From: Minisyncoccota bacterium
GTDB taxonomy: Bacteria > Patescibacteriota > Minisyncoccia > Phycocordibacterales > UBA2100
Reading direction: 5' to 3'
Assembly (NCBI GenBank): GCA_043780835.1
Contig: JAYWCB010000002.1
Location: forward strand, 27,466-91,465
Length of the DNA stretch: 64,000 bases
A model generated the notes under the pieces. The model was given only the letters and a program-made list of their open reading frames with translations. It was not told the origin of the DNA and ran no database searches. Both the position numbers and the translations under genes were made by a program. The first letter of the stretch is position 1. Each line of letters begins with the position of its first letter. This document shows, piece by piece, positions 1 to 64,000 of the stretch.

Positions 1-8
1 TTGAATAT

Positions 9-854
9 ATGAAAAAACTAGCGCTCGTAGGTTTACTCTTTGTATCAGCCATTCCCTTTGTCGCATCGGCATACGTTGATTGCCGCGAAACTGATAAGGG
101 CTGCACTGTTGCGCAATTGGTGGCAATTTCCAGTCAGACGTTTTTGTCAGCAGAAGACAGAATTGCGGCACTTCAGCAAGCCATTACAACGCTGACGAAA
201 CAACGCGAGCTATCGAACGGTCAGTCACCCGATGCACTCAATACAAATACTCCGTCGTGCATCGACCTCTCACATAACATAAACCCCGGATCAAAAGACA
301 GTTACATCTCTCACGGAGACGATGTTTCGGCATTACAGCAGTTTCTAGGTGTTTCGGTCACGGGCTACTACGGCACACTCACGGCAGATGCGGTCGTTCG
401 TTGGCAAAAGGCGCACGGGATGGATTTTGTTACGGCAAAAAGTGGTGTCGGTCCGATGACTCGCGGCAAGATGGCGTGTACGCAAACAGTCGCACGGTGT
501 CCTACCTACGAAAGTAAGCCTGTGATTTCTTCCATTAGTCCCACTTCGGGACCAGTTGGAACGACTATAGAAATTCAAGGATGTAACTTTTTAGGCTTTG
601 AGGGAGACAAAACTGTGTGGTTCACGAACGGTAACGGAGAGAAGGCCATATGGAACGCCCAGTCGGACGAAGCAACACGCACGTCAAACACGACGCTCCG
701 CGTGACCCTCCCTGCAAAAATCTGCCAAGACATGAATTGGTACTCCGGGCTTCCCTGTAAGTCCTATCTAAACATGACCCCTGGTATCTACTCCATCAAT
801 ACGAGGTCGTATGGTGGAGATAGCAATATGATCAACTTTACGGTCACAAATTAA
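9..854 (+). CDS. Secreted protein with a putative peptidoglycan-binding domain (PG_binding_1-like motif DDVSALQQFLGV..GYYG..T..AVVRWQKAHGM) and a C-terminal IPT/TIG-like beta domain
   Basis: N-terminal signal peptide MKKLALVGLLFVSAIPFVASA. PG-binding-like repeat motif. Followed by an intrinsic terminator. Confidence 0.55.
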   Translation: MKKLALVGLLFVSAIPFVASAYVDCRETDKGCTVAQLVAISSQTFLSAEDRIAALQQAITTLTKQRELSNGQSPDALNTNTPSCIDLSHNINPGSKDSYISHGDDVSALQQFLGVSVTGYYGTLTADAVVRWQKAHGMDFVTAKSGVGPMTRGKMACTQTVARCPTYESKPVISSISPTSGPVGTTIEIQGCNFLGFEGDKTVWFTNGNGEKAIWNAQSDEATRTSNTTLRVTLPAKICQDMNWYSGLPCKSYLNMTPGIYSINTRSYGGDSNMINFTVTN

Positions 855-884
855 ACTATTCGCTCCACTACACATCATATGCAA

Positions 885-915
885 AAGCGCCGTCCGTGAC
901 GGCGATTTTTGTTTG
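885..915 (+). terminator. Rho-independent terminator (stem gcgccgtc/gacggcg followed by atttttgtttg)
   Basis: GC hairpin plus T-tract immediately after the stop of the 9-854 CDS. Confidence 0.5.
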
Positions 916-1010
916 TGCAGCTTTTTCAGTACGTCTTTTAGTCATTAGCAGAAATTGTAAAACAGATTCTTTTGCGAACGTCAGTACTGCCAACGATGGT
1001 GGGTGTTCGA

Positions 1011-1862
1011 TTAATGTGTCGATGCCGATATTTCGCGATGAGATTGAGAATCATTTACGATCACAATGATAAGAAGTATCGCTGTGTACGTAAACAACGG
1101 CAACCCGATGAACAGTCCAAAAAATGCTGCCAAAATCGTAACCGGAATACTTGCGAATAGCGCAGACACATACGCCGTTCGGTATGATTCATTCCGTTTA
1201 CGGAGTTTGAAGTACGCAAATACGAGCAGCGCCGGAAAGAAAATGTAGAGCAAGTGGAATACCAGCATGCCGAATCCGCCCAGAATGACCGCGAGCACAA
1301 ACAATATCGCGCCACCAAAAATCGCCACAGGTCGCACGTACGGTTTTATTTTTGACGCAAAGGATACGATGTCTGATTTTGTAAGTGTTGTCGTGCCAGT
1401 CGTTGTTCCGTAGGAGAAAATGCGCTGTTCACCGGAACTCGGCAACGACGCGCTATCGCTGTTTTCCGTAATCGCAAAAGTTCGTTTGAAAAGCACGAGC
1501 GTGTGCGCGTCGCGTAGTGCGGATGGTGTGAATACGTCGTTTCGTGTATCAAATACTGCAAGATTTGCCGGCAGTGATTTGGTGAACGTGTTCGGTATGG
1601 CAAACGGCTCAGGCTGATTTGTGTGGAGCTCACCGTGCGCGAGCGTCAGCTCAAGTGTGTCAGGGTAGAGTGCTGTTGCGGTATCGATGATTTCCGGACG
1701 TGCGTTCAAAAGCACCGCCCATACGGGCGCCATCAGTATAAACACGATGATAAATGCAACGACCGCATAGTATTTTGCGCCTTCACTCCATGAGCGATCA
1801 TGCATGCGGGCGTAAAACTCTGGATCAAACACACACGATCGTATGGTCTTAAATAAAGTCAT
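1011..1862 (-). CDS. Hypothetical polytopic membrane protein
   Basis: Long ORF with several hydrophobic helices (AVVAFIIVFILMAPVWAVLL..., ILFVLAVILGGFGMLVFHLLYIFFPALLVF...). Confidence 0.45.
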   Translation of the reverse strand: MTLFKTIRSCVFDPEFYARMHDRSWSEGAKYYAVVAFIIVFILMAPVWAVLLNARPEIIDTATALYPDTLELTLAHGELHTNQPEPFAIPNTFTKSLPANLAVFDTRNDVFTPSALRDAHTLVLFKRTFAITENSDSASLPSSGEQRIFSYGTTTGTTTLTKSDIVSFASKIKPYVRPVAIFGGAILFVLAVILGGFGMLVFHLLYIFFPALLVFAYFKLRKRNESYRTAYVSALFASIPVTILAAFFGLFIGLPLFTYTAILLIIVIVNDSQSHREISASTH

Positions 1863-1865
1863 GCA

Positions 1866-2558
1866 TTATTTGCGCTCAAACTTTACCTCGGGCATTCCCG
1901 CGGCATACGCGACCACTTGGTACGCTTGGAAAATAAACGTTACATTCTGCGGTGTCACCATAAACGTGGAATAGTTCTCGGGCTTCGCAGACGCGCCGTC
2001 TATAAATACTGAATCGCCATATGCCTGTTTAAGCTGCGCAAGCGATTTGGTAGAGACCTGACCGAGCGATAATCCGGTCAGTGAAAGCGCGCGATCGAGC
2101 GTGATCGTTTCTCCTGATTTCGCATCATAATTGAGTGCAAGTACAATCGGCAATCCGTGCGCGCCGCCTGTATCCTGATAGAGATTGATACGCTCGCTCA
2201 CGATATTGCCACCGCTGTAGTAATCGGCGATTTTTCCAGAAAATTCGTATGGTCGCATCTCGACTTTCGGATCGAATCCGGCGGCGTCTTTTTTGAACGC
2301 ATCAATGGCTTTTTGAACTTCGGCTTCTACATGTGCGTCAACAACGGCGTTATTAAACAGACGATATTCCACGTTGATGGTGTAGCTCGGGGTCTCCTCT
2401 TTAATGAGGTGAACATCACTTCCAGGAGCCGATGTGGTGCCCGTCGTTTCGGGTACTGGTGCCGGAAGCGCTACCATGGCAGGTTTCTGATTCAGTGCAA
2501 AATATATAACGCCACCGAGCGCTGCGATAAAGACAATTGCAACTAGAAGCCGCTTCAT
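1866..2558 (-). CDS. Secreted/anchored protein, DUF3298/DUF4163-like (RsiV/PdaC-type fold), tentative
   Basis: N-terminal TM/signal MKRLLVAIVFIAALGGVIYFAL. Overall composition and motifs resemble DUF3298-family extracytoplasmic proteins. Weak call. Confidence 0.35.
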   Translation of the reverse strand: MKRLLVAIVFIAALGGVIYFALNQKPAMVALPAPVPETTGTTSAPGSDVHLIKEETPSYTINVEYRLFNNAVVDAHVEAEVQKAIDAFKKDAAGFDPKVEMRPYEFSGKIADYYSGGNIVSERINLYQDTGGAHGLPIVLALNYDAKSGETITLDRALSLTGLSLGQVSTKSLAQLKQAYGDSVFIDGASAKPENYSTFMVTPQNVTFIFQAYQVVAYAAGMPEVKFERK

Positions 2559-2578
2559 ACGACTAGCCTAACATATGT

Positions 2579-2610
2579 AAAACCGACCCTCAGAGAGGGT
2601 CGGTTTTACT
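2579..2610. terminator. Bidirectional hairpin terminator (aaaccgaccctc-aga-gagggtcggtttt)
   Basis: Perfect 12-bp stem flanked by A/T tracts, between convergent gene ends. Confidence 0.45.
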
Positions 2611-2624
2611 TTCGAATCAGTACT

Positions 2625-2843
2625 TTATTGGTCAACGCGGCCCGTGTCGCCAACCGGTGCGGACGGAAGTGATACGTTCAGATGTGTCTCATCTGAACCG
2701 GTATTTGGTATGCCTACGTCTCGGCGAGCCCACACAAAGCCGGCCACGATGACAGCGAGAATAACGATAAGCGCAACGATCCAGCCGAGCGCCGTAGAAC
2801 CGTCATCGCGCGTCGGAGAATTTGTAACAATTGTATCTGCCAT
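2625..2843 (-). CDS. Small single-pass membrane protein (hypothetical)
   Basis: 72 aa ORF with central TM helix LGWIVALIVILAVIVAGFVWA. Downstream of dinB on the same strand. Confidence 0.3.
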   Translation of the reverse strand: MADTIVTNSPTRDDGSTALGWIVALIVILAVIVAGFVWARRDVGIPNTGSDETHLNVSLPSAPVGDTGRVDQ

Positions 2844-2932
2844 AATATTTGAGTTAACTGGCTAATGGTGCCCGAGAGCACCAGTGATCAGGCTACTCCA
2901 GAGGCGTGAATTGAAAATGAAGGACTTCATAA

Positions 2933-4258
2933 TCAGTTAACCTCCCCGAGCGATGCAACGCCAAGCCTTCGGCGAGCGGTTTCTCCCCGAAAGAGTTCTC
3001 GATGACGTTGCGGCTTTTCTTCGCGGGCGATCGGTGCGTGGTGTGCAACCTTACTCAATTGCGGCGCCATTGCATGAAAGCTGGATCCGAGGAACACCGC
3101 GTGTTTGCCGTATTTTCCGCAAATCTCATCGAGGCTCGCATACACCGATTTGGCAGCTTCGGTTTTCAAGACAGATCCGAACAGATCAAGCTGCGTATTA
3201 TTAGCATCCTGTAATTTCATAAGCACGATGCCGGTTGCACGATACAGCGTCCCCTTTTTAAAAACTTTCAAGAAATACTCCCGCACCGCCGAAAGAATCT
3301 CGCTCGGGATACACGTGGCATGCGAAAGCTTGATCTCGCATCCGTGATACTTAAATTCCTGTGTCTTCAGAAAAAAGAATATCTCCGTCGTCGCGAGACC
3401 CCAGCGCCGGGCCTTGATGCATGCGTTTTCAACATTCTTGGAAAGCTGTGCCCCCACGAAGCGCGGATCGGACGACGGCGGCGTAAATGTTTTTGTCTTG
3501 CTAATCGATTGATATGATTCCCTTCCTTCAGTATCCAGTTCGTACACCACCTGGCCGTTGAGCTCGTGCCAAATCTCACGATACGGCTTCGCCATATTTT
3601 TTTGAATCCACGCTTCGTCTTTCTTTGCGTACTCGTATGCTGTTTTTACGCCGAGCTGCTGCAGGTACGCAGCGGTATTGGGACCGATCCCCCACACACC
3701 GACGGTGGGGGTTTTGCGAAGAAACGATTCTGCGGCAGATAATGGAATCAGGGTAAGGCCGTGCGGCTTTTTCCATTTTGATCCGACTTTCGCGAGCACC
3801 TTTGTGGGCGCGACGCCGATTGAAAACGAGAGTCCGAGATCGCGCTCGAGCTCATCCTGCAGGCGCGCTGCGATTTTTGCATATGGCATGCGGAGCGTAC
3901 GGCGCAACCCTGTGAGGTCGGCAAAGCACTCATCTATTGAATACTCCTCGACCGTGGGTGTGTACCGGCGCACGATCTCATACATACGATTGGAAAACAG
4001 ACTGTATGTTTCGTAGTCAGACGGCAGAATAATTGCATCGGGACACACCTTTCGCACTTCGTGCAACGCCATGCCCCGCTTCACGCCGCGCGCCTTCGCT
4101 TCGTATGTGCACGCGGATACAATGCCGCGCTCTTTTCCGGTGATTACCGCCTTGCCCCGAAGCGACGGATCTTTTGCGACCTCGCATGCCGCAAAGAAAG
4201 AGTCACCGTCGATGTGGAGGATTGCGCGCGGAAATGATCGTAGTGAGCCCCAGGCCAT
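2933..4258 (-). CDS. dinB: DNA polymerase IV (Y-family translesion polymerase)
   Basis: ILHIDGDSFFAACEV (catalytic DxD, compare E. coli IIHVDMDCFFAAVE), SACTYEAKARGVKRGM, KVLAKVGSKWKKPHG. Likely start at MAWGSL (4258); the ORF extends to 4291. Confidence 0.8.
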   Translation of the reverse strand: MAWGSLRSFPRAILHIDGDSFFAACEVAKDPSLRGKAVITGKERGIVSACTYEAKARGVKRGMALHEVRKVCPDAIILPSDYETYSLFSNRMYEIVRRYTPTVEEYSIDECFADLTGLRRTLRMPYAKIAARLQDELERDLGLSFSIGVAPTKVLAKVGSKWKKPHGLTLIPLSAAESFLRKTPTVGVWGIGPNTAAYLQQLGVKTAYEYAKKDEAWIQKNMAKPYREIWHELNGQVVYELDTEGRESYQSISKTKTFTPPSSDPRFVGAQLSKNVENACIKARRWGLATTEIFFFLKTQEFKYHGCEIKLSHATCIPSEILSAVREYFLKVFKKGTLYRATGIVLMKLQDANNTQLDLFGSVLKTEAAKSVYASLDEICGKYGKHAVFLGSSFHAMAPQLSKVAHHAPIAREEKPQRHRELFRGETARRRLGVASLGEVN

Positions 4259-4263
4259 ACCCC

Positions 4264-4533
4264 TCACACGAAACGACCTGATCGCAGACAATCAGGAATT
4301 CGTCGCTTCAGCGCAGTTTGTGCTCCAGCCGACCTTTTGAGACGATCCTCTCGCTTTTTAGCATCTGTCTGCGATAGGTACGCCTCGTAGTACACGAGTT
4401 TGAGCGGTGCTCTAAACTTCGTTGATTTGTTAAGACCATTATTATGTTCGGATAATCGACGCTTCAAGTTATTGGTATAGCCTGTGTACATATTTTGATC
4501 TTTCAAGCTTTGTAATATATATACGTAGAACAT
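4264..4533 (-). CDS. YhbQ-like (UPF0213) GIY-YIG nuclease family protein
   Basis: FYVYILQS...NMYTGYTNNLKRRLSEHNNG GIY-YIG motif, about 89 aa like E. coli YhbQ. Confidence 0.7.
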   Translation of the reverse strand: MFYVYILQSLKDQNMYTGYTNNLKRRLSEHNNGLNKSTKFRAPLKLVYYEAYLSQTDAKKREDRLKRSAGAQTALKRRIPDCLRSGRFV

Positions 4534-4558
4534 AATAAGGTCGTTTCGTGTGTAGGGG

Positions 4559-6106
4559 TTATTGAATAACCGACTCGCCTTCTATCTCGTGGAGAAAACG
4601 TTTGAACTCCTCGCGTGAGAGCGGGCGGATACGGGAACAATTTGCGGGATCGCGCATGTAACGCGAAAAGATCTTATAACGATCATGATCAAACTCGGGA
4701 ACGGTTGTGCGTGATTCCACATCAATATCCGAGGTCTTGATATCGCCGATGAGACACCAGTTGTCGAGCACAAATGAGTGCCGTTCCAGATCGTCTTTTT
4801 TCTCTTCGATCACGACCGCACCCGGATACGGCCACGCTTTCAACCGTCGGGCGCGAAACGCCGATTCGAAACGTTTGTTGTAACCGTCGCTTTTTTCTTT
4901 CATCTGACAGGCGCCTTTACAGGTACCGATCTGATGCCCAAAGCACGCGCCTTTCCCCAATTCGAGGCCGAGAATTTTTTTGCAGAGCGTGTGCGCAGCG
5001 GCGGCGAGCGAGAGGAATTCCTTTGCCTGCGCGATTGATTTAAAAATGCCGAGTATATCGCGGTATTCGTGCGCACCGATTCCTTCAACGCGCGAGAGCT
5101 CGAGCGAGGCATATGCACCGCACATTGACCGCCGCGCAACCACAATCTCTTTGCGCTTCACCAACATACGGTTATAGCGCGGCATCATCGATTTAATAAG
5201 CGAGGATTCCAAAAGCAGTGCCGACAGTTCACCGGCGGTTTCGCGGGCTTCCACACGCACCACATGCTGACTCATAATCGCTTCTTTCGAAGATGAGTGA
5301 CTGCCGGAGAAATGTGAGAGCACGCGAGTTTTGATGTTGCGACTCTTACCCACATAGAGAGGTACCTGCTCTTCGTCATAAAAGATGTACACCCCCGGAC
5401 TGTCGGGGAGATTACTAATTGTCTGCATATCCAAAAACGGCGGGAGCGTGTGCCGCTGCAAAAGTGTGTCGATTGCTGTTTCGAGCTTCGCCCCATACTT
5501 CTCGTGCGAATACTGCAGAAATTGCCAGAGTACGTGCGCATCATCAAATGCACGGTGCCGATCTGTGCAGGTAAAACTGTAGCGTCTAATCACACTCGAG
5601 AGATCGTGTTTCTTTGCGCGCGGGTAGAGCGCGCGAGAGAGTCGCACGGTGCACACGCACCGCGCATTGAATCGTTTTCCCACACGCTTGAATTCGTTCT
5701 TGATGAATCCATAATCGAACCGTGCGTTATGTGCCACGAATATCGCACCTTCGAGCAATCGCTCGACGGTGTCTGCAATATCTTCGAAGGACGGGGCGGC
5801 ATCGACTTCGCTTTGTTGAATACCCGTGAGTGCGGATATCCACGGTGATATCGCACGACCGCCCGGATTCACGCATGAGCGAAATGTTTCTGTGCATACG
5901 CCGTCTTCGATGCGAAGAATGCCGATTTCGATAACACGGCTGAACGTGGCGCTTGTCCCTGAAGTCTCAACATCGACGATTGCGAATGTTTTGCCCTTTA
6001 GATATTCCATACCTCGTAGCGCGTTGGCACGTACAGATGCGCACGCAAGAGGCGACGAATAAAGGTACTGATACGCGGCGTGAGTGTGATGGAAATTCTC
6101 ATACAA
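4559..6106 (-). CDS. DnaQ-like 3'-5' exonuclease fused to a UvrC/Cho-like GIY-YIG endonuclease domain
   Basis: Exo I motif FAIVDVETSG and Exo III H..DA. Central GIY-YIG GVYIFYDEEQVPLYVGKSRNIKTRVLSHF. Start may be MEYLKG (6010). Confidence 0.7.
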   Translation of the reverse strand: MYENFHHTHAAYQYLYSSPLACASVRANALRGMEYLKGKTFAIVDVETSGTSATFSRVIEIGILRIEDGVCTETFRSCVNPGGRAISPWISALTGIQQSEVDAAPSFEDIADTVERLLEGAIFVAHNARFDYGFIKNEFKRVGKRFNARCVCTVRLSRALYPRAKKHDLSSVIRRYSFTCTDRHRAFDDAHVLWQFLQYSHEKYGAKLETAIDTLLQRHTLPPFLDMQTISNLPDSPGVYIFYDEEQVPLYVGKSRNIKTRVLSHFSGSHSSSKEAIMSQHVVRVEARETAGELSALLLESSLIKSMMPRYNRMLVKRKEIVVARRSMCGAYASLELSRVEGIGAHEYRDILGIFKSIAQAKEFLSLAAAAHTLCKKILGLELGKGACFGHQIGTCKGACQMKEKSDGYNKRFESAFRARRLKAWPYPGAVVIEEKKDDLERHSFVLDNWCLIGDIKTSDIDVESRTTVPEFDHDRYKIFSRYMRDPANCSRIRPLSREEFKRFLHEIEGESVIQ

Positions 6107-6318
6107 GTGGTGATAATTACGAAATTAAATCTTTGTAATATGGGGCACGAGGAACCGGCTAACTTTGCGGGCGACCCGAGGCGATCGCACCTTCCCCCAG
6201 ACTTCTACGTTGGTAATGGTTGGCATCGAGGTAATGAGCGAGGACTCAATGACGTATCGTTGGATGGAAAGCCAGTTGTCTATTTTCTTCATATCGTAAT
6301 GTGGATGGTTGGTGATGA

Positions 6319-6897
6319 TTAGTACTTGCGCACGACTGCCGTAACGACCGCTTCGATCCGAAAGGACTCTTTCGGATAAATGGGTTTGTAACGCTCATTG
6401 GCCGGTTCGAGATATACCTTGTCTCCGTCTTTGCGGTAATACTTCATGGTGTACTCGCCGTCGACACTCGCGATTACAATCTGTCCCGGCTTGTACGATG
6501 CACGGCGCTCTACGATCACCATATCGCCTTCGCGAATTCCCGCATCGATCATGGAGTCGCCTTTTACTTTCAAGATGTAGCTCGATTCTTTGTTCGGCGT
6601 GAGGTATTCGTCGAAACTGAGCACGTCGAGCAATTCTTCTTCGGCCGGAGACGGGAATCCCGCTTCGACAAGTCCGAGGTATTTCAACCCCTGTTCCTCT
6701 TCGAAGTTATGCGGAATCAGATGCCCCGTTTTGTCTTTGCGCACGAGCCCTGCATCGATCATTTGATCGAGTTTGTAATTGACTGCGCTCTTAGTTTTGT
6801 AGCCCCATAGTTTCTGCAATTCCGAAAACGACGGCATGCGCTTGTGTTCGCGATAGAACTTTGCCATTTCGTCTCGGTACGCTGCGAAATCTTCCAT
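6319..6897 (-). CDS. lexA: LexA repressor (S24 peptidase, SOS regulator)
   Basis: N-terminal wHTH (SFSELQKLWGYKTKSAVNYKLDQMIDAGLV), cleavage-site region, S24 motif VKGDSMIDAGIREGDMVIVE. Confidence 0.85.
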   Translation of the reverse strand: MEDFAAYRDEMAKFYREHKRMPSFSELQKLWGYKTKSAVNYKLDQMIDAGLVRKDKTGHLIPHNFEEEQGLKYLGLVEAGFPSPAEEELLDVLSFDEYLTPNKESSYILKVKGDSMIDAGIREGDMVIVERRASYKPGQIVIASVDGEYTMKYYRKDGDKVYLEPANERYKPIYPKESFRIEAVVTAVVRKY

Positions 6898-6912
6898 ACG
6901 TGAATTATATTA

Positions 6913-6924
6913 GAACGATCGTTC
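6913..6924. promoter_or_regulatory. Candidate LexA operator (Cheo/SOS box type), palindrome GAACGATCGTTC
   Basis: Perfect GAAC-N4-GTTC inverted repeat 16-27 nt upstream of the lexA start and upstream of the divergent nuclease gene. Confidence 0.55.
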
Positions 6925-6953
6925 TGACGCAAGCGTGAAGCTGTGGATATCCA

Positions 6954-7565
6954 TTGGGAGTGCATACTGTGCCTATGATTCGCGCACGAAACAGACCACT
7001 TCGTCTTATCATTGCGGTCTTGTTTGTTGTTATTGCAGCGTACGTTGCAAAGGTTCCACTTCCTCAAACAAACCCCACACCCTCTGGGTCGTCTGCAACC
7101 ACTCCGACATCAACAAGTGCCTGGTACCCCATCGTGCGGGTTTCAGACGGAGACACAATCGTAATTAAAAAAGACGGCGCCGATGTACACGTGCGATTGA
7201 TCGGTATTAACACACCCGAAGTAAATGGTCCGTATACAAAAGAACAGTGTTACGGCAAAGCGGCCTCTGCCGAAGCAAAGAAAATTATGGGAGTGGGATC
7301 GGTGCGCATTGAAACGGATCCGTCGCAGGATCTTTACGATCAATACCATCGCCTGCTCGCATACGTGTACGTTCCGGCAAACATTCGCCCAGAAGGAATC
7401 ATGGTGAACGAATATATGGTGCGCGAAGGATTTGCCCGCGAATACACGTACAAGAAACCGTACGCGCACCAAGCGGAGTTCAAAGCCGACGAAGTGACGG
7501 CGAAATCCGAGAACAAAGGATTATGGGCGGCGTGTCCGCCTGCGCAGGCAGGCACGTCTTCATAG
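6954..7565 (+). CDS. Membrane-anchored/secreted thermonuclease (staphylococcal nuclease, SNase-like)
   Basis: DGDTIVI..G..V.VRLIGINTPE, YGKAAS, LLAYVYV, EYMVREGFA. N-terminal TM LRLIIAVLFVVIAAYVA. Confidence 0.75.
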   Translation: MGVHTVPMIRARNRPLRLIIAVLFVVIAAYVAKVPLPQTNPTPSGSSATTPTSTSAWYPIVRVSDGDTIVIKKDGADVHVRLIGINTPEVNGPYTKEQCYGKAASAEAKKIMGVGSVRIETDPSQDLYDQYHRLLAYVYVPANIRPEGIMVNEYMVREGFAREYTYKKPYAHQAEFKADEVTAKSENKGLWAACPPAQAGTSS

Positions 7566-7619
7566 TCGTCTCCACAGCGCACACCGTTTAATAGAGTATT
7601 TCTCTGTATACTTCATCGT

Positions 7620-9071
7620 ATGCAGTGCATCCCGAAATCCGGCACGATATTTTTGTGTGCCACTGCGCTTCTCACATCTTTTTTTTTGTTTAACAAAGTA
7701 AACGCGGACATCGGACCGAACACCACGGGATGCGGATCAGGCAAACACATGTCGACATCCGATGACGTTGCAAAAGGACTACCTGCAAACACATGCGTCG
7801 ACGATTCTATATCGTCCTACTTAAACGGTGGGTGCGGTTCAAACCCGTACGACATGCTGCAATCCGGCGGATTCATAGGAGGCGGCCAAGTTCGCCCTGT
7901 TTCCAGCGGTAGCAGCGGTAGCGCCGACCCTGCACTACGTCAAGGTATTGATCCGGCTCTCGCATGCCGTCTGTTTAAATTTTTTGAAGCGACAAAAGCA
8001 AAGGGCTGCACAGTAAAAATTATCAGCGCATACCGAAGCGCTCAACAACAGGAAGATATGTGCGGTACCGGGCGATCAGGATGTGCCGCCGCCGGCAGAT
8101 CGTGTCATCAGTACGGACTCGCCGTAGATGTTCAGACAAGCTGTATCGGATGGATGCGCGCAGCAGCGCCACAGTTCCAATTGGTTTTTCCCTACTATGG
8201 TCAGCACATTCAATGCGCCGAACATCCTGTCGCTGCATGCTCTACGAATACGAAGCCGTGTAATGGGGGTGTAAAAATCACTCCTGATCTTTCCCGCATT
8301 CCAAATCCCTCGCAAATCCCGGATTCATATTTCGTCCCACCGCCCGCCGCAACAAATCCATTCAGCAGTTCCAACTCGTTCATGCCAAATGCTCCGGTTC
8401 CGCCACCACCTTATTCGCCACAATCGTCAGGATCAAATACATCTTCGTACCCGACGAACACTTCGACAAACTCGTCGGGAATGAATGATATGAACGGTAC
8501 CGCAAACACGATCCCCCTACCAACAGCAACATCGAGTATTTTCACCGTGCCACCACCATATCCCTATTCACTCGGCACATCCTCGAATCCATCTAGTGGA
8601 CCGAGTGCGTATCAAAAGCTCGAGTTGATCGCACGGGACCCAGACGCAAGCAGCTCTTCGCAAAGCACACCGACGTCTGTTTCTGCACCGACACAGCTCA
8701 ACGGAGACCTCAACGACATCCAAAGCGGCTCAACTGATGGAACAAATTCGAGCCTCAATACTGTTGAGGCCAACACAACCGGTGGAACGAACGAAACAAA
8801 TCCTGCCGGCGGCACCATCGCCAAAAATTCTGTCTCGGTAAACCCCATCCATGTAACCGAAACTTTTTCGGGTTCGCAGCCGACTATGGTGCAACCTTCA
8901 CAAGCCGCGACTTCCGGATTGAACGCGGCCGCCAGCAAATCTCTGATTCTTGCACTTCTCACGACGCTTCGCGACTTACTCGTCTCTTACCTTCATTTCC
9001 TGCAATCGCGTTCTACCTACGGATTTCAAGGTTCGTGGCAGGTCCCCGCCGCAAGCGCTACGTACCGCTAA
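7620..9071 (+). CDS. Secreted peptidase M15-like (VanY/D,D-carboxypeptidase superfamily) protein with long Ser/Thr/Pro-rich low-complexity tail
   Basis: Signal peptide. IISAYRSAQQQEDMC ... HQYGLAVDV (M15-like Zn ligand pattern). About 250 aa S/T/P/N-rich C-terminal region. Confidence 0.4.
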   Translation: MQCIPKSGTIFLCATALLTSFFLFNKVNADIGPNTTGCGSGKHMSTSDDVAKGLPANTCVDDSISSYLNGGCGSNPYDMLQSGGFIGGGQVRPVSSGSSGSADPALRQGIDPALACRLFKFFEATKAKGCTVKIISAYRSAQQQEDMCGTGRSGCAAAGRSCHQYGLAVDVQTSCIGWMRAAAPQFQLVFPYYGQHIQCAEHPVAACSTNTKPCNGGVKITPDLSRIPNPSQIPDSYFVPPPAATNPFSSSNSFMPNAPVPPPPYSPQSSGSNTSSYPTNTSTNSSGMNDMNGTANTIPLPTATSSIFTVPPPYPYSLGTSSNPSSGPSAYQKLELIARDPDASSSSQSTPTSVSAPTQLNGDLNDIQSGSTDGTNSSLNTVEANTTGGTNETNPAGGTIAKNSVSVNPIHVTETFSGSQPTMVQPSQAATSGLNAAASKSLILALLTTLRDLLVSYLHFLQSRSTYGFQGSWQVPAASATYR

Positions 9072-9116
9072 ACGCGATTGCCGCAGGGACCTATTTTTGC
9101 TATAGTCCTGCGACCA

Positions 9117-9728
9117 ATGGGCTTTACAAAATACACATCGCAAGCGGAAAAAGAGCGCGTTCGAATGAACGAAGGCATCCGCGCCAAAGAAGTTCGCGTA
9201 CTTGGACCCGAAGGAGAAAACTTCGGGGTTCTTGCCACTGCCGACGCGCTCGCAAAGGCAAAGGAACTCGGTCTCGACCTCATTGAGGTATCCCCCAATG
9301 CGAACCCGCCCGTGTGCAAAATCACCGACTACGGTAAGCACAAATACGATCAAAAGAAGAAGGATAAGGACATTAAGTCAAAAGCCAAGGTAACCGAGAC
9401 AAAGGAAGCGCAGGTCAAAATCGGCACCTCGACCAACGATATGAACATCAAGGCCTCCAAAATCGGAGCCTGGCTACGCGAAGGCCATCGTGTCAAGGTG
9501 GATCTGTTCCTTTGGGGACGCTACAAATACATGGAATTCGACTTCTTAAAGGACCGTTTAGAGCGCTTTCTTGCAATAATCCCAGAATCGTATAAAATCG
9601 CTGACGAGATCAAGAAGAGCCCCAAAGGCCTCTCGGTCGTGCTGGAACGAGATGCTTCAAAAAAGGCGCCTTCCAAACAGGCGCTTAAAACCGAGGTAAT
9701 TCCCGATTCAGACGAGACAGACGCATAA
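9117..9728 (+). CDS. infC: Translation initiation factor IF-3
   Basis: RMNEGIRAKEVRVLGPEGENFGVL...DLIEVSPNANPPVCKITDYGKHKY. Start set at ATG 9117 by alignment to the IF3 N-terminus (the ORF is open from 9078). Has a C-terminal tail. Confidence 0.85.
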   Translation: MGFTKYTSQAEKERVRMNEGIRAKEVRVLGPEGENFGVLATADALAKAKELGLDLIEVSPNANPPVCKITDYGKHKYDQKKKDKDIKSKAKVTETKEAQVKIGTSTNDMNIKASKIGAWLREGHRVKVDLFLWGRYKYMEFDFLKDRLERFLAIIPESYKIADEIKKSPKGLSVVLERDASKKAPSKQALKTEVIPDSDETDA

Positions 9729-9733
9729 ATACC

Positions 9734-9928
9734 ATGAAAACGAACAAGTCATTCACCAAGCGCCTGCGCGTAACCCGCAAGGGTAAAATCATTGCCCGCG
9801 CTCCGGGTAACAACCATTTCAATGCAAAGCGCTCAAGCAATATCCGCCTCCAGAAAGGACGCCCCGTGGATATGAAAATGACCAATGTGCTTCGCTCGCG
9901 CTTCCTCCCAAACACCCCCAACACATAA
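9734..9928 (+). CDS. rpmI: 50S ribosomal protein L35
   Basis: MKTNKSFTKRLRVTRKGKI..R...NHFNAKRS. Confidence 0.9.
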   Translation: MKTNKSFTKRLRVTRKGKIIARAPGNNHFNAKRSSNIRLQKGRPVDMKMTNVLRSRFLPNTPNT

Positions 9929-9931
9929 TAT

Positions 9932-10282
9932 ATGGCACGCGTAAAACGAGGAGTAACGGCCAATAAGCGCCGAAAAAACACCCTTAAGATGGTCAAAGGC
10001 TATCGCTTCGGACGCTCCACCAAGGAGCGCATGGCGAAAGACGCCATCTTCCACGCGGGAACACACGCATTCCGCGACCGAAAGACAAAGAAGCGATTGG
10101 CTCGTAACCTTTTCACACTTCGCATTAATGCCGCAGCTCGAGAAGCTGGTTGGTCGTACTCAAAGTTTATCGGTGCTCTCAAAGCTGCCGGTATCACGAT
10201 CGATCGCAAGGCACTCGCGGGACTTGCCAAGGATCACCCGGAAGCATTCACCCGCTTCGCAGCCACTCTCAAGAAAGACTAA
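9932..10282 (+). CDS. rplT: 50S ribosomal protein L20
   Basis: MARVKRGVTANKRRKNTLKMVKGYRFGRS...FIGALKAAGI. Confidence 0.9.
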   Translation: MARVKRGVTANKRRKNTLKMVKGYRFGRSTKERMAKDAIFHAGTHAFRDRKTKKRLARNLFTLRINAAAREAGWSYSKFIGALKAAGITIDRKALAGLAKDHPEAFTRFAATLKKD

Positions 10283-10287
10283 ACAAA

Positions 10288-10320
10288 AAGCCTCGGGAAA
10301 CCGGGGCTTTTTAGTTTTTG
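10288..10320 (+). terminator. Rho-independent terminator after rplT (cctcggg-aaa-ccggggc, then tttttagttttt)
   Basis: Hairpin with one GU wobble followed by T-tract. Confidence 0.5.
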
Positions 10321-10886
10321 GCTATCTGCCGCTCGAGTAGCCTCAGTCCCTGCAGAATAGAGCGGGCGTCGGAGAGCCCATTGTGAGCACTACCCTGCGG
10401 CTCTACCCCGAAGGCCTTTGTGATGGTGCCCGAGGTGTAAGGAGTCGTGTCGATGCCATGAGAATCGAACAGCTCGCGAACATTGTGAAAGCTTCCCTCA
10501 TAGTCATGTGATATACCGCACAGTCGGCAGTTCTCTTCGATTACAAGGTTGTCGCGACCGAATGCGTACGCGGGGCGCGCACCACACCATGTTTTGAATG
10601 TGTTCCACGCATCGGCAAAATCAACCCCATCGCGATCAACAGTATCCTGTGCGATCTTCGTGAGCTCAATAAAATAATCCGAGAGCGTCGGATTGATACG
10701 AGGGCGCACATACAGATCGAGCGAATCCGTCTCTATAAATCCGGCGGTCTCTACGATAATCGCTCCTATCTCCACGATTTCCCGGTGTTCGTGCGCTCCG
10801 GTCCATTTACGCTCCTGTGAACCCTCCCAGGCAGAGTATTCGGTGTCATACAAAACTATGACGGGTGGCAGATCGAGCTTCATCAA
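10311..10886 (-). CDS. DEDDh-type 3'-5' exonuclease (DnaQ/ExoX/KapD-like)
   Basis: VIVLYDTEYSAW...EIVEIGAIIVE Exo I motif. HNGLSDARS Exo III-like motif. Confidence 0.5.
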   Translation of the reverse strand: MMKLDLPPVIVLYDTEYSAWEGSQERKWTGAHEHREIVEIGAIIVETAGFIETDSLDLYVRPRINPTLSDYFIELTKIAQDTVDRDGVDFADAWNTFKTWCGARPAYAFGRDNLVIEENCRLCGISHDYEGSFHNVRELFDSHGIDTTPYTSGTITKAFGVEPQGSAHNGLSDARSILQGLRLLERQIAKN

Positions 10887-10910
10887 AACAGTGTACTCGA
10901 AATACCGCAG

Positions 10911-12539
10911 CTACATTCCGTTCAGTTCCCGCAGTATTTGCTCCAGAGTTTGCTTAATTTGATCCAGCGCACCTCCGACGGCTGCCGAGTTACCCAGCGG
11001 ATCCCATGCACTGCCCTTCGGTGAACTTGGATCGATGGGTGCACGGACACCGGACATGGTAAACGTTTCGGATTGTACGCGCTCGCTAGCTCCGCCGGCG
11101 TTACGCGACAAAGTTGCTGTATATGTGCCTGCCTTATACCCGTACACAGTGCCCATCGTATAGTTGCTTGCGCAACGATCGGCCGGAACCTTTATAGTCA
11201 TCGACTTGCCGTCCCCGTACGTAAATGTGTATGGGGTTTTTGAGCAATCCTTATCGGTATTGACCCTGAAGTCGAAGTACATAGTCGCGCCGTCCTGCTT
11301 AACTGCTTTAAATCCGTCTTTGTATACTGGCGTGACGACCGGCGCCTTTATTTCATCGGGTCCGCCGCCGTACATCTTTATCGAAAAAGCACCGATCTCC
11401 GCACCTACGGCTTTCATGTATGAGATCTCGCCGCTGTACCCGAATTTACGCGGAGGAACATTCGCAAACGTATCCTGACCGGTCATCGTAAATTTTGTCG
11501 TGCCGTTCAATGAAACTTTAAATGACTCGCTCGGATCGCGTCTTGTAGGCCACGAGGAATCAATAAAGGAGCTGAAATACGCCACATTATTCTCAATACG
11601 ATCAAGCCGGATAATAAACCGTCCGCCCCACACATCGAATTCGTTCCCGACGCCGAGCACGATGGCCCCATCGGACTTATAGTTATCGGCTTTGTAATCG
11701 AGCAGTGCATCCGATGTTCCGTGCACGACAAACGTTTTGTCGCTTTCATCAGCCGCCACCAATACTTGAACCGGGAGCTGGATCTGCTGTGTGGTCATAT
11801 CAATACCCAACGCCTCTGCGGCTGATCGCACTGCCGGCGACGTCGTTGAGCGCTCGCTCTTAAAGATTCTCAGGCGGACTACGTTGTCGCTATCTTTGGC
11901 GTCGGCCATGTCGCGATAGAACGGGAGCGGCAGACTGCCGCCTGACAGGCTTGCACCTGCGAGAGATCCTAGTTCTGTGCCGCTTGAACTGACCACGCCG
12001 ATTTCGATGCGGTAATCCGACGGATTCGCACCCGGCGATAATCCCGTGACCGTGTACGTGATGGTCGTGGTTGATCCCTCGAAAAAATCTTCCCCACCGT
12101 TGGGAGTGAGAATATGGGCTGAAATACCGGAGCTCGCACGCCCATCGACAAAACCCCCGCCCCCCTCCAATGAAAGTGCACGGACAAGCTTGCATTGATA
12201 CAAGTGCAAACGAGTCTCTAAGCCGGTGACTCCGAATTCTTTGGAGGTTGTCTTAAAGCCCTTCGACACCTGAAATGCTTTTAACGCCGTCGAAGTCTTT
12301 GCGCCAAAGTAGCCTGTTGCGGCGTCCTGAGGAAGAAGTGCCTGACTGATCAAATATTTCTGCAATGCGGATACCTCGGCACCTTGCGATCCGATTTTCA
12401 GCGTTTTTGTTACGGTCGGACATGCCACTTGAGTTGACCGCGTCGACGGAGCTCGCAAAGCGAGTGCCGAGCCCGGCAGGACCGCCACGATCAGTAACAG
12501 TGCCGCGATCGTCCGCATGTCGGCCTTATTCATGAACAA
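10911..12539 (-). CDS. Large secreted protein with N-terminal peptidoglycan-binding-like domain
   Basis: Signal peptide MRTIAALLLIVAVLPGSALA. LKIGSQGAEVSALQKYLISQALL....TGYFGAKTSTALKAFQ. Confidence 0.45.
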   Translation of the reverse strand: MFMNKADMRTIAALLLIVAVLPGSALALRAPSTRSTQVACPTVTKTLKIGSQGAEVSALQKYLISQALLPQDAATGYFGAKTSTALKAFQVSKGFKTTSKEFGVTGLETRLHLYQCKLVRALSLEGGGGFVDGRASSGISAHILTPNGGEDFFEGSTTTITYTVTGLSPGANPSDYRIEIGVVSSSGTELGSLAGASLSGGSLPLPFYRDMADAKDSDNVVRLRIFKSERSTTSPAVRSAAEALGIDMTTQQIQLPVQVLVAADESDKTFVVHGTSDALLDYKADNYKSDGAIVLGVGNEFDVWGGRFIIRLDRIENNVAYFSSFIDSSWPTRRDPSESFKVSLNGTTKFTMTGQDTFANVPPRKFGYSGEISYMKAVGAEIGAFSIKMYGGGPDEIKAPVVTPVYKDGFKAVKQDGATMYFDFRVNTDKDCSKTPYTFTYGDGKSMTIKVPADRCASNYTMGTVYGYKAGTYTATLSRNAGGASERVQSETFTMSGVRAPIDPSSPKGSAWDPLGNSAAVGGALDQIKQTLEQILRELNGM

Positions 12540-12552
12540 AGTATAGCAAGGT

Positions 12553-13239
12553 CTATAGGATCACGTCCGCGTTCTTGCCGGTGGCGGACCATCCGTCGTG
12601 GTTGTTGAACACCAAGTTCGTTCCCTCTTTCATCCGCATCACCTTCTCGATCAATGCTTCCACAAGCGCTTTTGGATCAGAATCAAACACAATATTGGTA
12701 TTCGGGCGGTGCGCGGCATCAATAATCAATTCGAGCAATTCATCGGTGTCAGATGAGGAGCGCAGCACACCAATCGGCCTGTGGTCTTCGAATGCAACTG
12801 CAAATTCATTGATGGTACCAATGCGGCCCGGGCCGATGATCATCGCATCCGACGAACGCACGAAAAGCAGATCGCGGCCGGAATAGCCGAATCCGGTATA
12901 CATAACCACATCCATAAAATCGAGCGGAAGCTGGTAGGTGTCCACATGTTCGCGTTCCGTTGCGGCTGGAGAAAATCCAATTGAAAAACCGCACTCGTCC
13001 TTGGCACCCATCGCGGCGTAAAGCGGAAAGCCGGTGGTAGCACCCGTGGTAATGATTGCACCGTGTCGCGCGATCTCGCGTCCGATTTCTTTTGCTTTCT
13101 CAAAGGCATCGAGTCCCGCGTATGTGGTATCCGCTGCACCGGATACACCGATTTTTACAACACCGTATCCGTCGGGCAATCGACAAAAGTTCTGAGGAAC
13201 CGCCGAATGATTCGGATGAATGAGACGTTTATTCATCAT
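12553..13239 (-). CDS. TIGR00725/LOG-like (SLOG) Rossmann-fold protein
   Basis: VKIGVSGAADT...GAIITTGATTGFPLYAAMGAK...MIIGPGRIGTINEF pattern typical of the TIGR00725 family. Confidence 0.55.
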   Translation of the reverse strand: MMNKRLIHPNHSAVPQNFCRLPDGYGVVKIGVSGAADTTYAGLDAFEKAKEIGREIARHGAIITTGATTGFPLYAAMGAKDECGFSIGFSPAATEREHVDTYQLPLDFMDVVMYTGFGYSGRDLLFVRSSDAMIIGPGRIGTINEFAVAFEDHRPIGVLRSSSDTDELLELIIDAAHRPNTNIVFDSDPKALVEALIEKVMRMKEGTNLVFNNHDGWSATGKNADVIL

Positions 13240-13281
13240 CGTGCAATAAGTATAGCACCAGTAAATACGAAATCTGTATAG

Positions 13282-14640
13282 TTAGAACTCGATTTCTTGG
13301 GATTCTGCTTTTTTTGGTACGACGGCCCCGATTCCTAAGAAATCGTTGATGCGCTGCGCCAGAAACAGTGATGCCTTCGTCTCCCCCATTGTCACAAACA
13401 CGCGCTCGAGTGATGCGCCGGCGTTCTCGACGAATTGCATGAGCTGATCGCGATCTGCATGCCCGGAGTATCCGGTGAGGCTCGCAATCTGCGCTTGCAC
13501 CCTAATGGATTCCCCATCGATGTTTACTTTTGGCGCACCGTCCTGCAGACGGCGACCGAGTGTGCCTGGTGCTTGGTACCCGACAAAGAGTACGGTTGCA
13601 TTTTTGTCGCCCAAATAATGCTGCTCATGAGCCCGGATGCGGCCACCGGCAGACATTCCCGCGCCCGCAATAATGACTTTCGGGCTGTCGGCTTTGTGAA
13701 TTGCCATCGATTCCTGTTTGTTTTTTGTGATAGTGAGTCCGGGGAACATAAACAAATCATCTCCTGCCGCGATTTTGGCCGCTGCTTCGTCATTGAGGTA
13801 TTCCGCGTACGTGCGGAATACGGGCGTCACACGGCTTGCGAGCGGTGAATCCAGATACATTGGAATCGGGCGCATTGAGCCGTCATTGATCATGTTATTT
13901 ATTTCGTAGAGCAACACTTGAGTGCGCTCAACGGAAAACGACGGAATCAGGAGCGTGCCTTTACGTACGCGAATGTCTTCGATAAAACTCCGCAGACTCT
14001 CCTTTCGCTCGTCACGCTGTTCGTGCACGCGATCGCCGTACACGCTTTCCATTACCAGATAGTTGGCGCCCTCCGGCGATTCCGTGTCTTTTAAGAGCGG
14101 TTCCGGAGTATTTCCTAAATCGCCGGTAAAAATGATCGTGCGATTGCCGCGTGTGAATTTTACGAGCGCAGAGCCAAGAATATGTCCCGCATCCAGAAAC
14201 TCAACCGCCACATCATGTATATGGAACCGTTCGTGATACGAGTGATTTTTCCACTGCGACATCGTGTGCTCTATATCATCAGCCTCGTACAAAACAGGGA
14301 CACCGTATTTAAGCTCCTCTTCCTGCATGATATGGAGTGCATCCTGAAACATAATCTCCGCAATATCACGCGTTGCGCCGGTGGAATAAATTGCGCCACG
14401 GAATCCGGCTCTCACCAGTTTGGGAATTCGGCCGATATGATCTGCGTGTGCGTGTGTTACGACGAGCGCCTGCACGCTCTGCACGTCGTATGCAAACGGC
14501 TCATGATTTACGTCGTCAGCACTTGCGTGTTCGGCCACACTCCCGCAATCTACAAGTATCTTTGCGCTCCCGGTATCGAGAAGAAAGTTTGCTCCTGTTA
14601 CAGAGCCTGCACCGCCGTGAAAAGTGATGGTTGATTTCAT
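13282..14640 (-). CDS. Beta-CASP metallo-beta-lactamase ribonuclease (RNase J / CPSF-like)
   Basis: ITFHGGAGSVTGANFLLDTG..ILVDCG, VTHAHADHIG MBL motifs. Beta-CASP-like central region. Confidence 0.7.
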   Translation of the reverse strand: MKSTITFHGGAGSVTGANFLLDTGSAKILVDCGSVAEHASADDVNHEPFAYDVQSVQALVVTHAHADHIGRIPKLVRAGFRGAIYSTGATRDIAEIMFQDALHIMQEEELKYGVPVLYEADDIEHTMSQWKNHSYHERFHIHDVAVEFLDAGHILGSALVKFTRGNRTIIFTGDLGNTPEPLLKDTESPEGANYLVMESVYGDRVHEQRDERKESLRSFIEDIRVRKGTLLIPSFSVERTQVLLYEINNMINDGSMRPIPMYLDSPLASRVTPVFRTYAEYLNDEAAAKIAAGDDLFMFPGLTITKNKQESMAIHKADSPKVIIAGAGMSAGGRIRAHEQHYLGDKNATVLFVGYQAPGTLGRRLQDGAPKVNIDGESIRVQAQIASLTGYSGHADRDQLMQFVENAGASLERVFVTMGETKASLFLAQRINDFLGIGAVVPKKAESQEIEF

Positions 14641-15044
14641 ATATGACGTAGCATACTTCCCATTCGAACAGCTGCGTACCCACCAATTACGTCGCAGATG
14701 AGATCTTTTATGGTGTCGGCCTCATAACTCATGTATTTCGATCCCCCGGTACCGATGTGGTATTCCATGATTTCCCAGGCGATGCCAACTGCAAATACTA
14801 TCAGGACAGTACTAAGCGCGGGTTTCGGAATGAGAAACAGTGTCACTACAAATAACGCCGCGAATCCCACGGTGATCCCGCCGATAAAATGTTCGAACGA
14901 ATCCCACCATGCATATGTATCTGAATATGACCGCACGATATCAAAATAAGAAAAGATAACAGCTATGACCGCAAGCGATGCGATAGCGGCGAATAGATAG
15001 CGGCGCTCCATTGGCACGATTGTAACATTTGGAATGTTGACCAT
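14637..15044 (-). CDS. Small polytopic membrane protein, possibly VanZ-like
   Basis: Start set at MVNIPN/MERRY internal Met; the annotated longer ORF would run through a terminator hairpin. C-terminal E..DTIKDLICDVIGGYAAV resembles the VanZ-family motif. Weak. Confidence 0.35.
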   Translation of the reverse strand: MVNIPNVTIVPMERRYLFAAIASLAVIAVIFSYFDIVRSYSDTYAWWDSFEHFIGGITVGFAALFVVTLFLIPKPALSTVLIVFAVGIAWEIMEYHIGTGGSKYMSYEADTIKDLICDVIGGYAAVRMGSMLRHI

Positions 15045-15065
15045 GGCGCAACGCGCGATGAATTC

Positions 15066-15094
15066 CAAACAAAAAACTCCGCTGTGAAGCGGAG
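15066..15094 (-). terminator. Intrinsic terminator on the minus strand (ctccgcttcacagcggag plus UUUUUUGUUUG)
   Basis: Perfect 7-bp stem with loop and 6-T tract when read on the minus strand. Sits at the 3' end of a 200-nt ORF-free GC-rich segment. Confidence 0.45.
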
Positions 15095-15300
15095 CCCTTT
15101 GTTGCGGTAGATACAGTAAAGCCCGGCTCTGAAGCACAGGTGGGAGCCCGCACCGGTTTCGTTTGAAATTCGCTATCATTGGACCACGACTCTCAGCGGA
15201 AGACCGAGTATAGAAGGCCGCCCTAATCTTTACTAAGCAGGTTTTAGTACCTACCGCAAAAAAGAGTATACCCCATCTGTTTTTTTCTTGAATGAGGGGG
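15095..15300 (-). ncRNA. Candidate structured RNA / cis-regulatory leader (class unassigned) ending in the 15066-15094 terminator
   Basis: About 200 nt non-coding, GC-rich with several local stems, located between the stop of the 15301-15621 ORF and the start of the VanZ-like membrane gene. The terminator-just-before-CDS geometry fits a transcription-attenuation riboswitch or sRNA. Confidence 0.25.
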
Positions 15301-15621
15301 CTAGAGATGCTTCTTGAGTTCATAAATGGAGCTATGATACGGATGATTTATTGTGGTCTGAAGCGTATCGCCCTTCACATGGAACATCGCGTGGGGCGAT
15401 GCGCCACCCGGGTGATATTCCGTGGCGTACGCCTTGTCTCCTTTGAGCGCAAAGATCGGCTTCGATGTATCGACGATGCCGTTTTTAATGTCGTATATGT
15501 GTCCTCTATCGCGATCCATCGCCATAATAGGCTTCGCCGTATGAAATCCGCCCACATGACCATACGTTGATTGGTGTAGATATTCCATGCCGCTATTGTA
15601 CACCCGTGATGTAAGCTTCAT
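15301..15621 (-). CDS. Small His-rich hypothetical protein
   Basis: 106-aa ORF (HPGGASPHAMFHVKG...NHPYHSS). Start probably internal, because the annotated start abuts the divergent cax start with zero intergenic space. Confidence 0.25.
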   Translation of the reverse strand: MKLTSRVYNSGMEYLHQSTYGHVGGFHTAKPIMAMDRDRGHIYDIKNGIVDTSKPIFALKGDKAYATEYHPGGASPHAMFHVKGDTLQTTINHPYHSSIYELKKHL

Positions 15622-15623
15622 CC

Positions 15624-16670
15624 ATGCAAAAGATTTTCTTAGGGCTCCTTGTTTTTACGCCGATTACCCTTGTTGCCGAATATACAGGCACTTCACCGCT
15701 TATCGTGTTTTTTCTGAGCGCTATCGCGATTATTCCACTTGCAAAATTTATCGGAGACGCAACGGAGCATTTGGCGGCTCGAACGACACCCGCGCTCGGC
15801 GGGTTTCTGAATGCAACGTTTGGCAACGCAACGGAACTCATCATTGGGATACTCGCGCTTCGAGCGGGGCTCGTAGAAGTCGTACAGGCATCAATTACAG
15901 GTTCCATTATTGGCAACCTACTACTCGTCATTGGACTTTCGATGGTGGCAGGCGGATGGAAACGCGAGCGACAGACATTTAACCGAACAAGCGCCGTTGC
16001 GGCTGGCACAACGCTCCTCGTGTCAGCAATCGCCCTGATTATTCCTGCGGTATTTGTGTATTCATCGCCGGGAATGTCGAGTGCCACCGTAATGAAGCTC
16101 AGCATCTTCGTTTCTCTGATGATGATACTTTCGTACGGTGCAAGCCTCCTTTTTTCTCTGCGCACACACAAACACCTGTTTGATCAGGAAGAGATCGACA
16201 CAACGCATTCCTGGTCACTGTTGCATGGATGCGTCGTACTCACAGTCGCCACAATCGGAGTCGCATTTGTGAGTGAAGCACTGGTATCGTCTATTACTCC
16301 AGTCGTGGAAACTCTCGGATGGACGCAGCTCTTTATCGGCGTGGTATTTATCGCCATTATTGGCAATGCAGCGGAACATTTTTCTGCGGTCACGGTTGCG
16401 ATGAAAAACCGCATGGATCTCTCGCTTCAGATCGGCATGGGTTCGGCGGCGCAAATCGCACTTTTTGTGGCACCGTTCCTCGTACTCGTGAGTCTTTTTT
16501 TCCCTACACGAATGAATCTTGTATTTACACCGTTCGAAGTAGCAGCTGTTGTGCTCTCAATCTTTATCGCGAACTTTGTCGTCTCTGACGGTGAGAGCAC
16601 GTGGTTCGAAGGCGTCCAGCTGCTCGTTGCCTATACCGTTATTGGTGCGGCGTTCTTCTTCCTTCCATAA
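15624..16670 (+). CDS. Ca2+/H+ antiporter (CaCA family, ChaA/YfkE/CAX-like)
   Basis: Two alpha-repeat signature motifs GNATELIIGILA and GNAAEHFSAVTVA. About 11 TM helices. Confidence 0.8.
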   Translation: MQKIFLGLLVFTPITLVAEYTGTSPLIVFFLSAIAIIPLAKFIGDATEHLAARTTPALGGFLNATFGNATELIIGILALRAGLVEVVQASITGSIIGNLLLVIGLSMVAGGWKRERQTFNRTSAVAAGTTLLVSAIALIIPAVFVYSSPGMSSATVMKLSIFVSLMMILSYGASLLFSLRTHKHLFDQEEIDTTHSWSLLHGCVVLTVATIGVAFVSEALVSSITPVVETLGWTQLFIGVVFIAIIGNAAEHFSAVTVAMKNRMDLSLQIGMGSAAQIALFVAPFLVLVSLFFPTRMNLVFTPFEVAAVVLSIFIANFVVSDGESTWFEGVQLLVAYTVIGAAFFFLP

Positions 16671-16702
16671 CAAAAGAGCGCACTAGTGCGCTCTTTTGTT
16701 AT
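16671..16702. terminator. Bidirectional terminator (caaaagagcgcac-tag-tgcgctcttttg)
   Basis: Perfect 13-bp palindromic stem between convergent cax and ndk. Confidence 0.55.
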
Positions 16703-16712
16703 GTAGACTTTG

Positions 16713-17330
16713 TTATTCGAAGATGTTCTCGAGTTCTTTCGCGTAGATCACTGCCTCGTGGGTGACTTTGTAGTCGATTAATTCCTCTTTAGAAAACCAA
16801 TGCGGGATTTCCATATTCGCTTCCGCTACCGATCCGGATCCATGAATAAGATTACGCACTGCGCGATCGTCGTTGTCGGACATGACGTACGAATCAACAA
16901 CGAAATCTCCGCGGATTGTACCTACCTGTGCTCCACGCGGCTCGGTGCCGCCCGTGACTTTGCGCACAAGTTCTACCGCATGCGCACCTTGCCATACCAT
17001 CGCGATGACCGGGCCTGCCGTGAGGTACTTCTTGAGATTCTTGAGAATTTTTGCAGTGATTTCCAATGGGTCATCGGACGGCGGCGTGAGTCCGCGATCC
17101 TTATAGCTCTTAATCGTTTTTTCGCCGGTGACGCGGCGCCACTCCGGATCGAGCGTGTAGTGCCCTTCCACTTGTTCGGCTGTCGGGACCATGAGCTTCA
17201 TGCCCACGAGCTTTAGACCAAGGCGCTCGTAGCGTCCGAGAATCTCTGCAACCAGCGCGCGCTGAATGCCATCGGGTTTAATAATGACGAGCGTTCGCTC
17301 GTGGCTTGGATGCGATGTGGTATTTGTCAT
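16713..17330 (-). CDS. ndk: Nucleoside diphosphate kinase with about 60-aa C-terminal extension
   Basis: ERTLVIIKPDG, NLIHGSGSVAEANMEIPHWF (NDK active-site His region). Confidence 0.8.
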   Translation of the reverse strand: MTNTTSHPSHERTLVIIKPDGIQRALVAEILGRYERLGLKLVGMKLMVPTAEQVEGHYTLDPEWRRVTGEKTIKSYKDRGLTPPSDDPLEITAKILKNLKKYLTAGPVIAMVWQGAHAVELVRKVTGGTEPRGAQVGTIRGDFVVDSYVMSDNDDRAVRNLIHGSGSVAEANMEIPHWFSKEELIDYKVTHEAVIYAKELENIFE

Positions 17331-17359
17331 GGGCGGAAATATAGCACGGAGTGCATTCA

Positions 17360-17746
17360 CTAGCGAGGCAGAACAACAATCTTTTGTTCGCAGGTCTTTT
17401 GTATTCCGTTTGGGCCGAAAAACGTGAACTTATAGATGCGTGACTGCGGCGCATCCATCAGCATTGTCTGTTCACCATTTTCAGAGTAGGCATTCTGCGG
17501 ATCGGTTGAGTATTTTGCATCTGCCCCATATGAACCCCATGCAATAGTAAACGGCTCCCCTACTTTTACTGTTGACTTCGTTGCAGTCACTGCACAATTT
17601 ATTGATGTGTTAGCGAGGATTGCTTCAAGCGCAGCAATACGCGAAAGCAACTGACCGAGCGTCGGTTGAATTCCAAACGAATCCGCAGACGCGAACGCGG
17701 GAGCGAATAACGCGGTTACTATGAATGCGGCGAGGATTTTTTGCAT
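17360..17746 (-). CDS. Small secreted hypothetical protein
   Basis: Signal peptide MQKILAAFIVTALFAPAFASA, then about 100 aa. Confidence 0.35.
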   Translation of the reverse strand: MQKILAAFIVTALFAPAFASADSFGIQPTLGQLLSRIAALEAILANTSINCAVTATKSTVKVGEPFTIAWGSYGADAKYSTDPQNAYSENGEQTMLMDAPQSRIYKFTFFGPNGIQKTCEQKIVVLPR

Positions 17747-17789
17747 GGAGCCAGTATACCCAAACAGTGTGTCCTCGTCTCGGCCTGAT

Positions 17790-20600
17790 TCATCCGATGA
17801 TATTGAGCGGGCCGCGCACGAGAGGCTCAACCGGCGAAAAACCGAATTTACGCCGAATGTCCGCTTCTACTACTTCACGCGGCGTACCATAGCGGGCATA
17901 CGACCGCTCCTTTAATTCATCAATACTGCTGTGGTCGAATTCAGGAAGCTGCAGCGTCTCGATGGTAAAGGGCTTTGCGGGCACGCCATTCACAAGCATC
18001 GCCGCAACCCCGGTCCGATTCGGCAGCTGTTCAAGATCTTTTGCGGTAAACTCCGGCGAAAATTGTTTCTCTAAGAACTCCGCGTCGGTCGTACCGACTC
18101 GCATGGCAATTTTGGTTCCGACGTTGCCTATCACCGCATCGCGGATGTCGTCTTCGAGCTGTGCCATAAACTGATGCGCGACAGTGAGCGACAATTTGTA
18201 TTTGCGCGCTTCGGAGAGAATCGTTGAGATGGAGGGTGTGACAAAGTTCTGGAATTCATCAATATAGAGATAGTGCGGAGGAAGCACGTCTTTCGTGTTG
18301 GCGCGCGAAAACGCGGCCTGGAGAAACTTCGACACAATTACGAGACCGAGCAACGCCGCGTTTTTATCGCCGAGCCGCCCCTTTGAGAGATTCGCAAGAA
18401 ATATTTTCTTGTTGTCCATGATATCGCGGAAGTTGAATGCGGATTTTTCCTGCGCAACGATCGGCCGCATAATGTCGTGACTAAGGAACGCATCGAACTT
18501 GCTGGTAATGTACGGCGCGATTGATTCAAGCCCTGCATCCCCTTCTGCCGCTTCGGCTATTTTGCGCCAAAACTGAATGACAATCGGATTGTTGCACCGT
18601 GAAATCTTGAGATCGCGGAACGCTTTGTCGGCGAACACGCGGGGAATTTCCACAAATGTGCAACCGGTTGCGGGATCCTCCACCACGAGCTGTACCGCAT
18701 TGCGATAATACTGTTCGAACATTGGTCCGAATGCTTCCGGCACATCTGAGTACAACTGCCGAAACACTCCATAGACTTCGTCGATCACAAACGATTTCAT
18801 TTCCGGTTTGGTCGTATCGTATTCGAGCATATTGAGCCCCATGGGCATGGCCGCATGCGCAGGGTCGAAATAAATGATGTCTTTTTTACGATCTTCCGGA
18901 ATCGCCGAAAGAATATTTTCTATATCGCTACCGTGGGGATCAATAAATGCGACTCCTTCGCCGTTCTTGATGTCCTGCAAAATCATATTCGTTATGAATC
19001 CCGTCTTACCGGTGCCAGTTTGCCCGATGATGTAGCAGTGTCGCAAGCGGTCTGCCGGTGCAAAATGAACCGCCGTTTCATCGGCACCGTAGCGGTTCGT
19101 ACCAAGCACGATACCGTCGCCGCCGATTTCGACTGGTGCAGGCGCCTGCTTGCCGTGCGATTTTTTGAGCTCGCGCGAGGTGGTCACACGTTCCGCCGTG
19201 AAGTGGAACATCGCATTTATTTCCGCGAGACAAAGCGGCACCGCAATCGATGCCTCAAACGAGCGGAATGTAAAATCGCGAAGAAAATTTGAAATACCCC
19301 AACTGGAAATCCGTTCGAATATAAAATGATTGCCGCGCGGATTATCGTACTGATTGAGACCGGACATCAGATTGCTCAGCATTTCTTCGGCGCGAGCGGC
19401 GGTATGCGCGGATGCAACAAGCCGCACCGTAACCGGTGCGATTCGTGTGTGCACTTTGCGCGTGAGTTCGTCGAGCGCGATCTGATCAACGGCATGGCGA
19501 TCGCGATGATCGTCTTTTTGCGAATTCGAACTCGAAAAAATATGCTTTCCTAAATCGCGGAATACTTCCCCGACTTCGGTTTCCGGTGCATGTAGTGCTT
19601 CGTTTATCGGAGTTCCCTGCTCAAGCTCACGGATAATTTTCTGGTAGTAGCGATTATAGCGGTCGCCTTCGGAACCGACGACCAATTGCAGTGCCGCACC
19701 TTCGCCGTGCTTTGCAATTTTTGCAAACGCAGCCAGGAGCACATTCATAGGATCGTGTTCGAACATGTCGGGTGTTTTTATAGGAAAGGACGGATGCTTT
19801 GCAAGGGTGCCATAGGCAGCAGCGTGCGAGCCTTCGTAATCGAAAATATTATAGTCACCGCGACTCTCAGAAATCGTCGCGTTGGGAAAAACTGATGAAA
19901 TGAGCCGCTCCGCCAGCGTTTTCTTCTCGCGCGGTACTGCCAGATAGAGCGTTGCGCTTTCGGAGCCCTGAGGCACCGCGATTTCAAGCGAGAAACCTTC
20001 GTGACGCTCGATGAGCGAGAGTAGGCCTGCGTACAACTGTTCAGACGGCGCGAGTAGTTGTTCCAGCTTCGTTGCCGCCTGATCATTTGAACTGTTCTCG
20101 CCGTGTGCTTGTGGACGCACTTCAAAAAGCACGAGGTGTAGTGCCCGCTTCACCTTTTCCGGAACTGATGATCCTTTGTCGGGCAATCCCTCTGCTACGT
20201 AGCGCACCAAGACCCTGTGAAAATCGTCTTCGAGGTGCGGGTTTTTTAGGCGCATTGCCACCGATAACGCATTTCTTATCCCCTGCGTTTCGATGATACT
20301 GATAAGCCCATCCAGCTGCTTGTCGTGCGCCTCCGGTTCGAGCTTCATAATCTGTCGCATGGTTTCATGCTCAGGCATGACTACGGTCTCGTGCAATATC
20401 TGCGCAGCCGGCATATCGGCATACTGCACAATTTCACGCTTTGCAATGCGTTCACTTTCGAATTTACCCGGTTGCAGCGATAACTCGCGCTCTTTTTGCG
20501 CGACCTGTTCACGCAAGTATGCCAATTCTTCTTCGGCAGATTTCAGCTTTTCGGTATTTGCGCGCGGGGTTATCCGTTCGCTGAGTATTCTCGGCTCCAT
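17790..20600 (-). CDS. VirD4/TraG/TrwB-type (type IV coupling protein-like) P-loop ATPase with about 470-aa N-terminal region
   Basis: Walker A IIGQTGTGKTGF followed by VAFIDPHGS (compare TrwB VIVDPNGD). Walker B YLYIDEFQNF. FtsK/HerA/VirD4 superfamily. Confidence 0.55.
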   Translation of the reverse strand: MEPRILSERITPRANTEKLKSAEEELAYLREQVAQKERELSLQPGKFESERIAKREIVQYADMPAAQILHETVVMPEHETMRQIMKLEPEAHDKQLDGLISIIETQGIRNALSVAMRLKNPHLEDDFHRVLVRYVAEGLPDKGSSVPEKVKRALHLVLFEVRPQAHGENSSNDQAATKLEQLLAPSEQLYAGLLSLIERHEGFSLEIAVPQGSESATLYLAVPREKKTLAERLISSVFPNATISESRGDYNIFDYEGSHAAAYGTLAKHPSFPIKTPDMFEHDPMNVLLAAFAKIAKHGEGAALQLVVGSEGDRYNRYYQKIIRELEQGTPINEALHAPETEVGEVFRDLGKHIFSSSNSQKDDHRDRHAVDQIALDELTRKVHTRIAPVTVRLVASAHTAARAEEMLSNLMSGLNQYDNPRGNHFIFERISSWGISNFLRDFTFRSFEASIAVPLCLAEINAMFHFTAERVTTSRELKKSHGKQAPAPVEIGGDGIVLGTNRYGADETAVHFAPADRLRHCYIIGQTGTGKTGFITNMILQDIKNGEGVAFIDPHGSDIENILSAIPEDRKKDIIYFDPAHAAMPMGLNMLEYDTTKPEMKSFVIDEVYGVFRQLYSDVPEAFGPMFEQYYRNAVQLVVEDPATGCTFVEIPRVFADKAFRDLKISRCNNPIVIQFWRKIAEAAEGDAGLESIAPYITSKFDAFLSHDIMRPIVAQEKSAFNFRDIMDNKKIFLANLSKGRLGDKNAALLGLVIVSKFLQAAFSRANTKDVLPPHYLYIDEFQNFVTPSISTILSEARKYKLSLTVAHQFMAQLEDDIRDAVIGNVGTKIAMRVGTTDAEFLEKQFSPEFTAKDLEQLPNRTGVAAMLVNGVPAKPFTIETLQLPEFDHSSIDELKERSYARYGTPREVVEADIRRKFGFSPVEPLVRGPLNIIG

Positions 20601-20629
20601 TCAAAAAGTATACCCTGTGAAATGTGACG

Positions 20630-21949
20630 CTAGTACTTGGGCATATTGCGGACATCTTTTAATCCAGGTTGGATCGACTTCATACCGATATCGCGTCGCA
20701 CATACGCTCCTTCAAACGCTATAGTATCAATTGCTATATACGCGAGTTCGAGCGCTCTATCAATCGGAGAACCCGTGGCTGAAACAGACAGTACCCGCCC
20801 ACCCGCCGTTTTAAGCGTATCAGCCTGCACCGTTCCTGCATGAAACACAACGACATTTTCAATGCGCTCTGCCTCTTTAACACCGGTGATTGTGTAGCCT
20901 GTTTTAAAGTCGTCGGGATATCCTGCAGACGCGAGCACAATGGTTACAGACCCCTCGGTGCCCCAGCGCGGCACGTGTGTGCCGATTCCACCGTCGACAC
21001 ATTCGTCCAGTAGGTCGAGTAAGTCGGACTCAAGCAATCGCATAAACGCCTGGCACTCGGGGTCGCCGAAGCGAGCGTTCAATTCGATGACTTTGGGTCC
21101 TTTTTCAGTAATCATAATGCCGGGAAACAGAACTCCCTGAAACGGCATGCCGCGATTCCCAAGGGCAAGAATGAGGGGCTTGATGATGGTGTTTTCAATC
21201 GCAACCATTGTTTCTGCGGTAACCCACGGTACCGGTGCAATCACACCCATGCCGCCGGTGTTTTTCCCTGTGTCACCATCACCGACACGTTTGTGATCTT
21301 GCGCCGATGGAAAGAGTGCGTAATTTACTCCATCGGTCATGGCATGTATAGAAATTTCCGCTCCGATCAAGAATTCTTCAATTATCACTTGCGTGCCCGC
21401 GTCACCATGTATTTTCCGCACCATAATATCGTCGATTGCAGTCTGGACCTGTTCCATCGTTTCGCAAATATAGACACCTTTGCCGCCGGCGAGTCCGTTG
21501 GCTTTTACTACGAGCGGCACATGAGAGGCTTTTGCGTATGCATGAGCTTCCGTTGCATCAAAAAATGAGCGAAACGCAGCAGTGGGTATGCGCGCCTCTT
21601 GCATGAGCTTCTTTGCAAATACCTTGGAGCTTTCAATCTGGGCTGCGGCTTTTGACGGACCAAAAATACGCAATCCCGATCGTTTAAACTGATCAACAAT
21701 GCCGTGTGCGAGCGGCTCATCGGGCCCGACCACGGTCAGGCCAATGTTTTTTGTCGAAGCAAACTTCGCGAGATCCGGAATATTGTCTGCGCGAATATCC
21801 ACATTTACACAAAATGTTTCAGTACCTGCATTGCCCGGGGCGACGTAGATTGTGCCAACACGATTCGATTGGGAAAGCTTCCACGCGAGCGCGTGCTCGC
21901 GTGCCCCGCTTCCCACGATCAAAATGTCTGTCTTTCCCGCGTCTGCCAT
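20630..21949 (-). CDS. purD: Phosphoribosylamine--glycine ligase
   Basis: ILIVGSGAREHALAWKL, ATP-grasp core, GGMG, about 430 aa. Confidence 0.9.
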   Translation of the reverse strand: MADAGKTDILIVGSGAREHALAWKLSQSNRVGTIYVAPGNAGTETFCVNVDIRADNIPDLAKFASTKNIGLTVVGPDEPLAHGIVDQFKRSGLRIFGPSKAAAQIESSKVFAKKLMQEARIPTAAFRSFFDATEAHAYAKASHVPLVVKANGLAGGKGVYICETMEQVQTAIDDIMVRKIHGDAGTQVIIEEFLIGAEISIHAMTDGVNYALFPSAQDHKRVGDGDTGKNTGGMGVIAPVPWVTAETMVAIENTIIKPLILALGNRGMPFQGVLFPGIMITEKGPKVIELNARFGDPECQAFMRLLESDLLDLLDECVDGGIGTHVPRWGTEGSVTIVLASAGYPDDFKTGYTITGVKEAERIENVVVFHAGTVQADTLKTAGGRVLSVSATGSPIDRALELAYIAIDTIAFEGAYVRRDIGMKSIQPGLKDVRNMPKY

Positions 21950-21958
21950 ACCGACAAA

Positions 21959-22546
21959 CTATACACCGTCGGACTGATGCGGATACCGTCTCTTTAAAAT
22001 AATAACGAGCGCCATTACCCCGTTAATGACAACGAGATACACGGGAAATGCGTATGCAATAAATGAAGGTGGAGCCACAATAAAACTTGCAATAACGCTG
22101 AGCCCTGCAGCAACGTACGCGAACGCCGTTTCTGTCTCGGGATCGGTCCATGATTTAAACAAGGTCGGCAATGCCGCGAAGGCATCAGCAATGATGGCAA
22201 ATATTATTGCAATAACAGGCTCTCGCGTTACTGCCCACAGTATAAGTGCGAGCACAGAAAACGCGCCGCAGGCATAGTCGAATTTTTCAAGCTTCCAGTA
22301 AGCGTTTGAGTTCCAAAATGATGCTGCAAATACGAGCAAGGGACAAAGGCCCGTCATCAGCACTGGAACTACCGCCCATGACACGCCCCCATAGAATGCC
22401 GCTACCGCTCCAATAAGTGGAGCTATAGACCATAAAAACCACGTCACCCGATTCGGTTTGGTACTTCCTCGAAGTGTATCCCGAATGTAGGTATAGGTCC
22501 CAGCAAAATTGATAAGCACGCCGAGGATAACGACGGCTTGGACCAT
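21959..22546 (-). CDS. Hypothetical 6-TM membrane protein
   Basis: Hydrophobic ORF immediately downstream of map. Confidence 0.4.
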   Translation of the reverse strand: MVQAVVILGVLINFAGTYTYIRDTLRGSTKPNRVTWFLWSIAPLIGAVAAFYGGVSWAVVPVLMTGLCPLLVFAASFWNSNAYWKLEKFDYACGAFSVLALILWAVTREPVIAIIFAIIADAFAALPTLFKSWTDPETETAFAYVAAGLSVIASFIVAPPSFIAYAFPVYLVVINGVMALVIILKRRYPHQSDGV

Positions 22547-22548
22547 AG

Positions 22549-23319
22549 TTATTCTTTAGTCAAAATTTCCGGGCCATCGGCAGTGATCATGACGGTGTGT
22601 TCACTGTGCGCACTATGGGAGCCGTCTTTTGTGCGGTATGAATGTCCGTCATCATCTACAACAAGTACACCTGAACCAAGTGTAAACATCGGCTCGATTG
22701 CAATCACGAGACCTTCCACGAGTTCGTCACCGCTTCCCGGTGCGCCGAAGTTCGGTACATACGGCTCTTCATGCACTTTTGTGCCGACGCCGTGACCGGA
22801 AAGGTTCTTCGGGTAGCCGAAGCCGTTTTTCTTGGCGAAGCGCTCCACTGCATAGCCGATATCCCCTGTCATCTTTCCCATCTGCGCTTGCTCAATGCCG
22901 AGCAAGAGCGCTTCGTGTGTGCCGCGTACGAGGCGAAGATCTTCCGGATTATGCTTCGTCCCAGCAATGACCGTTGCTGCGTGATCGGTGAAAAGTCCGC
23001 GATGTTTGATGCCGAAATCGATACAGACCACGTCACCCTCTTCGATGAGCATATTGTTTACCGCTGCCGGCGAATGCACGATTACATCGTTGACCGATAC
23101 GCAGAGCGCTGACGGATACGGATGTTCATCTTTCTTTCCCTTGTAGCCCAGAAACGCCGGTTCGTCTCCGTCTTTGGCGACCATCTCGCGAGCAACTTTC
23201 TCGAGCTCAGCGGACGTGACTCCCGGTTTGACCATTTCAGAGATAATGCGCACGTGTCGCGCGAGACGGCGACCGCCTTCGCGCAGGATTTCAATTTGCT
23301 CTTGTGTAGTTGCAATCAT
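22549..23319 (-). CDS. map: Methionine aminopeptidase type I
   Basis: GDVVCIDFG...HRGLFTDHAATV, HGVG, EPMFTLG metal-ligand motifs. Confidence 0.9.
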   Translation of the reverse strand: MIATTQEQIEILREGGRRLARHVRIISEMVKPGVTSAELEKVAREMVAKDGDEPAFLGYKGKKDEHPYPSALCVSVNDVIVHSPAAVNNMLIEEGDVVCIDFGIKHRGLFTDHAATVIAGTKHNPEDLRLVRGTHEALLLGIEQAQMGKMTGDIGYAVERFAKKNGFGYPKNLSGHGVGTKVHEEPYVPNFGAPGSGDELVEGLVIAIEPMFTLGSGVLVVDDDGHSYRTKDGSHSAHSEHTVMITADGPEILTKE

Positions 23320-23909
23320 ACAAGCTTGAGCGAAGCGACGATATTATTGTGAATAGTTTCCACTTCGGGTTCGCCGTCGATCTCGTGCACGGTCCAGCCC
23401 AGTGTACCCAATTCATTTATCGCAGGAACCACATGTTCCTCGTACCACGAAAACCGTGCTGCAATAAGTTCGTCACGCGCATCGTCGGCGCGACCCCGTG
23501 CAACTAATCGCGCTTTGGCGCTCGCCGGTGTGAGCGTGAGCACAACGACCTGCAGATTCGTGCGATCGAATAGCTGCATCATGTCGTTTACGGCGCGGGA
23601 TTGATCCGGGCGACGGCAGGTTCCGTCAAGAATCAAATTCTCAGTACCGCTGAAAGTCTTGTTCAGCATTTCTGTCAGCATAAATATCGGCATGAACGAC
23701 GGCACCAACCCTCCCGCAGAAACGATCTCCCCAGTTTTTGCTGCGAGCGGCGTGCCGCTCTGCATAAACGTGCGCAAGAGACTACCCATTTCGGGGCGCA
23801 CGACAGCACGCTCCGTATCATGCTCAGTAAGATATTTTTCCAATAAGTCACACTGTGTCCCCTTACCCGATCCCGAGATGCCAAAAAATACGACAGAGAG
23901 GGGTTCCAT
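23316..23909 (-). CDS. adk: Adenylate kinase (short type)
   Basis: VVFFGISGSGKGTQ P-loop, ILDGTCRR (LDGFPR-like), RADD region. Confidence 0.8.
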   Translation of the reverse strand: MEPLSVVFFGISGSGKGTQCDLLEKYLTEHDTERAVVRPEMGSLLRTFMQSGTPLAAKTGEIVSAGGLVPSFMPIFMLTEMLNKTFSGTENLILDGTCRRPDQSRAVNDMMQLFDRTNLQVVVLTLTPASAKARLVARGRADDARDELIAARFSWYEEHVVPAINELGTLGWTVHEIDGEPEVETIHNNIVASLKLV

Positions 23910-24044
23910 ACCCCTACACACGAAACGGCATCGTGCTACCCGCACACTCCGTTACATTAGCGCTCGTAAAAGCCGAATCTTTCAGATGATTTGCATTCAT
24001 ACCAATATTTGAATATTTATGCCGCTTCGTGTGTCGGGGCATAA

Positions 24045-24623
24045 TTATTCAAGAGTATAGCCCTGTTTCTTTAAAATATCGACAACAGATTCAACAGCAT
24101 GATCGAGTTGTCCTTGTGCATTAATGACCGTGAAATCGTACTCTTTTACATCTTCTTCCATTTCTCGTTTTCCGATTGCCAGACGCTCCATAACCTCGGC
24201 GTCATCCATATCGGGATTGCGCGAGCGTATGCGATATTCCAACACTTCCGGAGAATCAGGTATTACGAATATGATGACCGCCCCGTAGAGTTCTTTCAGT
24301 CGTCTCGCGCCAATAATATCCAAATGCGCGAGTACAATTTTGCCCTGACCGAGCTTTGTATCAATATCGGGTTTATAGACACCGTAATGGGTTCCGAGAC
24401 CTTTTACATCGCGATGTTCCAGAATGTCACCGTTTTCGAGCGCCACCATAAACTGCTCGGTTGAAAGAAAATGGTAATCGATTCCGTCTTGTTCCCCGTT
24501 GCGGGGCTGGCGCGTTGTCGCGGTTACCAGACGCGCGCACATAGGATACCGCTCGACGAGCTGATCGAGAATCGAATTCTTTCCCCCGCCCGACGGCCCG
24601 GCGATGACCGCAACGTTCTTCAT
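24045..24623 (-). CDS. gmk: Guanylate kinase
   Basis: IAGPSGGGKNSI, VTATTRQPRNGEQDGIDYHFL, YGV. Confidence 0.8.
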   Translation of the reverse strand: MKNVAVIAGPSGGGKNSILDQLVERYPMCARLVTATTRQPRNGEQDGIDYHFLSTEQFMVALENGDILEHRDVKGLGTHYGVYKPDIDTKLGQGKIVLAHLDIIGARRLKELYGAVIIFVIPDSPEVLEYRIRSRNPDMDDAEVMERLAIGKREMEEDVKEYDFTVINAQGQLDHAVESVVDILKKQGYTLE

Positions 24624-24694
24624 GTCGAGACAGTATCACAAATCAAACAAAAAACCCCACACACGTGGGGTTTTTTGTGGTTTGTGAGCGAGTC

Positions 24695-25969
24695 TTAGTA
24701 CTCGCGAATTGATGTTTGGGCGTCGATCTTTTTAACAAGGTCGAGGACGACCGAGACTGCGATCAAGAGTGCAGTACCACCGATCGAAACTGCCGTAATG
24801 CCCGTGATCGCCTGCAAAGCGATCGGAGCAACCGCAAGCACACCAAGGAAGAGCGCCCCTACCAATGTGATGCGCGTGATGATGTTGCCCAAGTAGTCTG
24901 CTGTCGTGTTGCCTGGACGAACGCCTGGAATGAACGCACCGTTTTTCTGCAAGTTTTTAGCAATCTGGTGCGGCTCGAATGTGATTGCCGTATAGAAGTA
25001 CGTGAACATAACCACAAAGAAGAAGTAGAGCCCTCCGTAAATCCATTGATTCGCGAGACCGGTTACAACTGCGTGTGCTGCATTTGCAATCCACGCGATG
25101 TGCACACGCGCAAGGAAGGTCGCGATCATCTGCGGAAACAAGAGGAACGAAAGCGCAAAGATAATCGGAATCACACCGGCCTGATTTACCCGAAGTGGCA
25201 AGTACGTGGATACCCCGCCCATCACTTTCATCCCCCGCACGCGGCGCGCGTAGGTCACCGGAATGGGGCGTTCCGCTTCAGTGATGTATACAACTCCCGC
25301 CATGATCGCAATGCCGGCAGCCAAGAAGCCGAGGTACGCGGGCGCCTGCGACGCATCAAATGCGAAGAGTGTTTGCGAGATGTTGGCCGGAATGCGCGAC
25401 ACGATACCCGCAAAGATGATGAGCGATACACCGTTTCCGACGCCGAATTCAGAAATGAGTTCACCGATCCACATCAAGAGGATAGATCCTGCGGCGATAA
25501 CGGTGACGTTGGTAACGAGACCGATAAGCGAAAGTGAGGGCACAATGCCGTTTTGCTGCAGCAACAAGAGAAACGCAAACGCCTGGATAAATGCGAGCGG
25601 AATAGCGAGGTAGCGGGAATACTGTGAGAACCGCTGACGACCGGCGTCTCCCTCTTCCTGATACATCTCTTTCAAGCGAGGAATGAGGATTGTCATGAGC
25701 TGCATCACGATTGATGCCGTGATGTACGGACCGACGCCGAGCATGACGATAGAGAGATTCGAAAATCCGCCACCCGAGAAAATATTTAACAGACCAAAGA
25801 ATTGGTTATTCGAAAGGAAGGCCTCGAGCTGTTGTGCGTCGATGCCCGGAACCGGAATAGCCGCCAAGAAGCGGAATACCACAAGTGCACCGAGGACGAA
25901 AAGGATGCGGCTTCGCAACCCCTCGTCTTCGAACACAAGTTTTGTTTTTCGAAGGAAGGATTCAAACAT
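24695..25969 (-). CDS. secY: Preprotein translocase subunit SecY
   Basis: RILFVLGALVVFRFLAAIPVPGID, 10 TM helices, about 420 aa. Confidence 0.9.
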   Translation of the reverse strand: MFESFLRKTKLVFEDEGLRSRILFVLGALVVFRFLAAIPVPGIDAQQLEAFLSNNQFFGLLNIFSGGGFSNLSIVMLGVGPYITASIVMQLMTILIPRLKEMYQEEGDAGRQRFSQYSRYLAIPLAFIQAFAFLLLLQQNGIVPSLSLIGLVTNVTVIAAGSILLMWIGELISEFGVGNGVSLIIFAGIVSRIPANISQTLFAFDASQAPAYLGFLAAGIAIMAGVVYITEAERPIPVTYARRVRGMKVMGGVSTYLPLRVNQAGVIPIIFALSFLLFPQMIATFLARVHIAWIANAAHAVVTGLANQWIYGGLYFFFVVMFTYFYTAITFEPHQIAKNLQKNGAFIPGVRPGNTTADYLGNIITRITLVGALFLGVLAVAPIALQAITGITAVSIGGTALLIAVSVVLDLVKKIDAQTSIREY

Positions 25970-25975
25970 AGAATG

Positions 25976-26416
25976 TTATTTAACCGCAACGGTGCCGCCC
26001 GCTTTCTCGACTACCGCTTTCGCGGAGCCGGTTACACGGACGCCCGTAAATGAATACTTTTTGGAGGTTTCGCCGGCAACGATGGTAACCGGCTGGCTCT
26101 TGCGAGCGAGACCCAAGTCCACAATCATCTGCTTTGTGACGTTTCCTGCCGCAAAGATCGCATCGATCTTCGTGAGTGAGATAGCGCGCGCATCCTGACC
26201 GGGAATGACGGTGCGTCCGCGGTTTTTACCGTATCCGCGACGCTTCGGAAGCTTTTTGATGATATCGCGCATTTCTGGGCGCACCTTGTGACCCGCACGT
26301 GCGGTCTGTCCCTTACCACCGCGACCTGACTGCTTGCCACGGGTAGAACCCTGGCCACGTCCGACGCGTCGGTATGGTCGCTTTCCTGATCGTTTGAGTT
26401 CGTTGAGCGTTGCCAT
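25976..26416 (-). CDS. rplO: 50S ribosomal protein L15
   Basis: LNELKRSGKRPYRRVGRGQGSTRGKQSGRGGKGQ. Confidence 0.9.
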   Translation of the reverse strand: MATLNELKRSGKRPYRRVGRGQGSTRGKQSGRGGKGQTARAGHKVRPEMRDIIKKLPKRRGYGKNRGRTVIPGQDARAISLTKIDAIFAAGNVTKQMIVDLGLARKSQPVTIVAGETSKKYSFTGVRVTGSAKAVVEKAGGTVAVK

Positions 26417-26417
26417 A

Positions 26418-27029
26418 TTATTTTGTTGAGACGGATGCGAGTGCCTGTAGTGCTGCGCGTGCGTTGTTGATCGGATTCTTTGAGCGCGAGAGCAATTTTG
26501 CAGTCACGTCTGATACTCCTGCCATTTCAAGGACGGAGCGCACCGATGAACCTGCAACCAGGCCGCGGCCCGGAGATGGTCGAATTTCTACCACCGATGC
26601 ACAAAACTTTGCTTCGACGTTGTGCTTAATGGATCGGTTTTTGGTGAGATTGAGTGTAATCATGTGGCGCTTTGCATGGCGAGTCGCCTTTTCGATTGCG
26701 AGTTGTGTGTCTGCAGCTTTGCCTACACCCACTCCCACGCGGCCCTTCTTGTCGCCAATAACGATTGCAACAGAGAAATTGAAACGACGACCTCCTGCCA
26801 TCACACGGGCAACGCGGCGAATCCCGATCATCTTCTGGGCAAACTCACTGCGCTCGCGTTCCGGACGATTTCCTCCACGTCGTGGACCACGTTGACCGGG
26901 ACCGCCGCGGCGATCACGATTTTCGCGACCCTGGGAACGAGCCGGCCGTTCTGCAACAGCTGCAGGCGCTGCACCCTCTGCGGGCGCTGCCTGTGTCGCA
27001 TCCATATTCTGTTGTGTTTCGTCAGCCAT
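26418..27029 (-). CDS. rpsE: 30S ribosomal protein S5 (N-terminal extension)
   Basis: RRFNFSVAIVIGDKKGRVGVGVGKAADTQLAIEKA...LEMAGVSDV. Directly abuts rplO; no L30 gene between. Confidence 0.9.
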   Translation of the reverse strand: MADETQQNMDATQAAPAEGAAPAAVAERPARSQGRENRDRRGGPGQRGPRRGGNRPERERSEFAQKMIGIRRVARVMAGGRRFNFSVAIVIGDKKGRVGVGVGKAADTQLAIEKATRHAKRHMITLNLTKNRSIKHNVEAKFCASVVEIRPSPGRGLVAGSSVRSVLEMAGVSDVTAKLLSRSKNPINNARAALQALASVSTK

Positions 27030-27038
27030 AGTAAATGT

Positions 27039-27383
27039 TTAAAATTCTAATCCTGCGCCCCGTGCGGCGTCTGCAAATGCTTTAATAGTTCCGACATACT
27101 GGAAGCCGCCGCGATCAAACACGACCGCCTTGATTCCCTTCTCAACGGCGATCTTTGCAATCGCTACCGCAGCCTGTTCAGCGCGCTCGCGCGGAGTCTT
27201 TCCCTTTTCGTTTGCCGATGATGCTGCGGCGAGCGTAACCCCCTTGTCGTCATCGATAATCTGCGCAGTAAGACGCGTGTTGGACTTGTAAATCGAAAGA
27301 CGCGGACGGGATTCCGTGCCGGAAACACCTGCGCGTACGCGTCGGTGTCGTCGTTCTCGTTGTTCTCGTTTAGTGAGTGCCAT
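27039..27383 (-). CDS. rplR: 50S ribosomal protein L18
   Basis: [34 protein letters not shown]. Confidence 0.9.
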
Positions 27384-27391
27384 ACAAATAT

Positions 27392-27928
27392 TTATCCAGC
27401 TACCTTCTTACCTTGTTTCATGCGCACGACTTCGCCTTCGTATCGAATGCCCTTGCCCTTGTACGGCTCCGGCTTTTTGATTGCGCGAACCGATGCGGCA
27501 AACTGACCGACCGATTCTTTATCTGCGCCCGATACGGAGATAATGTTCTTTTCTACCAATACTGCGACTCCGTGCGGAATTGCAACCAAAACTGGATGCG
27601 AAAAGCCGAGTGCCATTTTGAGATTGGTTCCCTGCATTTCTGCTTTATAGCCGATGCCTTCGATCTGAAGCTTTTTGATGAACGGCGTGTTGACCCCCGA
27701 GATCATGTTGCGCACGTGTGCGGCATAGGTTCCCCACAATGCCTTTGCGAGGCGTGAGTTGTTGGCCGGGTTCACGGTCACATTTTGGCCGTCGATTGTA
27801 ACGGTAACTGCCGGATGGACCATTTTTGTGAGCGTGCCGCCCTTGCCTTTGACGATCAATTCCATCGAAACAACCGAGACTTCGGTGCCCGCAGGGATGA
27901 TTATTTCTTTTTTGCCGACTCGTGACAT
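27392..27928 (-). CDS. rplF: 50S ribosomal protein L6
   Basis: [19 protein letters not shown]...GIGYKAE. Start set at MSRVGKK. Confidence 0.9.
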
Positions 27929-27947
27929 ACAAATATAAATACGATGA

Positions 27948-28343
27948 TTACCAAATCTGGAAAAGCGCTTCGCCGCCGATGTTTTCTTTGCGCGCCTCCT
28001 TATCAGTCTTAATGCCTTTCGGAGTTGAGAGAATGAGTGAGCCGTGTCCGTAACGCACGCGCACGATTTCGCCCGCACGCTTGTATACACGTCGGCCCGG
28101 CTTTGAAATGCGCTTTACGCCCTGGATGATGTGCGTGCCCTCTGAATCGTATTTCAAGGTAACGTCGAGTGTCTTCTTGACCTTCTTACCCTTCTTTTCG
28201 ATTGCTGCGATGTACCCCGCCTCCTTGAGCTTCTCAGCGATTGCAGCCTTGAATGTGGAGTACGGCAAAGATACGACTGCGTGCTTAACAGCGCCGGCGT
28301 TGGTGAGGCGTGTGATGAAATCTGCTACGGGATCTGTGACCAT
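27948..28343 (-). CDS. rpsH: 30S ribosomal protein S8
   Basis: MVTDPVADFITRLTNA...GEALFQIW. Confidence 0.9.
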   Translation of the reverse strand: MVTDPVADFITRLTNAGAVKHAVVSLPYSTFKAAIAEKLKEAGYIAAIEKKGKKVKKTLDVTLKYDSEGTHIIQGVKRISKPGRRVYKRAGEIVRVRYGHGSLILSTPKGIKTDKEARKENIGGEALFQIW

Positions 28344-28344
28344 A

Positions 28345-28530
28345 TTACCAAGATGACTTTTTAACTCCGGGGATATTTCCTTCGAGCGCTTCTTCACGGA
28401 AGCAGATGCGGCAGAGGTTGAAGTCACGCATAAACCCGCGCGGACGTCCGCACTTGAAACAGCGACGTACTGTGCGCGAAGAAAACTTCGGGACGCGGTT
28501 TGCCTTTGCGATCATTGATTTCTTTGCCAT
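28345..28530 (-). CDS. rpsZ: 30S ribosomal protein S14 type Z (zinc-binding)
   Basis: [46 protein letters not shown]. Confidence 0.9.
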
Positions 28531-28779
28531 GTAATTTGTTTATCCCGCACTTTTTTAATTGGGCGGGGGCCGTGAAGGAAAGCGTGGGAGGCCTGCACCC
28601 TGCCTTGCGGCCTGGGTTATGGACACTCCGCGGCGTAGGTCCTAGATTCTTGCGATATACCTGAAAAGTTCAGGAATCAGGCCAAAAAACGGACCTCCTG
28701 CGAGGCCTGCAAAATATACTCGAAAGGTACAGTGAAGTCAAACGGTGACTATTTCATTTATTGACCCGCTGGAGAGATC

Positions 28780-29169
28780 GTGTATCGTTTCAAAAGCGAA
28801 GCATGGAGAACTCCGATGACCGCTGCATTTTCTGACGTAAAAGTAGAACTATCATTCACTATCCCGAAAATGGGAAATGGTCGTCGCGTATTCGTTATTC
28901 CAAACAACGAGGGGCGGCGGCATAAAATTCTCCCAGGATTCGGCACCTATCTTGGTGACGCGAGTCTCGGAAGAATTCTCAATTTGGGTCGACCTGACCT
29001 GATTCGTACGCTCACGCCGAAATTCCGCATGCAGTCTGGCAAAGTTGTGTATGGGATTGAATGCGCATGGACGACGACTCTGCTGTTTCAATCTCCCAGC
29101 AACATCATTGTGCAGTTCGGTGTCGACGACGCTACACTTGAACTCTGCAAAAGACACGGTCTTTTTTAA
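28780..29169 (+). CDS. Hypothetical protein (island 1)
   Basis: GTG/ATG start with GGAGAG upstream. Followed by a strong terminator. Confidence 0.35.
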   Translation: MYRFKSEAWRTPMTAAFSDVKVELSFTIPKMGNGRRVFVIPNNEGRRHKILPGFGTYLGDASLGRILNLGRPDLIRTLTPKFRMQSGKVVYGIECAWTTTLLFQSPSNIIVQFGVDDATLELCKRHGLF

Positions 29170-29183
29170 ATAGCTGGAACGAA

Positions 29184-29210
29184 CGGCCGCGCAATTGCGC
29201 GGCCGTTTTT
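29184..29210 (+). terminator. Rho-independent terminator (cggccgcgc-aatt-gcgcggccg ttttt)
   Basis: Perfect 9-bp GC stem plus T-tract. Confidence 0.55.
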
Positions 29211-29330
29211 ATACTAGTTTCTGCAGCTAGACAGAAAAGTGGGCGTTTCCAGTCACGCTATTCCCCTAACTTGCATATAGTTGGGCTACATGGTTCTGTG
29301 GGTGCAGGATCATTGAAAAGGAGAATATGC

Positions 29331-29918
29331 ATGACGGTGCAGACCAACGATGCGGACTTCGCGGATATTCTCGGGCAGCTTACACAGCGTATTGCAAACG
29401 TAGATGCGTCGAACTTCGTACCACCATCCCGTCAACCGAGCACACGCGACATCATCCTCGGTCCTGCAACAGATCACATCAAGACCTTGAGGACAGCACG
29501 AGCAAAACTCAAGCAGGAGATTGAGTCGATGAGACAGAATATCATTACACTCATCGACAAGATCCAGGCGATGCTTCCGGACACCGTCGCGTCCCTCGCA
29601 GACTACAGCGTGTGGGAAGAACATAATCCTTCAGGAAAAAAGATAGTGGAGGAGCTTTATCGCTTGGACGCTTTAGGTCAGCCGATGCGCGCGATTGAGA
29701 AGATGATGACCGTCCTTCTTAATGCGGAGGTCGCTCGGGCTTATCCTGAGATCTACAAGAAGCGCAACGACGACAAGATCCCTCGCATTAACTCAAACTG
29801 GGATGTGGTGTTTGTTGATCCCCCACACTACACAGGCATCAGCATCGCGGACGGGATAGTTTTTCCGAGTTTACGAACGCTGATGACACAAGAGTCCTCG
29901 GGTATGCACAAGCATTAG
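29331..29918 (+). CDS. Hypothetical protein (island 1)
   Basis: AAAGGAG RBS 7 nt upstream of ATG 29331. Followed by a terminator. Confidence 0.4.
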   Translation: MTVQTNDADFADILGQLTQRIANVDASNFVPPSRQPSTRDIILGPATDHIKTLRTARAKLKQEIESMRQNIITLIDKIQAMLPDTVASLADYSVWEEHNPSGKKIVEELYRLDALGQPMRAIEKMMTVLLNAEVARAYPEIYKKRNDDKIPRINSNWDVVFVDPPHYTGISIADGIVFPSLRTLMTQESSGMHKH

Positions 29919-29947
29919 TCTGTGTTCTAAACGAACGACTGATGCAA

Positions 29948-29975
29948 AAAGGGCCGCTACATGCGGCCCTTTTTC
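29948..29975 (+). terminator. Rho-independent terminator (aaagggccgc-taca-tgcggcccttttt)
   Basis: Perfect stem plus T-tract. Confidence 0.55.
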
Positions 29976-30024
29976 ATATTTTTTTGGGAGTTGGTCGAGA
30001 ATACGTGGCTCTTCGGATCGTGTT

Positions 30025-30567
30025 TTATAAATCGATATACATGTGGTGTGAGTCGACGAGTTCCCCCTGATGACGGGTTCCCTTTGGGAGCATGCCGAAC
30101 TCAACGAATCCGAGCTTTTCGTACAGCGATTTTGCGAGACTGTTCGGAGCCTTCACGGTGAGAATAATCTTTTGCAATCCTTCTAGCTTTTTTGCCTCAT
30201 CAATTGTTGTTTCCATCAGCAATCGGCCAAACCCTTGTCCGCGTGATGCCGCATCAACTCCGAGCCCGAGCTTTGCGATATGACTTTCAGTTTTATCCTG
30301 CATCTCGATATTGCAAAGCCCATGAACCTCGCCATTAACGATAAGAAATAATGCTGCAGCCTTTCCTACCTCGACTTTCTCGATCAGCTTCGTAATAAAC
30401 TTCTGCTCTTCCTCGAGCGTTACCTCTTCTCCCTGCACACGCACAAACGTGCGTTCTTTAGAAAGACGATTGATGTATCTCCACGCACTTTCAACATCTG
30501 CAATTTCCGGATACCGAATGGTATACGGTGTACCATTTTTAGTCGTTCCTTCAGTAACTATTCTCAT
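30025..30567 (-). CDS. GNAT family N-acetyltransferase
   Basis: Acetyl-CoA binding motif RGQGFGRLLM, GNAT beta-alpha core. Start set at MRIVTEG. Confidence 0.7.
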   Translation of the reverse strand: MRIVTEGTTKNGTPYTIRYPEIADVESAWRYINRLSKERTFVRVQGEEVTLEEEQKFITKLIEKVEVGKAAALFLIVNGEVHGLCNIEMQDKTESHIAKLGLGVDAASRGQGFGRLLMETTIDEAKKLEGLQKIILTVKAPNSLAKSLYEKLGFVEFGMLPKGTRHQGELVDSHHMYIDL

Positions 30568-30607
30568 AGGATGAGTGTACGCTCGCACATGCTCGCTGAC
30601 GAGCGAC

Positions 30608-30904
30608 TTATTCTTCAATGTCGGCGTAGATGACAACCCCACATCCGTCATCGAGTGCGGTGTTCAAAGCTATTTCCAACGGATCGGTCGTTTCAAGTTT
30701 TGGCATCGCATCAGGGAGTGTGCCCATTTTCTCTATTGAGAGTATCCAAAAGGCATCAAACATCGCCGTATCGATTTTCTTTATCGCATCTTCCTCATTA
30801 AGGGCTTTTACAAAAATCATCGCACCGTGCTTTTCACCCGTGTTGTACCGCGCATTCCCCTGCGCAGCTGTCGCGATACCGGTGGCTATATGAATGACGT
30901 CCAT
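30608..30904 (-). CDS. Small hypothetical protein between the MTase and GNAT genes
   Basis: 98-aa ORF from MDVIHIATG. The upstream part of the annotated ORF overlaps the MTase and was rejected. Confidence 0.3.
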   Translation of the reverse strand: MDVIHIATGIATAAQGNARYNTGEKHGAMIFVKALNEEDAIKKIDTAMFDAFWILSIEKMGTLPDAMPKLETTDPLEIALNTALDDGCGVVIYADIEE

Positions 30905-30911
30905 AGATTGG

Positions 30912-31694
30912 TTATACCAGCTTCTGTAGGTACATCGAGAAGGTACGGCGTTTCCAGGCACGCTCCTCGCCGATTTTTCCGCGATTGATGTGCTTATGGG
31001 ATTTCTGGATCTTGTGGATCTCGAAGTACGGCTCAAAAAATTCACGGGCCTCGTCCTCGGTCCACACGTGCTCATGCACGCCGATCTTCGGGTGAATATA
31101 TCCTCCGGGTTCATCCGACGGATGATCTTTGAGCAGGCGCGCACTGTGCAGGTCTTCATCCGCAAGGAATGATTTGAAAAACAGCCATCCGCCCGGTTTG
31201 AGCACTCGCACGATTTCTGCGAGGAGTTTCTCACGCTCCTCTTTATGCAAGAAATGCGACGCCATCATATCGAGCACAAACGTGGTTGAGTTGTCGGCAT
31301 CCGGCAAGGGTTCCGTCATGGAGCGCACTGCAAATTCGAGCGGTAAGTCTTCGGCGTTTTTGATGGCTTCTTTGATTGCGACTTCTGATATGTCGTAACC
31401 CACGCCGCGCATGCCAAAATTATTCGACATGTAGATAATGTTGCGCCCGTTGCCGGTGCCGATATCGATCACTTTTACGATCGGATTCAGGTATTTACGA
31501 CCGAAGTCACGCTCCATCCAGCGGATGAACTTTTCAAGATCTTCTGACACATTCATAGAGAGCGCGAGGTGTTCGCTCGTTTGGTATTCCTTATTCCAGA
31601 ATTCCTTATGCTTGCCGGTCCCCTGCTTGAGAAGGGTCGTTTGCCCCGGTTTTATCTTTTTTACTTTTCGTACCATAGTCTGTATTTTCCCCAC
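30912..31694 (-). CDS. Class I SAM-dependent methyltransferase
   Basis: Motif I VIDIGTGNGRN, motif post-I GYDIS, VLKPGGWLFF. Confidence 0.7.
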   Translation of the reverse strand: MGKIQTMVRKVKKIKPGQTTLLKQGTGKHKEFWNKEYQTSEHLALSMNVSEDLEKFIRWMERDFGRKYLNPIVKVIDIGTGNGRNIIYMSNNFGMRGVGYDISEVAIKEAIKNAEDLPLEFAVRSMTEPLPDADNSTTFVLDMMASHFLHKEEREKLLAEIVRVLKPGGWLFFKSFLADEDLHSARLLKDHPSDEPGGYIHPKIGVHEHVWTEDEAREFFEPYFEIHKIQKSHKHINRGKIGEERAWKRRTFSMYLQKLV

Positions 31695-31730
31695 AATACC
31701 TTACCCCACTCTTCTATGCACCCTTCCGTA

Positions 31731-31764
31731 TCCCTATCTGTACGCGATAGCGTATATTTAGGGA
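31731..31764. promoter_or_regulatory. Operator-like repeat copy A (tccctatctgTACGCGATAGCGTAtatttaggga), palindromic core TACGC-GATA-GCGTA
   Basis: Immediately upstream of the PaaX-like gene start (31766). A near-identical copy sits at 32384-32413. Confidence 0.4.
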
Positions 31765-31765
31765 T

Positions 31766-32347
31766 ATGAGAAATATCGAGGAGAAAGGGAGAAAGCGAAG
31801 AAGAAAAGAAAATATTCAGAACGCCCTCCTTTCGATTGTCACCGTCGCTGGAACTCTAGCCGTTGCAACAGTGGCACCGAATATATTCCAAGCACTTCCT
31901 CATATCGTCGGCAAGGATCGCTATAGACTCGCATTCAAAAGTAAGACGGCGATCGATCGGTTGATCATAAAGAAGTATCTTCGTCGCGTTCGTAAAAACG
32001 GATCAGTGTTTTTGGAGTTAACCAACGAGGGCCGCCAACATCTACTTGTGGAAGAAGCGCGAGTAAGCTCTCCCGCGTCAAAAAAGAGAAAGCGATGGGA
32101 CGGTCGATATCGGCTTGTTATGTTCGATATACCAGAAAAGCGAAAAACTACGCGCGATCGCCTACGAATGCTCATGAACGAATTTGGCTTTATGCGATTA
32201 CAAAACAGCGTGTGGGTTTCTCCGTACGATTGTGAGGAACTGATTGCACTCGTAAAGGCGGAGCTCCGAATCGGGTCGGCAATTCTGTACGCTCTTGTCG
32301 ACCAGATCGAGGGCGAACGAAGAATTAAGGATCATTTTGGACTGTAA
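31766..32347 (+). CDS. PaaX-like transcriptional regulator-like protein (wHTH-like N-terminus plus Cas2/VapD-like ferredoxin-fold C-terminal domain)
   Basis: C-terminal YRLVMFDIPEKRKTTRDRLRMLMNEFGFMRLQNSVWVS strongly resembles the Cas2 N-terminal beta1-alpha1-beta2 region (...YDV..KRR.R..K....YG.RVQNSVFEC). N-terminal region is basic/HTH-like. Confidence 0.45.
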   Translation: MRNIEEKGRKRRRKENIQNALLSIVTVAGTLAVATVAPNIFQALPHIVGKDRYRLAFKSKTAIDRLIIKKYLRRVRKNGSVFLELTNEGRQHLLVEEARVSSPASKKRKRWDGRYRLVMFDIPEKRKTTRDRLRMLMNEFGFMRLQNSVWVSPYDCEELIALVKAELRIGSAILYALVDQIEGERRIKDHFGL

Positions 32348-32383
32348 TATACCGCCACAAACAAATATATGTCGTTTAATAAA

Positions 32384-32413
32384 TCCCTATTTCTACGCGA
32401 TAGCGTAATTATA
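32384..32413. promoter_or_regulatory. Operator-like repeat copy B (tccctatttcTACGCGATAGCGTAattatagaga)
   Basis: Second copy of the palindromic motif, upstream of small gene 32501-32788. Confidence 0.4.
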
Positions 32414-32500
32414 GAGACATGACTGTAGTGAGGTAGTGAGATAGCGGATAAATCATACGTCTGGTACCGTACCACAGGATCATCACCGAAGGAGACTCTT

Positions 32501-32788
32501 ATGTTGGCTATTCGCATTATTGCGATGCCTCCTGGCTTCGCGCCCGAAGAAATACGTAGATCTTGGATTGGCGTTACCATTCCGCTCGCGACAGACGAAG
32601 AGATTGCAGTAGATCCGCCATCGGGCTTCGGATTCGGCAACCTGAACATGGACGGACATCTTGTCCTTCTAGACAAGGCTCTGGCTGCTTTGGATGCTGC
32701 TCAACAGAATGAGGCTTTCATATTCTGGGAACAATTCCTAATGGGCAGATATCTTCGTTTCAGCAAGGACGTGTGCGAACTGGTTTAA
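32501..32788 (+). CDS. Small hypothetical protein (island 1)
   Basis: GGAGA RBS 6 nt upstream. Terminator follows. Confidence 0.4.
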   Translation: MLAIRIIAMPPGFAPEEIRRSWIGVTIPLATDEEIAVDPPSGFGFGNLNMDGHLVLLDKALAALDAAQQNEAFIFWEQFLMGRYLRFSKDVCELV

Positions 32789-32804
32789 GTTCGTTCCAAT
32801 ATCA

Positions 32805-32832
32805 AAATGGCCGCTTTGCAGCGGCCATTTTT
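32805..32832. terminator. Bidirectional terminator (aaatggccgc-tttgca-gcggccattttt) between the island and rplE
   Basis: Perfect 10-bp stem with flanking A/T tracts. Confidence 0.55.
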
Positions 32833-32837
32833 GTTTG

Positions 32838-33368
32838 TTATTTCTGGAGCGGGACACCGAGATGTCGTAAAAATGCTTCTGCCTCTTTTTTGTTTTTTGC
32901 AGTCGTTGTAACCGTGACTGCGAGACCGAACACATCTTTTGCGTCTTCGTCGGATGTCTCCGGGAAGACGGTGTGTTCCTTGAAGCCGATGGTGATATTT
33001 CCCATCTCATCGATTGCAGAGACCTTGATACCACGGAAGTCTTTCACACGCGGGAGTACGATATTGACGAGTTTGTCGAAGAACGAAACCATTCGAGCAC
33101 CGCGCATCGTGATCTGGTAGCCAGAGAGATCACCAACACGAGTCTTGAAGTTCGCAATTGATTTCGTGGTGAGGCGCTTGGCGGGAGCCTGACCGGTAAT
33201 TTTGGTCAGACGATCAACGATGACCTCGAGCTTCTTTTTGTCTTTGACGGAGCCTACGCCGCACGAAACGATGAGCTTACTCAGCGTCGGGGTCTGCATG
33301 ACATTTTTGTATCCGAACTCAGCCTTGAGGGCTGCGTGGGTATTCTTCTGAATAGTGTGTGCGTCCAT
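32838..33368 (-). CDS. rplE: 50S ribosomal protein L5
   Basis: PTLSKLIVSCGVGS...FRGI...GNITIGFKEH. Confidence 0.9.
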   Translation of the reverse strand: MDAHTIQKNTHAALKAEFGYKNVMQTPTLSKLIVSCGVGSVKDKKKLEVIVDRLTKITGQAPAKRLTTKSIANFKTRVGDLSGYQITMRGARMVSFFDKLVNIVLPRVKDFRGIKVSAIDEMGNITIGFKEHTVFPETSDEDAKDVFGLAVTVTTTAKNKKEAEAFLRHLGVPLQK

Positions 33369-33369
33369 A

Positions 33370-33681
33370 TTATTTGATGGCCTGACCGCTCTTTACAGCG
33401 ATGCGGCTACGAACTCCTTTTTCGTCTCGCTTGATTGAAATACGTGATGGCTTTCCGGTTTTCACGTCTACGATCATTACATTCGATACATGGATCGGCA
33501 TCGGTTTATTGATGATCTGGCCGCTTCGGGAAGCCTGTGTTCGCTTCTTGTGACGCTTGCCCATGTTCACGCCGTCGATGATGATCTTATCGATCTTCGT
33601 GAATACCTGTGTGATTGCGCCGGTTGCGCCTTTTGCCTTGCCCGCAATCACCATTACTTTGTCTCCTTTTTTGAGTTTCAT
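33370..33681 (-). CDS. rplX: 50S ribosomal protein L24
   Basis: MKLKKGDKVMVIAGKAKGATGAI (KOW motif). Start set at MKLKKGD. Confidence 0.85.
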   Translation of the reverse strand: MKLKKGDKVMVIAGKAKGATGAITQVFTKIDKIIIDGVNMGKRHKKRTQASRSGQIINKPMPIHVSNVMIVDVKTGKPSRISIKRDEKGVRSRIAVKSGQAIK

Positions 33682-33685
33682 ATAA

Positions 33686-34057
33686 TTACAAAATTTCCGG
33701 TGCAAGTGATGCGATCTTCTGATAGCCGCGTTCAATGACTTCGCGCGGAATCGGTCCGAATACACGGTTTGCCTTTGGCTCCTTCTTATCCTTTTCCACG
33801 AGCACCACAGCGTTTTCGTCGAAGCGGATGTATGAACCGTCCTTGCGGCGGAATGCCTTTTTCTGGCGTACGACAACTGCGCGGTGCACATCCTTCTTCT
33901 TTACAGACTTACGAGGCTGCGCAGTTTGGATGGAGAGGACGACCTCGTCGCCGATTTCGGCATAGCGCTTTTTGGATCCGCCAAGAATTTTGAACACACG
34001 CCCGATCTGTCCGCCGGAGTTGTCTGCAATTTTTACGAGTGATCGATCCTGCAACAT
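33686..34057 (-). CDS. rplN: 50S ribosomal protein L14
   Basis: MLQDRSLVKIADNSGG... Confidence 0.9.
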   Translation of the reverse strand: MLQDRSLVKIADNSGGQIGRVFKILGGSKKRYAEIGDEVVLSIQTAQPRKSVKKKDVHRAVVVRQKKAFRRKDGSYIRFDENAVVLVEKDKKEPKANRVFGPIPREVIERGYQKIASLAPEIL

Positions 34058-34063
34058 ATATAT

Positions 34064-34333
34064 TTATTTTGTTTCGACTGCGGCACTATCGGATGAAACG
34101 ATGATGAAGCGCTTGAGCTTTGAAATTGGTCGTGTCTCCTTGATGGTCACTTTTGCACCAACGACTGCGGTATTACCCGGATTGTGGACGAGAAACTTCT
34201 TTGAAAGACGCATGTACTTCTTGTATTTCGGATGCTTCACGTAGCGTTCCACCTGAACGGTCACCGTGTCTTTCATCGCCGCTTTTACAACGACGCCGTC
34301 AAATGTCTTTCCTGTTGTGATTTTAGCTTCCAT
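34064..34333 (-). CDS. rpsQ: 30S ribosomal protein S17
   Basis: GVVVKAAMKDTVTVQVERYVKHPKYKKY. Confidence 0.9.
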   Translation of the reverse strand: MEAKITTGKTFDGVVVKAAMKDTVTVQVERYVKHPKYKKYMRLSKKFLVHNPGNTAVVGAKVTIKETRPISKLKRFIIVSSDSAAVETK

Positions 34334-34339
34334 ACAATC

Positions 34340-34531
34340 TTACTTTTGGCCTACCTTACGCGAATTCATCTCTGTAAGCAACCGAGCGATCTCTTTGCGG
34401 AGTCCGCGACCCTCGCGCACGTTGCGTGTGCGGGTTCCAGCCTCACCGAATCGGAACGTGCGAAGTGCCTCGCGCTTTGTTGCGATCTCCTTCTGCAGGT
34501 CTTCCATGTTCCATGATTTAAGTTCAGCCAT
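34340..34531 (-). CDS. rpmC: 50S ribosomal protein L29
   Basis: MAELKSWNMEDLQKEIATKREALRTFRF. Confidence 0.85.
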   Translation of the reverse strand: MAELKSWNMEDLQKEIATKREALRTFRFGEAGTRTRNVREGRGLRKEIARLLTEMNSRKVGQK

Positions 34532-34542
34532 ACAATTTATGA

Positions 34543-34965
34543 TTACGCTCGTGCGACAATGCGGACTTTTACGGGAAGTTTTGTGCCTGCCTTGCGAAGT
34601 GCTTCGCGTGCCATAGCCTCGGTTGCTCCGTCGACTTCGAACAGGATGCGTCCCGGACGAACATCAAACACGTAGCCTGCCAAATCACCTTTACCGGATC
34701 CCATGCGTACTTCTGCAGGCTTTTTGGTGAACGGTCGGTCCGGGAAAATGCGCACCCAGATCTTTGCGCTCTTCCCTGCTGCGCGCGAGAGCGCACGACG
34801 AGCTGCTTCGATCTGATTCGCAGTCACTCGGTGCTGGCTCATGGCCTTGAGGCCGAATGATCCGAAGGCTACGGTGATGCCGCGGGTGTCGGGAGCAACA
34901 CGACGATCGCCTCGTCGGCGGCCGTTCTGCCACTTTCGGTGTTTAACTTTTTTTGGTGCCAACAT
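34543..34965 (-). CDS. rplP: 50S ribosomal protein L16
   Basis: MLAPKKVKHRKWQNGRRRG... Confidence 0.9.
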   Translation of the reverse strand: MLAPKKVKHRKWQNGRRRGDRRVAPDTRGITVAFGSFGLKAMSQHRVTANQIEAARRALSRAAGKSAKIWVRIFPDRPFTKKPAEVRMGSGKGDLAGYVFDVRPGRILFEVDGATEAMAREALRKAGTKLPVKVRIVARA

Positions 34966-34971
34966 ACAAAT

Positions 34972-35646
34972 TTATTGATCCTTCTTGTCGAAGATGTCGC
35001 CGCGATAGATCCATACCTTCACACCGATAACGCCGTATGGGAGATATGCCTTTTCTTTCGCAAAATCGATGTCTGCGCGAAGCGTCTGCAACGGCACACG
35101 ACCGCGTTTGATCTCTTCGGAGCGAGACATTTCTGCCCCTCCCAATCGGCCGGAGATGCCGATGCGCACACCCTGTACGTCACGGTTTGCCATCACCTTC
35201 TCTACCGTCTGCTTGAGCACGCGGCGGAACGTTTGGCGCTTCTCGAGACCTTCTGCAACCATGTAGGCAACAACCGGAGCCTGCGACTCAGGAGAACGCA
35301 CTTCTTCGATGTCGAGCTTGACCAACGATCGTCCTTTTGGAGCACCTTTTACCGTGCCGACAACCTTCTCGATTTCTTTGACGAGTTTCTGGCTACCTTC
35401 GCCGCCGCGGCCGATGACGAGTCCCGGTCGTGAGGTTTTCACGAGGATGCGGATAACGGTCTGTGCGCGTTCGATTTCAACTGACGTCACGAACATACCG
35501 CGAAGGCGCTTCGTAAGGAATCGGCGGATAGTCGTGTCGATCATCACGTTGGTGCGGTACTCGAGCGGTGACTTCGCAAACCAGCGCGACTTCCAATCGC
35601 GGATGATGCCGAGGCGATGTGCGTATGGATGTACTGTATGTGTCAT
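34972..35646 (-). CDS. rpsC: 30S ribosomal protein S3
   Basis: HPYAHRLGIIRDWKSRWFA, KH domain GLVIGRGGEG. Confidence 0.9.
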   Translation of the reverse strand: MTHTVHPYAHRLGIIRDWKSRWFAKSPLEYRTNVMIDTTIRRFLTKRLRGMFVTSVEIERAQTVIRILVKTSRPGLVIGRGGEGSQKLVKEIEKVVGTVKGAPKGRSLVKLDIEEVRSPESQAPVVAYMVAEGLEKRQTFRRVLKQTVEKVMANRDVQGVRIGISGRLGGAEMSRSEEIKRGRVPLQTLRADIDFAKEKAYLPYGVIGVKVWIYRGDIFDKKDQ

Positions 35647-35649
35647 AAA

Positions 35650-36111
35650 TTATTCGGATTTTGATTCGCTCTTTGGTGCTTTCTTTGCGGTCTTTTTTGC
35701 GACAACTTTCTTCGCAGCCTTCGGCTTAGCCTCTTCTGCTACGTCTGCCGTCTTTTTCGACTTTGCGGGTACCGCAGGTGTCGCGCTGTTAGAACCGAGC
35801 TCGAGCGTTACGATGGAAAAAGTCTTTGCATAGCGCGCCGCGCGACCACGTGCCTTCGGCATAAAGCGGCGCATGACCTGACCTTTGTTCACCGCTATAG
35901 CCTTTACAAAAAGACTCTCCACATCGGCGCCGTTATTTTGCACCGCATTCGAGACAGCGGAATTAAGGAGCTTCAACATAACCGGAGAAGACTTTTTTGG
36001 GAGAAACGACAATGCCTGACGCGCTGCCGGAATCGACTTGCCGCGAATTAAATCCGCAACGAGGCGTACTTTGCGTGGTGATTGTTTGTAGTTTGTGAGC
36101 AGCGCCTTCAT
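35650..36111 (-). CDS. rplV: 50S ribosomal protein L22 (Lys/Ala-rich C-terminal tail)
   Basis: SPRKVRLVADLIRGKSIPAARQALSFLPKKSSPVMLKLLNSAVSNAVQN. Confidence 0.9.
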   Translation of the reverse strand: MKALLTNYKQSPRKVRLVADLIRGKSIPAARQALSFLPKKSSPVMLKLLNSAVSNAVQNNGADVESLFVKAIAVNKGQVMRRFMPKARGRAARYAKTFSIVTLELGSNSATPAVPAKSKKTADVAEEAKPKAAKKVVAKKTAKKAPKSESKSE

Positions 36112-36120
36112 AAAAATCTA

Positions 36121-36459
36121 TTATTTCTTCGCTGCGGTAGTTGCTGCTTTTGCGGCTTGTGCGGTCTGGATCTCCTGCTGCTTAGCAGCCATTTCAGCCT
36201 CCTTTTGCATCTTACCGCCGTGTCGAACGAAGCGCGTAGTTGGTGCAAATTCGCCGAGCTTGTGGCCTACCATGTCTTCAGAAACGAACACCGCATCGAA
36301 GTTCTTTCCCGTGTGGACTGCGAATGTGTAGCCGACGAATTCAGGAGCGATCGAGCTTGCGCGCGCCCACGTCTTAATAGAGCCGTCATTCGGCTTGCGA
36401 TTAGACACCTTTTTGAGGAGTTTCTCGTCTACGTAAGGTCCTTTTTTTGCGCTTCGCAT
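36121..36459 (-). CDS. rpsS: 30S ribosomal protein S19 (C-terminal extension)
   Basis: [17 protein letters not shown]...[23 protein letters not shown]. Confidence 0.9.
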
Positions 36460-36633
36460 AGTATTATTTGTTCGGTCAATTGAAAACCCGCGTTTGGCGG
36501 GAGTTCGTGCAATTTATACGAAGTACCCTCTAATGTCAACTATTTTCAAGCTAAATTAGAGGTCGTGTTGCAGAGTTGCGGATATGTGGCATAGTAATCG
36601 CCGGAAAACGTCCGCAAACAATGGAGTTAAGCC

Positions 36634-36957
36634 ATGAAATACGTGCTCGCGCTGGATATTCGTGTCATGAATCCCGATGACCCAAAACTGGAATGTGCGC
36701 TCAGATGTTGGAATGGACCGCTTATCCCGGCGGGAGCCGGCGTATTCATTGATTGCGGTTTATCTGAGGGCTACATGACAACCGTAGTCGGCCACAATAC
36801 GATGCTCAAGCCGAGCCAAATCCACGAGGAACATATAGAGATCAATCTCGAGTTCACAGCAGAGGCGCTCGGAGAAATCCCCTCTCGCGATCGTACGTGG
36901 GCCGAAGCACAAGTCGCCTACCTCCTTGGTGAGGGCGGATGGAAGCTGCTTAGTTAA
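36634..36957 (+). CDS. Hypothetical protein (island 2)
   Basis: 107-aa ORF with GGAG RBS, opposite strand to the flanking r-protein genes. Confidence 0.35.
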   Translation: MKYVLALDIRVMNPDDPKLECALRCWNGPLIPAGAGVFIDCGLSEGYMTTVVGHNTMLKPSQIHEEHIEINLEFTAEALGEIPSRDRTWAEAQVAYLLGEGGWKLLS

Positions 36958-37096
36958 CAGGACTAAAGCAATTCTATTTAAAAAAACCCGGATGCTGTGA
37001 AAAGGACCGTGTGAAAAGGACCGTCCTTTTCAGAGCTCTGCATGCGAACCATGGAAAAGGCTCATTGAATAAGCCTCATCGTTCATTGCGATATTC

Positions 37097-37130
37097 AAAA
37101 GGCCCGGATCACTCCGGGCCTTTTTGTTTT
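37097..37130. terminator. Bidirectional terminator (aaaaggcccgga-tcact-ccgggcctttttgtttt)
   Basis: Perfect 8-bp GC stem with T-tract, between 36634-36957(+) and the hydrolase(-). Confidence 0.55.
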
Positions 37131-37134
37131 CAAA

Positions 37135-37803
37135 TCAGTCCGTCTGAAGAAAATGACGGACGGCGTGAAGAAATTCCCCTTTCTTATCCCGAAACACAAA
37201 GTGTCCTCTGTGCGGTATGACCACACACTGTGCATTTGGAATACGCGTAGCCATGTGTTTCCCGTAGTGTGCCGGCGCGAGCGCGTCTGCGCTCGCATAC
37301 ACAAACAGAACGCTACTGCGTATCTTCGAAAAAAGACTACTGTCTCCTCGAGTGTGAGCGGCAAGATAACGCTTACGATGGAATATGTGCGCCAACGCGA
37401 TGCATGCGAAGCGAAACAGAGAGTGCTCGCCGATAGGGCCCATCGATATGAGCACGATTTTCTTGATGGGAAATCGTGACGCATACGTCAGTGCAATTCG
37501 TGCGCCAAAGGAGTGTCCGATGATTGCACACGGCGCCACCTGGAGCGTTACCGCAAATTTGTTTACAAAATCCGCGTACGTTTCCACCGTCCACGCTGCT
37601 TGTGGAGTATCGCTCTCTCCGAACCCGGGAAGATCGAGTATATAGAGGGTGAAATGCTCTCCAAGCACTGATGCAGAGCTGCTCCAGGTTTTTCCGGCCT
37701 GAGCCCAACCATGCAAAAGAATAACTGCGGGACCGGAACCAATCTGCTCGTACGCGCATACTACGCCGTCTACTTCGACCGTACCGCGAGTCATACATCG
37801 CAT
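37135..37803 (-). CDS. Alpha/beta-fold hydrolase
   Basis: VILLHGWAQAGKTW, nucleophile elbow IIGHSFGARIAL, C-terminal His region. Confidence 0.7.
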   Translation of the reverse strand: MRCMTRGTVEVDGVVCAYEQIGSGPAVILLHGWAQAGKTWSSSASVLGEHFTLYILDLPGFGESDTPQAAWTVETYADFVNKFAVTLQVAPCAIIGHSFGARIALTYASRFPIKKIVLISMGPIGEHSLFRFACIALAHIFHRKRYLAAHTRGDSSLFSKIRSSVLFVYASADALAPAHYGKHMATRIPNAQCVVIPHRGHFVFRDKKGEFLHAVRHFLQTD

Positions 37804-37867
37804 CGTATCTTGTCATCTCACAAACAAAAACACTGCCATGCGGCAGTGTTTTTGTTTTGAATCTGTT

Positions 37868-38710
37868 TTACTTGCGCTTGCCAACCTTTCGGCGGGTGAC
37901 CACGAAGACGTTTGAGTACTTCTTTGGTGAGCGAGTCTTTTGACCCTTGCCTGATGGCTTGCCCCACATGGTGCGCTGACGTCGGTGACCGCGACCCTGC
38001 TTTCCTTCTCCGCCGCCGTGTGGGTGATCTACCGGGTTCATGACCGTTCCGCGAACCGTTGGGCGGATGCCCATCCATCGGGAGCGACCTGCTTTACCAA
38101 TGACCACGAGGCGATGTTCGTCATTTGAGACTTCTCCAATGCATGCCCATGCGGTTGAGATCACGCGACGTACTTCGGTTGATGGCATTTTGAGGTGTGT
38201 GTAGCCTGCATCTTGCGCAACCACTTCTGCGTAGTTACCTGCTGAGCGTGCGATTGCGGCTTTCATACCCGGTTGAATCGACACGTTGTACACGAATGTG
38301 CCGACCGGCATTTTACCTAACGGGAGACGATTGCCCGGTTTGAGCGGTGCGGTTTCAGAGACGATGAACACGTCGTCGACTTTTACCGACTTCGGCAAAA
38401 CTACGTATCGCTTTTCGCCGTCACGATAGACCGCGAGACCGATGAACGCAGAGCGGTTCGGATCGTATTCAATGGTCTTGATCGTCGCCTCGATGTTCTG
38501 TTTGTCGAAAACGAAGTCCACATTGCGGTACTTGCGCTTGTGACCGCCGCCATGATGACGAGTCGTGATGCGACCGAATGAGTTTCGGCCACCGGTTGAG
38601 CGCTTTCCCTTCAAAAGCGACTTTGTCGGCTTGTGACCGGAAAGTACTTTATTGTATTCAATGCGCGTCATGCCGCGCGTTCCTGGTGTGACTGGTTTAA
38701 GGTGTTTCAT
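37868..38710 (-). CDS. rplB: 50S ribosomal protein L2
   Basis: MKHLKPVTPGTRGMT...GRNSFGRITTRHHGGGHKRKYR. Confidence 0.9.
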   Translation of the reverse strand: MKHLKPVTPGTRGMTRIEYNKVLSGHKPTKSLLKGKRSTGGRNSFGRITTRHHGGGHKRKYRNVDFVFDKQNIEATIKTIEYDPNRSAFIGLAVYRDGEKRYVVLPKSVKVDDVFIVSETAPLKPGNRLPLGKMPVGTFVYNVSIQPGMKAAIARSAGNYAEVVAQDAGYTHLKMPSTEVRRVISTAWACIGEVSNDEHRLVVIGKAGRSRWMGIRPTVRGTVMNPVDHPHGGGEGKQGRGHRRQRTMWGKPSGKGQKTRSPKKYSNVFVVTRRKVGKRK

Positions 38711-38715
38711 ATAGT

Positions 38716-39078
38716 TTAGAACGTGATCGTATCGCTCGACTTGAGATAGACGTATGCTTTTTTGCCACCGCCCTTCATACCGGACTTTCCGGTGCGTGCA
38801 TGCCGAACTGACTTCATTGGAACCGTAACCATGCGAACGCTTCGCGGAGTTACCTTGTAAAGCTGGTAGACCGCACGGATCACGTCGCGCTTCGTGGCGC
38901 GGGTTGCAACATCGAAGGTATACACCTTTGCGTCTGCATGCATCGTCGCCTTTTCGGTGATGCGGGCATGCATCAACACGTGCGAGAGATCGCGTTGACC
39001 TGCTGAAACAGATTCAGTTGCTTTAACGGGTGCATCCGCTTTCTTAGCTGCTTTTTTCTTAGTTGAGAAGAGTGCCAT
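38716..39078 (-). CDS. rplW: 50S ribosomal protein L23 (N-terminal extension)
   Basis: VLMHARITEKATMHADAKVYTFDVATRATKRDVIRAVYQLYKV. Confidence 0.85.
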   Translation of the reverse strand: MALFSTKKKAAKKADAPVKATESVSAGQRDLSHVLMHARITEKATMHADAKVYTFDVATRATKRDVIRAVYQLYKVTPRSVRMVTVPMKSVRHARTGKSGMKGGGKKAYVYLKSSDTITF

Positions 39079-39087
39079 ACGCGATTA

Positions 39088-39804
39088 TTATTTTTCTGAT
39101 GTGTCAGAGGTATCTGCCTTGTTCTTTTTTGCACCGCTCTTGCTTCCGCGTTTTGCGATTGCAGGAACGGAAAGATCAGGGTTTTCGATGACGATGTACT
39201 TATATTTGAGCACATTGACCGGATTTAAGTTCGAAACCTGTTCAAACGTAACGGAGCCGATGTTGCGGAAGCTTTTTTCTGCAGCCTCGGATTTTACCGG
39301 CGTCGCAATGAGGGCGAGGTTGTGCTTTTTTGTGCCCAACAGTTTTTCAAACCCTTTTACACTCGCAAGTGCGATGAGTACCTTCTTTGCGTCTGCAGTT
39401 TTCGGTGCTGAGAAGCCGAACGAGTCCACAAACAGGAGTTCTCCGTCGCGCATTTTGCGTGAGAGTGCTACGAAAAGTGCCTTTGCACGCATCTTCTTCG
39501 GGATTTCGCGAGAATAGACCTTTTCGTTGCGCGGACCGTGAGTTACACCGCCGCCTTTCCAGATTGGAGAGCGAGTGGAACCGTGACGGGCGCGACCAGT
39601 ACCCTTCTGAGCCCACGGCTTTTTGCCACCGCCGCGTACCTCACCACGGGTCTTGGTGTGCGCAACATTCGTGCGGGCGTTTGCCTGCATCGATATAACC
39701 ACCTGGTGAATCAGTGCATCGTTCCACGGAAGATCAAATACGTTCTCCGGGAGCTCAACGTTGCCCGCCTTCTTTCCTTTGATATCAAAAATGTCTGTTT
39801 TCAT
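39088..39804 (-). CDS. rplD: 50S ribosomal protein L4 (C-terminal extension)
   Basis: GGGKKPWAQKGTGRARHGSTRSPIWKGGGVTHGP. Start set at MKTDIF. Confidence 0.85.
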   Translation of the reverse strand: MKTDIFDIKGKKAGNVELPENVFDLPWNDALIHQVVISMQANARTNVAHTKTRGEVRGGGKKPWAQKGTGRARHGSTRSPIWKGGGVTHGPRNEKVYSREIPKKMRAKALFVALSRKMRDGELLFVDSFGFSAPKTADAKKVLIALASVKGFEKLLGTKKHNLALIATPVKSEAAEKSFRNIGSVTFEQVSNLNPVNVLKYKYIVIENPDLSVPAIAKRGSKSGAKKNKADTSDTSEK

Positions 39805-39808
39805 AGTG

Positions 39809-40426
39809 TTATGCGCGGATTTCCACGAGTGTTCCCGGTCGGCCAGGAACGGCACCGGAGATAAGAATTTGATTGTTTTCTGCGTCTACCTGCAATACGC
39901 GGAGATTTGAGACTGTAACACGGTCACCGCCCATGCGACCAGCCATGCGCATGCCTTTGACTACACGACCGCCAGCGCGACCGCCGCCGCCGATAGATCC
40001 AGGAGCACGCTCCTTATTTTTCTGACCGTGCGATCGCGGTCCACCCGAGAATCCGTGTCGCTTCACGACTCCTTGAAAGCCCTTACCTTTTGAGATTGCG
40101 GATACTTCCACAACGTCGCCGGGAACAAAAATAGAAAGGTCGATGGTGTCGCCGCGCTTCATTTCACCCGCAAGCATCCGATGTTCACGAATATATCGTG
40201 CATTTGGAAGGTCCTTCAAGTGACCGAGCATTGCTTTACCGAGATTTTTTGGAGCACGTGTACCCATACCCACCTGAACTGCATCGTATCCGTCTTTCTC
40301 CTTTCCCTTTATCTGGGTAACAGTGAGCGGTCCGGCATTAATAACTGTTGCAGCATGCACGACACCCTTCTCGTCGAAGATTTGTGTCATTTTGCCCTTC
40401 GTTCCGAGCATGAATTTGCCTGCCAT
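39809..40426 (-). CDS. rplC: 50S ribosomal protein L3
   Basis: MAGKFMLGTKGKMTQIFDEKGVVHAATVI...GKGFQGVVKRHGFSGGPRSHG. Start set at MAGKF. No rpsJ upstream. Confidence 0.9.
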   Translation of the reverse strand: MAGKFMLGTKGKMTQIFDEKGVVHAATVINAGPLTVTQIKGKEKDGYDAVQVGMGTRAPKNLGKAMLGHLKDLPNARYIREHRMLAGEMKRGDTIDLSIFVPGDVVEVSAISKGKGFQGVVKRHGFSGGPRSHGQKNKERAPGSIGGGGRAGGRVVKGMRMAGRMGGDRVTVSNLRVLQVDAENNQILISGAVPGRPGTLVEIRA

Positions 40427-40592
40427 AATTATTGTGTATTTTGCAAAAAAATTGACCCGCCATAAGCGAGCCGTATCTTCGAAATCGAAGATGATGAGTC
40501 GCCAGTGGTCCCCGACCGGTATGCCGGAGGGACATGGGTGGAGGCAGTATACGGAACTGTCGGGAATTTGCAAATTCCTCACCGAACGAGGA

Positions 40593-41027
40593 TCAGGCGT
40601 GCGTATGAATGGATTCGATGGTGGGATGAATGCCGTGTTTGTGGTGACGATGCAACATCATACTAATGAACAGTATGAGCAGTGCCGAAGTCACACCGAG
40701 TCCGATCGGTATGGTGAAGTCGTTGCCTCCAAACCCGAAAATGGCATTGATTGAGCACAGGAAATCGCAATCAAGCGGTTTTGATCCGTTCGATTTTGCT
40801 TCCGCGGGTCGCCACGTGATGTCGGCTGCAGTAACTCCCTGTTGGGAAGCAGCTTGTGCGAGCGACGCAACCATCGCGTCTACCTGTGCCGCAGGGATGG
40901 ATGACGAGCGTGGATCTTTTAAAATTTCGGCACGAATCGCTTGGGATAGTCCGGTAGATTGCGCACCTGCAGCAAACGGGAGCGCGAGTGCAAGCGTGAG
41001 AATAGTTGCAACGAATGACGCTTTCAT
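40593..41027 (-). CDS. Secreted protein with His-rich C-terminal TM segment (hypothetical)
   Basis: Signal peptide MKASFVATILTLALALPFAAGA. C-terminus ALLILFISMMLHRHHKHGIHP. Confidence 0.35.
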   Translation of the reverse strand: MKASFVATILTLALALPFAAGAQSTGLSQAIRAEILKDPRSSSIPAAQVDAMVASLAQAASQQGVTAADITWRPAEAKSNGSKPLDCDFLCSINAIFGFGGNDFTIPIGLGVTSALLILFISMMLHRHHKHGIHPTIESIHTHA

Positions 41028-41095
41028 ATGAATACAATCAGTATACAGGAGTGTTCGGCGGTCGATTGCATTGATGCGCTTATAGTGTGGATGAA

Positions 41096-41908
41096 TCATT
41101 TCTTACCGATTGCCACCTCAATTTTTGCAAGATTCGACGCGACCGCCGCCTTGAATGCGGCCATACCCGCTGGAGCGGCAGCATATCCGTTGCCCGAATA
41201 CGCGCGTACAAATTGATCTTCAGTAAGTACACTGACCGCTTTTTCGGCGCGACGTGCCCACGTTTCTGCCTCTGTGAATGATTGGGTTTCATACAGCGCG
41301 ACCGCATATTCATTCATGAGCCACGGATTTTCCGGAAATTGCTGCATACCATCTACGAGCATATGCAACGCGCGATCAACGTGACCGCCTTTCAACATGA
41401 CCCATGCATAGTCGTTCATCGCAGACCAATTGAGCGACCCGTGAGGATTTAATCTAAGAAACGTAAGGAAATCACGACCCGCAGCGTCGTATTGTCCCGA
41501 AAATCCGTACGCAAGCGCGCGGATATAAAACGGCTTGTCGAAAGCTTCGCCCTGCAACGCGATTTCTTCATCAGCATAGACCCGTGCCTTTACAAGCTCA
41601 TTACGTAAGAACGCGATGCGTGCCAATTGGTAGTGAGCGCGCGGATACACAGGATCAATGTGCACGGTTTTAGAAAAGAAATATTCAGCGCGCATAAGAT
41701 CCTGGTGATCCGTTGCATCCATGAACTTCATGCCGTAACGAAATCCCCGCTCCCCACTCGGAAATCGCGAGAACGCGATCTTATCGCAGGCATACTCCAT
41801 TTCCCACCGCATTGTGTGCATATGTCCGGATGTTATACCGAACGCTATTATGGCCAGCGAGAGGCCTACTACAGCAGCGAGTTTATACGCCCGTCGTTCA
41901 CGTATCAT
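41096..41908 (-). CDS. N-terminally anchored TPR-repeat protein (paralog of 52035-52817 and 52834-53637)
   Basis: N-terminal TM, TPR-like repeats, conserved ...PENPWLMNEYAVALYE... block shared with the two paralogs. Confidence 0.5.
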   Translation of the reverse strand: MIRERRAYKLAAVVGLSLAIIAFGITSGHMHTMRWEMEYACDKIAFSRFPSGERGFRYGMKFMDATDHQDLMRAEYFFSKTVHIDPVYPRAHYQLARIAFLRNELVKARVYADEEIALQGEAFDKPFYIRALAYGFSGQYDAAGRDFLTFLRLNPHGSLNWSAMNDYAWVMLKGGHVDRALHMLVDGMQQFPENPWLMNEYAVALYETQSFTEAETWARRAEKAVSVLTEDQFVRAYSGNGYAAAPAGMAAFKAAVASNLAKIEVAIGKK

Positions 41909-41911
41909 GTG

Positions 41912-42370
41912 TTACCGCGGTGACGAACCTTGTACGATGGGCAGGTTCTCGACAATCCATTCGTTGGTCCCGCCACCGATGCGTCTCAAATTCAGATACC
42001 CGTGATGCTCGAGATAACCGTAGCCAACACCGGATTCACGTCCGCCTGCACAAATCAGCACGATCGTCTTTCCTTTTTTTGGAAACTGGGAATACCCATC
42101 AAAAAAGCGCGGAAGCGGTACATTGACCGCGCCGAGTGCATGCCCTTTTTCGTATTCGCTTCCTGATCGCACGTCAACAAACATGTACGAATCGGGATGT
42201 GCGAGAAAAGCAGCCTGAAATTCCGTGGGCGAAATATCTTTCGTAGCCGGTTCAATGATATGCAGATTCTGAAGCGGCGTAAGATAGATAATGAGCACAC
42301 TAGCAACAACGCCAATGATAAGAAAAAAGATTGCGATTAACGAAATACGCATATAAGAAAAGTATAGCAA
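41912..42370 (-). CDS. Membrane-anchored rhodanese-domain protein (sulfurtransferase-like); paralog of 53669-54196
   Basis: N-terminal TM. Rhodanese core FVDVRSGSEYEKGHALGAVNVP...IVLICAGGRES (active-site Cys loop CAGGRES). Confidence 0.7.
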   Translation of the reverse strand: MLYFSYMRISLIAIFFLIIGVVASVLIIYLTPLQNLHIIEPATKDISPTEFQAAFLAHPDSYMFVDVRSGSEYEKGHALGAVNVPLPRFFDGYSQFPKKGKTIVLICAGGRESGVGYGYLEHHGYLNLRRIGGGTNEWIVENLPIVQGSSPR

Positions 42371-43045
42371 CTATTTTAAAGTGTCGACGCGATGTATGAG
42401 CGACTGAATATAGTCAATCGCTACGCGCGTGCCGTTCCCCCTATTCCCCTGCACAAGAATGGACTTCCCCGCTCCTTCAATTACAACACCCGGCGTTGCA
42501 TCAACCCCCGCACCTTTGCCCTCAGCAATGTCGTCGTCCACAATCTTTTTCGCAACACCACTTGCAACACAGGTTCGCACGGGGGCGACTGCAATTCCGA
42601 CGGCTTCTGCTGCCGCATATCCCGCATTATCCGACTGCGACGTCGCAACAGGTTGATCAACTTTGAATAAGCGCGATACGTATTTCCAATATGTTTCTTC
42701 CCCATCAATACGCGCGATGCACTCTGCGATCTGCGCTTTCAAATATGCACCAGTATGTTCTTCGCGTGGAAAATTTTTATATATCACAACGATGCCGCCC
42801 CCATATGCAGCGTGAAGTTTTCCATAAGATCTTTCGTGAAAGTCCTTGCAGTGTGGACACTCGTAATCTGTAAATATCGTCAGTGTAATCGGCGCAGCGA
42901 GATTTCCTATCACATGCCGGGCTGCGGTGTGGACTGCCGATTGTGACTCTTGTCTACCGGTGTACACGGTCGTGAACACCAATACCGCAGTGATGACGAC
43001 TCCGATGACCGCTATCAGTGCAGTAATAAAGCGCACCGGTTTCAT
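42371..43045 (-). CDS. Membrane-anchored DsbA-like thiol:disulfide oxidoreductase; paralog of 54201-54899
   Basis: N-terminal TM. Thioredoxin CPHC active site in FTDYECPHCKDFHE. Confidence 0.7.
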   Translation of the reverse strand: MKPVRFITALIAVIGVVITAVLVFTTVYTGRQESQSAVHTAARHVIGNLAAPITLTIFTDYECPHCKDFHERSYGKLHAAYGGGIVVIYKNFPREEHTGAYLKAQIAECIARIDGEETYWKYVSRLFKVDQPVATSQSDNAGYAAAEAVGIAVAPVRTCVASGVAKKIVDDDIAEGKGAGVDATPGVVIEGAGKSILVQGNRGNGTRVAIDYIQSLIHRVDTLK

Positions 43046-43047
43046 GC

Positions 43048-44211
43048 TTATCGATTTGATCCAGTGAAGTCACGAGTCTGCCACCCAAGACGAATAAGCA
43101 ATTTCTTGAAGTTGGGATCTTTTGCCGCGAGCGCTACGAGATAGCGTTTTTTTCCTCGCGCGTCGTCTTTTTCACGCGCAAAATAACGGAACGCACTTGA
43201 ATGTTCATACGCATTGGATGCATACATCGGTGAAAGAATCTTCCTGATGTCAGCAGCGCGCTTTTCTCCGTACACTTGATTCAAAAAGCGTGCATATTGG
43301 AAGCGCGCCAGTCCGTCGTCAGGAGTACCCTTTACAACGGCGTACGAGGCAAGCACTTGAGAGAAGATATGTTCCGTTTTTTCTGGCGTACTTTCACCGA
43401 TCACCGCGAGACTACGCTCTATAGATGCGCGAAGTAACAGAGTCGGCGGTACGAGGTTTGCCGTATTGGGGTCGTCTTTCGAACGCGCGAGATTATGTTC
43501 CGCCGCATCAATACGACGGCGCAATTCTGTCAGGTATTCTTTTTGTTCGGCATCAGAAAGCTTCTGGTCTTTGCCGGTAAATGAGCGTTCAAGTTTGGTT
43601 GCATACCAATCGGCAACATACAGTTCTGAAAATGCGAGCGGATAGAAGTCTGAGGCGTATGCAAAGAGTTCGCGCTGTGTAAGCGACAGATCTTTCGGAT
43701 GGTAGAATGTTGCGAACGGAGGCTGGGAAAATATCTGATCCTCGAACACATTTCCAAATTCCTGCCAAAATCGGCCGATAGTCTGTATCGCGTATGCGCG
43801 CACAATGGGAGTGGCTTGACCGTCGCGTGCAATATTCATGTACAAATCAATTGCACCACCCACATTGCCGCGATCATACTCCGCGAGTCCGATTTTATAT
43901 CGTATTTGATCTTTTTGTTCTTTATCAGGCGCAGTGCCGATTGCCGATTGATAGAGCGCGATTGCGCTCGTTGCATTACCGAGCCGGCGCTGGTTTTCTG
44001 CATCTGCAAATGAGCCATTCCCTTGCATGAGATGCATGTAGGGGTCATTGGTACTGGTGTATTTGCTTTTGCTCGGAAAAATCCCACTCAAAGGAATCCC
44101 CATAAGAGTGAGCACAAGAAAAACCACAACGATAATCGCAAGGATTGCTCCGAGCGCATTTCGAATCGGGTGTTTTCGTACGGTGGTTTCGGGTTTCATG
44201 TATTGAATCAT
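43048..44211 (-). CDS. N-terminally anchored helical-repeat (TPR-like) protein; paralog of 54907-56031
   Basis: N-terminal TM. Shared block IRYKIGLAEYDRGNVGGAIDLYMNIA vs IRFKIALATEESGDFANAIAQYKSIA. Confidence 0.4.
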   Translation of the reverse strand: MIQYMKPETTVRKHPIRNALGAILAIIVVVFLVLTLMGIPLSGIFPSKSKYTSTNDPYMHLMQGNGSFADAENQRRLGNATSAIALYQSAIGTAPDKEQKDQIRYKIGLAEYDRGNVGGAIDLYMNIARDGQATPIVRAYAIQTIGRFWQEFGNVFEDQIFSQPPFATFYHPKDLSLTQRELFAYASDFYPLAFSELYVADWYATKLERSFTGKDQKLSDAEQKEYLTELRRRIDAAEHNLARSKDDPNTANLVPPTLLLRASIERSLAVIGESTPEKTEHIFSQVLASYAVVKGTPDDGLARFQYARFLNQVYGEKRAADIRKILSPMYASNAYEHSSAFRYFAREKDDARGKKRYLVALAAKDPNFKKLLIRLGWQTRDFTGSNR

Positions 44212-44492
44212 CCATCATCTGCGTCACCTGATCCACCTGCATCGCCTCCACAATCATCATCGTCGCCACCGGTTGACACATCGACCACTATCGCCTCTGC
44301 ATGAGCAACGGGCACATCGAGGTGAACTCTATCTGCTATCAAAGCGTGCTCGGGATCGTGAATGGATGTGTGAGGACTGATTGCAAAAAAAAGACCGAGA
44401 AAACTGAAAAAGATTCCGCTCGCCCACGAGACTTGTTTGATCAGACGTTTTGCGCGGCGCTCGATGAATACCATGCATTCATCATATCTCAA
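44208..44492 (-). CDS. Small membrane-anchored peptide with Gly/Asp/Cys-rich C-terminal tail; paralog of 56035-56310
   Basis: Basic N-terminus, TM helix ASGIFFSFLGLFFAISP, conserved VAHAEAIVVDVS, tail TGGDDDDCGGDAGGSGDADDG. First gene of the minus-strand operon. Confidence 0.4.
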   Translation of the reverse strand: MRYDECMVFIERRAKRLIKQVSWASGIFFSFLGLFFAISPHTSIHDPEHALIADRVHLDVPVAHAEAIVVDVSTGGDDDDCGGDAGGSGDADDG

Positions 44493-45930
44493 TTACATGA
44501 AGGAATGGGCACCTGCTGGGGAAAAGGTTTTTCAAGCGAAGACTATCGGCCTGATATACACTACTGCCATGTTTCGTTTCAGGCGCATCGGCGAGTACTA
44601 CAAACGCCTCTTTTCAGTTTCTGAAATTGAAACGACACCGGTGCTGCAATGGATGTGCGGTGTCACACTCCTCTTCTTTTACGCCACCTTCACGCGCTGG
44701 ATTTACAGCGATGAAGCCACGATTGATGCGGTGAATCGCGGCGCCGCATACTGCTGGCCGTATTTTCAAAGCTGTCACGCTCTCTTTTTCCTGCATAGCT
44801 TACCTTACAGCTACGTGCAGATGACCTTTTACATGGGACTGCTTGTCAGTATGTGCGCAACCGTGTACGCAATGTGGAAAAAACGGTGGGCGCTGGTACA
44901 CGCACTCCTCTCGATACTTTTTGCATGGAAGCTGTGGGTGATGTTTGTGCTTTCATACGAGATTTCGGGCAATTACGACTACTACCACGTGTTCCTCACC
45001 TTTTTACTCCTTGTGGTGCCGCATAAAGAGTATTTCCTCAAACTATGCTTCGTGGTTCTCTATTTCCTTTCCGTTACAACAAAATTTCATCAAACGTGGA
45101 TCCTGGGCAGCTACTTTACGTCGCTCCATACCGGTACGCCTCTTTTTCCTGATGCGGTTGCGCCCCTGCTCACCAATACCGTGATCTTTATGCAGGTTAT
45201 CGGCAGTTGGTTTTTAATCAGCAGGAACTGGCCGCTACAACGCCTCTCGCTTACATACTTCACGATATTCCATTTGTATTCGGGGATTCTCGTGCGCTAC
45301 CTCTATCCCTCGATCGCACTTACCGCACTCCTCGTATTGTTTGGGCCCCTCTATCGGTACACGCCACCGCCGCGATCCTTACTCAAAGCGCTGCCGGGAG
45401 CACTGCTCATTCTTACGCAGTTCGCATTTCAGATGCCTGCTCATTTCATAGTCGGTGATCAGAAACTGACGCTCGAGGGTAATAAGTACGGCATGTACAT
45501 GTTCGAAGCGAATCATCAATGTATCGGGCATATGAAATATATTGAGCGACGCGACGGTCCGGTTGCGGAAACGTTTTCTCAGATTCCACCCGGTACACAA
45601 TGTCCGGGAGGGTCGTGTGTGACGAAGCGCCACACATACGCAGACGGAGCGTACACTGTGCGCGAAGAAACATGGGAGTCAGCCGTCGCTTGGAACCGCT
45701 GCGATCCCTATTTGTTCTGGCAGCGGACTCGTCGATTTTGTGAGTTGCCGCGGGCGGTACGGGTCGATATGCAGTTCGACCACTCAATAGACGGCGGGCC
45801 ATTTTATCGCATTATCGATGAGCGAGATATTTGCGGCCTCACCTATCATCCGTTCGTGCACAATAATTGGATTCTGCTTCCACCCGACGCAAAGATCGTC
45901 GGCTATCCCGTCCAAAATATCTTGCGATAA
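44437..45930 (+). CDS. Large polytopic membrane protein with Cys-containing C-terminal soluble domain (possibly HTTM/vitamin-K-carboxylase-like). Start uncertain (maybe 44572).
   Basis: About 8-10 TM helices, then conserved C-domain (ANHQC...QFDHSIDGGPFYRI.DE..IC.L.Y). Paralogous to the next gene. Confidence 0.4.
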   Translation: MIRRFARRSMNTMHSSYLNYMKEWAPAGEKVFQAKTIGLIYTTAMFRFRRIGEYYKRLFSVSEIETTPVLQWMCGVTLLFFYATFTRWIYSDEATIDAVNRGAAYCWPYFQSCHALFFLHSLPYSYVQMTFYMGLLVSMCATVYAMWKKRWALVHALLSILFAWKLWVMFVLSYEISGNYDYYHVFLTFLLLVVPHKEYFLKLCFVVLYFLSVTTKFHQTWILGSYFTSLHTGTPLFPDAVAPLLTNTVIFMQVIGSWFLISRNWPLQRLSLTYFTIFHLYSGILVRYLYPSIALTALLVLFGPLYRYTPPPRSLLKALPGALLILTQFAFQMPAHFIVGDQKLTLEGNKYGMYMFEANHQCIGHMKYIERRDGPVAETFSQIPPGTQCPGGSCVTKRHTYADGAYTVREETWESAVAWNRCDPYLFWQRTRRFCELPRAVRVDMQFDHSIDGGPFYRIIDERDICGLTYHPFVHNNWILLPPDAKIVGYPVQNILR

Positions 45931-45933
45931 GCT

Positions 45934-47760
45934 ATGCCTACAACGTCACCAACATTTATTGTATTAACAGAGCTTGTAGGACACGCTCCCGCGTCTCTCA
46001 ATCAAATACAGGCTGTGATTGCACCGCATGTGCATTCCCTGACGGTAACGTGGCTCGCGCTGTGGTGTACAGCGCTTGTCTTTGCAATCCGAGCACTCAT
46101 CAACAAAATCCGATTTCCGGAACTCGATGTGCCGAGTACGACTCCATCGATTTCATTCGAGCTACCACCGATACTCACTCGCATACGCGTCCTGTACAGA
46201 CGATTATTCTCTGTTTCTGAAATTGAGCATTCGCTCGTACTCAGATGGCTCTATGGGGCGATGCTGTTCGGATTCTTTACCTCGTTTGGAAATTGGATAC
46301 TTGATTCGTCGATCACCGCAGAAACTGCTTCGAAAGGTGCGCAGATCTGCTGGACGTATTTTCCGCAGTGTGGTCAGTGGTATGTGCTGCATACCCTGCC
46401 CTACGGATACTCATATACGAGTGTATACATGGTGCTGTACGCCGTCATGCTTGCCTGCGTTTTTGCGATGTGGAAGAAATCGTGGACGTCTGCGCATGCA
46501 TTGATGATGATCCTCTTTGTGTGGAAAGTGCTTGTGATGTTCGTGCTCACCGCTTCTATTCAGGGTGGCCCGAACTACCACCATGTACTGATCACCTTCG
46601 TGCTCTTATTTCTCCCGTATAAGGAGTTTTTCGCGCGCGTGTCGTTTGTCGTCATGTATTTCTTGTCGGCAGTCATCAAGCTTGATGAATCGTGGATACT
46701 GGGCGAATATTTTACATCGCTTCAGTCCGGACTGCCCGTGTTCGGAAACACACTTGCGCCCATCTTTACCAACGCGGTCATCGGCATGCAGATCATTTTG
46801 GGATGGTTTTTGCTCAGTGGAAGAAGTCGCATCCAAAAAACGGCGCTCGTGTGCTTTAGCGTGTTCCATATCTATGCAGGTATTTTTGTCGGGTACACGT
46901 ATCCCATACTCGCGCTCTCCATGCTGTGGATTCTGTTTGGACCACTGTTTCACGTAAGTACAATCCCGCTTAACCGTCGTTCGGTGGCAGGATGGATAAC
47001 ACTCATCGCGCTTTTTGCATTTCATGCACCGGCACATCTCATAGAAGGCGATCAGCGAATGACACAAGAAGGAAGTCGCTTCGGATTGAATTTATTTGAC
47101 GCGAATCATCAGTGTGCGAGTACCCTCTCGATCTACGCTACATCGAGTACACCTGTGCGCGATACGCAATGGTCCGCAAAACCGCGGCAAACCTGTGGTG
47201 ATTATATTTGTCTCACCACCACGATTACGCACGAAGCCGACGACATGGTTGTAACGCGCGAACGGTGGGAATCTCCCGTATCGTGGCAACGGTGTCGCGT
47301 ATCTACGTTTTGGTCAATTGCAAAACAACAGCATTGCAGCGATCCGGGTGTGCTTCGCGTGCAGATGCAATTTGATCACTCAATTGACGGTGGACCGTTT
47401 TACCGCATCGTAGACGAGCAGAATATTTGCACACTTTCATATCAGACATTTAGCCACAACGGCTGGATAAAAATGCCACCAGAAGCACCCATCGTCGGAT
47501 ATCCGGTCAAAAATGTTTTCCGCTACCAGCGTCAAAGCGGCAGCGCGTTCAATGAACGTGCCCCTCAAATTTCTACGTCTTCAGATATCATCGCGCTCAA
47601 CGAACTCGTGGGTAACGATCGGATACAGCGCACCAGTCTCCAGAGCGCGGTTGCGCCATACTTTCCGGTGCTCGTGTTCTTCTGGCGCGTTATCTGGACA
47701 ATGATGTGTGCACTCGTGATCAGTCGCGTGTGGTTTGCATATCAGCGAACCAAAAAATAA
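45934..47760 (+). CDS. Paralog of 44437-45930: large polytopic membrane protein (HTTM-like?) with extra C-terminal TM
   Basis: Colinear similarity, e.g. RLFSVSEIE, HVLITFVLLFLPYKEFF, QFDHSIDGGPFYRIVDE. Confidence 0.4.
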   Translation: MPTTSPTFIVLTELVGHAPASLNQIQAVIAPHVHSLTVTWLALWCTALVFAIRALINKIRFPELDVPSTTPSISFELPPILTRIRVLYRRLFSVSEIEHSLVLRWLYGAMLFGFFTSFGNWILDSSITAETASKGAQICWTYFPQCGQWYVLHTLPYGYSYTSVYMVLYAVMLACVFAMWKKSWTSAHALMMILFVWKVLVMFVLTASIQGGPNYHHVLITFVLLFLPYKEFFARVSFVVMYFLSAVIKLDESWILGEYFTSLQSGLPVFGNTLAPIFTNAVIGMQIILGWFLLSGRSRIQKTALVCFSVFHIYAGIFVGYTYPILALSMLWILFGPLFHVSTIPLNRRSVAGWITLIALFAFHAPAHLIEGDQRMTQEGSRFGLNLFDANHQCASTLSIYATSSTPVRDTQWSAKPRQTCGDYICLTTTITHEADDMVVTRERWESPVSWQRCRVSTFWSIAKQQHCSDPGVLRVQMQFDHSIDGGPFYRIVDEQNICTLSYQTFSHNGWIKMPPEAPIVGYPVKNVFRYQRQSGSAFNERAPQISTSSDIIALNELVGNDRIQRTSLQSAVAPYFPVLVFFWRVIWTMMCALVISRVWFAYQRTKK

Positions 47761-47782
47761 AAACCCGGGCGAACCCGGGTTT
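47761..47782. terminator. Hairpin terminator (aaacccgggc-gaa-cccgggttt), strong on the minus strand (followed by TTATTTTTT)
   Basis: Perfect stem between the convergent 45934-47760(+) and 47801-48028(-) genes. Confidence 0.45.
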
Positions 47783-47800
47783 CTAAAACCGTCATTTCAA

Positions 47801-48028
47801 TTACGCGCAGCTTCGTTCACGGCCGCCGCCGTGACCCTTCATACTGCATGAGCCGACGACCTTCTGTACGCCGGACGGGCACGAGCCGCTTTTCACGTAG
47901 ATAACTTGCTTGCAATTGAGCTCACCCGCCGCTGGCTCTGCGCCGAGGGGATTGCTGCGGCTTTGCGCCTGAGCGGCACCGGCGATCAGCGCAACGAACG
48001 TACACGCGAGTATGGTCGAACGAATCAT
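47801..48028 (-). CDS. Small secreted Cys-rich peptide (75 aa precursor)
   Basis: Signal peptide MIRSTILACTFVALIAGAAQA. Mature region with 5 Cys. Strong SD AGGGAGG 6 nt upstream. Paralog-like to 60303-60551 (shared AQSR after signal). Confidence 0.45.
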   Translation of the reverse strand: MIRSTILACTFVALIAGAAQAQSRSNPLGAEPAAGELNCKQVIYVKSGSCPSGVQKVVGSCSMKGHGGGRERSCA

Positions 48029-48145
48029 TGATTCCTCCCTTGATGAGGCTGCCGGTCGTGTGACAGCTGGCGATTTTATACCACATGCTGGCTAAATTGC
48101 AATCTGCTCAATGACCCGATCTCAGCACAGCGGTATACTCTCACC

Positions 48146-49891
48146 ATGTCGCTACTCGCTGCTCGTGATCGTATTAAACGTGCAATCGAAACACGCGCAT
48201 ATGTAGATGTCAGACAAGGTACGATCGTTCAAAGAAACAAACAGGTGAAGACTGAAGGGTGGCTTATCGATATTCGTTCAATACTACTCGATTCTGATGT
48301 ACTCTCTGACATAGCGGAAGTATTTTGGGACTCGTTTCGAGAAATGAACGATGTGCAGATCGGCGGCATTGAAACTGCCGCTATCCCGCTCATTACCTCG
48401 CTTGTTACACATGCAAAGACGTATGCACAGCGCGAACACACATCGGGATTTTATATACGCAAATCACGAAAGAAAGACGGGCTTCTTAAAATGATCGAAG
48501 GAACACTCGTACCGGATGTGCCAGTGATACTCGTAGATGATCTCATCAATAGCGGACAAAGCCTGATTCGTCAGGTTGAAGTTTTACGCGATCACGGCAC
48601 AGCGGTGCACGCGGTGTGGACCCTTGTGCGATTCCGGGATCCTGAATTCTATACGTATTTTTCAGAGCGGAATATTCCAATATATTCGCTATTCACGCTC
48701 AACGATTTTCACGATTCACTTGGCCTGAGCAATCGGACAAGTGGTGCGCTCGACGAGCGATACGCGCCGTTTCGCGTGCTATGGCGGTACGGCTCGCCAC
48801 GCCCGAGTTACCAACACGTGGTTCCAAAATCTGATCCCGTAATCGACGAGCAGCTACTGTTTATTGGATCTGACACCGGTCACATGCGTGCCTTGCGCCA
48901 AAAAGACGGTGGTATCGCGTGGGAGTTTAAAACCGGCACACACGCACACGGCAAAGGTATTTTTTCTACACCAGCGCTCCACAATGGAGTTCTCTATTTC
49001 GGATCGTATGACGGCAATGTATACGCCCTCGATGCAATGACGGGTCGCACGAAATGGACCTATTGGGATGCGGACTGGGTCGGTTCATCGCCCACTCTTG
49101 CACCCGATCTCGGGATACTCTTTATTGGATTGGAATTCGGATTATGGAGAAAACGCGGCGGCATTGCCGCACTCGATATGCGTACCGGAAAGACGGCGTG
49201 GGAACATATAATGCCGTGCTATACGCACTCATCTCCACTGTATATTCCAAAACACGCGCAGGTCGTTATTGGAAGCAATGACGGCGCAGTGTATTTGTAC
49301 AACGCATCCACCGGCACGCTTCTGTGGAAATATGAAAAAGCCGCCCTCACCGCACGCGAGCTCGAAACGGGATTCGGTGAGCGCGACATCAAAGAATCAT
49401 TTGCCTACGACGCAGCGCGCGACATCATTCTGTTTGGCGCCATGGACGGCACGCTGACCGCGCTCGAGCGCTCAACAGGGAGAGCGCTGCGGTCATTCCA
49501 GGCAGAATTCGGCATCTATTCAACCCCCATTATTCACGGTGATACCGTTATTTTTAGCTCTCTCGATAAACATCTGTATTGCCTCAATATTGATACTTTA
49601 GAATTGAAATGGAGGTGGTACGCAGGTGCTCGTCTATTTGCCACGCCAGTTATCATGGGCGGCATGATATATATCGGTGCCAATACCGGGAGATTAACCG
49701 TACTCGACGCTGAATCAGGCCTCGCTCGCACTTATTTCACCGTAAGCGAACGAATCACAAATAGGATTGCATTCAACCCGATCACGCGACATCTTTTTCT
49801 CACAACGTTTGCCAACGAGGTGTACTGCCTTGAGCAACCACCATCAATGGCAGATATTACGAACCTGCCGGCTCGTACCACTGTGGAATAA
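48146..49891 (+). CDS. Orotate-PRTase-like (type I PRTase) domain fused to a PQQ-repeat beta-propeller; paralog of 58610-60253
   Basis: PRPP-binding loop PVILVDDLINSGQSL, PyrE-like IRKSRKKDGLLKMIEG. Then repeated DGNVYALDAMTGRTKW / DGAVYLYNASTGTLLW / DGTLTALERSTGRAL propeller blades. Confidence 0.55.
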   Translation: MSLLAARDRIKRAIETRAYVDVRQGTIVQRNKQVKTEGWLIDIRSILLDSDVLSDIAEVFWDSFREMNDVQIGGIETAAIPLITSLVTHAKTYAQREHTSGFYIRKSRKKDGLLKMIEGTLVPDVPVILVDDLINSGQSLIRQVEVLRDHGTAVHAVWTLVRFRDPEFYTYFSERNIPIYSLFTLNDFHDSLGLSNRTSGALDERYAPFRVLWRYGSPRPSYQHVVPKSDPVIDEQLLFIGSDTGHMRALRQKDGGIAWEFKTGTHAHGKGIFSTPALHNGVLYFGSYDGNVYALDAMTGRTKWTYWDADWVGSSPTLAPDLGILFIGLEFGLWRKRGGIAALDMRTGKTAWEHIMPCYTHSSPLYIPKHAQVVIGSNDGAVYLYNASTGTLLWKYEKAALTARELETGFGERDIKESFAYDAARDIILFGAMDGTLTALERSTGRALRSFQAEFGIYSTPIIHGDTVIFSSLDKHLYCLNIDTLELKWRWYAGARLFATPVIMGGMIYIGANTGRLTVLDAESGLARTYFTVSERITNRIAFNPITRHLFLTTFANEVYCLEQPPSMADITNLPARTTVE

Positions 49892-50726
49892 CATTCACGG
49901 TTCTAGTTTCGGTAATTGTGGTAGGTGTAGCACCGGCTTTTGAATGGCAGAAGAGTGTGTAATCGGTGCGACTCGTGATCGGACTGGTGACTTTCCCTGA
50001 AGGACCCGAGCCTGAAGAAATTCCTGACGTATCCCACGAACCGGTACGACTCCCTGCGGTGCCGTCGCCGTTTGTGCCATGCACCGTGCAGTCACGTACA
50101 TTTGTTACGTTCCAGTAGACGCGTGATGGATCTCCTGAACGTACGAGTGACGGCCGGACTTCGAGATGCCCTGAGGCACTGAATCCTTGCGTCGTGGTAA
50201 ATCCTATAAATTGTGGTGATTGTGGTGGTAGACACGCATTGCCTTGTGCGGTGTACCCGACCGGACATGCTGGACATGCCCCCAATCTGTCGGGCAGGGA
50301 TCCATCCCAACAGGTTGATGCGTACGTGCTTTCGTATGAGCTTTCTGCGGGACCGGAGGCTTGAGAAGGTCCGGAGGCTTGAGAAGGTCCGGAGGCTTGA
50401 GGTGGAGGATATGCGGCTTCGTAGTAACTCGTAACAGGACCGGAGTCTTGTGGTGGCGGATATGAGGCTTGGTAGTAGCTTTGGTAGTACGCCTGATAGT
50501 ACGCCTGATAGTACGCTTCGTAGTAGTCTACGACAGATCCGCCAGATGCGGGCACAACTTGTAAACCCGATGGCGTGGTATCAGTGAAGCGAGCCTCGGC
50601 TGAAACTGCAACATGATGATTCGACACCCCATTCAAGAGAAAATATGCAATTGCAAAAATTGCCGCCGCAAATAATCCATACCGCAGAAAACGGAATACG
50701 GGGCGCCGATGCGTGTGATGAACCAT
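49857..50726 (-). CDS. Anchored Tyr/Gln/Ser-rich repetitive surface protein
   Basis: N-terminal TM. YYQAYYQAYYQSYYQASY and (GPSQAS)n repeats encoded by DNA tandem repeats. Confidence 0.4.
   Translation of the reverse strand: MVHHTHRRPVFRFLRYGLFAAAIFAIAYFLLNGVSNHHVAVSAEARFTDTTPSGLQVVPASGGSVVDYYEAYYQAYYQAYYQSYYQASYPPPQDSGPVTSYYEAAYPPPQASGPSQASGPSQASGPAESSYESTYASTCWDGSLPDRLGACPACPVGYTAQGNACLPPQSPQFIGFTTTQGFSASGHLEVRPSLVRSGDPSRVYWNVTNVRDCTVHGTNGDGTAGSRTGSWDTSGISSGSGPSGKVTSPITSRTDYTLFCHSKAGATPTTITETRTVNVIPQWYEPAGS
50353..50404. repeat. 18-bp tandem repeat (ccggaggcttgagaaggt) x about 2.8 inside CDS
   Basis: Direct perfect repeats encoding GPSQAS units. Confidence 0.55.
50467..50530. repeat. 12-bp tandem repeat (gcctgatagtac and variants) x about 5 inside CDS
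   Basis: Direct repeats encoding AYYQ units. Confidence 0.5.
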
Positions 50727-50747
50727 ACGTACTACAATTGTACTTCA

Positions 50748-52004
50748 TCAATGCGTCTCTAGAGGAGCGGCTGTGTATAGCGAAGCCCGTCTACCAAGAC
50801 AGACATCGGAATATTTTTTATCAAGCGAGCCGCATCGTTGCGCACGCACAGATGCATCCGGGATGTATATCGAAATACTAGTGGCTAAATCGTTAAAACA
50901 AAAATCCTTTGAACCGTCATCAGCAAGCGTACTGCAAAAACGGAGCGATAATTTCGGATCGGCATCCCCTCCCCAAAAAAAATAGGAGAGTGCATACGAT
51001 TCGCACGCATACGCATCTTCACGTGCTTGAACCAGGTGACACAGACTTTCAACGCGTCGCAACTGCTCATCGGAAAATACACCCTGATCCAGTTTTCGGA
51101 TGTCTTTTTCCCCGACGACACTTACGAAATCTTTTCCAAAACCACCGATACATGAACTGCGGTCCGATCCAAACGGAAGTGCAGTACACGCGCGCATTGC
51201 ATCAGCAAACTTAGACGTGTCTTTCGTACGGAAATCAGATCCTACTGCCGCCAAAAGATGCGGAGTGATGTACACATAACATCGTGCCTTTGCACTCTGC
51301 GGAATAAGCCGCGTCGAGCATGGCGCGAGTGGATCTGAGGCGGTGAAATACGTGGCGTTTGCCTTTTTCCATAGCTCTCGGTCATGGCCGCCCCCGCCCA
51401 CTAATTCCATTATGGATCCTCCGATACACTCCTGCGATTGCATATATTTCCATTCAGCCGTACCGGTTTTCGAACAAAAGCTGATTGTCTTTTCCAAGGA
51501 ATACCCATAATAGGCAAGTACACCATGACCAAGCCCGTGGTAACACATGCCATATGCGCTTTTCCCGCCCGGTGCTTTTTTACATGCAGTGTCGATCATG
51601 GCGCGCACGTCGTCTCCGTCACCGAATTCCTGCAGCGTATCGACGACAATCGAATGTGAGCAACCATTTCTGAATTCCTGCGTGCAGATTGACATGCCGT
51701 CGATTCCCTTCTGTGCATAGAGTTTATGTCCGATTGCATGTGCAACGAGATGAATATCTGTATTCGGCGGAATTACCGCATACCGAAGCACACCGAATGC
51801 GTATTCGGCACCTTTTTTATCGGCAATGTCTTCGAATCGTTTTACGAGCACATCAAATGTCGGATTATCCGCCGCAATAGTCTTTACTTCCGCATATGTT
51901 GCCTCACCGTCGGCCACGTGTACCTTTGACTCTTTTAGATATGCCCCAGCGGCACCCGCGAGCAGTACGAGCAATACAACTATCAGATGTTTCGTCGAAG
52001 TCAT
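50748..52004 (-). CDS. Large secreted Cys-rich hypothetical protein
   Basis: Signal/TM MTSTKHLIVVLLVLLAGAAGA. About 18 Cys. Confidence 0.4.
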   Translation of the reverse strand: MTSTKHLIVVLLVLLAGAAGAYLKESKVHVADGEATYAEVKTIAADNPTFDVLVKRFEDIADKKGAEYAFGVLRYAVIPPNTDIHLVAHAIGHKLYAQKGIDGMSICTQEFRNGCSHSIVVDTLQEFGDGDDVRAMIDTACKKAPGGKSAYGMCYHGLGHGVLAYYGYSLEKTISFCSKTGTAEWKYMQSQECIGGSIMELVGGGGHDRELWKKANATYFTASDPLAPCSTRLIPQSAKARCYVYITPHLLAAVGSDFRTKDTSKFADAMRACTALPFGSDRSSCIGGFGKDFVSVVGEKDIRKLDQGVFSDEQLRRVESLCHLVQAREDAYACESYALSYFFWGGDADPKLSLRFCSTLADDGSKDFCFNDLATSISIYIPDASVRAQRCGSLDKKYSDVCLGRRASLYTAAPLETH

Positions 52005-52034
52005 ACGTGTGAGTATAGATGATACGTAACAGTA

Positions 52035-52817
52035 TTATTCACGAATCCCCTTTGCTGTGGCTGCTGATTCTATTTTCTGTAGATTTTGATGTGCTGCGTT
52101 TCGTAACGTTTCAAGGCCGGTTTCTGCCGCATCCGGAGCATTTCCGGGATATGCTGCGTGCCACTGTGCAGGTGTAATACCATCAACCGCCGCTGTTGCA
52201 CGCCGTGCCGCAACAAGCGCTTCGCGCAGTTTTCCTTGTTCAAAAAAGATCGTAGCGCGCACGCTCAGAAGCCATGGATTGTCTGGATACCGACTAAGTC
52301 CCGCGTCGACTACGATAAGCGCTTCGTCCAGCTTTCCTGTTTTGATCAAAACCCAGGCATAGTCTGTTCGGCCTTCCCAACCACCGGGATTCAGCTCCAC
52401 ATACGTTTTGTAATCTCGGGCGGCAGCATTGTAATCATTGAGATACCCCTCTATAAGACCGCGTAGATAGTACGCACTTGAACGAGATGTGTGGGTGTTA
52501 TTTTGGATTTCAATATTTACTTCTGCAAGTGCTTCGTGATACTCGCCGTTCAAAAAATGAATCCGCGCCAATTGATGGTGCACGAGCGGATATTGTGGAT
52601 CCAGGTGCGCCGCCCGTGAAAAGAAATATGCAGCTTCCGCTAAATCATATTCTGACTCATTCGGTCGGTCGATATGCTGCAGGCCGTATGTATAGGCGAG
52701 CTCTGCGCGCGGATGAAGTTTGAGATGCAGTCGTTCCCGTATGGCTCCGGGATCAATAAGAAATAGTCCGATAATAAATACAGCGGCTACAGTACATGAA
52801 ACGAGGGAGCGAGTCAT
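52035..52817 (-). CDS. N-terminally anchored TPR-repeat protein (paralog of 41096-41908)
   Basis: TM plus TPR; shared YPDNPWLLSVRATIFFEQGK block. Start trimmed to MTRSLV. Confidence 0.5.
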   Translation of the reverse strand: MTRSLVSCTVAAVFIIGLFLIDPGAIRERLHLKLHPRAELAYTYGLQHIDRPNESEYDLAEAAYFFSRAAHLDPQYPLVHHQLARIHFLNGEYHEALAEVNIEIQNNTHTSRSSAYYLRGLIEGYLNDYNAAARDYKTYVELNPGGWEGRTDYAWVLIKTGKLDEALIVVDAGLSRYPDNPWLLSVRATIFFEQGKLREALVAARRATAAVDGITPAQWHAAYPGNAPDAAETGLETLRNAAHQNLQKIESAATAKGIRE

Positions 52818-52833
52818 GAGCGCATTGTACTGT

Positions 52834-53637
52834 TTAGCGCGTACTAGATGTCGCGTTCTTTTGTATAGCCGCATGGATAAGCTTGATATTTCCCGCTATT
52901 GCTTCGCGCAGTTTTTCTATACCCTTTGCACCCATAGAAGGGTCGTTGCCTGGATTTACTTTGGCCCAATCATCTGGTTCAAGCAGTTGCGCCGCTTTGG
53001 CGGCTGATTCTGCAACGGCACGTGATTCATCGTAACGACCCATCTCATAGAGCGCCGTCGCTTTACTGTTCAGCAGCCATGCGTTTCCCGGTGTATATGC
53101 CAAGCCGGTGTCGAGCGCGACAAGCGCCTCCGTAAATTTATGCTCCTTCAGTAATATCCATGCGTAATCGTTGAATCCCGGCCAATTGTGCGACCCGCCT
53201 TTTAAGTATGTTTCGTAATCAGCCTGCGCCTCGGGATATTTGCCGAGGAATCCGTACGTAAGAGCGCGTACATAATACGAACTCGGTCTGGAATCAGGGT
53301 GGAGGTTTATTTGCAGTGTAATTTCGGCTAGCGCGGCATTGAGCATCCCTATGATGAACGACGTTCTCGCGAGCTCATGATATGCCATCGGATAGTTCGG
53401 ATCGAGTGCGACGGTTTTTAAATAGTACTGTCGCGCTCGACGAACATCGTATGCGCGATTCGGGACGGGTCCAAAATGATGCTCGGCAATTTCAAAAGCG
53501 TGTGCCGCCGTCGGTGAATGCATAAACGACACGTCTTCGTACGTATTTAAGATTTTTGTGCGCAAGGGCATTCGAAATGCGATCGCAAATACGACAGCAC
53601 ATAAAGACACAACAAGCATCATCTGTCGCGTGACCAT
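52834..53637 (-). CDS. N-terminally anchored TPR-repeat protein (third paralog)
   Basis: TM plus TPR; TPGNAWLLNSKATALYEMGR block. Start trimmed to MVTRQM. Confidence 0.5.
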   Translation of the reverse strand: MVTRQMMLVVSLCAVVFAIAFRMPLRTKILNTYEDVSFMHSPTAAHAFEIAEHHFGPVPNRAYDVRRARQYYLKTVALDPNYPMAYHELARTSFIIGMLNAALAEITLQINLHPDSRPSSYYVRALTYGFLGKYPEAQADYETYLKGGSHNWPGFNDYAWILLKEHKFTEALVALDTGLAYTPGNAWLLNSKATALYEMGRYDESRAVAESAAKAAQLLEPDDWAKVNPGNDPSMGAKGIEKLREAIAGNIKLIHAAIQKNATSSTR

Positions 53638-53668
53638 GACGCAAGTATACTGCGGTTCCCTCGCGGTG

Positions 53669-54196
53669 TTACTGATGCTCATCGACACCGGAAAATCCAT
53701 GTGGAATGTTATTTCCTTCTATCGGCAGTCCTTCGAGTGACCAATTTTCGAGCCCTCCTTTGATGCGAATAAGATTGAGAAAGCCCCAATTTTCCAAATA
53801 TCCATACGCGATTCCGGCAAGCCTGCCGCTCGTGCAAATCAGCGCAATCTTTTTACCGTGCTTCGGCAAGGTAAAATGTTCATCAATGAGATTTTCAATC
53901 GGTATATTTATCGCGCCAACTGCGTGGGCGGAATTGTAGACAGTCGTCGATCGCACATCGATCAACATATACTGATCGCGGTGCTGAGAATAATCAGCAT
54001 AAAACTCCTTCGGATCGATATCGTTTGATATCGGGGCGATCAGTGTGAGGTGTTTGAGTGGCGTCAGATAGATGAGCAGTATCGTCACAACAATGACGCC
54101 GATGAGTGATGCAATAAACATGAAGCGATCATCGAAAAGACTTACAGAGCCGTCTGCCTCTGCTTTTGCTCGATTCGAAAAATATCGTTTTAACAT
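53669..54196 (-). CDS. Membrane-anchored rhodanese-domain protein (paralog of 41912-42370)
   Basis: LIDVRSTTVYNSAHAVGAINIP...IALICTSGRLAG (Cys loop CTSGRLA). Confidence 0.7.
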   Translation of the reverse strand: MLKRYFSNRAKAEADGSVSLFDDRFMFIASLIGVIVVTILLIYLTPLKHLTLIAPISNDIDPKEFYADYSQHRDQYMLIDVRSTTVYNSAHAVGAINIPIENLIDEHFTLPKHGKKIALICTSGRLAGIAYGYLENWGFLNLIRIKGGLENWSLEGLPIEGNNIPHGFSGVDEHQ

Positions 54197-54200
54197 AAAA

Positions 54201-54899
54201 TTATTTTTTCCCTAAGAGATAGCTGATACTCGTCGCAATCTGCGAACGGTAATCCCCTTTTATGATGATACTGCGTCCTGCGGATTTCAAAACAATAGAC
54301 GGTGTTACGTCGAGTCCGGCAATTGCACCTTGGACCATGTCACGCCTTACCCGATCGGCGGGAGTTTGATTTTTTACACATTGATCGAATGACGCCGGAT
54401 TGACCCCGACGTTCACTGCGAAACGCGTGAGCGTCACCGGATCGACTGGTCCCTCGAGCCGAGGAGAGCTGTAGACATCTGTTACGAAGGTATCAAATGC
54501 CGCCGCGCCACGATCATTAAATACGCACTCGGCGGCAATCGCCTCACCATACGCACCCGTGTGCTTTGGCAGCGGCAGATGACGAAATGCGATCAATAAT
54601 GTATTGGCGAACTCTTTCTGCAATGCGGGGAGAGTCTGCAAATAGAGATGTTTGCAATACGGACAATCAAGATCCGAATACACAATCATTTGAACCGGAG
54701 CTTTCAAATCACCGGAATATATATGATCGTCTGCGGCCACACCAATAACCGCAAGCGGTGATTGATCATCAACGGTCCGGACCTGTTCGAGCGCACGCTT
54801 ATTATGCAAAACAGCCAGTAGAATAAATACACCGATACCGACCGCAGAAATTACTAAGATTAGAATTTTCGAATCACGTTTGATTTTGGAACTTCGCAT
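54201..54899 (-). CDS. Membrane-anchored DsbA-like thiol:disulfide oxidoreductase (paralog of 42371-43045)
   Basis: CPYC active site in YSDLDCPYCKHLY. Confidence 0.7.
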   Translation of the reverse strand: MRSSKIKRDSKILILVISAVGIGVFILLAVLHNKRALEQVRTVDDQSPLAVIGVAADDHIYSGDLKAPVQMIVYSDLDCPYCKHLYLQTLPALQKEFANTLLIAFRHLPLPKHTGAYGEAIAAECVFNDRGAAAFDTFVTDVYSSPRLEGPVDPVTLTRFAVNVGVNPASFDQCVKNQTPADRVRRDMVQGAIAGLDVTPSIVLKSAGRSIIIKGDYRSQIATSISYLLGKK

Positions 54900-54906
54900 G
54901 GAACCG

Positions 54907-56031
54907 TTACTGTGCGAAGTCGCTTGGCTGCCAGCCGAGCGATATCAGATACGCCTTGAATGAAGGTGCAATATCGGCAATTTTAATCAGTGCCATATGA
55001 TTATATTGCGCCTGATTGTTTCTTCGAACACTTCTGAAGAAGCCTTCGACTGATTGAACATACGTATTTTTAACACCCGTCACAGGTTTGAGCGTGGACA
55101 CGGTAGATATAATTTCGTCCGCTCGCGATTCGCCATAGAACGTCGCGAGTGCAGCCGCGTATAAATAGCGCGGGTAGCTGTCCTGCCCCGGTACGGTGGC
55201 GGCAGTAGCTGAAAGGCTGAGCGCGTCTCGGAAAGGCGCAATCACGTCCTCAATCTTTGCAACACCTGCAGTCGCAAGTTTACGCTCCACAATTCCTTCT
55301 CTTGTGAGGGCATCTATAAGCGGACCGGTTTCGTTTGCATCTTTGCGCATGCGATCAAGCTCGGGTTGCGCCTGCGATTGTAGTTCTTTAATTTTCGCGA
55401 TGTCTGCAATGCCTGCGGGACTGGTACTTGCGTTGTGTAATGTTTTTGATAGGTCCGTCGCATACCAATCCGCTTGACGCATAAGAGAAGGAGCGAGCAG
55501 GTAGAGCGAAGAAGCGTACTCATTCAAGCGTCTGAGCGCCATTTCGGTATCGACACCTTGCGCCATCTCTGCGTAGGGTGAATCTTTGAAAATCTCATCG
55601 CTCACCTCAGGATGGGAATAATTATATGTGTAGTAGAACGATGCGAGCTGTTGCACGGCATACGCTCTTATTTGCTTGAAATATCGCTCATTTGAAGCGA
55701 TTGATTTATATTGAGCTATAGCGTTGGCAAAATCCCCGCTCTCCTCAGTCGCGAGCGCAATTTTAAACCGAATTTGTGCTTCTGCTTGCGGATCAGAAGC
55801 ATTGGCAAGAGATGCCTGAAGTGCCTGCTTTGCCTCATCATACTGGCCTGCTTTCATGAGAGTCATCGCGTGAGAAAACGACTGATCTTCTTGGGTCAGT
55901 ACTTTATACGGCGTGCGAGATGCATCGTATTGATTTTGAGATCTTACGGCGGCAAACCAATACACCAAAAGTGCAACCGCGATAACGAAGAGGACGCCGA
56001 GTGCGAGTGATATATCTTTTCGTAGATTCAT
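54907..56031 (-). CDS. N-terminally anchored helical-repeat (TPR-like) protein (paralog of 43048-44211)
   Basis: TM plus helical repeats. Confidence 0.4.
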   Translation of the reverse strand: MNLRKDISLALGVLFVIAVALLVYWFAAVRSQNQYDASRTPYKVLTQEDQSFSHAMTLMKAGQYDEAKQALQASLANASDPQAEAQIRFKIALATEESGDFANAIAQYKSIASNERYFKQIRAYAVQQLASFYYTYNYSHPEVSDEIFKDSPYAEMAQGVDTEMALRRLNEYASSLYLLAPSLMRQADWYATDLSKTLHNASTSPAGIADIAKIKELQSQAQPELDRMRKDANETGPLIDALTREGIVERKLATAGVAKIEDVIAPFRDALSLSATAATVPGQDSYPRYLYAAALATFYGESRADEIISTVSTLKPVTGVKNTYVQSVEGFFRSVRRNNQAQYNHMALIKIADIAPSFKAYLISLGWQPSDFAQ

Positions 56032-56034
56032 ACA

Positions 56035-56310
56035 TTAGCCGCAACTACCGCCACTACCACCACTATCACATCCGGATCCACTGTCACTTCCTCCGGCGCT
56101 TCCGGCTCCGGAGTCAACCACTTCTGCGTGAACAGTTCCTGCGCCCAACACAGTGTCGCTCAAATGAGCAGATGATTTTGGCGAAGCCGTATAAAAGAGT
56201 ACGGTAAAAAATCCCACGGCTATGATGGAAGCTGCGGTTATCTTTCGGTAGTATCTGGAAAACGTCGAAATACCTTGTACGAGAAATGCCATATACGTAT
56301 TATTCCACAA
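56035..56310 (-). CDS. Small anchored peptide with Gly/Ser/Cys-rich C-terminal tail (candidate RiPP/TOMM-type precursor)
   Basis: TM AASIIAVGFFTVLFYTASP, conserved TVHAEVVDS, tail GAGSAGGSDSGSGCDSGGSGGSCG. Divergent from the YcaO-SagB genes. Confidence 0.45.
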   Translation of the reverse strand: MWNNTYMAFLVQGISTFSRYYRKITAASIIAVGFFTVLFYTASPKSSAHLSDTVLGAGTVHAEVVDSGAGSAGGSDSGSGCDSGGSGGSCG

Positions 56311-56399
56311 AAAGACGAATTGCTATGCAACCTGCTTCCAATTTGGGGATAATAGCTATTTCTTTGCTCAACAAAGACTGACTTGATATTATATCCTGG

Positions 56400-57839
56400 A
56401 TGATTCTTGATGCTGAGCTGTTTACTGTAGTCAAGAATGCCCACAATACGGACAGTTCTCAAAGTCCGATCGCGCGGTTTATTGCCTACATTGAAAAAAA
56501 ACTCGGCGTTGTTGTAGCGTACGATAAACACGACCTGCCCTATGGAAGGACAGATCTTTCGCAACAATTTACACTTGCTGCAAAACTTGAACACGCCGGT
56601 ATCCTTCGCACGTTCGGTCCAATCATTCCATTGGCGGACGAACCGCAAATGCGCTTATGGGGAACCCGCGACACGACCGATCAACACGCCGGTGGCGCAA
56701 CAATGAATGACGACGCGGCGGCATTGACCGCAGCGCTTGCAGAGGGTTTGGAGCGCTCAATTTGGAGAACGAAAAACGATTATTTTGACGGTGCTATCCG
56801 TGCGACAGTCGGAGAAATTGCGATCAAAGGCAGGTACATCGCCCCAAAATCCTTTGCAAGTTTCTCTGAGGAGCAGCGGGAAGGAAACTCACAACTACGC
56901 CTGCCTCCGGAAGCAACGTACACATGGATTAAGGGTAAATCATTGGTATCAAACGAAGCAACCTATGTGCCTGCTCAGACCGTGAGCGGTAATCGCGCCT
57001 GGCTTACCGATCCGTACAGTGAACCACGAATCCGTATACCGATTACCATCGGTCTCGCCACGTGGCCTACACGATCGGGTGCGCAACTCGCCGGCGCACT
57101 GGAAGTGATCGAACGAGAGGCGTATATGATTATGTGGCTCAACCAGCTCACGCTTCCCCACATTCGCTTGGAAGATTTACAAGCAAAGTACCCCGAACTT
57201 GAATCGGTATTATCTGACTGTAAACGATATCGCATCAAGCCGCACGTGATACCCATGCTTACCGATGCACCTGTGCATGCGGTCAGTGTCATTTTAGAGG
57301 ACATGTCGGGCAACGCACCCCGTTTTATTATCGGGTTAAAAGCCCATCGGTCGTTTGCGCTTGCGGTCGAAAAAGCCATTACCGAAGCCCTTCGTGGACG
57401 AGCATTTTGCCGAAGAGATTTTCTTCCCAAGGGCGACTGGGACACCTCGCGATCCGTAGACACCGTTGGTCATTATGAGCGACTCTATTATTGGAGCCAT
57501 CCGCAAAACGCGCGCAAATTGGAATTTCTGGTGAGCGGCGCGGAAATAGCCGTGCCGGAAACAACATGGGAAAATTTGTCGATCGAGGAACATCTCAAAA
57601 TGGTTACCGCATGGTGCGCGACGAATCAATTCGATTGCATTTCGGTATCATTGAGCACTAAAAAAAACAATCCCACGTCTTGGTACATTGAAATGGTGGT
57701 TATCCCGCAACTGCAACATACGTATCTCGACGAAAAACTCCGTCAACTCGGTGGAACGCGCCGCTTAGAGGTACCGAAACTGTTCGGCTATTCACCACGA
57801 CCCGCACCATACCTTGACGACCCTCATCCGTACGCATGA
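56400..57839 (+). CDS. YcaO-domain protein (ATP-dependent peptide-backbone-activating enzyme; cyclodehydratase/thioamidase family)
   Basis: GGATMNDDAAALTAALAEGLERSIW matches the YcaO ATP-binding region (G.G......A..SAL.EA.ER, ExxER). About 480 aa, typical size. Confidence 0.6.
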   Translation: MILDAELFTVVKNAHNTDSSQSPIARFIAYIEKKLGVVVAYDKHDLPYGRTDLSQQFTLAAKLEHAGILRTFGPIIPLADEPQMRLWGTRDTTDQHAGGATMNDDAAALTAALAEGLERSIWRTKNDYFDGAIRATVGEIAIKGRYIAPKSFASFSEEQREGNSQLRLPPEATYTWIKGKSLVSNEATYVPAQTVSGNRAWLTDPYSEPRIRIPITIGLATWPTRSGAQLAGALEVIEREAYMIMWLNQLTLPHIRLEDLQAKYPELESVLSDCKRYRIKPHVIPMLTDAPVHAVSVILEDMSGNAPRFIIGLKAHRSFALAVEKAITEALRGRAFCRRDFLPKGDWDTSRSVDTVGHYERLYYWSHPQNARKLEFLVSGAEIAVPETTWENLSIEEHLKMVTAWCATNQFDCISVSLSTKKNNPTSWYIEMVVIPQLQHTYLDEKLRQLGGTRRLEVPKLFGYSPRPAPYLDDPHPYA

Positions 57840-58596
57840 GCATATGACGATTTTTCTTTCACATCTGCATACTGCTTTACGCGCAACGCGATTCACCCGC
57901 CGAGGCGCGACGCGTCGACCTGAAGACGTGCCGCAAGGCACACATAAAGAATACAGTCGTATGGAACGTATTTCACTGCCGGAACCCGTGGTATTGGATA
58001 TTTCTCTACCCGAAGCGCTCTCCCGCCGTGTTTCATCACTGAATCAGGGTGGGGATACGCCGCTTTCGCTGCAGGATATTGGCACCGTATTTGGACTTGC
58101 GCTCAGACAGCACGCCGATTCGAATCACAGAAATTATCCGTCCGGTGGCGCACTCTATCCGATTGAAACGTATTTGATTGCAACATCACTGGAAGGTGCG
58201 GCTCCCGGGGTGTACCACTATCACCCCTCTGCACATGCACTTGAATACTTATGGGAACTCGAGCCGAATTTTGATATCACCCGACTCGTTCAGAAACCGG
58301 AGTTTCTCTTACCTTCCGCACTGATCGTGTTCACGAGTGTATGGCGTCGATCATCCGCAAAATACGGCGATTTCACGTACGGACTTTCATTACTCGAGGC
58401 AGGCCACATGTCGGAAAACGTGCTTCTCGTCTCAAGTGCACTCAAGCTCCAGGTGCGCCCCATGGCAGGATTCGACGACCAGCGAACGAATGATCTTTTG
58501 GACCTTGACCCTGATCTCGAGCAAGCGGTGCACTCTATTACGCTTTCGAAAGGCGCGCATGTGCAGACTCGCGCCCGTATGGATGCAGACGAATGA
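57814..58596 (+). CDS. SagB/McbC-type FMN-dependent dehydrogenase (nitroreductase fold)
   Basis: Hallmark NYPSGGALYPIETY (PSAGALYP-type motif). Size about 250 aa. Start may be the second Met at 57844 to avoid overlap with ycaO. Confidence 0.6.
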   Translation: MTTLIRTHEHMTIFLSHLHTALRATRFTRRGATRRPEDVPQGTHKEYSRMERISLPEPVVLDISLPEALSRRVSSLNQGGDTPLSLQDIGTVFGLALRQHADSNHRNYPSGGALYPIETYLIATSLEGAAPGVYHYHPSAHALEYLWELEPNFDITRLVQKPEFLLPSALIVFTSVWRRSSAKYGDFTYGLSLLEAGHMSENVLLVSSALKLQVRPMAGFDDQRTNDLLDLDPDLEQAVHSITLSKGAHVQTRARMDADE

Positions 58597-58609
58597 GCAA
58601 TGCTCGTGT

Positions 58610-60253
58610 ATGACCGCACAAGAAAAATTATTTCATCATGCAATCGCTGCCGGGGCTTTTATCCGCTCAAACGCGATAACTCCCATCATTCGATCCGAGC
58701 ATACCGGTGATCGGGATGAGTGGATATTTGATTTCAGAGCAATCATGCTGCAACCGACATGGCTTGCCTGCTACGCTGAACTATTCTGGGAACGATTCGC
58801 GACTCAGTACCCGTTTCAAGTGGGAGGACTTGAAACGGCATCAATCGCACTTATTACTGCAATCGTGATGAAAGGAATTGAGCGAGGCACACCAGTAAAT
58901 GGGTTTTATGTGCGAAAGTCGCGAAAACGACAGGGACTTATGAAACAAGTGGAGGGCACGCTGACCGATGATCCGATCGTACTCGTTGACGACCTCATAA
59001 ATTCGGGACAATCCTTCCTTCGACAACTTGAGATCCTCGAAAGTCTGGGGAAAACCGTTCGGGACGTGTTCGTAATCCTCGCGTTCCGCGACGATGCGAC
59101 CTATCACTTTTTAAACGATCGTGGTGTTCGTTTTTCAAAACTGTTTACGGTTGCTGATTTCGATATTCCACTCCTCAAGGAAACACCGGATGTCCCGGAT
59201 GATGCATTTGTTGAACATTGGTTGTATGCGCCGCAGCACATGAGTCACTATAATGTGGTACAAAAATCAGCTCCCATCCTGTTCGAAAACCTCATTCTGT
59301 ACGGCGGCGACGATGGTATCTTTCGAGCACTCGATAGCGAACATGGAACCGTCGTATGGAATTTTAAAGTAGGACGACATCCGGATGGAAAAGGAATATT
59401 GTCCTCGCCGTGCATATACAACGGCACGGTATTTTTTGGCGCGTATGACGGTAACGTATACGCGCTCAATGCGCGCAGCGGTACGCAACAATGGCAATAC
59501 GACCACGCAGATTGGATCGGTTCATCTCCTGCGGTAGCAGGAAAATTTGGAGTCATATGTATCGGTCTTGAATTCGGATTGTTCAGAAAGAGAGGCGGCA
59601 TCGCCGCGATCGATATTGCGACCGGTGTCGAACGGTGGAACGCACCACATGCAGCCCTTACCCACGGTTCGCCACTCTACATCGAATCAGAAGACATCGT
59701 CGTCATTGGCGATAATGACGGTGTCGTATACGCATATCGTGCTTCTGACGGTGAACTGTTGTGGCGAACACCGTGCGATAGTGACATCAAGACGACTCCT
59801 GCATATGACGCAAAACGTAAACAGATACTGTGCGGCACGATCAAAGGAACTCTCTATGCATTGTCCGTACACAACGGTTCTCCGATGCGCGCGTTTTCGA
59901 CTGCGGGATTTTATTCGATACCGCTCGTGATTGATGATGTGGCCTACGTTGCATCGCTCGACAAGCACCTGTACGCCCTCGATCTCGTCAGTTGGAAGCC
60001 GCGATGGGAGTTTCGCACCAATGGCCGCATTTTTGCATCGCCTCGCCTCTTCGACGATTCGGTATGGATCGGCTCCAACGACGGCAGACTCTACGAGATC
60101 GATCCGAAGACAGGCACGCTCATTCGTTTTTTCCAAACGACCGAAAGAATTTTGAACGCGGTCGAGTATGACGCATCGTCAAAAAAGATATATATTCCGA
60201 CATCATCGAACGGCATGTACTGCATATCTAAAAAGATGGGTGCGGATGCATAA
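58610..60253 (+). CDS. Orotate-PRTase-like domain fused to PQQ-repeat beta-propeller (paralog of 48146-49891)
   Basis: PIVLVDDLINSGQSF, FYVRKSRKRQGLMKQVEG, DGNVYALNARSGTQQW propeller blades. Start trimmed to MTAQEK after the SagB stop. Confidence 0.55.
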   Translation: MTAQEKLFHHAIAAGAFIRSNAITPIIRSEHTGDRDEWIFDFRAIMLQPTWLACYAELFWERFATQYPFQVGGLETASIALITAIVMKGIERGTPVNGFYVRKSRKRQGLMKQVEGTLTDDPIVLVDDLINSGQSFLRQLEILESLGKTVRDVFVILAFRDDATYHFLNDRGVRFSKLFTVADFDIPLLKETPDVPDDAFVEHWLYAPQHMSHYNVVQKSAPILFENLILYGGDDGIFRALDSEHGTVVWNFKVGRHPDGKGILSSPCIYNGTVFFGAYDGNVYALNARSGTQQWQYDHADWIGSSPAVAGKFGVICIGLEFGLFRKRGGIAAIDIATGVERWNAPHAALTHGSPLYIESEDIVVIGDNDGVVYAYRASDGELLWRTPCDSDIKTTPAYDAKRKQILCGTIKGTLYALSVHNGSPMRAFSTAGFYSIPLVIDDVAYVASLDKHLYALDLVSWKPRWEFRTNGRIFASPRLFDDSVWIGSNDGRLYEIDPKTGTLIRFFQTTERILNAVEYDASSKKIYIPTSSNGMYCISKKMGADA

Positions 60254-60282
60254 AAAGGCCGGCATCAATTGCCGGCCTTTTG
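60253..60282. terminator. Bidirectional terminator (aaaaggccggc-atcaatt-gccggcctttt)
   Basis: Perfect 9-bp stem flanked by A/T tracts between convergent genes. Confidence 0.55.
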
Positions 60283-60302
60283 CGAAGAACTGAACGAAAA
60301 GA

Positions 60303-60551
60303 CTATTTCATCTTGCCGGAGGATGTGCTCATGCTCTTCCACTGTTCGGATCGTGCGTTCGGTTGGTCGTTCACGAACTCTTTCGACGGCGTACAACTGG
60401 ACGAACAGGAAACGGCGCCTGGCATGTACTTGCTACACCACGCGACGCACGTAATTTTTCCTGCCGGACGGGATTGTGCGAGCGCCTCGCTCAGCGAGCC
60501 ACTGACTACCAGCAATGCCATGAGGGCAGATTTAGTAAGTAATTTCTGCAT
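60303..60551 (-). CDS. Small secreted Cys-rich peptide (82 aa precursor)
   Basis: Signal peptide MQKLLTKSALMALLVVSGSLSEALA. CVAWCSKYMPGAVSCSSSC. Strong SD AAGGAGG 6 nt upstream. Confidence 0.45.
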   Translation of the reverse strand: MQKLLTKSALMALLVVSGSLSEALAQSRPAGKITCVAWCSKYMPGAVSCSSSCTPSKEFVNDQPNARSEQWKSMSTSSGKMK

Positions 60552-60670
60552 CGCATCCTCCTTGAAGGTGATGTATCGCTTGATGCACTTTCTCAACCAC
60601 CAAAGTATTCTATAACTTAGAATCCTCCCGACGTCAATGGGTCTATTTATTCGGGGCGGGGCGATAATGA

Positions 60671-61216
60671 TTGCGCGGTATGCGATCTCGCTTCGATCAA
60701 TTTTCTTTCACAGCCGGTGTTTGTGTTGCGCTCCTTGTTCTCTGTTTCGGTGCTTGGTTTGGAATAGGAAAAATATTTTTTGCAATCGTGTTTGATCCAT
60801 CACTTCCGGCGCTCTCGCGTGTATCGTTTGCGAGATCACTCCTTTTTGGAGCGTTCACTGATAAACCCCTCGTGGAGTTGGCGTATCTTGTGAGCGTTGC
60901 AGTTCTTATCGGGGTGAATGCCACACTCACGAGCACCTACATTCGAACCTATCGCAAACTGGAAACATCATATGGCATATCGAGCGGTCTGCTTGGCCTT
61001 GTCTCCGCTGTGCTCGGTTTTGGGTGCGCCGCATGCGGCTCCCTCGGTGCAGGATGGGCACTGGCGTCTGTCGGTGCCGGTAGCCTTATCGCGGCACTTC
61101 CCTTTGGCGGCATTGAGTTACGCGTGAGTGCCCTCGCACTTCTTGCACTATCATCATATTTTATGATCCGCGAGCTTCGCCGCGCGCAGTCATATATGAA
61201 ATCATCGAAATCGTGA
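60671..61216 (+). CDS. Hypothetical polytopic membrane protein
   Basis: 4-5 hydrophobic helices. Confidence 0.4.
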   Translation: MRGMRSRFDQFSFTAGVCVALLVLCFGAWFGIGKIFFAIVFDPSLPALSRVSFARSLLFGAFTDKPLVELAYLVSVAVLIGVNATLTSTYIRTYRKLETSYGISSGLLGLVSAVLGFGCAACGSLGAGWALASVGAGSLIAALPFGGIELRVSALALLALSSYFMIRELRRAQSYMKSSKS

Positions 61217-61241
61217 CGAGCGTATTTGCTATGATAGCCAC

Positions 61242-61898
61242 ATGCAGCTCTACAGTGCCTTGCTCGATAGAAAGAGTAACGCTGTATTAATTGCCAGTAC
61301 CCACATATCCGCAATCGTTTTTTTGAATAAACACGTACCGGATACGGTTCACTGGCCGCTCGTACAAAGTCCAAATCATGAGCAGTCGTTTCCGCTTCAT
61401 GGCCTCGTGCCTGAACAGTATCCCAACTGGCACTGGGATGAAAAAGCCCGATTGTTCAGTCAGACTACCCCGCATGACGTTGCAGAAGCGCTCAGGGAGC
61501 GCGCGCAACTTACGGCAGCAAAATTCGGCGCGATTTCGAAAGTTATGTTTAATATCAATGCAGCGAGATACCAGAACCGGTCGGGAATAGAATTTCAAGA
61601 AACAGTTTATCTATTGAAGCGATTACAAGCCGAGGGATTCATCGCATCAAATTACGACGAGTCTCGCGCATCTGAATTTCCTCTTGTGGTGCAGTACGCG
61701 GATTTCTCGGGTTGTACCCTGCGCACAGCGGCGGACGACATTCGCTTTAAAGCGCGCTTGTACGAAGACCTGCTCGCAAAAAGCGAAATTCTACGCATGA
61801 AATATTTTCAGTTGATCGGCGATGCTGCCGAATCAGCGCTTCCGGAAATTTTAGGGGAATTTTATCGAGACTGCTACGAAAACGCACTCGTCGCATAA
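61242..61898 (+). CDS. Hypothetical protein
   Basis: ORF only. Confidence 0.3.
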   Translation: MQLYSALLDRKSNAVLIASTHISAIVFLNKHVPDTVHWPLVQSPNHEQSFPLHGLVPEQYPNWHWDEKARLFSQTTPHDVAEALRERAQLTAAKFGAISKVMFNINAARYQNRSGIEFQETVYLLKRLQAEGFIASNYDESRASEFPLVVQYADFSGCTLRTAADDIRFKARLYEDLLAKSEILRMKYFQLIGDAAESALPEILGEFYRDCYENALVA

Positions 61899-61908
61899 GT
61901 ACATACGC

Positions 61909-62994
61909 ATGAACAATCTTCTGTATTTCAACGCAGGCGTCACTGCACACTCACCTCTCCCCGGCATGAAAATGCTTTCGGGGCTCGCAAAGATTTTTAA
62001 AACGCGAGTAACGTTCGTGGATCGCAGCAATACCATCGCATCTCCGCTGCGAACTCAATCACTCTTTCCCCTTCCAGTCATGCGCACTTTTTCAAAGACG
62101 TACGAAAACATATGTGATGAACGTGCTGTTGAATTACTGACCACGGCAACCAAGCGCGGCTGCAAAATATATGTATCGTGGTCGGGCGGTATTGATTCCA
62201 CCACAGCGCTCGTTTCACTGCTGAAGCACGCAACCGTGGAACAAAGAAAATCGATTGTGGTACTCCTTACAGAGGACTCGATATTTGAAAATCCGGTATT
62301 TTATCGAGAGCATATACGAGGGCACCTTGCGCGGGAGTCGTCAATGCTGCTCCCGTATCTCGTCGGGGATGATCATATTTTCGTGAGCGGAGAACTCAAT
62401 GACCAATTGTTCGGTGCTGAAACAACAAATGGATTGATTAAACGATTCGGGCCGCACGCACCGCACAAAGCGTATGACAGAGATATGCTGCACACCTATT
62501 TTTTGGAAAAGAGCGGGGATGAAACTCTCACGACATTTTATCTGAATTTGTTCGAACGCATGCGGGACAATGCTCCGATTGATGTGGTCTCGAATCACGA
62601 TATGATTTGGTGGTTCAGTTTTGCCGTTAAATGGCAATCGGTGTACTACAGAGCGGTTTCATACGCCAGCACGCACAGCCTTCCGAAGATTTCGGCGGCA
62701 TATTTACATGAATCATTTACCCCGTTCTTTAATACGGAGGACTTCCAACTCTGGAGCATGCTCAACCCCGATAAAAAAATCGGTGATGGGTGGCACACCT
62801 ATAAATGGCCCGCGAAAGACATTATCTACAAATTTACCAAAGACGAACACTATCGCGATACCAAACTAAAATCAGGGTCGCTATCACTCGTGACGCTTCG
62901 CATGCACTCATATCGTTTTATTGACGACGACATGTGTTTTTCAGATACGATCAATCTCGACGATTACCACAATCCCATCAATGACTTCGTTTAA
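61909..62994 (+). CDS. PP-loop (SGGxDS) ATP-pyrophosphatase family protein (QueC/AsnB-C-terminal-like adenylating enzyme)
   Basis: KIYVSWSGGIDSTTALVSL PP-loop motif. Confidence 0.5.
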   Translation: MNNLLYFNAGVTAHSPLPGMKMLSGLAKIFKTRVTFVDRSNTIASPLRTQSLFPLPVMRTFSKTYENICDERAVELLTTATKRGCKIYVSWSGGIDSTTALVSLLKHATVEQRKSIVVLLTEDSIFENPVFYREHIRGHLARESSMLLPYLVGDDHIFVSGELNDQLFGAETTNGLIKRFGPHAPHKAYDRDMLHTYFLEKSGDETLTTFYLNLFERMRDNAPIDVVSNHDMIWWFSFAVKWQSVYYRAVSYASTHSLPKISAAYLHESFTPFFNTEDFQLWSMLNPDKKIGDGWHTYKWPAKDIIYKFTKDEHYRDTKLKSGSLSLVTLRMHSYRFIDDDMCFSDTINLDDYHNPINDFV

Positions 62995-63553
62995 TTATCT
63001 GACCCGTAGCTCGCTTGATACAAGCGATTACGCACGATATGGGATCTTCGATTTCAGGCTGATACCTTATCACGTCGATAGGTTCGTCAAACGGTTCAAA
63101 CTCTTGCACAGTATGCTCACGCTGACGAAGCGCACGCTCGAATAAAGGGCCGGAATTCGATCCGACACTCTCAGCAATGCGCTCTTGGATAGCACCTTCG
63201 TCTGAGTCGAGCCAAATCGTAACAACATTCGAAAAATGGCGTCTTGCCGCAGTGATTAAATGTTCACGTGGAAGTCGTCGATGTAATAGATGCTCAACGA
63301 TGACACCATCGTACATTTTCGACAACAGCGGAAAATCCCTTACGATCTTCTCCAGCCGCTGCACACGGAGTGCGTCTGTAATGATGACCGGATCGGTATG
63401 TATCACAGTTGATGAGCGCTCGAAACGGGATGGCACAACAGATCCATTTCGGGCAGTGTCGTGCCAAAAGAAGCCTGTAGCATCAGAAAAAGCCCGTGCG
63501 AGCTGGCGTTTACCGCTCCCCTGAAGACCGCCGAGAAGGATAAGCATAGTCAA
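62978..63553 (-). CDS. P-loop kinase-like protein with atypical Walker A (GGLQGSGKR)
   Basis: MLILLGGLQGSGKRQLA, about 190 aa like small-molecule/polynucleotide kinase folds. Confidence 0.35.
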   Translation of the reverse strand: MTMLILLGGLQGSGKRQLARAFSDATGFFWHDTARNGSVVPSRFERSSTVIHTDPVIITDALRVQRLEKIVRDFPLLSKMYDGVIVEHLLHRRLPREHLITAARRHFSNVVTIWLDSDEGAIQERIAESVGSNSGPLFERALRQREHTVQEFEPFDEPIDVIRYQPEIEDPISCVIACIKRATGQIIKRSH

Positions 63554-63664
63554 ATTGTCTCGTATCGATCCGCGAGATGCAACCGAAATTGACCGCGCGT
63601 ACGACCACTCGTATAGTGTGCCGCGGGACGAACAGAATGTTTGTCATTATGTGGAGAATCTGAA

Positions 63665-64000
63665 TGTCTGCTTTCCGCAATACGCTTCGCGTTACCGCGC
63701 TTACACTGCCGCTTGCAACCGCACATATTGGATTAGCGGCGGAACACTATCCCGCGCGACGCGTAACAGTGATCGCTCCGTTTCCGGCAGGTGCCTCGGC
63801 TGACGCTGCGGCACGTATTGTGTTGCAGCGAATGACCGAGCTGCTCGGGCAACCGTTCATCGTCGAAAACAGAAAGGGAGCACTTGGAGAAATCGGCGTG
63901 CGCGAAATGCTTAAAGCGTCCGCGGACGGGTACACGCTCTGCTTCTGCAACGACGGAGGTGCCATTACCGTCCCAGCCGCATACGCTGCTGCCGGTAAGA
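63665..64000 (+). CDS. TctC/Bug-family periplasmic solute-binding protein (tripartite tricarboxylate transporter receptor), 5' partial (runs off window)
   Basis: Own translation: MSAFRNTLRVTALTLPLATAHIGLAAEHYPARRVTVIAPFPAGASADAAARIVLQRMTELLGQPFIVENRKGALGEIGVREMLKASADGYTL matches the Bug-family N-terminus (R..VIAPF.AGG..D..AR.......LGQ..VVENR.GA.G.IG...V..A.PDGYTL). GGAGAA RBS. Confidence 0.5.

Follow-up and report, generated by a model that had tools for sequence, protein, structure and literature searches.

The junction between rplB and rpsS looks like a recurrent insertion site with variable content and not like the trace of a one-off accident, because the same seam holds different genes in related genomes. 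The explanation that we consider probable for this candidate-phyla-radiation (Patescibacteria) bacterium is a lineage-specific hot spot, in which accessory cargo has settled where the S10 gene string had long been divided into two transcription units. The original prediction, made on the window (the whole stretch of 64,000 nucleotides that was analysed), was that an insertion splits rplB from rpsS. The separation was confirmed, but the insertion as its cause was not, since cargo-free relatives already show the predicted seam. The insertion thus probably did not create the break.

Results

Gene order and spacing

Few bacterial gene pairs are as stable as rplB-rpsS, and the canonical S10 operon has the order rpsJ-rplC-rplD-rplW-rplB-rpsS-rplV-rpsC-rplP-rpmC-rpsQ. 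In the window, rplB (ribosomal protein L2; 37868-38710, minus strand; Pfam Ribosomal_L2_N and L2_C) is the closing gene of an upstream unit, rplC-rplD-rplW-rplB. The rpsS gene (ribosomal protein S19; 36121-36459, minus strand; Pfam Ribosomal_S19) opens a downstream unit which follows the canonical order rpsS-rplV-rpsC-rplP-rpmC-rpsQ and runs on into rplN-rplX-rplE. Unlike in the canonical operon, the two genes are 1,408 bp apart (36460-37867), and each has a predicted signal of its own, rplB a terminator and rpsS a promoter. The rplC gene also differs in that it is not preceded by rpsJ. Upstream of it are a 168-aa protein without a Pfam match and a TPR protein, as is likewise the case in relatives, and the ribosomal gene string breaks for a second time after rplE.

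The premise that L2 and S19 genes are normally adjacent held in 69 outgroup loci retrieved with the same L2 query, where the rplB-rpsS spacing ranged from -31 to 44 bp with a median of 27. The separation in the window is far outside this norm, and its predicted length of 1.4 kb agrees with the interval that we measured.

Predicted signals at the two edges of the gap

Right after the rplB stop codon there is an inverted repeat (hairpin T1, 37822-37857, minus strand). It consists of 16-bp perfectly complementary arms and a 4-nt loop, followed by a U-rich tail on the minus strand, and its fold energy is -25.8 kcal/mol (z = -5.3). T1 did not appear in the output of the terminator scan for the minus strand. 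A strong hairpin right after rplB was also found in eight related loci (L005, L006, L007, L014, L009, L010, L011 and L012), and we infer that T1 acts as the rplB terminator.

On the other side of the gap, a sigma-70-like rpsS promoter was predicted at 36511-36539 on the minus strand (TTGACA, 17-nt spacer, TAAATT) with a promoter-scan score of 10 out of 12. Both its position and its sequence are conserved in every rpsS-linked relative examined (consensus TTGACA-17-TA[A/C]ATT). Between this promoter and rpsS lies an invariant hairpin motif (36477-36504, minus strand; ACTCCCGC-loop-GCGGGTTTTCAATTG) which would sit at the extreme 5' end of the predicted rpsS transcript. The motif, with a loop of 5 nt, occurs as a single copy in the window, where it is not expected by chance, and no further copies were found there, for example before other ribosomal units. 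Each related locus has the motif once and always before rpsS. In a metagenome scan, 15 of the 17 matches were positioned just upstream of rpsS; these loci were selected by the exact motif and therefore give no rate of its absence.

Ribosomal-protein leader RNAs, of which the E. coli S10 leader recognised by L4 is an example, exert autogenous control. The motif resembles them in being a short, highly conserved hairpin that follows a predicted promoter and precedes the ribosomal gene which opens a multi-gene unit. It differs from the known leaders in its stem of only 5 bp, in its distance to the rpsS start codon (2 to 26 nt across loci), in the lack of covariation and in the lack of an Rfam match. 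Neither the window nor nine related loci matched any Rfam family at gathering thresholds, and a permissive E-value scan of the gap region returned only chance-level hits, none of them over the leader. Since all five pairs of the stem are invariant in 13 sequences, in which only the loop varies, pairing is neither supported nor opposed, and the motif might be an operator at the DNA level instead of an RNA hairpin.

The promoter and terminator consensus scans found no more sites across the scanned region than in shuffled sequence, and activity is predicted from sequence at all promoters and terminators described here. The hairpin at 37822-37857, the rpsS promoter, the leader hairpin motif and the divergent promoter of the second inserted gene (see below) had been overlooked in the original prediction.

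The content of the gap varies among relatives

For comparison we used related Patescibacteria with an L2 identity of 60-94%. These relatives carry a predicted hairpin terminator after rplB, and a predicted conserved promoter and the invariant hairpin before rpsS. Between the terminator and the promoter they hold anything from nothing to 4 kb of mostly unrelated genes. In L009 and L010, the 154-155 bp from rplB to rpsS are made up of a strong hairpin terminator and the same promoter and leader hairpin. Five further loci without an inserted gene (L089, L091, L099, L101 and L102) have a spacing of about 105-150 bp, with the rpsS promoter and leader present. Because cargo-free relatives already have the rpsS promoter, the leader and, in those that were folded, the post-rplB hairpin, the seam appears to be older than the cargo, as judged from this distribution among relatives.

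The gaps measure roughly 460, 640, 675, 826, 1300, 1408, 1555/1712, 2500, 2500, 3192 and 4039 bp, and there are at least ten distinct contents between rplB and rpsS. No proteins are shared between loci, except in near-identical genomes and for a distant pair of hydrolases in the window and L005. The cargo of the relatives includes secreted proteins of the PKD/CARDB or PKD/peptidoglycan-binding type, an IS200-like Y1 transposase (L012), a TrpR-like protein, a MazE antitoxin whose partner weakly resembles ParE, together with a MazG-like protein, and small genes of unknown function.

The hydrolase gene

The gene next to rplB encodes an alpha/beta-fold serine hydrolase of 222 aa (37135-37803, minus strand) and, as predicted, is co-directional with rplB. 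It matches Pfam Abhydrolase_1 (E = 1.2e-26; 94.3 bits, cut-off 25.8) and Abhydrolase_6 (71.6 bits, cut-off 26.3). The nucleophile S98 (in GHSFG), D173, H201 and the oxyanion motif HGW are all kept; in alignments H31-G32-W33 and H97-S98-F99-G100 are invariant, and G96, D173 and H201 are nearly so. AlphaFold2 modelled the protein with a pLDDT of 93 and a pTM of 0.90 as a beta-sheet core flanked by helices. In a fold search, many solved hydrolases aligned to the model with query-normalised TM-scores of 0.8-0.86.

The fold, the HG oxyanion motif, GxSxG and the Asp/His pair are those of Abhydrolase_1/Abhydrolase_6 carboxylesterases (BioH/MenH-like enzymes, the Thermogutta esterase 4uhc, Bacillus PhaZ 8ynv). 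However, identity to the best PDB fold matches, which are generic esterases and hydrolases, is only 17-22%, and the cap or lid domain lacks about 40 residues that every homologue has. No NCBIfam equivalog reached its cut-off (bioH 70.4 vs 206.95, menH 72.4 vs 208.55, others far below). NCBIfam and the PDB sequence and fold searches pointed to no specific function, as the neighbours they returned were all generic esterases, lipases and C-C hydrolases. With its triad intact and a pLDDT of 93, the modelled enzyme looks functional. The ATG is only about 19 nt beyond T1. No promoter was seen for the hydrolase, and read-through of transcription from rplB is therefore the most likely way in which it is expressed.

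The nearest relative of the hydrolase is 36-39% identical. L005, the closest relative in the genome collection, has a distant hydrolase of the same subfamily directly after its rplB. This presence in L005 could mean long residence with fast divergence and not repeated gain. In L005, L086 and L087, a convergent gene for a protein of about 350 aa accompanies the homologous hydrolase.

An alternative is that the window hydrolase is a decaying remnant of a once larger cassette, now without partner gene and lid and on the way to a pseudogene. The absence of the partner from the window fits this idea, as do the additional 40 or so cap residues in all homologues and a gene without a visible promoter that starts just behind a strong hairpin. 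We nevertheless find it unlikely. The reading frame of 222 codons is intact, every catalytic and oxyanion residue has been kept, and the fold prediction is confident, with a pLDDT of 70-85 even in the shortened cap.

The hyp107 gene and its divergent promoter

The predicted opposite-strand gene of 107 aa was found as an open reading frame at 36634-36957 on the plus strand (hyp107). It is an orphan, without a match in Pfam, NCBIfam, PHROG or PADLOC. Among 5.8 billion clustered proteins and 1.84 billion representatives its only relatives were P0122 (69-72% identical) and P0123 (55%), with no more than a single protein contributed by an exhaustive profile search for remote homologues in the 1.84 billion representatives. 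All three known members of the family are divergent from rpsS and are preceded by a second predicted promoter, which is conserved; the neighbourhood of hyp107 and rpsS is thus kept in three genomes that form a narrow subclade. Compared with the copy in L003, the dN/dS is 0.11 and the differences by codon position are 17/19/52, a pattern which indicates that hyp107 is a real gene under purifying selection. The AlphaFold2 model, built on a two-sequence alignment, was unusable (pLDDT 37). We also considered that hyp107 could be a fragment of the ~350-aa hydrolase partner found in L005, L086 and L087, and rejected this as no similarity was found.

The predicted hyp107 promoter lies at 36568-36595 on the plus strand (TTGCAG, 16-nt spacer, TGG-CATAGT), with a GGAG Shine-Dalgarno sequence downstream of it at 36623-36626. 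The block GAGGTCGTGTTGCAG-N16-TGG(T/C)ATA(A/G)T is kept in the window and in L003, L105, L005, L006, L007/L014, L090/L097 and L100, and the genes behind it differ between genomes. Expression of hyp107 most likely starts at this conserved promoter, back-to-back with that of rpsS.

The terminator and spacer between the inserted genes

The convergent hydrolase and hyp107 genes have in common a predicted bidirectional intrinsic terminator (T2, 37097-37133, both strands; AAAAGGCCCGGA-tcac-TCCGGGCCTTTTTGTTTT). Its 12-bp arms (37097-37108 and 37113-37124) pair perfectly and are bordered by an A-run and, at the opposite end, a T-run, in accordance with the strong bidirectional terminator proposed originally. 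An 8-bp stem within T2, GGCCCGGA/TCCGGGCC, is identical to the post-rplB hairpin of L010.

The rest of the DNA between the two genes (36958-37096, no strand assigned) is a structured spacer with a repeat and hairpins. The tandem direct repeat, which had been placed at about 37002-37030, is present but lies a few bases to the left, as a 14-nt duplication of TGTGAAAAGGACCG at 36996-37009 and 37010-37023. It supplies two alternative 5' arms for a single hairpin at 37012-37032, and an additional small hairpin is positioned near 37061-37079. Folded together with T2, the spacer reaches z = -5.2 (plus strand) and z = -6.5 (minus strand).

Origin of the inserted genes

Both inserted genes might be ancestral members of the operon, old, functionally linked to it and lost in relatives. 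The purifying selection on hyp107 beside rpsS in three genomes, the same-subfamily hydrolase at the same position in L005 and the host-like composition of both genes are in favour of this reading. However, neither gene was detected in L006, L007, L014, L008-L012 or 17 metagenome loci, and the synteny comparison thus indicates that they are not lineage-wide neighbours of rplB, as most relatives are without both. Moreover, the hydrolases of the window and L005 are only 35-38% identical, compared with 94% for L2 and 73% for a flanking membrane protein, and other genomes have unrelated genes at the same place. We therefore consider an ancestral origin improbable.

We likewise give little credence to a discrete mobile element (an insertion sequence, an integrative element or a prophage remnant) that brought in both genes. 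The transposase in the same gap of L012 and a toxin-antitoxin-like pair in that of L093 point in that direction, and in the window similar 13-nt A/T-rich strings flank the hydrolase (37121-37133 and 37849-37861). These strings are, however, the low-complexity tails of the two terminators, and neither an integrase or transposase nor a tRNA or terminal inverted repeats were found in the gap at 36460-37867. As there are no tRNA genes in the 64-kb window, a tRNA target was rejected. A defence or phage origin was rejected as well: neither protein has a PADLOC match, the hydrolase matches only generic esterase PHROGs, and a collection of viral contigs held no relatives of either. Both genes have GC and GC3 values that fall inside the range of the host, which led us to reject a foreign composition; by this measure the cargo does not look recently foreign.

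An assembly artefact, in which the hydrolase/hyp107 segment was chimerically joined between rplB and rpsS, is very unlikely, because the independent Logan assembly of SRR23617225 is 100% identical to the window over 13,688 bp across both junctions; several related contigs stop exactly here (L003, L006, L096, L098, L103 and L105), at a place that is hard for assemblers, but the hyp107-promoter-rpsS junction was found in two other genomes, L005 also has a hydrolase directly after rplB, and gaps of 0.5-4 kb are present on long contigs of many relatives. The break in the S10 gene string is thus genuine.

Discussion

Our preferred explanation remains an accessory hot spot in an older seam. In this clade of Patescibacteria (Paceibacteria/Parcubacteria-like), rplC-rplD-rplW-rplB would end in its own hairpin terminator, and the unit from rpsS to rplE would start from its own promoter, followed by the invariant 5' hairpin. 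Ribosome gene expression would not need the DNA enclosed by these two signals, and because of this the slot could tolerate foreign genes. The rplB and rpsS flanks, which are among the most conserved genes of the genome, may anchor homologous recombination, by which the content would be swapped between relatives. The seam would have come first and the cargo later. In the window the slot is filled by the hydrolase between T1 and T2, and by hyp107, most likely under the promoter back-to-back with that of rpsS.

Integration hot spots, or genomic islets, are sites at which related genomes carry variable accessory genes between a fixed pair of core genes. The rplB/rpsS seam is similar in its constant core flanks, in its content of varying length that is mostly unrelated between loci, and in the accessory functions found there (surface proteins, toxin-antitoxin genes and a transposase). 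It is unlike them in being located inside a normally single, essential operon and in having a conserved, outward-facing predicted promoter at one edge. The window copy also has no integrase or tRNA, and a transposase occurs only in L012. A fixed outward-facing promoter, here a predicted one, is also reminiscent of an integron cassette site, but there is no integrase in the gap and no repeated attC-like element, either in the gap or common to the loci.

Brandis et al. describe multigene insertions that separate neighbouring translation operons in Gammaproteobacteria and Bacilli (PMC6735719, PMC8046335). The cases are alike in that lineage-specific insertions part a conserved cluster of transcription and translation genes (PMC6735719, PMC8046335). 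The insertions described there fall between operons (PMC6735719), whereas the seam in the window is inside the S10 operon itself. In the literature that we searched, we found no description of an rplB/rpsS split or of S10-operon insertions in Patescibacteria.

A wider interpretation is possible, although we put it forward only tentatively. This clade of Patescibacteria as a whole might keep a dedicated cargo slot inside the S10 gene string, with the rplB terminator on one side and the conserved back-to-back promoter pair on the other. The outward-facing promoter would drive the adjoining gene, the cargo would be exchanged by recombination in the flanks and expressed with the signals of ribosome synthesis, and the hairpin would be a new clade-specific ribosomal-protein leader.

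Of the cargo proteins of the window, the hydrolase is an ordinary enzyme of a generic esterase type and hyp107 an opaque orphan with three known members, and neither suggests a new mechanism. Ribosomal-protein phylogenies, and quality checks on bins from uncultured lineages, are built on the S10/spc string. Because contigs often end at the rplB/rpsS junction, as in the six loci named above, marker sets may be split across contigs. The seam also offers defined candidate promoters, terminators and a leader motif for experiments in host organisms in which, to our knowledge, almost no regulatory signals have been mapped. For the evolution of this gene string, our results would mean that even the S10 operon becomes open to splitting after a terminator and a promoter have arisen inside it.

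Gene order between rplB and rpsS

Two runs of ribosomal genes on the minus strand are separated here. The first, rplC, rplD, rplW, rplB, is closed by rplB (37868-38710, minus strand), and the second, rpsS, rplV, rpsC, rplP, rpmC, rpsQ, rplN, rplX, rplE, is opened by rpsS (36121-36459, minus strand) and ends with rplE (32838-33368, minus strand). From the rplB stop codon to the rpsS start codon we counted 1,408 bp (36460-37867). In the operon direction this gap begins with a hairpin immediately past the rplB stop (37857-37822, minus strand; 16-bp perfect arms, -25.8 kcal/mol, z = -5.3), and the second element is the gene of a 222-aa alpha/beta hydrolase (37803-37135, minus strand). There follow a bidirectional terminator predicted from the sequence (37097-37124, both strands), a strongly structured spacer with a 14-nt tandem duplication (TGTGAAAAGGACCG x2, 36996-37023), the 107-aa orphan gene hyp107 (36634-36957), which lies on the plus strand, opposite to the ribosomal genes, and finally a divergent control region of 174 bp. 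The duplication supplies two alternative 5' arms to a hairpin at 37012-37032. The original prediction, which read the gap as a second insertion and another break of the S10 operon, had placed the features that it named correctly, with only the tandem repeat off by a few bases. We also noticed that a 13-nt string in the hydrolase gene (37404-37416, antisense) matches the rpsS start (36447-36459, ATGCGAAGCG...) at 12 of 13 positions. This is probably chance, since the translations have no further similarity. The rpsS and rplV products, S19 (112 aa) and L22 (153 aa), carry Ala/Lys-rich C-terminal extensions past their Pfam domains, which end near residues 80 and 105, respectively (35650-36459).

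The separation of rplB from rpsS is not an assembly error, an alternative raised with the original prediction: exact-protein look-ups of both cargo genes (the hydrolase and hyp107) led to a 13,688-bp contig from an independent Logan assembly (run SRR23617225) that is 100% identical to 29224-42911 of the window, with 0 mismatches and 0 gaps, and both junction types recur in other genomes. Contigs of relatives often begin or end in the gap or at the rpsS leader (loci L003 and L006, both at a contig end, L096, L098, L103 and L105; L numbers denote loci of other genomes or metagenome contigs). Strain variation at this site probably fragments assemblies.

Spacing in relatives and outgroups

We scanned for L2, the rplB product, taking one genome per species. 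The scan gave 12 relatives with Patescibacteria-group labels (Paceibacterota, Parcubacteria, Patescibacteria group, "uncultured Saccharibacteria"; L2 identity to the window 55-94%) and 68 outgroup loci, mainly Coriobacteriia. The distance from rplB to rpsS was 3,192 bp in L005 (L2 identity 94%), 1,555 and 1,712 bp in L007 and L014 (88%), 826 bp in L011 (75%) and 4,039 bp in L012 (65%), while in L013 and L015 (about 60%) rpsS was not found within 6 kb of rplB. In L008, L009 and L010 (76-77%) it was 134-155 bp and in L016 (55%) 12 bp. The control set, in which L016 was pooled with the outgroup loci (L016-L084, n = 69), ranged from -31 to 44 bp with a median of 27. L007 and L014 are near-identical, and their difference in length may be partly an artefact, because the L014 gap holds a masked run (7675-7917, translated as X).

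A conserved control region upstream of rpsS

The window, L003, L005, L006, L007, L014, L009, L010 and L011 share a module upstream of rpsS, in the order TTGACA, 17 nt, TA(A/C)ATT, about 8 nt, ACTCCCGC-(4-5-nt loop)-GCGGGTTTTCAATTG, 2-26 nt and ATG. In the window it comprises a predicted promoter (36539->36511, minus strand; 10/12 in a consensus scan) and a hairpin motif (36504->36477, minus strand). The window contains a single copy of this leader motif, and so does each related locus, always at the site before rpsS. L009 and L010 have no inserted gene, and their spacer of 154-155 bp consists of a strong terminator immediately downstream of rplB, the shared promoter and the hairpin. A strong hairpin past the rplB stop was also present in L005, L006, L007, L014, L011 and L012. 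The seam between the two runs appears to predate its cargo. The 134-bp spacer of L008 (2910-3058) has neither the promoter nor the hairpin motif of the clade and is spanned by a single long-range inverted repeat, TATACCCCGTGAGATA ... TATCTCACGGGGTATA.

Scanning a metagenome collection with the exact motif returned 17 contigs, which were selected for the motif and so show the breadth of gap sizes, not the motif's frequency. The motif lies immediately upstream of rpsS in 15 of them. At five loci (L089, L091, L099, L101, L102) rplB is about 105-150 bp upstream; at seven loci the gap measures about 460 (L090 and L097), 640, 675, 1,300, 2,500 and 2,500 bp, and these loci amount to six distinct sequences, L090 and L097 being identical over the gap and counted as one. 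Three motif-bearing contigs start inside the gap. The exact motif (CTCCCGC-loop-GCGGGTTTTCAATTG) also occurs at L088:322-347 and L094:1222-1247, metagenome contigs on neither of which a nearby ribosomal gene was detected; no promoter-like sequence was seen upstream of the L088 copy. Only the loop varies and the stem never changes, so covariation lends no evidence; the element may be a 5' hairpin in RNA, an operator in DNA or a weak attenuator.

A second conserved block (GAGGTCGTGTTGCAG, 16 nt, TGG(T/C)ATA(A/G)T), which runs on the opposite strand and lies upstream of the rpsS promoter, is common to the window (36568-36595, plus strand), L003, L105, L005, L006, L007/L014, L090/L097 and L100. 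At most of these loci it is followed by a Shine-Dalgarno sequence and an ATG, and the gene downstream, hyp107 in the window, differs by genome. The block reads as an outward-facing promoter that would drive whichever gene adjoins rpsS.

The cargo

When gap ORFs were compared all-against-all, proteins were shared in only two situations, namely between genomes that are near-identical or closely related (L090 = L097; L006 with L007) and in a distant hydrolase match of the window with L005. L005 holds a hydrolase of 264 aa, a convergent protein of 347 aa in which two Asp-rich motifs occur, and further ORFs; L012 a 1,007-aa PKD/CARDB protein and an IS200-like Y1 transposase; L092 a 751-aa PKD/peptidoglycan-binding protein; L093 a MazE-type antitoxin, a weak ParE-like toxin and a MazG-like protein; and L103 a Trp-repressor-like protein. 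Small uncharacterised ORFs fill L006, L007, L011, L090, L100 and L104.

Pfam, NCBIfam, PHROGs and PADLOC gave no match for the hyp107 protein, and its structure prediction gave no usable fold (pLDDT 37). Its only homologues in the searched collections were P0122 (69-72% identical; genome GCA_046594495.1, locus L003) and P0123 (55%; L105), both encoded divergently upstream of rpsS with the same control region ahead. Differences from the L003 copy by codon position (17/19/52) and a dN/dS of 0.11 indicate that hyp107 is a real, constrained protein-coding gene.

The hydrolase matches Abhydrolase_1 and Abhydrolase_6, retains HGW, GHSFG (S98), D173 and H201, and is modelled confidently (pLDDT 93). 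Its similarity is to generic esterases and hydrolases (17-22% identity), and none of the named equivalogs fits. Its closest relatives (34-46% identical) form a loose subfamily, and about 40 cap residues present in every homologue are missing from it. The L005 hydrolase belongs to this subfamily and also directly follows rplB, but the two are only 35-38% identical. They are too divergent to pass for ordinary orthologues, because L2 is 94% and the flanking membrane protein 73% identical between the window and L005; either a related gene replaced one of them or change was strongly accelerated. In L005 (6904-8738), L086 (78-1906) and L087 (97-1355), members of this subfamily come with a convergent partner of about 350 aa, which slightly overlaps the hydrolase gene and is absent from the window. 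The partners are 41-49% identical to one another, have no Pfam or NCBIfam match and bear two Asp-rich motifs (e.g. QDDLIDEIP and IIDDVADVFEDL) that recall those of prenyl- or terpene-synthases. GC and GC3 of both window cargo genes are inside the host range, and no viral relatives of the cargo proteins were found.

Other breaks in the ribosomal string

A further break follows rplE (28428-32837). It holds an uncharacterised 95-aa gene (32501-32788, plus strand), a 193-aa PaaX_M/Cas2-like protein (31766-32347, plus strand), a SAM methyltransferase (30912-31694, minus strand), a GNAT acetyltransferase (30025-30651, minus strand) and further ORFs, before the string resumes with rpsH-rplF-rplR-rpsE-rplO-secY (24695-28427, minus strand). 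The methyltransferase also follows rplE in L003, L009-L011, L091 and L097; in the window the genes of the 95-aa and PaaX-like proteins come in addition. Upstream of rplC (40593-41908) lie a 168-aa protein without Pfam match and a TPR protein, not rpsJ. L005, L007, L009 and L010 also have this pair ahead of rplC, and L011 shows the 168-aa protein alone, so the rpsJ/rplC break is also shared by the clade. The 64 kb contain no tRNA genes and no Rfam families at gathering score.

Discussion

Sequence comparison reveals two runs of genes, each with its own flanking signals, and between them a region whose content changes from relative to relative; in the window this region holds one constrained orphan gene and one hydrolase with its catalytic set intact. 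Transcription from rplC would stop at the post-rplB hairpin with some read-through. This read-through would be the only evident route of hydrolase expression, because only about 19 nt separate the hairpin from the ATG, and no promoter was seen there. The bidirectional terminator would end both convergent transcripts, the run from rpsS to rplE would have a promoter of its own and a transcript that opens with the invariant hairpin, and hyp107 would be transcribed from the back-to-back promoter. Cargo may be swapped when the highly conserved flanks, rplB and rpsS, undergo homologous recombination. In the bidirectional terminator the stem (GGCCCGGA/TCCGGGCC) is the same as in the post-rplB hairpin of L010, and the hairpins of L009 and L011 have similar ones. 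This would fit a hydrolase gene that landed between rplB and an ancestral terminator, a weak clue to the order of events, as the match may be chance because such GC-rich palindromic stems are common.

The idea of a hot spot between core genes is familiar. A literature search returned no description, for Patescibacteria, of an rplB/rpsS split or of insertions into the S10 operon, which is not proof of novelty. Insertions that part adjacent translation operons have been documented for Gammaproteobacteria and Bacilli (PMC6735719, PMC8046335).

From the sequence evidence, we rate the rplB-rpsS gap as an insertion site that is specific to this lineage, has been used recurrently and lies at an internal S10 seam; with it come a conserved, predicted promoter pair and a leader motif not described before. 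The site does not amount to a new mechanism, and the cargo in the window is biochemically unremarkable or uncharacterised. The finding serves studies of genome evolution, helps to annotate the regulatory signals of uncultured bacteria and has a practical bearing on the recovery of ribosomal markers.

What the first reader, a model, noticed from the sequence alone, without database searches (positions are those of the whole stretch)
41096..49891. Second, partially paralogous cassette lacking YcaO/SagB but carrying two HTTM-like polytopic membrane proteins
Gene-for-gene paralogy with 52035-60551: TPR (41096-41908), rhodanese (41912-42370), DsbA CPHC (42371-43045), TPR-like (43048-44211), small anchored peptide with acidic Gly/Asp/Cys tail (44208-44492), then on the opposite strand an OPRT-like-propeller fusion (48146-49891) and a small secreted Cys-rich peptide (47801-48028). 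Where locus 2 has YcaO-SagB, this locus has two tandem paralogous membrane proteins of about 500-600 aa (44437-45930, 45934-47760) with a conserved Cys-containing C-terminal domain. A duplicated module with a swapped 'maturase' slot suggests a family of related extracytoplasmic peptide/protein maturation systems. The YcaO-SagB pair may act in trans on both anchored peptides.
Basis: partly seen in the sequence, partly recalled or inferred. Interest (0 to 1): 0.75.

Follow-up and report, generated by a model that had tools for sequence, protein, structure and literature searches.

The report
Carboxylase-like membrane enzymes beside anchored acidic peptides
Two related gene cassettes in an uncultured Paceibacteria-type (CPR) bacterium encode membrane-anchored, acid- and cysteine-rich small peptides; one cassette also carries two very divergent relatives of the human vitamin-K-dependent carboxylase, which points to an undescribed peptide-modification pathway at the cell surface.

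Summary
Six of seven gene pairs between 41096-49891 and 52035-60551 are clear paralogs, at 27-49% identity with E from 1e-25 to 1e-144. The anchored peptide pair is also related. The small secreted Cys-rich pair is not.

The "swapped maturase slot" reading is only partly right. In relatives, YcaO, SagB, the membrane enzyme and the PRT-propeller sit in one operon. Cassettes without YcaO are also common. The constant elements are the carboxylase-like enzyme with a small TM partner, the PRT-propeller, TPR proteins and an N-terminally anchored precursor. That precursor has an AxA|D/E site and a variable Gly/Asp/Ser/Cys core.

The window's two membrane enzymes belong to the YcaO-linked clade, so the cassettes look complementary.

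Best guess: the enzyme modifies the exported acidic core, possibly by Asp/Glu carboxylation. This chemistry is inferred, not shown.

The whole island sits directly upstream of rplC; in relatives it lies between rpsJ and rplC.

The parts
41096..41908 (-). N-terminally anchored TPR protein (270 aa)
   Evidence: Pfam TPR_19 E 1e-11. 38% and 32% identical to the two locus-2 TPR proteins. Single TM at residues 10-28 with K/R on the N side.
41912..42370 (-). Anchored single-domain rhodanese (PspE-like)
   Evidence: PF00581 E 4e-13. Weak PspE/GlpE hits in NCBIfam. Its only Cys is in the loop CAGGRES. 49% identical to 53669-54196.
42371..43045 (-). Anchored DsbA-like thioredoxin-fold protein with CPHC
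   Evidence: PF13462 E 2e-22 and PF01323 E 7e-9. 27% identical to 54201-54899, which carries CPYC (E 1e-25).
43048..44211 (-). Anchored TPR-like protein (387 aa), immediately downstream of the precursor gene
   Evidence: Only sub-threshold TPR hits. 30% identical over its full length to 54907-56031 (E 8e-40). A protein of this size occupies the same position next to the precursor in relatives (L001, L004, L012, L032).
44208..44492 (-). Precursor-like peptide. Basic N-terminus, TM helix, linker, VAHA|E site, then the core AIVVDVSTGGDDDDCGGDAGGSGDADDG. Probable start at 44474.
   Evidence: Translation. Related to 56035-56310 (z 12.7). Belongs to a set of about 32 similar small ORFs in related loci sharing the [AVT]-x-A-[DE] motif. 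Called independently as an 88-aa gene.
44437..45930 (+). VKGC-like polytopic membrane enzyme, copy 1 (database start 44497, 477 aa)
45934..47760 (+). VKGC-like membrane enzyme, copy 2. Fused at both ends to the ~60-aa small-TM partner: about 45934-46110 and about 47580-47760.
   Evidence: 46% identical to copy 1 (E 3e-150). Both termini are similar to the stand-alone small TM genes of L001, L003 and L032 (z 8-19).
47758..47785 (.). Bidirectional terminator-like hairpin between the convergent genes 45934-47760 and 47801-48028
   Evidence: 12-bp stem with 6 G-C pairs, flanked by A and T runs.
47801..48028 (-). Small secreted protein with 5 Cys (DUF6719)
   Evidence: PF20477 E 2e-7. Signal-peptide-like N-terminus. 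Not similar to the locus-2 counterpart.
48146..49891 (+). Cytoplasmic OPRT-like phosphoribosyltransferase fused to an 8-bladed BamB-like beta-propeller (locus-1 subtype)
   Evidence: Pfam and NCBIfam pyrE domain E 1e-16. PRPP loop VDDLINSGxS and loop RKSRKKDG are conserved in 40 homologues. AF2 model pLDDT 89.4. Foldseek matches 8-blade designs and BamB, E 1e-27 to 1e-31. No TM.
40593..41099 (-). Conserved island neighbour (168 aa, two hydrophobic segments), between rplC and locus 1
   Evidence: Homologues at the same place in L001, L006, L007, L010, L015, L029, L032, L046, L060 and L073.
49857..52004 (-). Two conserved anchored/secreted island proteins between the cassettes. One is 289 aa with a Tyr-rich repeat (49857-50726). 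The other is 418 aa with 16 Cys (50748-52004).
   Evidence: No Pfam or NCBIfam hit. Homologues lie next to the cassette in L001 and L046, at about 250 and about 505 bits.
52035..56310 (-). Locus-2 left arm: TPR, TPR, rhodanese, DsbA-like (CPYC), TPR-like, and a precursor (56035-56310) with core VVDSGAGSAGGSDSGSGCDSGGSGGSCG
56400..60253 (+). Locus-2 right arm: YcaO (56400-57839), SagB-type dehydrogenase (57814-58596), PRT-propeller (probable start 58610). No membrane enzyme.
   Evidence: PF02624 E 5e-40. TIGR03604 E 1e-42 and TIGR03605 at 114.7 bits, above its cut-off. tblastn finds no further membrane-enzyme copy anywhere in the window.
60303..61216 (.). Locus-2 small secreted Cys-rich peptide (60303-60596, minus strand, ATG at 60551) and a 4-5 TM protein with a conserved intramembrane GFGCAACG motif (60671-61216, plus strand)
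   Evidence: The membrane protein recurs downstream of YcaO-type cassettes in L012, L019, L022 and L046.

Best explanation
The region 41096-49891 is one of two complementary copies of a conserved envelope cassette of Paceibacteria/Kaiserbacteria.

Each copy encodes a small precursor with a basic N-terminus, one TM helix, a linker, a signal-peptidase-type [A/V/T]-x-A|[D/E] site, and a hypervariable Gly/Asp/Ser/Cys-rich core. The core is predicted to face outward.

The two tandem membrane proteins are highly divergent members of the vitamin-K-dependent carboxylase (VKGC/HTTM) structural superfamily. They keep the catalytic Lys-x4-Trp pair and a lumenal-type C-terminal domain with four invariant Cys. 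Each works with a ~60-aa single-TM partner, which is fused in the window.

Proposed mechanism (inferred):
1. Where YcaO/SagB are present (locus 2), they install azol(in)es on Cys/Ser of the core in the cytoplasm.
2. The peptide is inserted or exported.
3. The VKGC-like enzyme binds the pre-core segment with its outer domain and modifies the acidic core at the outer membrane face. By analogy with GGCX (Glu) and MloH (aspartyl), the most likely reaction is carboxylation of Asp/Glu.
4. The anchored TPR and TPR-like proteins, the DsbA-like protein and the rhodanese act as outer-face helpers for holding the peptide and for thiol chemistry.
5. The product would be a strongly cation-binding peptide that is either surface-attached or released.

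Because locus 2 has no membrane enzyme, and the locus-1 enzymes belong to the YcaO-linked clade, the locus-1 enzymes probably serve both peptides.

What is shown: the paralogy, the fold, the conserved residues, the synteny and the precursor family.
What is inferred: topology, substrate identity, order of steps, chemistry, and the role of the cytoplasmic PRT-propeller, which is unknown.
For: - Paralogy statistics.
- Colinear sequence anchors come from an HMM local alignment, a local hhalign match in the lumenal region (E 3.8e-4) and a global hhalign. They are C86~C99, N159~N159, Y189F190-K196-W201~Y211F212-K218-W223 and F258H259~F286H287. All of these family residues except N159 are invariant in 46 family members; N159 is only a conserved consensus position.
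- K218 is the catalytic base and W223 stacks on it (PMC12589487; PMC12647623).
- Two distant family members give sub-threshold hits to PF22777, the VKGC lumenal domain.
- Precedent: a bacterial VKGC orthologue, MloH, carboxylates an aspartyl residue (PMC12647623; bioRxiv 10.64898/2026.08.19.745780).
- About 32 precursor-like ORFs share the motif and an acidic core. They lie 87-2500 bp from the membrane enzyme.
- In L032 the operon is membrane enzyme, small TM, precursor (67% Asp/Glu core), TPR-like, TPR, with no YcaO.
- YcaO-SagB-membrane enzyme-small TM-propeller form one operon in L001 and L012.
- Cassette subtypes and the membrane-enzyme tree.
- Topology predictions.
Against: - No sequence model of VKGC/HTTM detects the family. 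The residue-level alignments are individually weak: E 0.62 locally, and 12-36% probability in hhalign.
- GGCX His160, which binds the substrate Glu, is replaced by Tyr/Phe. Asp263 is replaced by Gln.
- CPR genomes are reported to lack quinone biosynthesis (PMC8407418). No quinone-related or VKOR gene was found in the window.
- The membrane enzyme also occurs alone in Alphaproteobacteria, Oligoflexia and Elusimicrobia, without the peptide, PRT-propeller or TPR genes. The peptide therefore need not be its only substrate.
- Cores next to YcaO are only slightly less acidic than the others: D+E 0.17 vs 0.23, p = 0.10.
- The distance from the TM helix to the AxA site (18-35 residues) is long for a signal peptidase I site.
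- The role of the PRT-propeller, the most constant partner, is unexplained.
Confidence: 0.45

Rival explanations
1. Thiol-redox role. The VKGC-like protein acts as a membrane oxidant, analogous to DsbB or VKOR. It re-oxidises the anchored DsbA-like protein, together with the rhodanese, so that disulfides or persulfides form in the Cys-containing peptides and in the Cys-rich secreted proteins. These include the 5-Cys peptide at 47801-48028 and the 16-Cys protein at 50748-52004. No carboxylation is involved.
For: - An invariant Cys pair (CWPYFQxC) lies in the first outer loop, and four more invariant Cys lie in the outer domain.
- DsbA-like and rhodanese genes are in both window cassettes and in about 9-12 related loci.
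- No DsbB or VKOR was found by Pfam in the cassettes.
- HTTM domains fused to DCC-type thiol-disulfide oxidoreductase domains exist in other bacteria (bioRxiv 10.64898/2026.08.19.745780).
Against: - Most loci with the membrane enzyme lack DsbA and rhodanese.
- In GGCX the equivalent Cys99 forms a structural disulfide with the lumenal domain, so the conserved Cys may be structural.
- The strictly conserved Lys/Trp pair points to the carboxylase-type base chemistry.
Confidence: 0.2
2. SdpB-like role. The membrane protein is needed for proteolytic processing or release of a Sec-exported precursor, as SdpB (with SdpA) is for SdpC to SDP in Bacillus subtilis. It adds no covalent group to the core.
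For: - In my recollection (not checked here), SdpB is an HTTM-family membrane protein. It is required for processing a signal-peptide-bearing precursor after secretion (PMC6818787).
- The precursors here carry a signal-anchor and a conserved cleavage-like motif.
Against: - No SdpA-like partner was identified.
- The enzymes here have the full VKGC architecture, including the lumenal domain, which SdpB (323 aa, from memory) lacks.
- The mechanism of SdpB is itself unknown, so this is an analogy rather than a mechanism.
Confidence: 0.15
3. The two cassettes are independent systems in which the membrane proteins replace YcaO-SagB as an alternative maturase, and YcaO-SagB may also act in trans on the locus-1 peptide.
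For: - Cassettes with the membrane enzyme and no YcaO within 3 kb are common: 0 of 13 for the locus-1 propeller subtype. L032 has no YcaO anywhere between rpsJ and rplC.
Against: - YcaO-SagB and the membrane enzyme are co-operonic in L001 and L012 and lie within 3 kb of each other in most YcaO-type cassettes.
- The window's membrane enzymes fall in the YcaO-linked clade.
- The locus-1 core is poor in Cys/Ser/Thr: 4 of 28 residues.
Confidence: 0.12
4. Housekeeping envelope enzyme. The VKGC-like protein acts on a lipid or a general envelope component, and its adjacency to the peptide genes is secondary.
For: - The family occurs alone, with only its small TM partner, in Micavibrio-like Alphaproteobacteria between rpoC and rpsL, and in Oligoflexia and Elusimicrobia.
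- In CPR the island sits inside the S10 ribosomal operon.
- The family has 688 clusters at 50% identity.
Against: - In Paceibacteria the precursor gene lies 87-900 bp from the enzyme gene in many loci, or in the same operon.
- The lumenal domain of GGCX is a peptide-binding domain.
Confidence: 0.08

Closest known systems
[quoted passage not shown]
   Same: - Same overall fold across the TM domain and the C-terminal outer domain.
- The catalytic Lys and stacking Trp have identical spacing.
- The Cys aligned with C99, the FH motif of TM7 and the FD..SIN..RI.D motif of the lumenal domain are conserved.
- The candidate substrate is acidic and follows a conserved recognition-like segment.
   Different: - 13-15% identity, with no Pfam hit.
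- About 450 aa instead of 758.
- His160 and Asp263 are not conserved.
- It has a separate or fused ~60-aa TM partner.
- The host lineage is reported to lack quinone synthesis.
- Candidate substrates are Gly/Asp/Ser/Cys low-complexity tails, not Gla domains.
MloH, the bacterial VKGC orthologue of malonomycin biosynthesis
   Same: It is a bacterial VKGC-type enzyme that acts on an aspartyl residue in a natural-product pathway (cited in PMC12647623 and in bioRxiv 10.64898/2026.08.19.745780). This is the closest chemical precedent for acting on Asp-rich cores.
   Different: MloH acts on a hybrid polyketide-nonribosomal peptide (PKS-NRPS) intermediate, not a ribosomal peptide.
sdpABC / yitPOM toxin maturation (SdpB = HTTM membrane protein)
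   Same: A membrane HTTM-type protein is encoded next to a secreted, signal-peptide-bearing precursor and is required for its maturation (PMC6818787).
   Different: - No SdpA homologue was seen here.
- The precursor type differs: a hydrophobic toxin there, an acidic Gly/Cys-rich tail here.
- The proteins here carry the full lumenal domain.
Linear azol(in)e-containing peptide (LAP/TOMM) clusters: YcaO plus SagB, e.g. microcin B17-type, and the 110 'LAP' clusters reported in CPR genomes (PMC7298704)
   Same: Locus 2 has a YcaO cyclodehydratase, a SagB-type dehydrogenase and an adjacent Gly/Ser/Cys-rich precursor.
   Different: - There is no E1-like or RRE partner.
- The precursor has a TM signal-anchor.
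- The cluster is embedded with the VKGC-like enzyme, PRT-propeller, TPR, DsbA and rhodanese genes.
- Locus 1, the finding itself, has no YcaO or SagB at all.
DsbA-DsbB/VKOR oxidative folding, with PspE-type periplasmic rhodanese
   Same: The cassettes encode an anchored DsbA-like CxxC protein and a PspE-like rhodanese, both predicted to face outward.
   Different: No DsbB or VKOR was detected. The only candidate partners are the VKGC-like enzyme itself and the CAAC membrane protein at 60671-61216.

Membership tests
VKGC/HTTM superfamily (GGCX-like) | Fold: polytopic TM domain followed by a lumenal/outer beta-rich domain | tested here: met
VKGC/HTTM superfamily (GGCX-like) | Detection by the curated sequence models (Pfam PF05090 VKG_Carbox / HTTM, PF22777 lumenal domain) | tested here: not met
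   No hit for either window protein or any of 46 family members, even at E <= 10. Only sub-threshold PF22777 hits in 2 of 10 distant members, at E 0.0077 and 0.15. A PDB sequence search with the profile found nothing.
VKGC/HTTM superfamily (GGCX-like) | Catalytic base Lys218 with stacking Trp223 | tested here: met
   The invariant K196 and W201 (numbering of the 477-aa protein) align to K218 and W223 with the same spacing. This holds in an HMM local alignment and a global profile alignment. Both alignments are weak on their own. 3D superposition could not be inspected.
VKGC/HTTM superfamily (GGCX-like) | Glu-binding residues Asn159/His160/Tyr395, and Asp263 next to the base | tested here: inconclusive
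   The global alignment pairs a conserved Asn with N159. It puts Tyr/Phe at H160 and Gln at D263. The linker region around Y395 aligns ambiguously.
VKGC/HTTM superfamily (GGCX-like) | Use of vitamin K hydroquinone, O2 and CO2/bicarbonate; epoxidase activity | not testable with these tools
   This needs biochemistry. As context, CPR genomes are reported to lack quinone biosynthesis genes (PMC8407418).
VKGC/HTTM superfamily (GGCX-like) | Substrate with a recognition propeptide followed by an acidic region | tested here: inconclusive
   The adjacent precursors have a conserved pre-core segment and Asp/Glu-containing cores, at 7-67% D+E. That they are the substrates is inferred from adjacency only.
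TOMM / LAP (YcaO-SagB azole RiPP cluster) | YcaO cyclodehydratase and SagB-type FMN dehydrogenase in the cluster | tested here: not met
   Locus 1 (41096-49891) has neither. Locus 2 has both: PF02624 E 5e-40; TIGR03604 E 1e-42 but below its cut-off; TIGR03605 above its cut-off.
TOMM / LAP (YcaO-SagB azole RiPP cluster) | E1-like/RRE ('C protein') partner for leader recognition | tested here: not met
   No such domain was found by Pfam or NCBIfam in either cassette. A cryptic recognition element in the roughly 100-aa N-terminal extension of YcaO was not examined.
TOMM / LAP (YcaO-SagB azole RiPP cluster) | Adjacent precursor with a Cys/Ser/Thr-rich core | tested here: met
   This is met for locus 2: the core of 56035-56310 is 34% S/T/C. 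The locus-1 core is 14% S/T/C and 34% D/E.
SdpAB-type maturation | SdpA-like partner next to the HTTM protein | tested here: not met
   No Pfam or NCBIfam hit to SdpA-like families among the cassette proteins.
DsbA-DsbB/VKOR disulfide pathway | Membrane quinone reductase partner (DsbB or VKOR) | tested here: not met
   None was detected among the ORFs of at least 130 aa from 40.5 to 64 kb that were scanned. The CAAC membrane protein at 60671-61216 has no family hit and only a self-match in the protein database.

The most novel reading that the evidence does not exclude
These cassettes could encode the first ribosomal-peptide carboxylation system in bacteria. A vitamin-K-carboxylase-type enzyme, from a family of about 700 sequence clusters that current domain models do not detect, would convert Asp/Glu in exported Gly/Asp/Cys-rich peptides into malonate-type residues (beta-carboxy-Asp or Gla). 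In some cassettes this would add to YcaO/SagB azoles. The result would be surface or secreted cation-binding peptides in CPR bacteria. The DsbA-like protein, and perhaps the CAAC membrane protein, could supply a vitamin-K-cycle-like redox loop that runs on host-derived quinone.
Probability: 0.2. Interest if true: 0.9.

Novelty: new variant of a known kind. Interest (0 to 1): 0.72.

Why it matters
- Vitamin-K-type carboxylases are known biochemically from animals and from one bacterial antibiotic pathway. Here a large, previously unrecognised branch of that superfamily has 688 clusters at 50% identity, mostly in CPR bacteria and some predatory or parasitic Proteobacteria.
- This branch is genetically tied to ribosomally encoded acidic peptides and, in many genomes, to YcaO/SagB.
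- It gives a concrete, testable substrate-enzyme pair for asking what HTTM/VKGC-like proteins do in bacteria.
- It revises what the 'LAP clusters' reported in CPR genomes really contain.
- It points to a conserved surface-peptide pathway that sits inside the S10 ribosomal operon of organisms whose cell-surface biology and host attachment are largely unknown.

Tried and rejected
1. Pfam and NCBIfam scans of both membrane proteins and of 46 family members gave no hit. The HTTM assignment could not be made by sequence models.
2. A profile search of PDB sequences gave nothing.
3. The AlphaFold-DB fold library was not available.
4. I tested whether cores next to YcaO are Ser/Cys-rich and cores in YcaO-less cassettes are acidic. 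Only a non-significant trend appeared (p = 0.10 and 0.20), so I do not use it as evidence.
5. Paralogy of the two small secreted Cys-rich peptides is not supported (z = 1.3).
6. I considered the CAAC membrane protein at 60671-61216 as a VKOR/DsbB-like partner. It has no family hit, and the homologue search returned only itself. No alignment was therefore admissible for structure prediction, and the idea remains open.
7. I asked whether the PRT-propeller might be a PQQ/quinone-binding enzyme. The fold search puts it with BamB-type and designed 8-blade scaffolds ahead of PQQ dehydrogenases, so there is no support.
8. Attempts to see the contig beyond position 64000, to locate rpsJ, failed.
9. 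No transporter appears among the significant structural hits.
10. Literature searches for HTTM with YcaO, and for Patescibacteria with YcaO, found no description of this system.

Full report
**1. Observation**

Pfam confirms the domain calls for locus 1:
- a TPR protein (41096-41908);
- a rhodanese (41912-42370), whose single Cys lies in the loop CAGGRES;
- a DsbA-like thioredoxin-fold protein with CPHC (42371-43045);
- a weakly TPR-like 387-aa protein (43048-44211);
- a PRT plus beta-propeller fusion (48146-49891);
- a small secreted DUF6719 protein (47801-48028).

The two large membrane proteins (44437-45930 and 45934-47760) and the 94-aa peptide have no Pfam hit. Locus 2 (52035-60596) carries two TPR proteins, a rhodanese, a DsbA-like protein (CPYC), a TPR-like protein, a peptide, YcaO, a SagB-type dehydrogenase and a PRT-propeller.

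All-against-all blastp gives these identities:
- 38% for TPR (E 7e-45);
- 49% for rhodanese (E 6e-46);
- 27% for DsbA-like (E 1e-25);
- 30% for TPR-like (E 8e-40);
- 40% for PRT-propeller (E 4e-144);
- 46% between the two membrane proteins (E 3e-150).

Unrelated pairs in the same set score E > 0.1. The two peptides are related (z = 12.7 against shuffles). The two small secreted Cys-rich peptides are not (z = 1.3). No further copies occur elsewhere in the window.

**2. Anatomy details**

- The independent database gene calls start the first membrane protein at 44497 (477 aa) and the peptide at 44474 (88 aa).
- The 608-aa protein is a fusion. In relatives a 60-67-aa single-TM protein follows the membrane gene as a separate ORF (L001 11392-11595, L003 11417-11599, L032 6580-6789).
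- In the window this small protein is fused in frame to both the N- and the C-terminus of the second membrane protein (z = 8-19).
- A 12-bp-stem hairpin at 47758-47785 separates the convergent genes. Divergent promoter-like sites lie at 48073-48139, before the PRT-propeller.
- TPR, rhodanese, DsbA-like, TPR-like and peptide each have one N-terminal TM helix with K/R on the N side. This predicts outward-facing domains.
- YcaO, SagB and the PRT-propellers have no TM segment.

**3. What the membrane proteins are**

A homologue search found 173 proteins, all unnamed and without Pfam domains, from Paceibacterota/Kaiserbacteria-type MAGs. An exhaustive HMM search found 688 clusters at 50% identity with E <= 1e-3, of which 220 have E <= 1e-30.

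An AlphaFold2 model built on 46 sequences is confident: pLDDT 89.8, pTM 0.89.
- Foldseek against the PDB returns 14 significant hits. All are human vitamin-K-dependent gamma-carboxylase (best E 6e-8, probability 1.0, about 470-510 aligned columns), and the next hit has E > 1.

Sequence-level support is weak but colinear.
- An HMM local alignment pairs 'FVxxYFLSxTxKFxxxWxLG' with GGCX 202-227.
- hhalign with a broader profile matches the lumenal motif 'FDHSINGGPFYRIVD...PFxHNxWI' to GGCX 462-504 (E 3.8e-4).
- A global profile alignment runs through C86~C99, N159~N159, K196~K218, W201~W223 and F258H259~F286H287.
- All of these family residues except N159 are invariant in the 46-sequence alignment; N159 is only a conserved consensus position.
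- Two distant members give sub-threshold hits to PF22777, the VKGC lumenal domain.

K218 is the catalytic base, W223 stacks on it, and C99-C450 ties the TM and lumenal domains together (PMC12589487; PMC12647623). Two positions differ: His160 is Tyr/Phe and Asp263 is Gln in the family.

The family nevertheless lies outside what the curated sequence models recognise. The refutation criterion, a transporter identity, is not met.

**4. Synteny survey**

Seventy-nine loci from species-representative genomes were fetched and scanned with the window's proteins. Within 10 kb, the membrane enzyme co-occurs with:
- the PRT-propeller in about 45 loci;
- TPR proteins in about 30;
- strong YcaO plus SagB hits in 17, of which 14 are distinct;
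- rhodanese plus DsbA-like in about 9.

L012 shows a complete cassette: TPR, rhodanese, DsbA, TPR-like and peptide on one strand, and YcaO, SagB, membrane enzyme and PRT-propeller on the other. L001 shows the same right arm with called genes. The membrane enzyme is therefore normally combined with YcaO-SagB, not exchanged for it.

The PRT-propellers fall into two subfamilies.
- Locus-1 type: 0 of 13 have YcaO within 3 kb, and 10 of 13 have the membrane enzyme.
- Locus-2 type: 12 of 19 have YcaO, and 14 of 19 have the membrane enzyme.

L032 is a YcaO-less island. Its operon is membrane enzyme, small TM, precursor, TPR-like, TPR.

A rough neighbour-joining tree places both window enzymes with the YcaO-linked enzymes, not with those linked to the locus-1-type propeller. 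Bit scores agree: 428-461 against 271-405. Since locus 2 has no enzyme of its own, the two cassettes look complementary. This tree is approximate and should be repeated with a proper method.

**5. The precursor family**

About 32 small ORFs in these loci share one design:
- a basic N-terminus;
- one TM helix;
- an 18-35-residue linker;
- a conserved [A/V/T]-x-A-[D/E] motif, most often (V/I)AHAD(A/V)P, which obeys the -3/-1 rule of signal peptidase I;
- a hypervariable low-complexity core of Gly, Asp/Glu, Ser and Cys, for example GDCGG, SGSDSG and GEGS repeats, or a 67% Asp/Glu tail in L032.

They occur with and without YcaO, and often lie 87-900 bp from the membrane enzyme gene.

In the window, the YcaO-adjacent core is 34% S/T/C and 14% D/E. 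The core next to the membrane enzymes is 14% S/T/C and 34% D/E. Across all loci this contrast is only a trend (p = 0.10 and 0.20).

**6. The PRT-propeller**

Homologues are numerous in CPR and are annotated only generically. The PRT domain keeps the OPRT-type loop RKSRKKDG and the PRPP loop VDDLINSGxS in 40 sequences. NCBIfam pyrE domain hit: E 1e-16, below its cut-off. The model (pLDDT 89.4) shows an 8-bladed propeller most like BamB and designed 8-blade proteins. It is the most constant partner of the membrane enzyme, and its role is unknown.

**7. Mechanism proposed**

Shown: the paralogy, the fold and conserved residues, the operon structures, the precursor family and the predicted single-TM anchors.

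Inferred:
1. The precursors are inserted N-in/C-out.
2. Where present, YcaO/SagB make azol(in)es before export.
3. The VKGC-like enzyme, with its small TM partner, binds the pre-core segment and modifies the acidic core at the outer face. Carboxylation of Asp/Glu is most likely, by analogy with GGCX and with MloH. MloH carboxylates an aspartyl residue (PMC12647623; bioRxiv 10.64898/2026.08.19.745780).
4. TPR, TPR-like, DsbA-like and rhodanese proteins assist outside the membrane.

Confidence: I put about 0.45 on the package as a whole, about 0.6 on 'the enzyme acts on the adjacent anchored peptide and the cassettes are complementary', and about 0.2-0.25 on carboxylation specifically.

Main difficulties:
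- CPR genomes are reported to lack quinone synthesis (PMC8407418).
- His160 and Asp263 are not conserved.
- The enzyme occurs alone in other phyla.
- The PRT-propeller has no assigned role.

Rivals:
- a DsbB/VKOR-like thiol-oxidase role;
- an SdpB-like processing role (PMC6818787);
- a housekeeping envelope role.

**8. Comparison with what is known, and novelty**

YcaO plus nitroreductase 'LAP' clusters were reported in CPR genomes: 110 clusters in 93 genomes (PMC7298704). That report described YcaO, a nitroreductase and a peptidase, and none of the other components described here. Full-text searches found nothing that links HTTM/VKGC-like proteins with YcaO or that describes this system in Patescibacteria.

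I classify it as a new variant of known kinds: a divergent branch of the VKGC superfamily recruited into a RiPP-like, partly TOMM-type cassette. Interest is 0.72. The fold assignment and the enzyme-peptide pairing are solid and unexpected, and they make the function of bacterial VKGC-like proteins testable. The chemistry remains open.

Noticed in passing
window 38731-40417 and onward to 64000; L029, L032, L039: The island lies inside the S10 ribosomal operon. In the window, rplW, rplD and rplC (all minus strand) end at 40417. The island then runs for at least 23.5 kb to the window end without rpsJ. In L029, L032 and L039 the same island (11-14 kb) sits exactly between rpsJ and rplC. This suggests constitutive, housekeeping-like expression rather than a sporadic biosynthetic cluster.
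   Followed up: partly
L052 9758-11260; also L045, L053, L056: In Micavibrio-like Alphaproteobacteria the same membrane enzyme, with the small TM partner fused at its N-terminus, stands alone between rpoC and rpsL on the opposite strand. So the gene lies in the ribosomal/RNAP gene neighbourhood in two unrelated phyla. I have no explanation.
   Followed up: partly
window 60671-61216 (+): A 181-aa protein with 4-5 TM helices and a conserved intramembrane GFGCAACG (CxxC) motif. It recurs downstream of YcaO-type cassettes in L012, L019, L022 and L046. It has no Pfam or NCBIfam hit, and the protein database returned only itself. It is a candidate thiol-redox or quinone-linked partner.
   Followed up: partly
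window 49857-50726 (-): An anchored 289-aa protein with a Tyr-rich repeat (YYEAYYQAYYQAYYQSYYQASY) and Pro/Ser/Gly-rich repeats. Some precursors in relatives carry a similar Tyr-rich stretch right after the AxA|D motif, for example VPYSQASYYGQGSY in L015 and VPYAEAAYYAEASY in L016. It may be another substrate class.
   Followed up: no
window 50748-52004 (-): A 418-aa secreted or anchored protein with 16 Cys and no family hit. It is strongly conserved (about 505 bits) next to the cassette in L001 and L046.
   Followed up: no
window 61909-62994 (+): A 361-aa protein with a PP-loop-like SGGIDS motif (ATP pyrophosphatase type) but no Pfam or NCBIfam hit. It lies just downstream of locus 2 and could be a further modification or sulfur-transfer enzyme.
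   Followed up: no
L004 2178-5217 and 7942-9882: The closest relative of locus 1 (L004, Paceibacterota MAG) carries three additional large ORFs inside the cassette, of 393, 637 and 646 aa. They were not examined and appear to have no counterpart in the window.
   Followed up: no
window 17790-20600 (-) and 15624-16670 (+): A 936-aa protein with a TraG/TraD-type coupling-protein C-terminal domain, and a Na+/Ca2+ exchanger family protein. Both lie upstream, beyond the ribosomal cluster. The Ca2+ exchanger is of passing interest if the peptides bind Ca2+.
   Followed up: no
L068 16480-16956 (-): An unusually long precursor-like ORF with a Cys-dense core of about 100 residues (CGSSCGSSCDSSCDSSCSSC...) after the same TAHADVP motif. 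It shows how far the core can vary.
   Followed up: no

What the first reader, a model, noticed from the sequence alone, without database searches (positions are those of the whole stretch)
44208..44492. Paralogous anchored peptides with conserved V(A)HAE motif and Gly/Ser/Asp/Cys-rich tails (44208-44492 and 56035-56310)
Both are about 90-aa first genes of their operons, with basic N-terminus, one TM helix ending in SP, a conserved ...VHAE.VVD.S... block, then a low-complexity tail. Tail 1 is TGGDDDDCGGDAGGSGDADDG. Tail 2 is GAGSAGGSDSGSGCDSGGSGGSCG. Tail 2 is microcin-B17-like (heterocyclisable Cys/Ser between Gly). Tail 1 is acidic with a single Cys (metal binding?). They could be substrates, scaffolds, or metal/redox carriers for the rhodanese-DsbA machinery.
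Basis: seen in the sequence. Interest (0 to 1): 0.6.

Follow-up and report, generated by a model that had tools for sequence, protein, structure and literature searches.

The report
Unnamed exported peptide-precursor family in Patescibacteria
The two small genes are real members of a large, so far unnamed family of membrane-targeted peptides in ultra-small (CPR/Patescibacteria) bacteria. They are always paired with a membrane-anchored repeat protein, and the copy next to the YcaO and SagB genes is probably turned into a thiazole/oxazole peptide like microcin B17.

Summary
Both ORFs (88 aa, 44208-44474; 85 aa, 56035-56292; minus strand) share one plan:
- a basic N-terminus and one hydrophobic helix;
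- a linker of about 20 aa and an A/V-H-A-E block;
- a 29-aa Gly/Asp/Ser/Cys tail.

They belong to a family with 361 clusters at 50% identity. It has no Pfam or NCBIfam model. Its consensus junction is (I/V)-A-H-A-D-(A/V)-P.

A profile built without the window sequences picks out only these two of 974 window ORFs (E 7e-17 and 1e-14). In 20 of 20 loci the peptide gene lies directly upstream of a ~380-aa gene for a membrane-anchored TPR protein.

Accessory genes vary between loci:
- YcaO + SagB-type dehydrogenase + a PRTase-propeller fusion;
- rhodanese and DsbA;
- an unknown polytopic membrane protein;
- AMMECR1 fusions.

Tails next to YcaO are 2-3 times richer in Cys/Ser/Thr.

Best reading (confidence 0.5): these are precursors of exported, modified peptides. 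Tail 2 would be an azole (LAP-type) substrate. Tail 1 would be a substrate of other, extracytoplasmic tailoring. Cleavage after A-x-A is inferred, not shown.

YcaO-nitroreductase clusters with an 84-aa putative precursor have been reported in CPR genomes (PMC7298704). The leader, the TPR partner and the YcaO-less loci appear to be undescribed.

The parts
44208..44474 (-). Peptide 1 (W1), 88 aa plus stop. The longest ORF starts at TTG 44492, and the ATG at 44474 is the likely start.
   Evidence: ORF list; translation; the identical 88-aa product is held in the public collection as P0011; leave-out family HMM E 1.2e-14.
44379..44429 (-). W1 hydrophobic segment SWASGIFFSFLGLFFAI, preceded by the basic n-region MVFIERRAKRLIKQV (+5/-1).
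   Evidence: Mean Kyte-Doolittle hydropathy of the best 17-mer is 1.77.
44295..44306 (-). W1 conserved junction motif A-H-A|E. A degenerate copy, VHLDVP, lies just upstream.
44211..44297 (-). W1 tail/core EAIVVDVSTGGDDDDCGGDAGGSGDADDG: 29 aa, net charge -10, 1 Cys, no Lys or Arg.
   Evidence: It shares the ending GSGDADDG(Y) with P0008/L022, which also neighbours a Mem497-type gene.
56035..56292 (-). Peptide 2 (W2), 85 aa plus stop.
   Evidence: The identical product is P0001, called as a gene on a 92.8-kb NCBI contig and on a Logan contig. Leave-out family HMM E 6.7e-17.
56191..56241 (-). W2 hydrophobic segment ITAASIIAVGFFTVLFY, after the n-region MAFLVQGISTFSRYYRK (+3/0).
56122..56133 (-). 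W2 junction motif V-H-A|E.
56038..56124 (-). W2 tail/core EVVDSGAGSAGGSDSGSGCDSGGSGGSCG: 29 aa, 2 Cys spaced C-x9-C, 8 Ser, 11 Gly.
43048..44211 (-). Partner 1: 387-aa protein with an N-terminal TM helix and a TPR-like superhelix. Its start overlaps the stop of peptide 1 (ATGA).
54907..56031 (-). Partner 2: 374-aa protein with an N-terminal TM helix and a TPR-like superhelix. It starts 3 nt after the stop of peptide 2.
42371..43045 (-). DsbA-like oxidoreductase 1, with an N-terminal TM helix and a CPHC active site.
   Evidence: Thioredoxin_4 E 2.4e-22 and DSBA E 6.7e-9. The CPHC motif is visible in the sequence.
54201..54899 (-). DsbA-like oxidoreductase 2, with a CPYC active site.
   Evidence: Thioredoxin_4 E 3.3e-15. 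Sequence.
41912..42370 (-). Rhodanese 1, with an N-terminal TM helix and the active-site loop CAGGRES.
   Evidence: PF00581 E 3.8e-13. 49% identical to rhodanese 2.
53669..54196 (-). Rhodanese 2, with the active-site loop CTSGRLA.
   Evidence: PF00581 E 2e-12.
41096..41908 (-). Downstream TPR protein of cassette 1, with an N-terminal TM helix.
   Evidence: TPR_19 E 1.4e-11. Sequence.
52035..53700 (-). Two downstream TPR proteins of cassette 2 (52834-53700 and 52035-52874).
   Evidence: Homologues follow the partner gene in L002, L011, L013, L016, L023, L024 and L025.
56400..57839 (+). YcaO, 479 aa, transcribed divergently from peptide 2.
   Evidence: PF02624 E 4.9e-40. TIGR03604 SagD-type E 1.4e-42, 146 bits, below the 219-bit cutoff. 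The C-terminus is PHPYA.
57814..58596 (+). SagB-family FMN dehydrogenase (azoline oxidase type).
   Evidence: TIGR03605, 114.7 bits against a cutoff of 78.4. PDB sequence relatives include CyaGox thiazoline oxidase, McbC and BmdC.
58337..60253 (+). Phosphoribosyltransferase + PQQ-like beta-propeller fusion. The true start is probably near 58600. A paralogue lies at 48146-49891.
   Evidence: It is conserved after YcaO-SagB in L009, L012, L016, L020, L023 and L024, and is also present in L008, L011, L014, L021 and L022.
44437..47760 (+). Two paralogous polytopic membrane proteins (Mem497 at 44437-45930 and Mem608 at 45934-47760), transcribed divergently from peptide 1. Function unknown.
   Evidence: 46% identical to each other. 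No Pfam, NCBIfam or PDB sequence hit. Homologues lie next to peptide cassettes in L022, L023 and L026.

Best explanation
The two ORFs encode precursor peptides of a Patescibacteria-specific system that matures and exports peptides.

Each precursor has two parts:
1. A conserved leader: a basic n-region, a hydrophobic signal-anchor-like helix, a flexible linker of about 20 aa, and the junction (I/V)-A/V-H-A|D/E.
2. A 24-45-aa acidic Gly/Ser/Asp/Cys core that carries the function.

Proposed mechanism:
- The short precursor is finished before it is targeted to the membrane.
- Where YcaO and SagB are present (cassette 2), they convert Cys/Ser of the core into thiazoles/oxazoles in the cytoplasm (inferred).
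- The hydrophobic helix then inserts N-in/C-out, which puts the acidic core outside the cell (predicted from charge distribution).
- Outside, the translationally coupled membrane-anchored TPR protein binds the conserved junction or the core and acts as a chaperone or presenter (inferred from a fold with no catalytic features and from strict co-occurrence).
- DsbA can close the C-x5-9-C loop, and the anchored rhodanese can act on the thiols (inferred).
- The core is released by a signal-peptidase-type cut after A-x-A (inferred from the -3/-1 pattern).

Peptide 2 is the azole-type (LAP-like) substrate. Peptide 1 is poor in Cys/Ser. It is the YcaO-independent subtype, probably tailored by the neighbouring Mem497/Mem608 membrane proteins and/or by DsbA and rhodanese.
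For: Real, conserved genes:
- 361 clusters at 50% identity match the family profile end to end, and nearly all of the 150 listed are 65-125 aa.
- The leave-out HMM finds only these two window ORFs.

Conserved leader and junction:
- A at -1 in 157 of 157; A or V at -3 in 156.
- H or Y at -2 in 135; D or E at +1 in 156; P at +3 in 136.
- This is the pattern of small residues at -3 and -1 with a variable -2 that type I signal peptidases recognise (established knowledge).
- Flank charges favour N-in/C-out: +2.8 before the helix, +0.2 after it.

Constant partner:
- A peptide gene lies directly 5' of the ~380-aa gene in 20 of 20 loci, with overlapping or near-abutting stop and start codons.
- The partner is a TM helix plus a TPR superhelix with no catalytic fold.

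RiPP-like logic:
- Tailoring genes differ between loci while the leader and partner stay the same.
- Between the closest relatives the leader is more conserved than the core: 0.84 vs 0.40, 0.72 vs 0.49, 0.81 vs 0.58, and 1.0 vs 0.84.

Link to YcaO/SagB:
- The two genes lie divergently next to the peptide gene in W2, L002, L009, L012, L016, L020, L023 and L024.
- The SagB-type enzyme is related to known azoline oxidases.
- The Cys+Ser+Thr fraction of the core is 0.20-0.41 in YcaO loci and 0.06-0.23 in YcaO-less loci. One-sided Mann-Whitney p is 0.001, or 0.0095 after collapsing close lineages.

Prior report: LAP-type clusters (YcaO plus nitroreductase, with an 84-aa putative precursor beside YcaO) were reported in CPR genomes, 51 of them Parcubacteria (PMC7298704).
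Against: - No E1-like or Ocin-ThiF-like leader-binding partner (RRE) and no ABC exporter or leader protease was detected in the neighbourhood.
- The YcaO scores below NCBIfam's SagD-type cutoff (146 against 219 bits).
- I know of no described LAP leader that contains a hydrophobic, membrane-inserting segment. A cytoplasmic ATP-dependent enzyme would have to act before export.
- The A-x-A site lies 12-39 residues (mean 20) beyond the hydrophobic segment. This is longer than canonical signal-peptide c-regions (from my own knowledge), so the general signal peptidase may not be the protease, or there may be no cleavage at all.
- About half of the loci lack YcaO, and 15 of 157 cores have no Cys.
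- In some pairs the core is more conserved than the leader (L021/P0022: 0.83 vs 0.25).
- The cassette sits in core-genome context, next to rplC-rplD, in the window and in L024. That is unusual for an antibiotic cluster.
- There is no chemical or proteomic evidence.
Confidence: 0.5

Rival explanations
1. The peptides are not processed. They stay as N-in/C-out membrane-anchored proteins. Their acidic, thiol-bearing tails would work on the cell surface as redox, sulfur (persulfide) or metal carriers or scaffolds for the co-anchored DsbA, rhodanese and TPR proteins. The conserved AHAD(V/A)P block would be the docking site for the TPR partner rather than a cleavage site.
For: - Every downstream cassette protein (partner, DsbA, rhodanese, TPR) has an N-terminal TM anchor.
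- DsbA has CPHC/CPYC motifs and rhodanese has an active-site Cys.
- Rhodanese accompanies the peptide in many YcaO-less loci: L010, L011, L013, L015, L021, L025 and L026.
- L008 adds a TM-anchored DsrE-like protein.
- The motif is too far from the helix for canonical signal-peptidase cleavage.
- The cassette lies in core-genome context beside ribosomal protein genes.
Against: - Small residues at -3 and -1, a variable -2 and an invariant Ala at -1 are what a signal-peptidase-type protease requires. A docking motif alone does not explain this pattern.
- Tail composition co-varies with the cytoplasmic YcaO/SagB genes. That is unexpected for a purely extracytoplasmic carrier.
- 10% of tails have no Cys.
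- DsbA and rhodanese are absent from many loci, including L002, L009, L012, L020 and L024.
Confidence: 0.27
2. The pair is a secreted-signal and receptor module analogous to Rap-Phr or NprR-NprX cassettes. The small gene would encode an exported pro-peptide, and the adjacent TPR protein would be its receptor.
For: - A small exported-peptide gene is translationally coupled to a ~380-aa TPR protein.
Against: - The partner has an N-terminal membrane anchor and no HTH, phosphatase or other output domain.
- The cores are long, low-complexity and acidic, unlike the short specific mature peptides of Rap-Phr-type systems (from my own knowledge).
- The modifying enzymes in the neighbourhood are left unexplained.
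Confidence: 0.06
3. The ORFs are spurious or non-coding: chance ORFs in divergent promoter regions with low-complexity translation.
For: - They have no Pfam or NCBIfam hit.
- Their tails are low-complexity.
- There is no clear Shine-Dalgarno sequence or promoter match.
Against: - Hundreds of end-to-end homologues share the same architecture.
- The position and translational coupling to the partner gene are conserved.
- The leave-out HMM gives E 1e-14 to 7e-17.
Confidence: 0.01

Closest known systems
Linear azol(in)e-containing peptides / TOMMs (microcin B17 with McbBCD, streptolysin S with SagBCD), including the LAP-type YcaO-nitroreductase clusters already reported in CPR genomes (Sharrar et al. 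2020, PMC7298704)
   Same: - A small precursor gene lies next to a YcaO cyclodehydratase and a SagB/McbC-type FMN dehydrogenase.
- The core is Gly-rich with Cys/Ser (W2: GSGC, GGSCG), as in microcin B17.
- The leader-plus-core layout is the same.
- The CPR report describes an 84-aa putative precursor beside YcaO. Its size and position match this family, though its sequence could not be retrieved.
   Different: - No E1-like C protein or RRE partner, no dedicated ABC exporter or immunity gene, and no detectable leader protease.
- The leader contains a signal-anchor-like hydrophobic helix and an A-x-A|D junction.
- The constant partner is a membrane-anchored TPR protein.
- The same peptide-partner pair occurs in many loci with no YcaO at all (including window cassette 1).
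- The YcaO scores below the SagD-type family cutoff.
Sec-type signal peptides cleaved by type I signal peptidase (A-x-A rule)
   Same: - A positive n-region and a hydrophobic h-region of 17-20 aa.
- Small residues at -3 and -1, a variable -2, and an acidic +1.
   Different: The distance from the h-region to the site is 12-39 aa (mean 20), not the few residues of a canonical c-region. Asp at +1 and Pro at +3 are conserved far more strongly than signal-peptidase specificity needs.
Extracytoplasmic thiol-maturation machines built from membrane-anchored TPR chaperones plus thioredoxin-fold proteins (cytochrome c maturation CcmI/CycH with CcmG/CcmH)
   Same: - A TM-anchored TPR protein stands next to TM-anchored thioredoxin-fold oxidoreductases and acts on an exported Cys-bearing polypeptide.
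- One downstream TPR protein gives a weak TPR_CcmH_CycH hit.
   Different: There is no haem-handling gene and no CXXCH motif in the peptides. The resemblance is architectural only.
SdpC / SdpAB of Bacillus subtilis (a Sec-exported, signal-peptidase-cleaved, disulfide-containing toxin peptide that needs a polytopic membrane protein for maturation). Recalled from memory.
   Same: An exported peptide with a signal-type N-terminus, a disulfide, and an adjacent polytopic membrane protein of unclear chemistry (compare Mem497/Mem608 beside cassette 1).
   Different: Mem497/Mem608 give no NCBIfam or Pfam hit of any kind, so none to an SdpB- or HTTM-type model. There is no sequence similarity between the peptides.

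Membership tests
TOMM / LAP (microcin B17-type) biosynthetic system | A YcaO cyclodehydratase (D protein) is encoded with the precursor. | tested here: met
   - Cassette 2: YcaO lies 107 bp away on the divergent strand, with PF02624 E 4.9e-40. The best NCBIfam model is TIGR03604 SagD-type at E 1.4e-42, but 146 bits is below the 219-bit cutoff.
- Cassette 1: no adjacent YcaO. The nearest is about 12 kb away.
TOMM / LAP (microcin B17-type) biosynthetic system | An FMN-dependent SagB/McbC-type azoline dehydrogenase (B protein). | tested here: met
   TIGR03605 scores 114.7 bits against a cutoff of 78.4. PDB sequence relatives are CyaGox, McbC and BmdC.
TOMM / LAP (microcin B17-type) biosynthetic system | An E1-like (C protein) or Ocin-ThiF-like partner carrying the leader-binding RRE, either fused to YcaO or adjacent to it. 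| tested here: not met
   The YcaO is 479 aa, and only residues 104-438 match a known domain. No neighbouring ORF hits ThiF/E1, cyclodehydratase docking or RRE models in Pfam or NCBIfam. A cryptic RRE in the YcaO N-terminus or in the PRTase-propeller protein was not excluded structurally.
TOMM / LAP (microcin B17-type) biosynthetic system | A core peptide rich in heterocyclisable Cys/Ser/Thr. | tested here: met
   - W2 core: 34% Cys+Ser+Thr. Cores in YcaO loci range from 20% to 41%.
- W1 core: 14% (1 Cys, 2 Ser, 1 Thr). It resembles the YcaO-less class, so the feature is not met for cassette 1.
TOMM / LAP (microcin B17-type) biosynthetic system | Azole or azoline heterocycles in the mature product. 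| not testable with these tools
   This needs mass spectrometry of the co-expressed or native peptide.
Curated RiPP precursor families (Pfam-A, NCBIfam) | A sequence match to any curated model, which would include the curated precursor models. | tested here: not met
   Both peptides give 0 families in Pfam-A and in NCBIfam. None of the homologues returned carries a Pfam domain or a name other than 'hypothetical protein'.
Sec signal peptide with a type I signal peptidase site | A positively charged n-region followed by a hydrophobic h-region. | tested here: met
   The net charge is +2.8 before the helix and +0.2 after it. The mean hydropathy of the best 17-mer is 2.31 across 157 members. W1 and W2 are detailed.
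Sec signal peptide with a type I signal peptidase site | Small uncharged residues at -3 and -1 (A-x-A). | tested here: met
   A at -1 in 157 of 157; at -3, A in 141 and V in 15; -2 is variable (H, Y, Q, S, N). The motif was located with a pattern that requires Ala at -1, so this count is partly circular. However, every member did contain such a site at the aligned position.
Sec signal peptide with a type I signal peptidase site | A short c-region, so that the cleavage site lies a few residues after the h-region. | tested here: not met
   The linker is 24 aa in W1 and 19 aa in W2. The family mean is 20 (sd 5).
Rap-Phr / RRNPP-type peptide-receptor cassettes | A cytoplasmic TPR receptor with an effector or HTH domain that binds a short mature peptide. 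| tested here: not met

The most novel reading that the evidence does not exclude
The family defines a new, Patescibacteria-wide class of ribosomal peptide products with these properties:
- The leader is itself a membrane-insertion signal.
- The recognition or presentation factor is an extracytoplasmic membrane-anchored TPR protein, not a cytoplasmic RRE.
- The acidic thiol-bearing core is tailored by interchangeable modules on both sides of the membrane. These include YcaO/SagB azole formation, DsbA disulfide formation, rhodanese persulfidation, an unknown polytopic membrane enzyme, AMMECR1 fusions and PRTase-propeller proteins.

Because the cassette sits in the core genome next to the ribosomal protein operon, the product may be a housekeeping surface or secreted factor for the episymbiotic lifestyle (host attachment, or metal or sulfur acquisition) rather than an antibiotic.
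Probability: 0.25. Interest if true: 0.8.

Novelty: new variant of a known kind. Interest (0 to 1): 0.6.

Why it matters
CPR/Patescibacteria have tiny genomes with very few recognisable biosynthetic clusters. Almost nothing is known about the molecules they put on or outside their cells to interact with hosts.

What this analysis adds:
- It turns two 'hypothetical' ORFs into members of a family of hundreds, with a precise signature. That signature is a signal-anchor leader, the (I/V)AHAD(A/V)P junction and a Gly/Asp/Ser/Cys core. An obligate TPR partner accompanies it.
- It supplies the candidate precursor family for the YcaO-nitroreductase clusters found earlier in CPR by genome mining.
- It shows that the same precursor-partner pair is used with other, unknown tailoring genes.

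If the mechanism holds, it would be an example of a RiPP-type pathway whose leader doubles as an export signal. It would also give short, directly testable peptide targets for heterologous expression and for peptidomics of CPR-rich samples.

Tried and rejected
1. A single-protein scan of genome contigs with the 374-aa partner found nothing. The alignment-based scans then worked.
2. Pfam and NCBIfam searches on the two peptides gave no hits.
3. I tested whether Mem497/Mem608 are HTTM, vitamin-K-carboxylase or SdpB-like:
   - no Pfam hit even at E up to 5, and no NCBIfam hit;
   - no PDB sequence hit at E up to 10;
   - Foldseek against the PDB gave nothing below E 0.05.
   The identity of these proteins is left open.
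4. I considered thioamidation (a TfuA-less YcaO fed by rhodanese or DsrE). I think it less likely because YcaO is always paired with a SagB-type azoline oxidase. In addition, the rhodanese is TM-anchored and occurs in YcaO-less loci. It is not excluded.
6. I looked for a peptidase, ABC exporter or E1-like gene in the flanks of the window and of L023, L002 and L024. None was detected.
7. Promoter and terminator scans of both divergent intergenic regions were uninformative.
8. I tried to retrieve the 84-aa CPR precursor sequence from Sharrar et al. 2020 to test identity with this family. It is not in the text or the held supplements.
9. 'Hypervariable core, conserved leader' is true for the closest pairs but not for all pairs, so I do not use it as a general rule.
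10. Looking up cluster members to name the organism returned no names.
Full report
**1. Observation**

Both ORFs are on the minus strand at the stated coordinates. The in-frame ATG codons give 88 aa (44208-44474) and 85 aa (56035-56292). The public protein collection holds products of exactly these lengths, P0011 and P0001, from a 92.8-kb NCBI contig.

Translation of the sub-features confirms the anatomy:

| Feature | W1 | W2 |
|---|---|---|
| n-region | MVFIERRAKRLIKQV | MAFLVQGISTFSRYYRK |
| Hydrophobic segment | SWASGIFFSFLGLFFAI | ITAASIIAVGFFTVLFY |
| Linker | 24 aa | 19 aa |
| Junction | AHA\|E | VHA\|E |
| Core (29 aa) | EAIVVDVSTGGDDDDCGGDAGGSGDADDG | EVVDSGAGSAGGSDSGSGCDSGGSGGSCG |

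The two peptides are only weakly similar to each other (E 8e-5). The three genes that follow each of them are clear paralogues:
- a ~380-aa protein (30% identity, E 4e-41);
- a DsbA-like protein (27% identity, E 5e-27);
- a rhodanese (49% identity, E 1e-47).

Each cassette continues with one or two TPR proteins. The stop of each peptide gene overlaps or nearly abuts the start of the ~380-aa gene: ATGA in cassette 1 and a 3-nt gap in cassette 2.

**2. The ORFs are conserved genes of a large family**

*Search starting from the partner.* The 374-aa partner has few word-sharing relatives. Every contig that carries one has a small ORF directly upstream with the same plan. Alignment-based scans of genomes and metagenomes added loci from Patescibacteria MAGs labelled Nomurabacteria, Parcubacteria and Kaiserbacteria. 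All of these loci that include upstream DNA have the small ORF.

*Search starting from the peptide.* A profile of 15 peptides retrieved 17 proteins of 65-118 aa. None has a Pfam domain, and the only names given are 'hypothetical protein' (Peribacteria, Parcubacteria). Four of their contigs were inspected. Each has a 374-391-aa gene directly downstream. The most divergent of these (L023) still matches the partner profile (hhalign 93%, E 2.4e-7).

Overall, peptide and partner are adjacent in 20 of 20 loci.

*Exhaustive profile search.* A search of 1.84 billion cluster representatives gave 361 hits at E <= 1e-3. Nearly all of the 150 listed are 65-125 aa and match end to end.

*Leave-out test.* A profile built from 155 members without the window sequences scores only these two ORFs among 974 window ORFs. 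The E-values are 6.7e-17 and 1.2e-14, and the next best is 0.86.

**3. Family signature (157 members)**

- **n-flank and helix:** net charge +2.8 before the helix and +0.2 after it. The best 17-mer has a mean hydropathy of 2.31.
- **Linker:** mean 20 aa (sd 5).
- **Junction:**

| Position | Residues (count of 157) |
|---|---|
| -4 | V/I |
| -3 | A (141) or V (15) |
| -2 | H (109), Y (26), or Q/S/N |
| -1 | A (157) |
| +1 | D (147) or E (9) |
| +2 | A/V |
| +3 | P (136) |

- **Core:** mean 36 aa, made of G 34%, D 17%, S 17%, C 7.6% and A 7.4%. K and R are almost absent, and the mean net charge is -6.6.
- **Cysteines:** 142 of 157 cores have at least one Cys and the mode is two, usually 5-8 residues apart. 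In 75 cores the last Cys lies within two residues of the C-terminus.

The window copies are atypical. They have Glu at +1 and no Pro at +3. W1 also carries a degenerate duplicate of the junction (VHLDVP-VAHAE).

**4. Neighbourhood**

*Constant components.* These are the peptide and the ~380-aa partner, usually followed by TPR proteins.
- The partner model (pLDDT 83.7) is an N-terminal TM helix followed by an all-alpha TPR-like superhelix.
- The DsbA proteins (CPHC, CPYC), the rhodaneses (active-site Cys present) and the downstream TPR protein all begin with a TM helix. This fits an extracytoplasmic, membrane-tethered set.

*Variable components*:

| Component | Loci |
|---|---|
| YcaO + SagB-family dehydrogenase, transcribed divergently from the peptide (usually followed by a PRTase + PQQ-like propeller fusion) | W2, L002, L009, L012, L016, L020, L023, L024 |
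| Rhodanese | Most loci |
| DsbA | W1, W2, L011, L013, L026 |
| TM-anchored DsrE-like protein | L008 |
| 650-690-aa AMMECR1-domain fusion immediately upstream of the peptide | L011, L014 |
| Polytopic membrane protein of unknown family (Mem497 type) | W1, L022, L023, L026 |

The window's two cassettes, the two Mem497 paralogues, both PRTase-propeller genes and YcaO-SagB together form one ~19-kb region (41.1-60.3 kb).

**5. Do the tails belong to the enzymes?**

- The SagB-like protein passes the NCBIfam cutoff. Its PDB sequence relatives are azoline oxidases: CyaGox, McbC and BmdC.
- The YcaO's best model is the SagD type, although it scores below the cutoff. All YcaOs of these loci end in PHP(F/Y)(A/S). 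From memory, this resembles the C-terminal proline-rich motif of azoline-forming YcaOs. I treat it as a lead, not a test.
- Cores next to YcaO-SagB contain 20-41% Cys+Ser+Thr. Cores in loci where the flanks are visible and lack YcaO contain 6-23%. One-sided Mann-Whitney p is 0.001 (9 vs 5), or 0.0095 after collapsing close lineages. The samples are small and the test is not fully corrected for phylogeny.
- W2 (34%) falls in the YcaO class and W1 (14%) in the other class.
- W1 and P0008/L022 share a single Cys and the ending GSGDADDG(Y). Both neighbour a Mem497-type gene. This second link between tail type and neighbour rests on only two observations.

**6. Mechanism proposed**

*Shown:*
- family membership and architecture;
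- charge asymmetry;
- gene order and start-stop coupling;
- the enzyme families of the neighbours;
- the covariation of composition with YcaO.

*Inferred, in order:*
1. The 85-88-aa chain is completed before membrane targeting. This allows cytoplasmic YcaO/SagB to make azoles on core 2.
2. The helix inserts N-in/C-out.
3. The tethered TPR partner binds the junction or the core.
4. DsbA and rhodanese act on the thiols.
5. A signal-peptidase-type protease cuts after A-x-A and releases a 24-45-aa acidic peptide.

The pattern at -3, -2 and -1 is the strongest argument for cleavage. The 20-aa distance from the helix is the strongest argument against the ordinary signal peptidase doing it.

*Main weaknesses:*
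- There is no RRE or E1-like partner, no exporter and no protease.
- A membrane-inserting leader would be unusual for a LAP.
- About half the loci lack YcaO.
- The cassette lies immediately upstream of rplC-rplD both here and in L024. This suggests a housekeeping role rather than an accessory antibiotic role.

I put this explanation at 0.5.

**7. Comparison with what is known**

Sharrar et al. 2020 (PMC7298704) reported a CPR cluster with YcaO, nitroreductase and peptidase genes and an 84-aa putative precursor beside YcaO. They also reported 110 similar clusters in 93 further CPR genomes, 51 of them Parcubacteria. The existence of LAP-type clusters in CPR is therefore already known from genome mining. 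Their precursor's size and position fit this family, but I could not retrieve its sequence.

I found no description of the following in the searched literature or in Pfam or NCBIfam:
- the leader signature;
- the obligate TPR partner;
- the YcaO-less cassettes;
- the rhodanese, DsbA, Mem497 and AMMECR1 associations.

Membership in canonical TOMM/LAP systems is partial. The D and B proteins and a Cys/Ser-rich core are met for cassette 2. The C protein/RRE was tested and not met. For cassette 1, neither an adjacent YcaO nor a Cys/Ser-rich core is met.

**8. Verdict**

The two ORFs are a new variant of a known kind: RiPP/LAP-type precursors with a novel, export-type leader and a novel partner. 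They belong to a sizeable unnamed Patescibacteria family. Interest is 0.6.

Noticed in passing
window 44437-45930 and 45934-47760 (+): Two tandem paralogues (46% identical) of a polytopic membrane protein with a Cys-rich C-terminal beta-rich domain. They have no Pfam, NCBIfam or PDB sequence hit. Homologues lie beside peptide cassettes in L022, L023 (next to a second YcaO-SagB pair) and L026. AF2 with two sequences failed (pLDDT 45).
   Followed up: partly
window 48146-49891 (+) and 58337-60253 (+): Two paralogous fusions of a phosphoribosyltransferase domain with a PQQ-like beta-propeller, with no signal sequence. The fusion follows YcaO-SagB in most loci, but it also occurs in loci with no YcaO in the fetched flanks (L011, L014, L022) and on the short contigs L008 and L021. 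Its role is unknown. It could be a peptide-binding or tailoring component.
   Followed up: partly
L011:4617-6560 and L014:4634-6694: In two loci without YcaO, a 650-690-aa protein with an AMMECR1 domain lies directly upstream of the peptide gene on the same strand. Its C-terminal part gives weak hits to A-macroglobulin TED and pectate-lyase models.
   Followed up: partly
window 39088-41099 (-) and L024:12350-14381: Cassette 1 sits immediately upstream of a small conserved membrane protein (p168) and rplC-rplD. L024 has the same order: peptide, partner, TPR, a p289-like gene, a p168-like gene, L3, L4. The module therefore occupies a conserved position inside the ribosomal S10 operon region.
   Followed up: partly
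L008:2300-2752: A TM-anchored DsrE-like protein upstream of rhodanese and the peptide gene contains the sequence TIPLAHADQEF. This matches the peptide family's junction motif (I/V)P.AHAD. It may be coincidence or a shared recognition site.
   Followed up: no
window 50748-52004 (-): A 418-aa protein with a signal or anchor sequence and many Cys residues, with no Pfam hit. It lies at the end of cassette 2. L023 has a 59%-identical copy in the same position and a second, distant copy between SagB and the propeller gene.
   Followed up: partly
window 49857-50726 (-): A 289-aa anchored protein with a Tyr-rich low-complexity stretch (YYEAYYQAYYQAYYQSYYQ) and Pro/Ser/Gln repeats. Its C-terminal domain is conserved in L015 and L024.
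   Followed up: no
window 47801-48028 (-): A 75-aa secreted Cys-rich protein with a classical short signal peptide (…AGAAQA|QS). It matches DUF6719 (E 1.8e-7) and lies between Mem608 and the PRTase-propeller gene.
   Followed up: no
L023:14460-16633: The closest relative of the window locus carries a second YcaO-SagB pair with no peptide gene of this family beside it. Instead it is next to a 175-aa membrane protein, a 62-aa ORF and the Mem497 homologue.
   Followed up: no
L002:2294-3352 and flanks: In L002 and L003 a Fic-domain gene takes the place of the PRTase-propeller gene after YcaO-SagB. The locus is flanked by nucleotidyltransferase/HEPN (MNT-HepT) pairs. In L004 a DDE transposase interrupts the YcaO side.
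   Followed up: no
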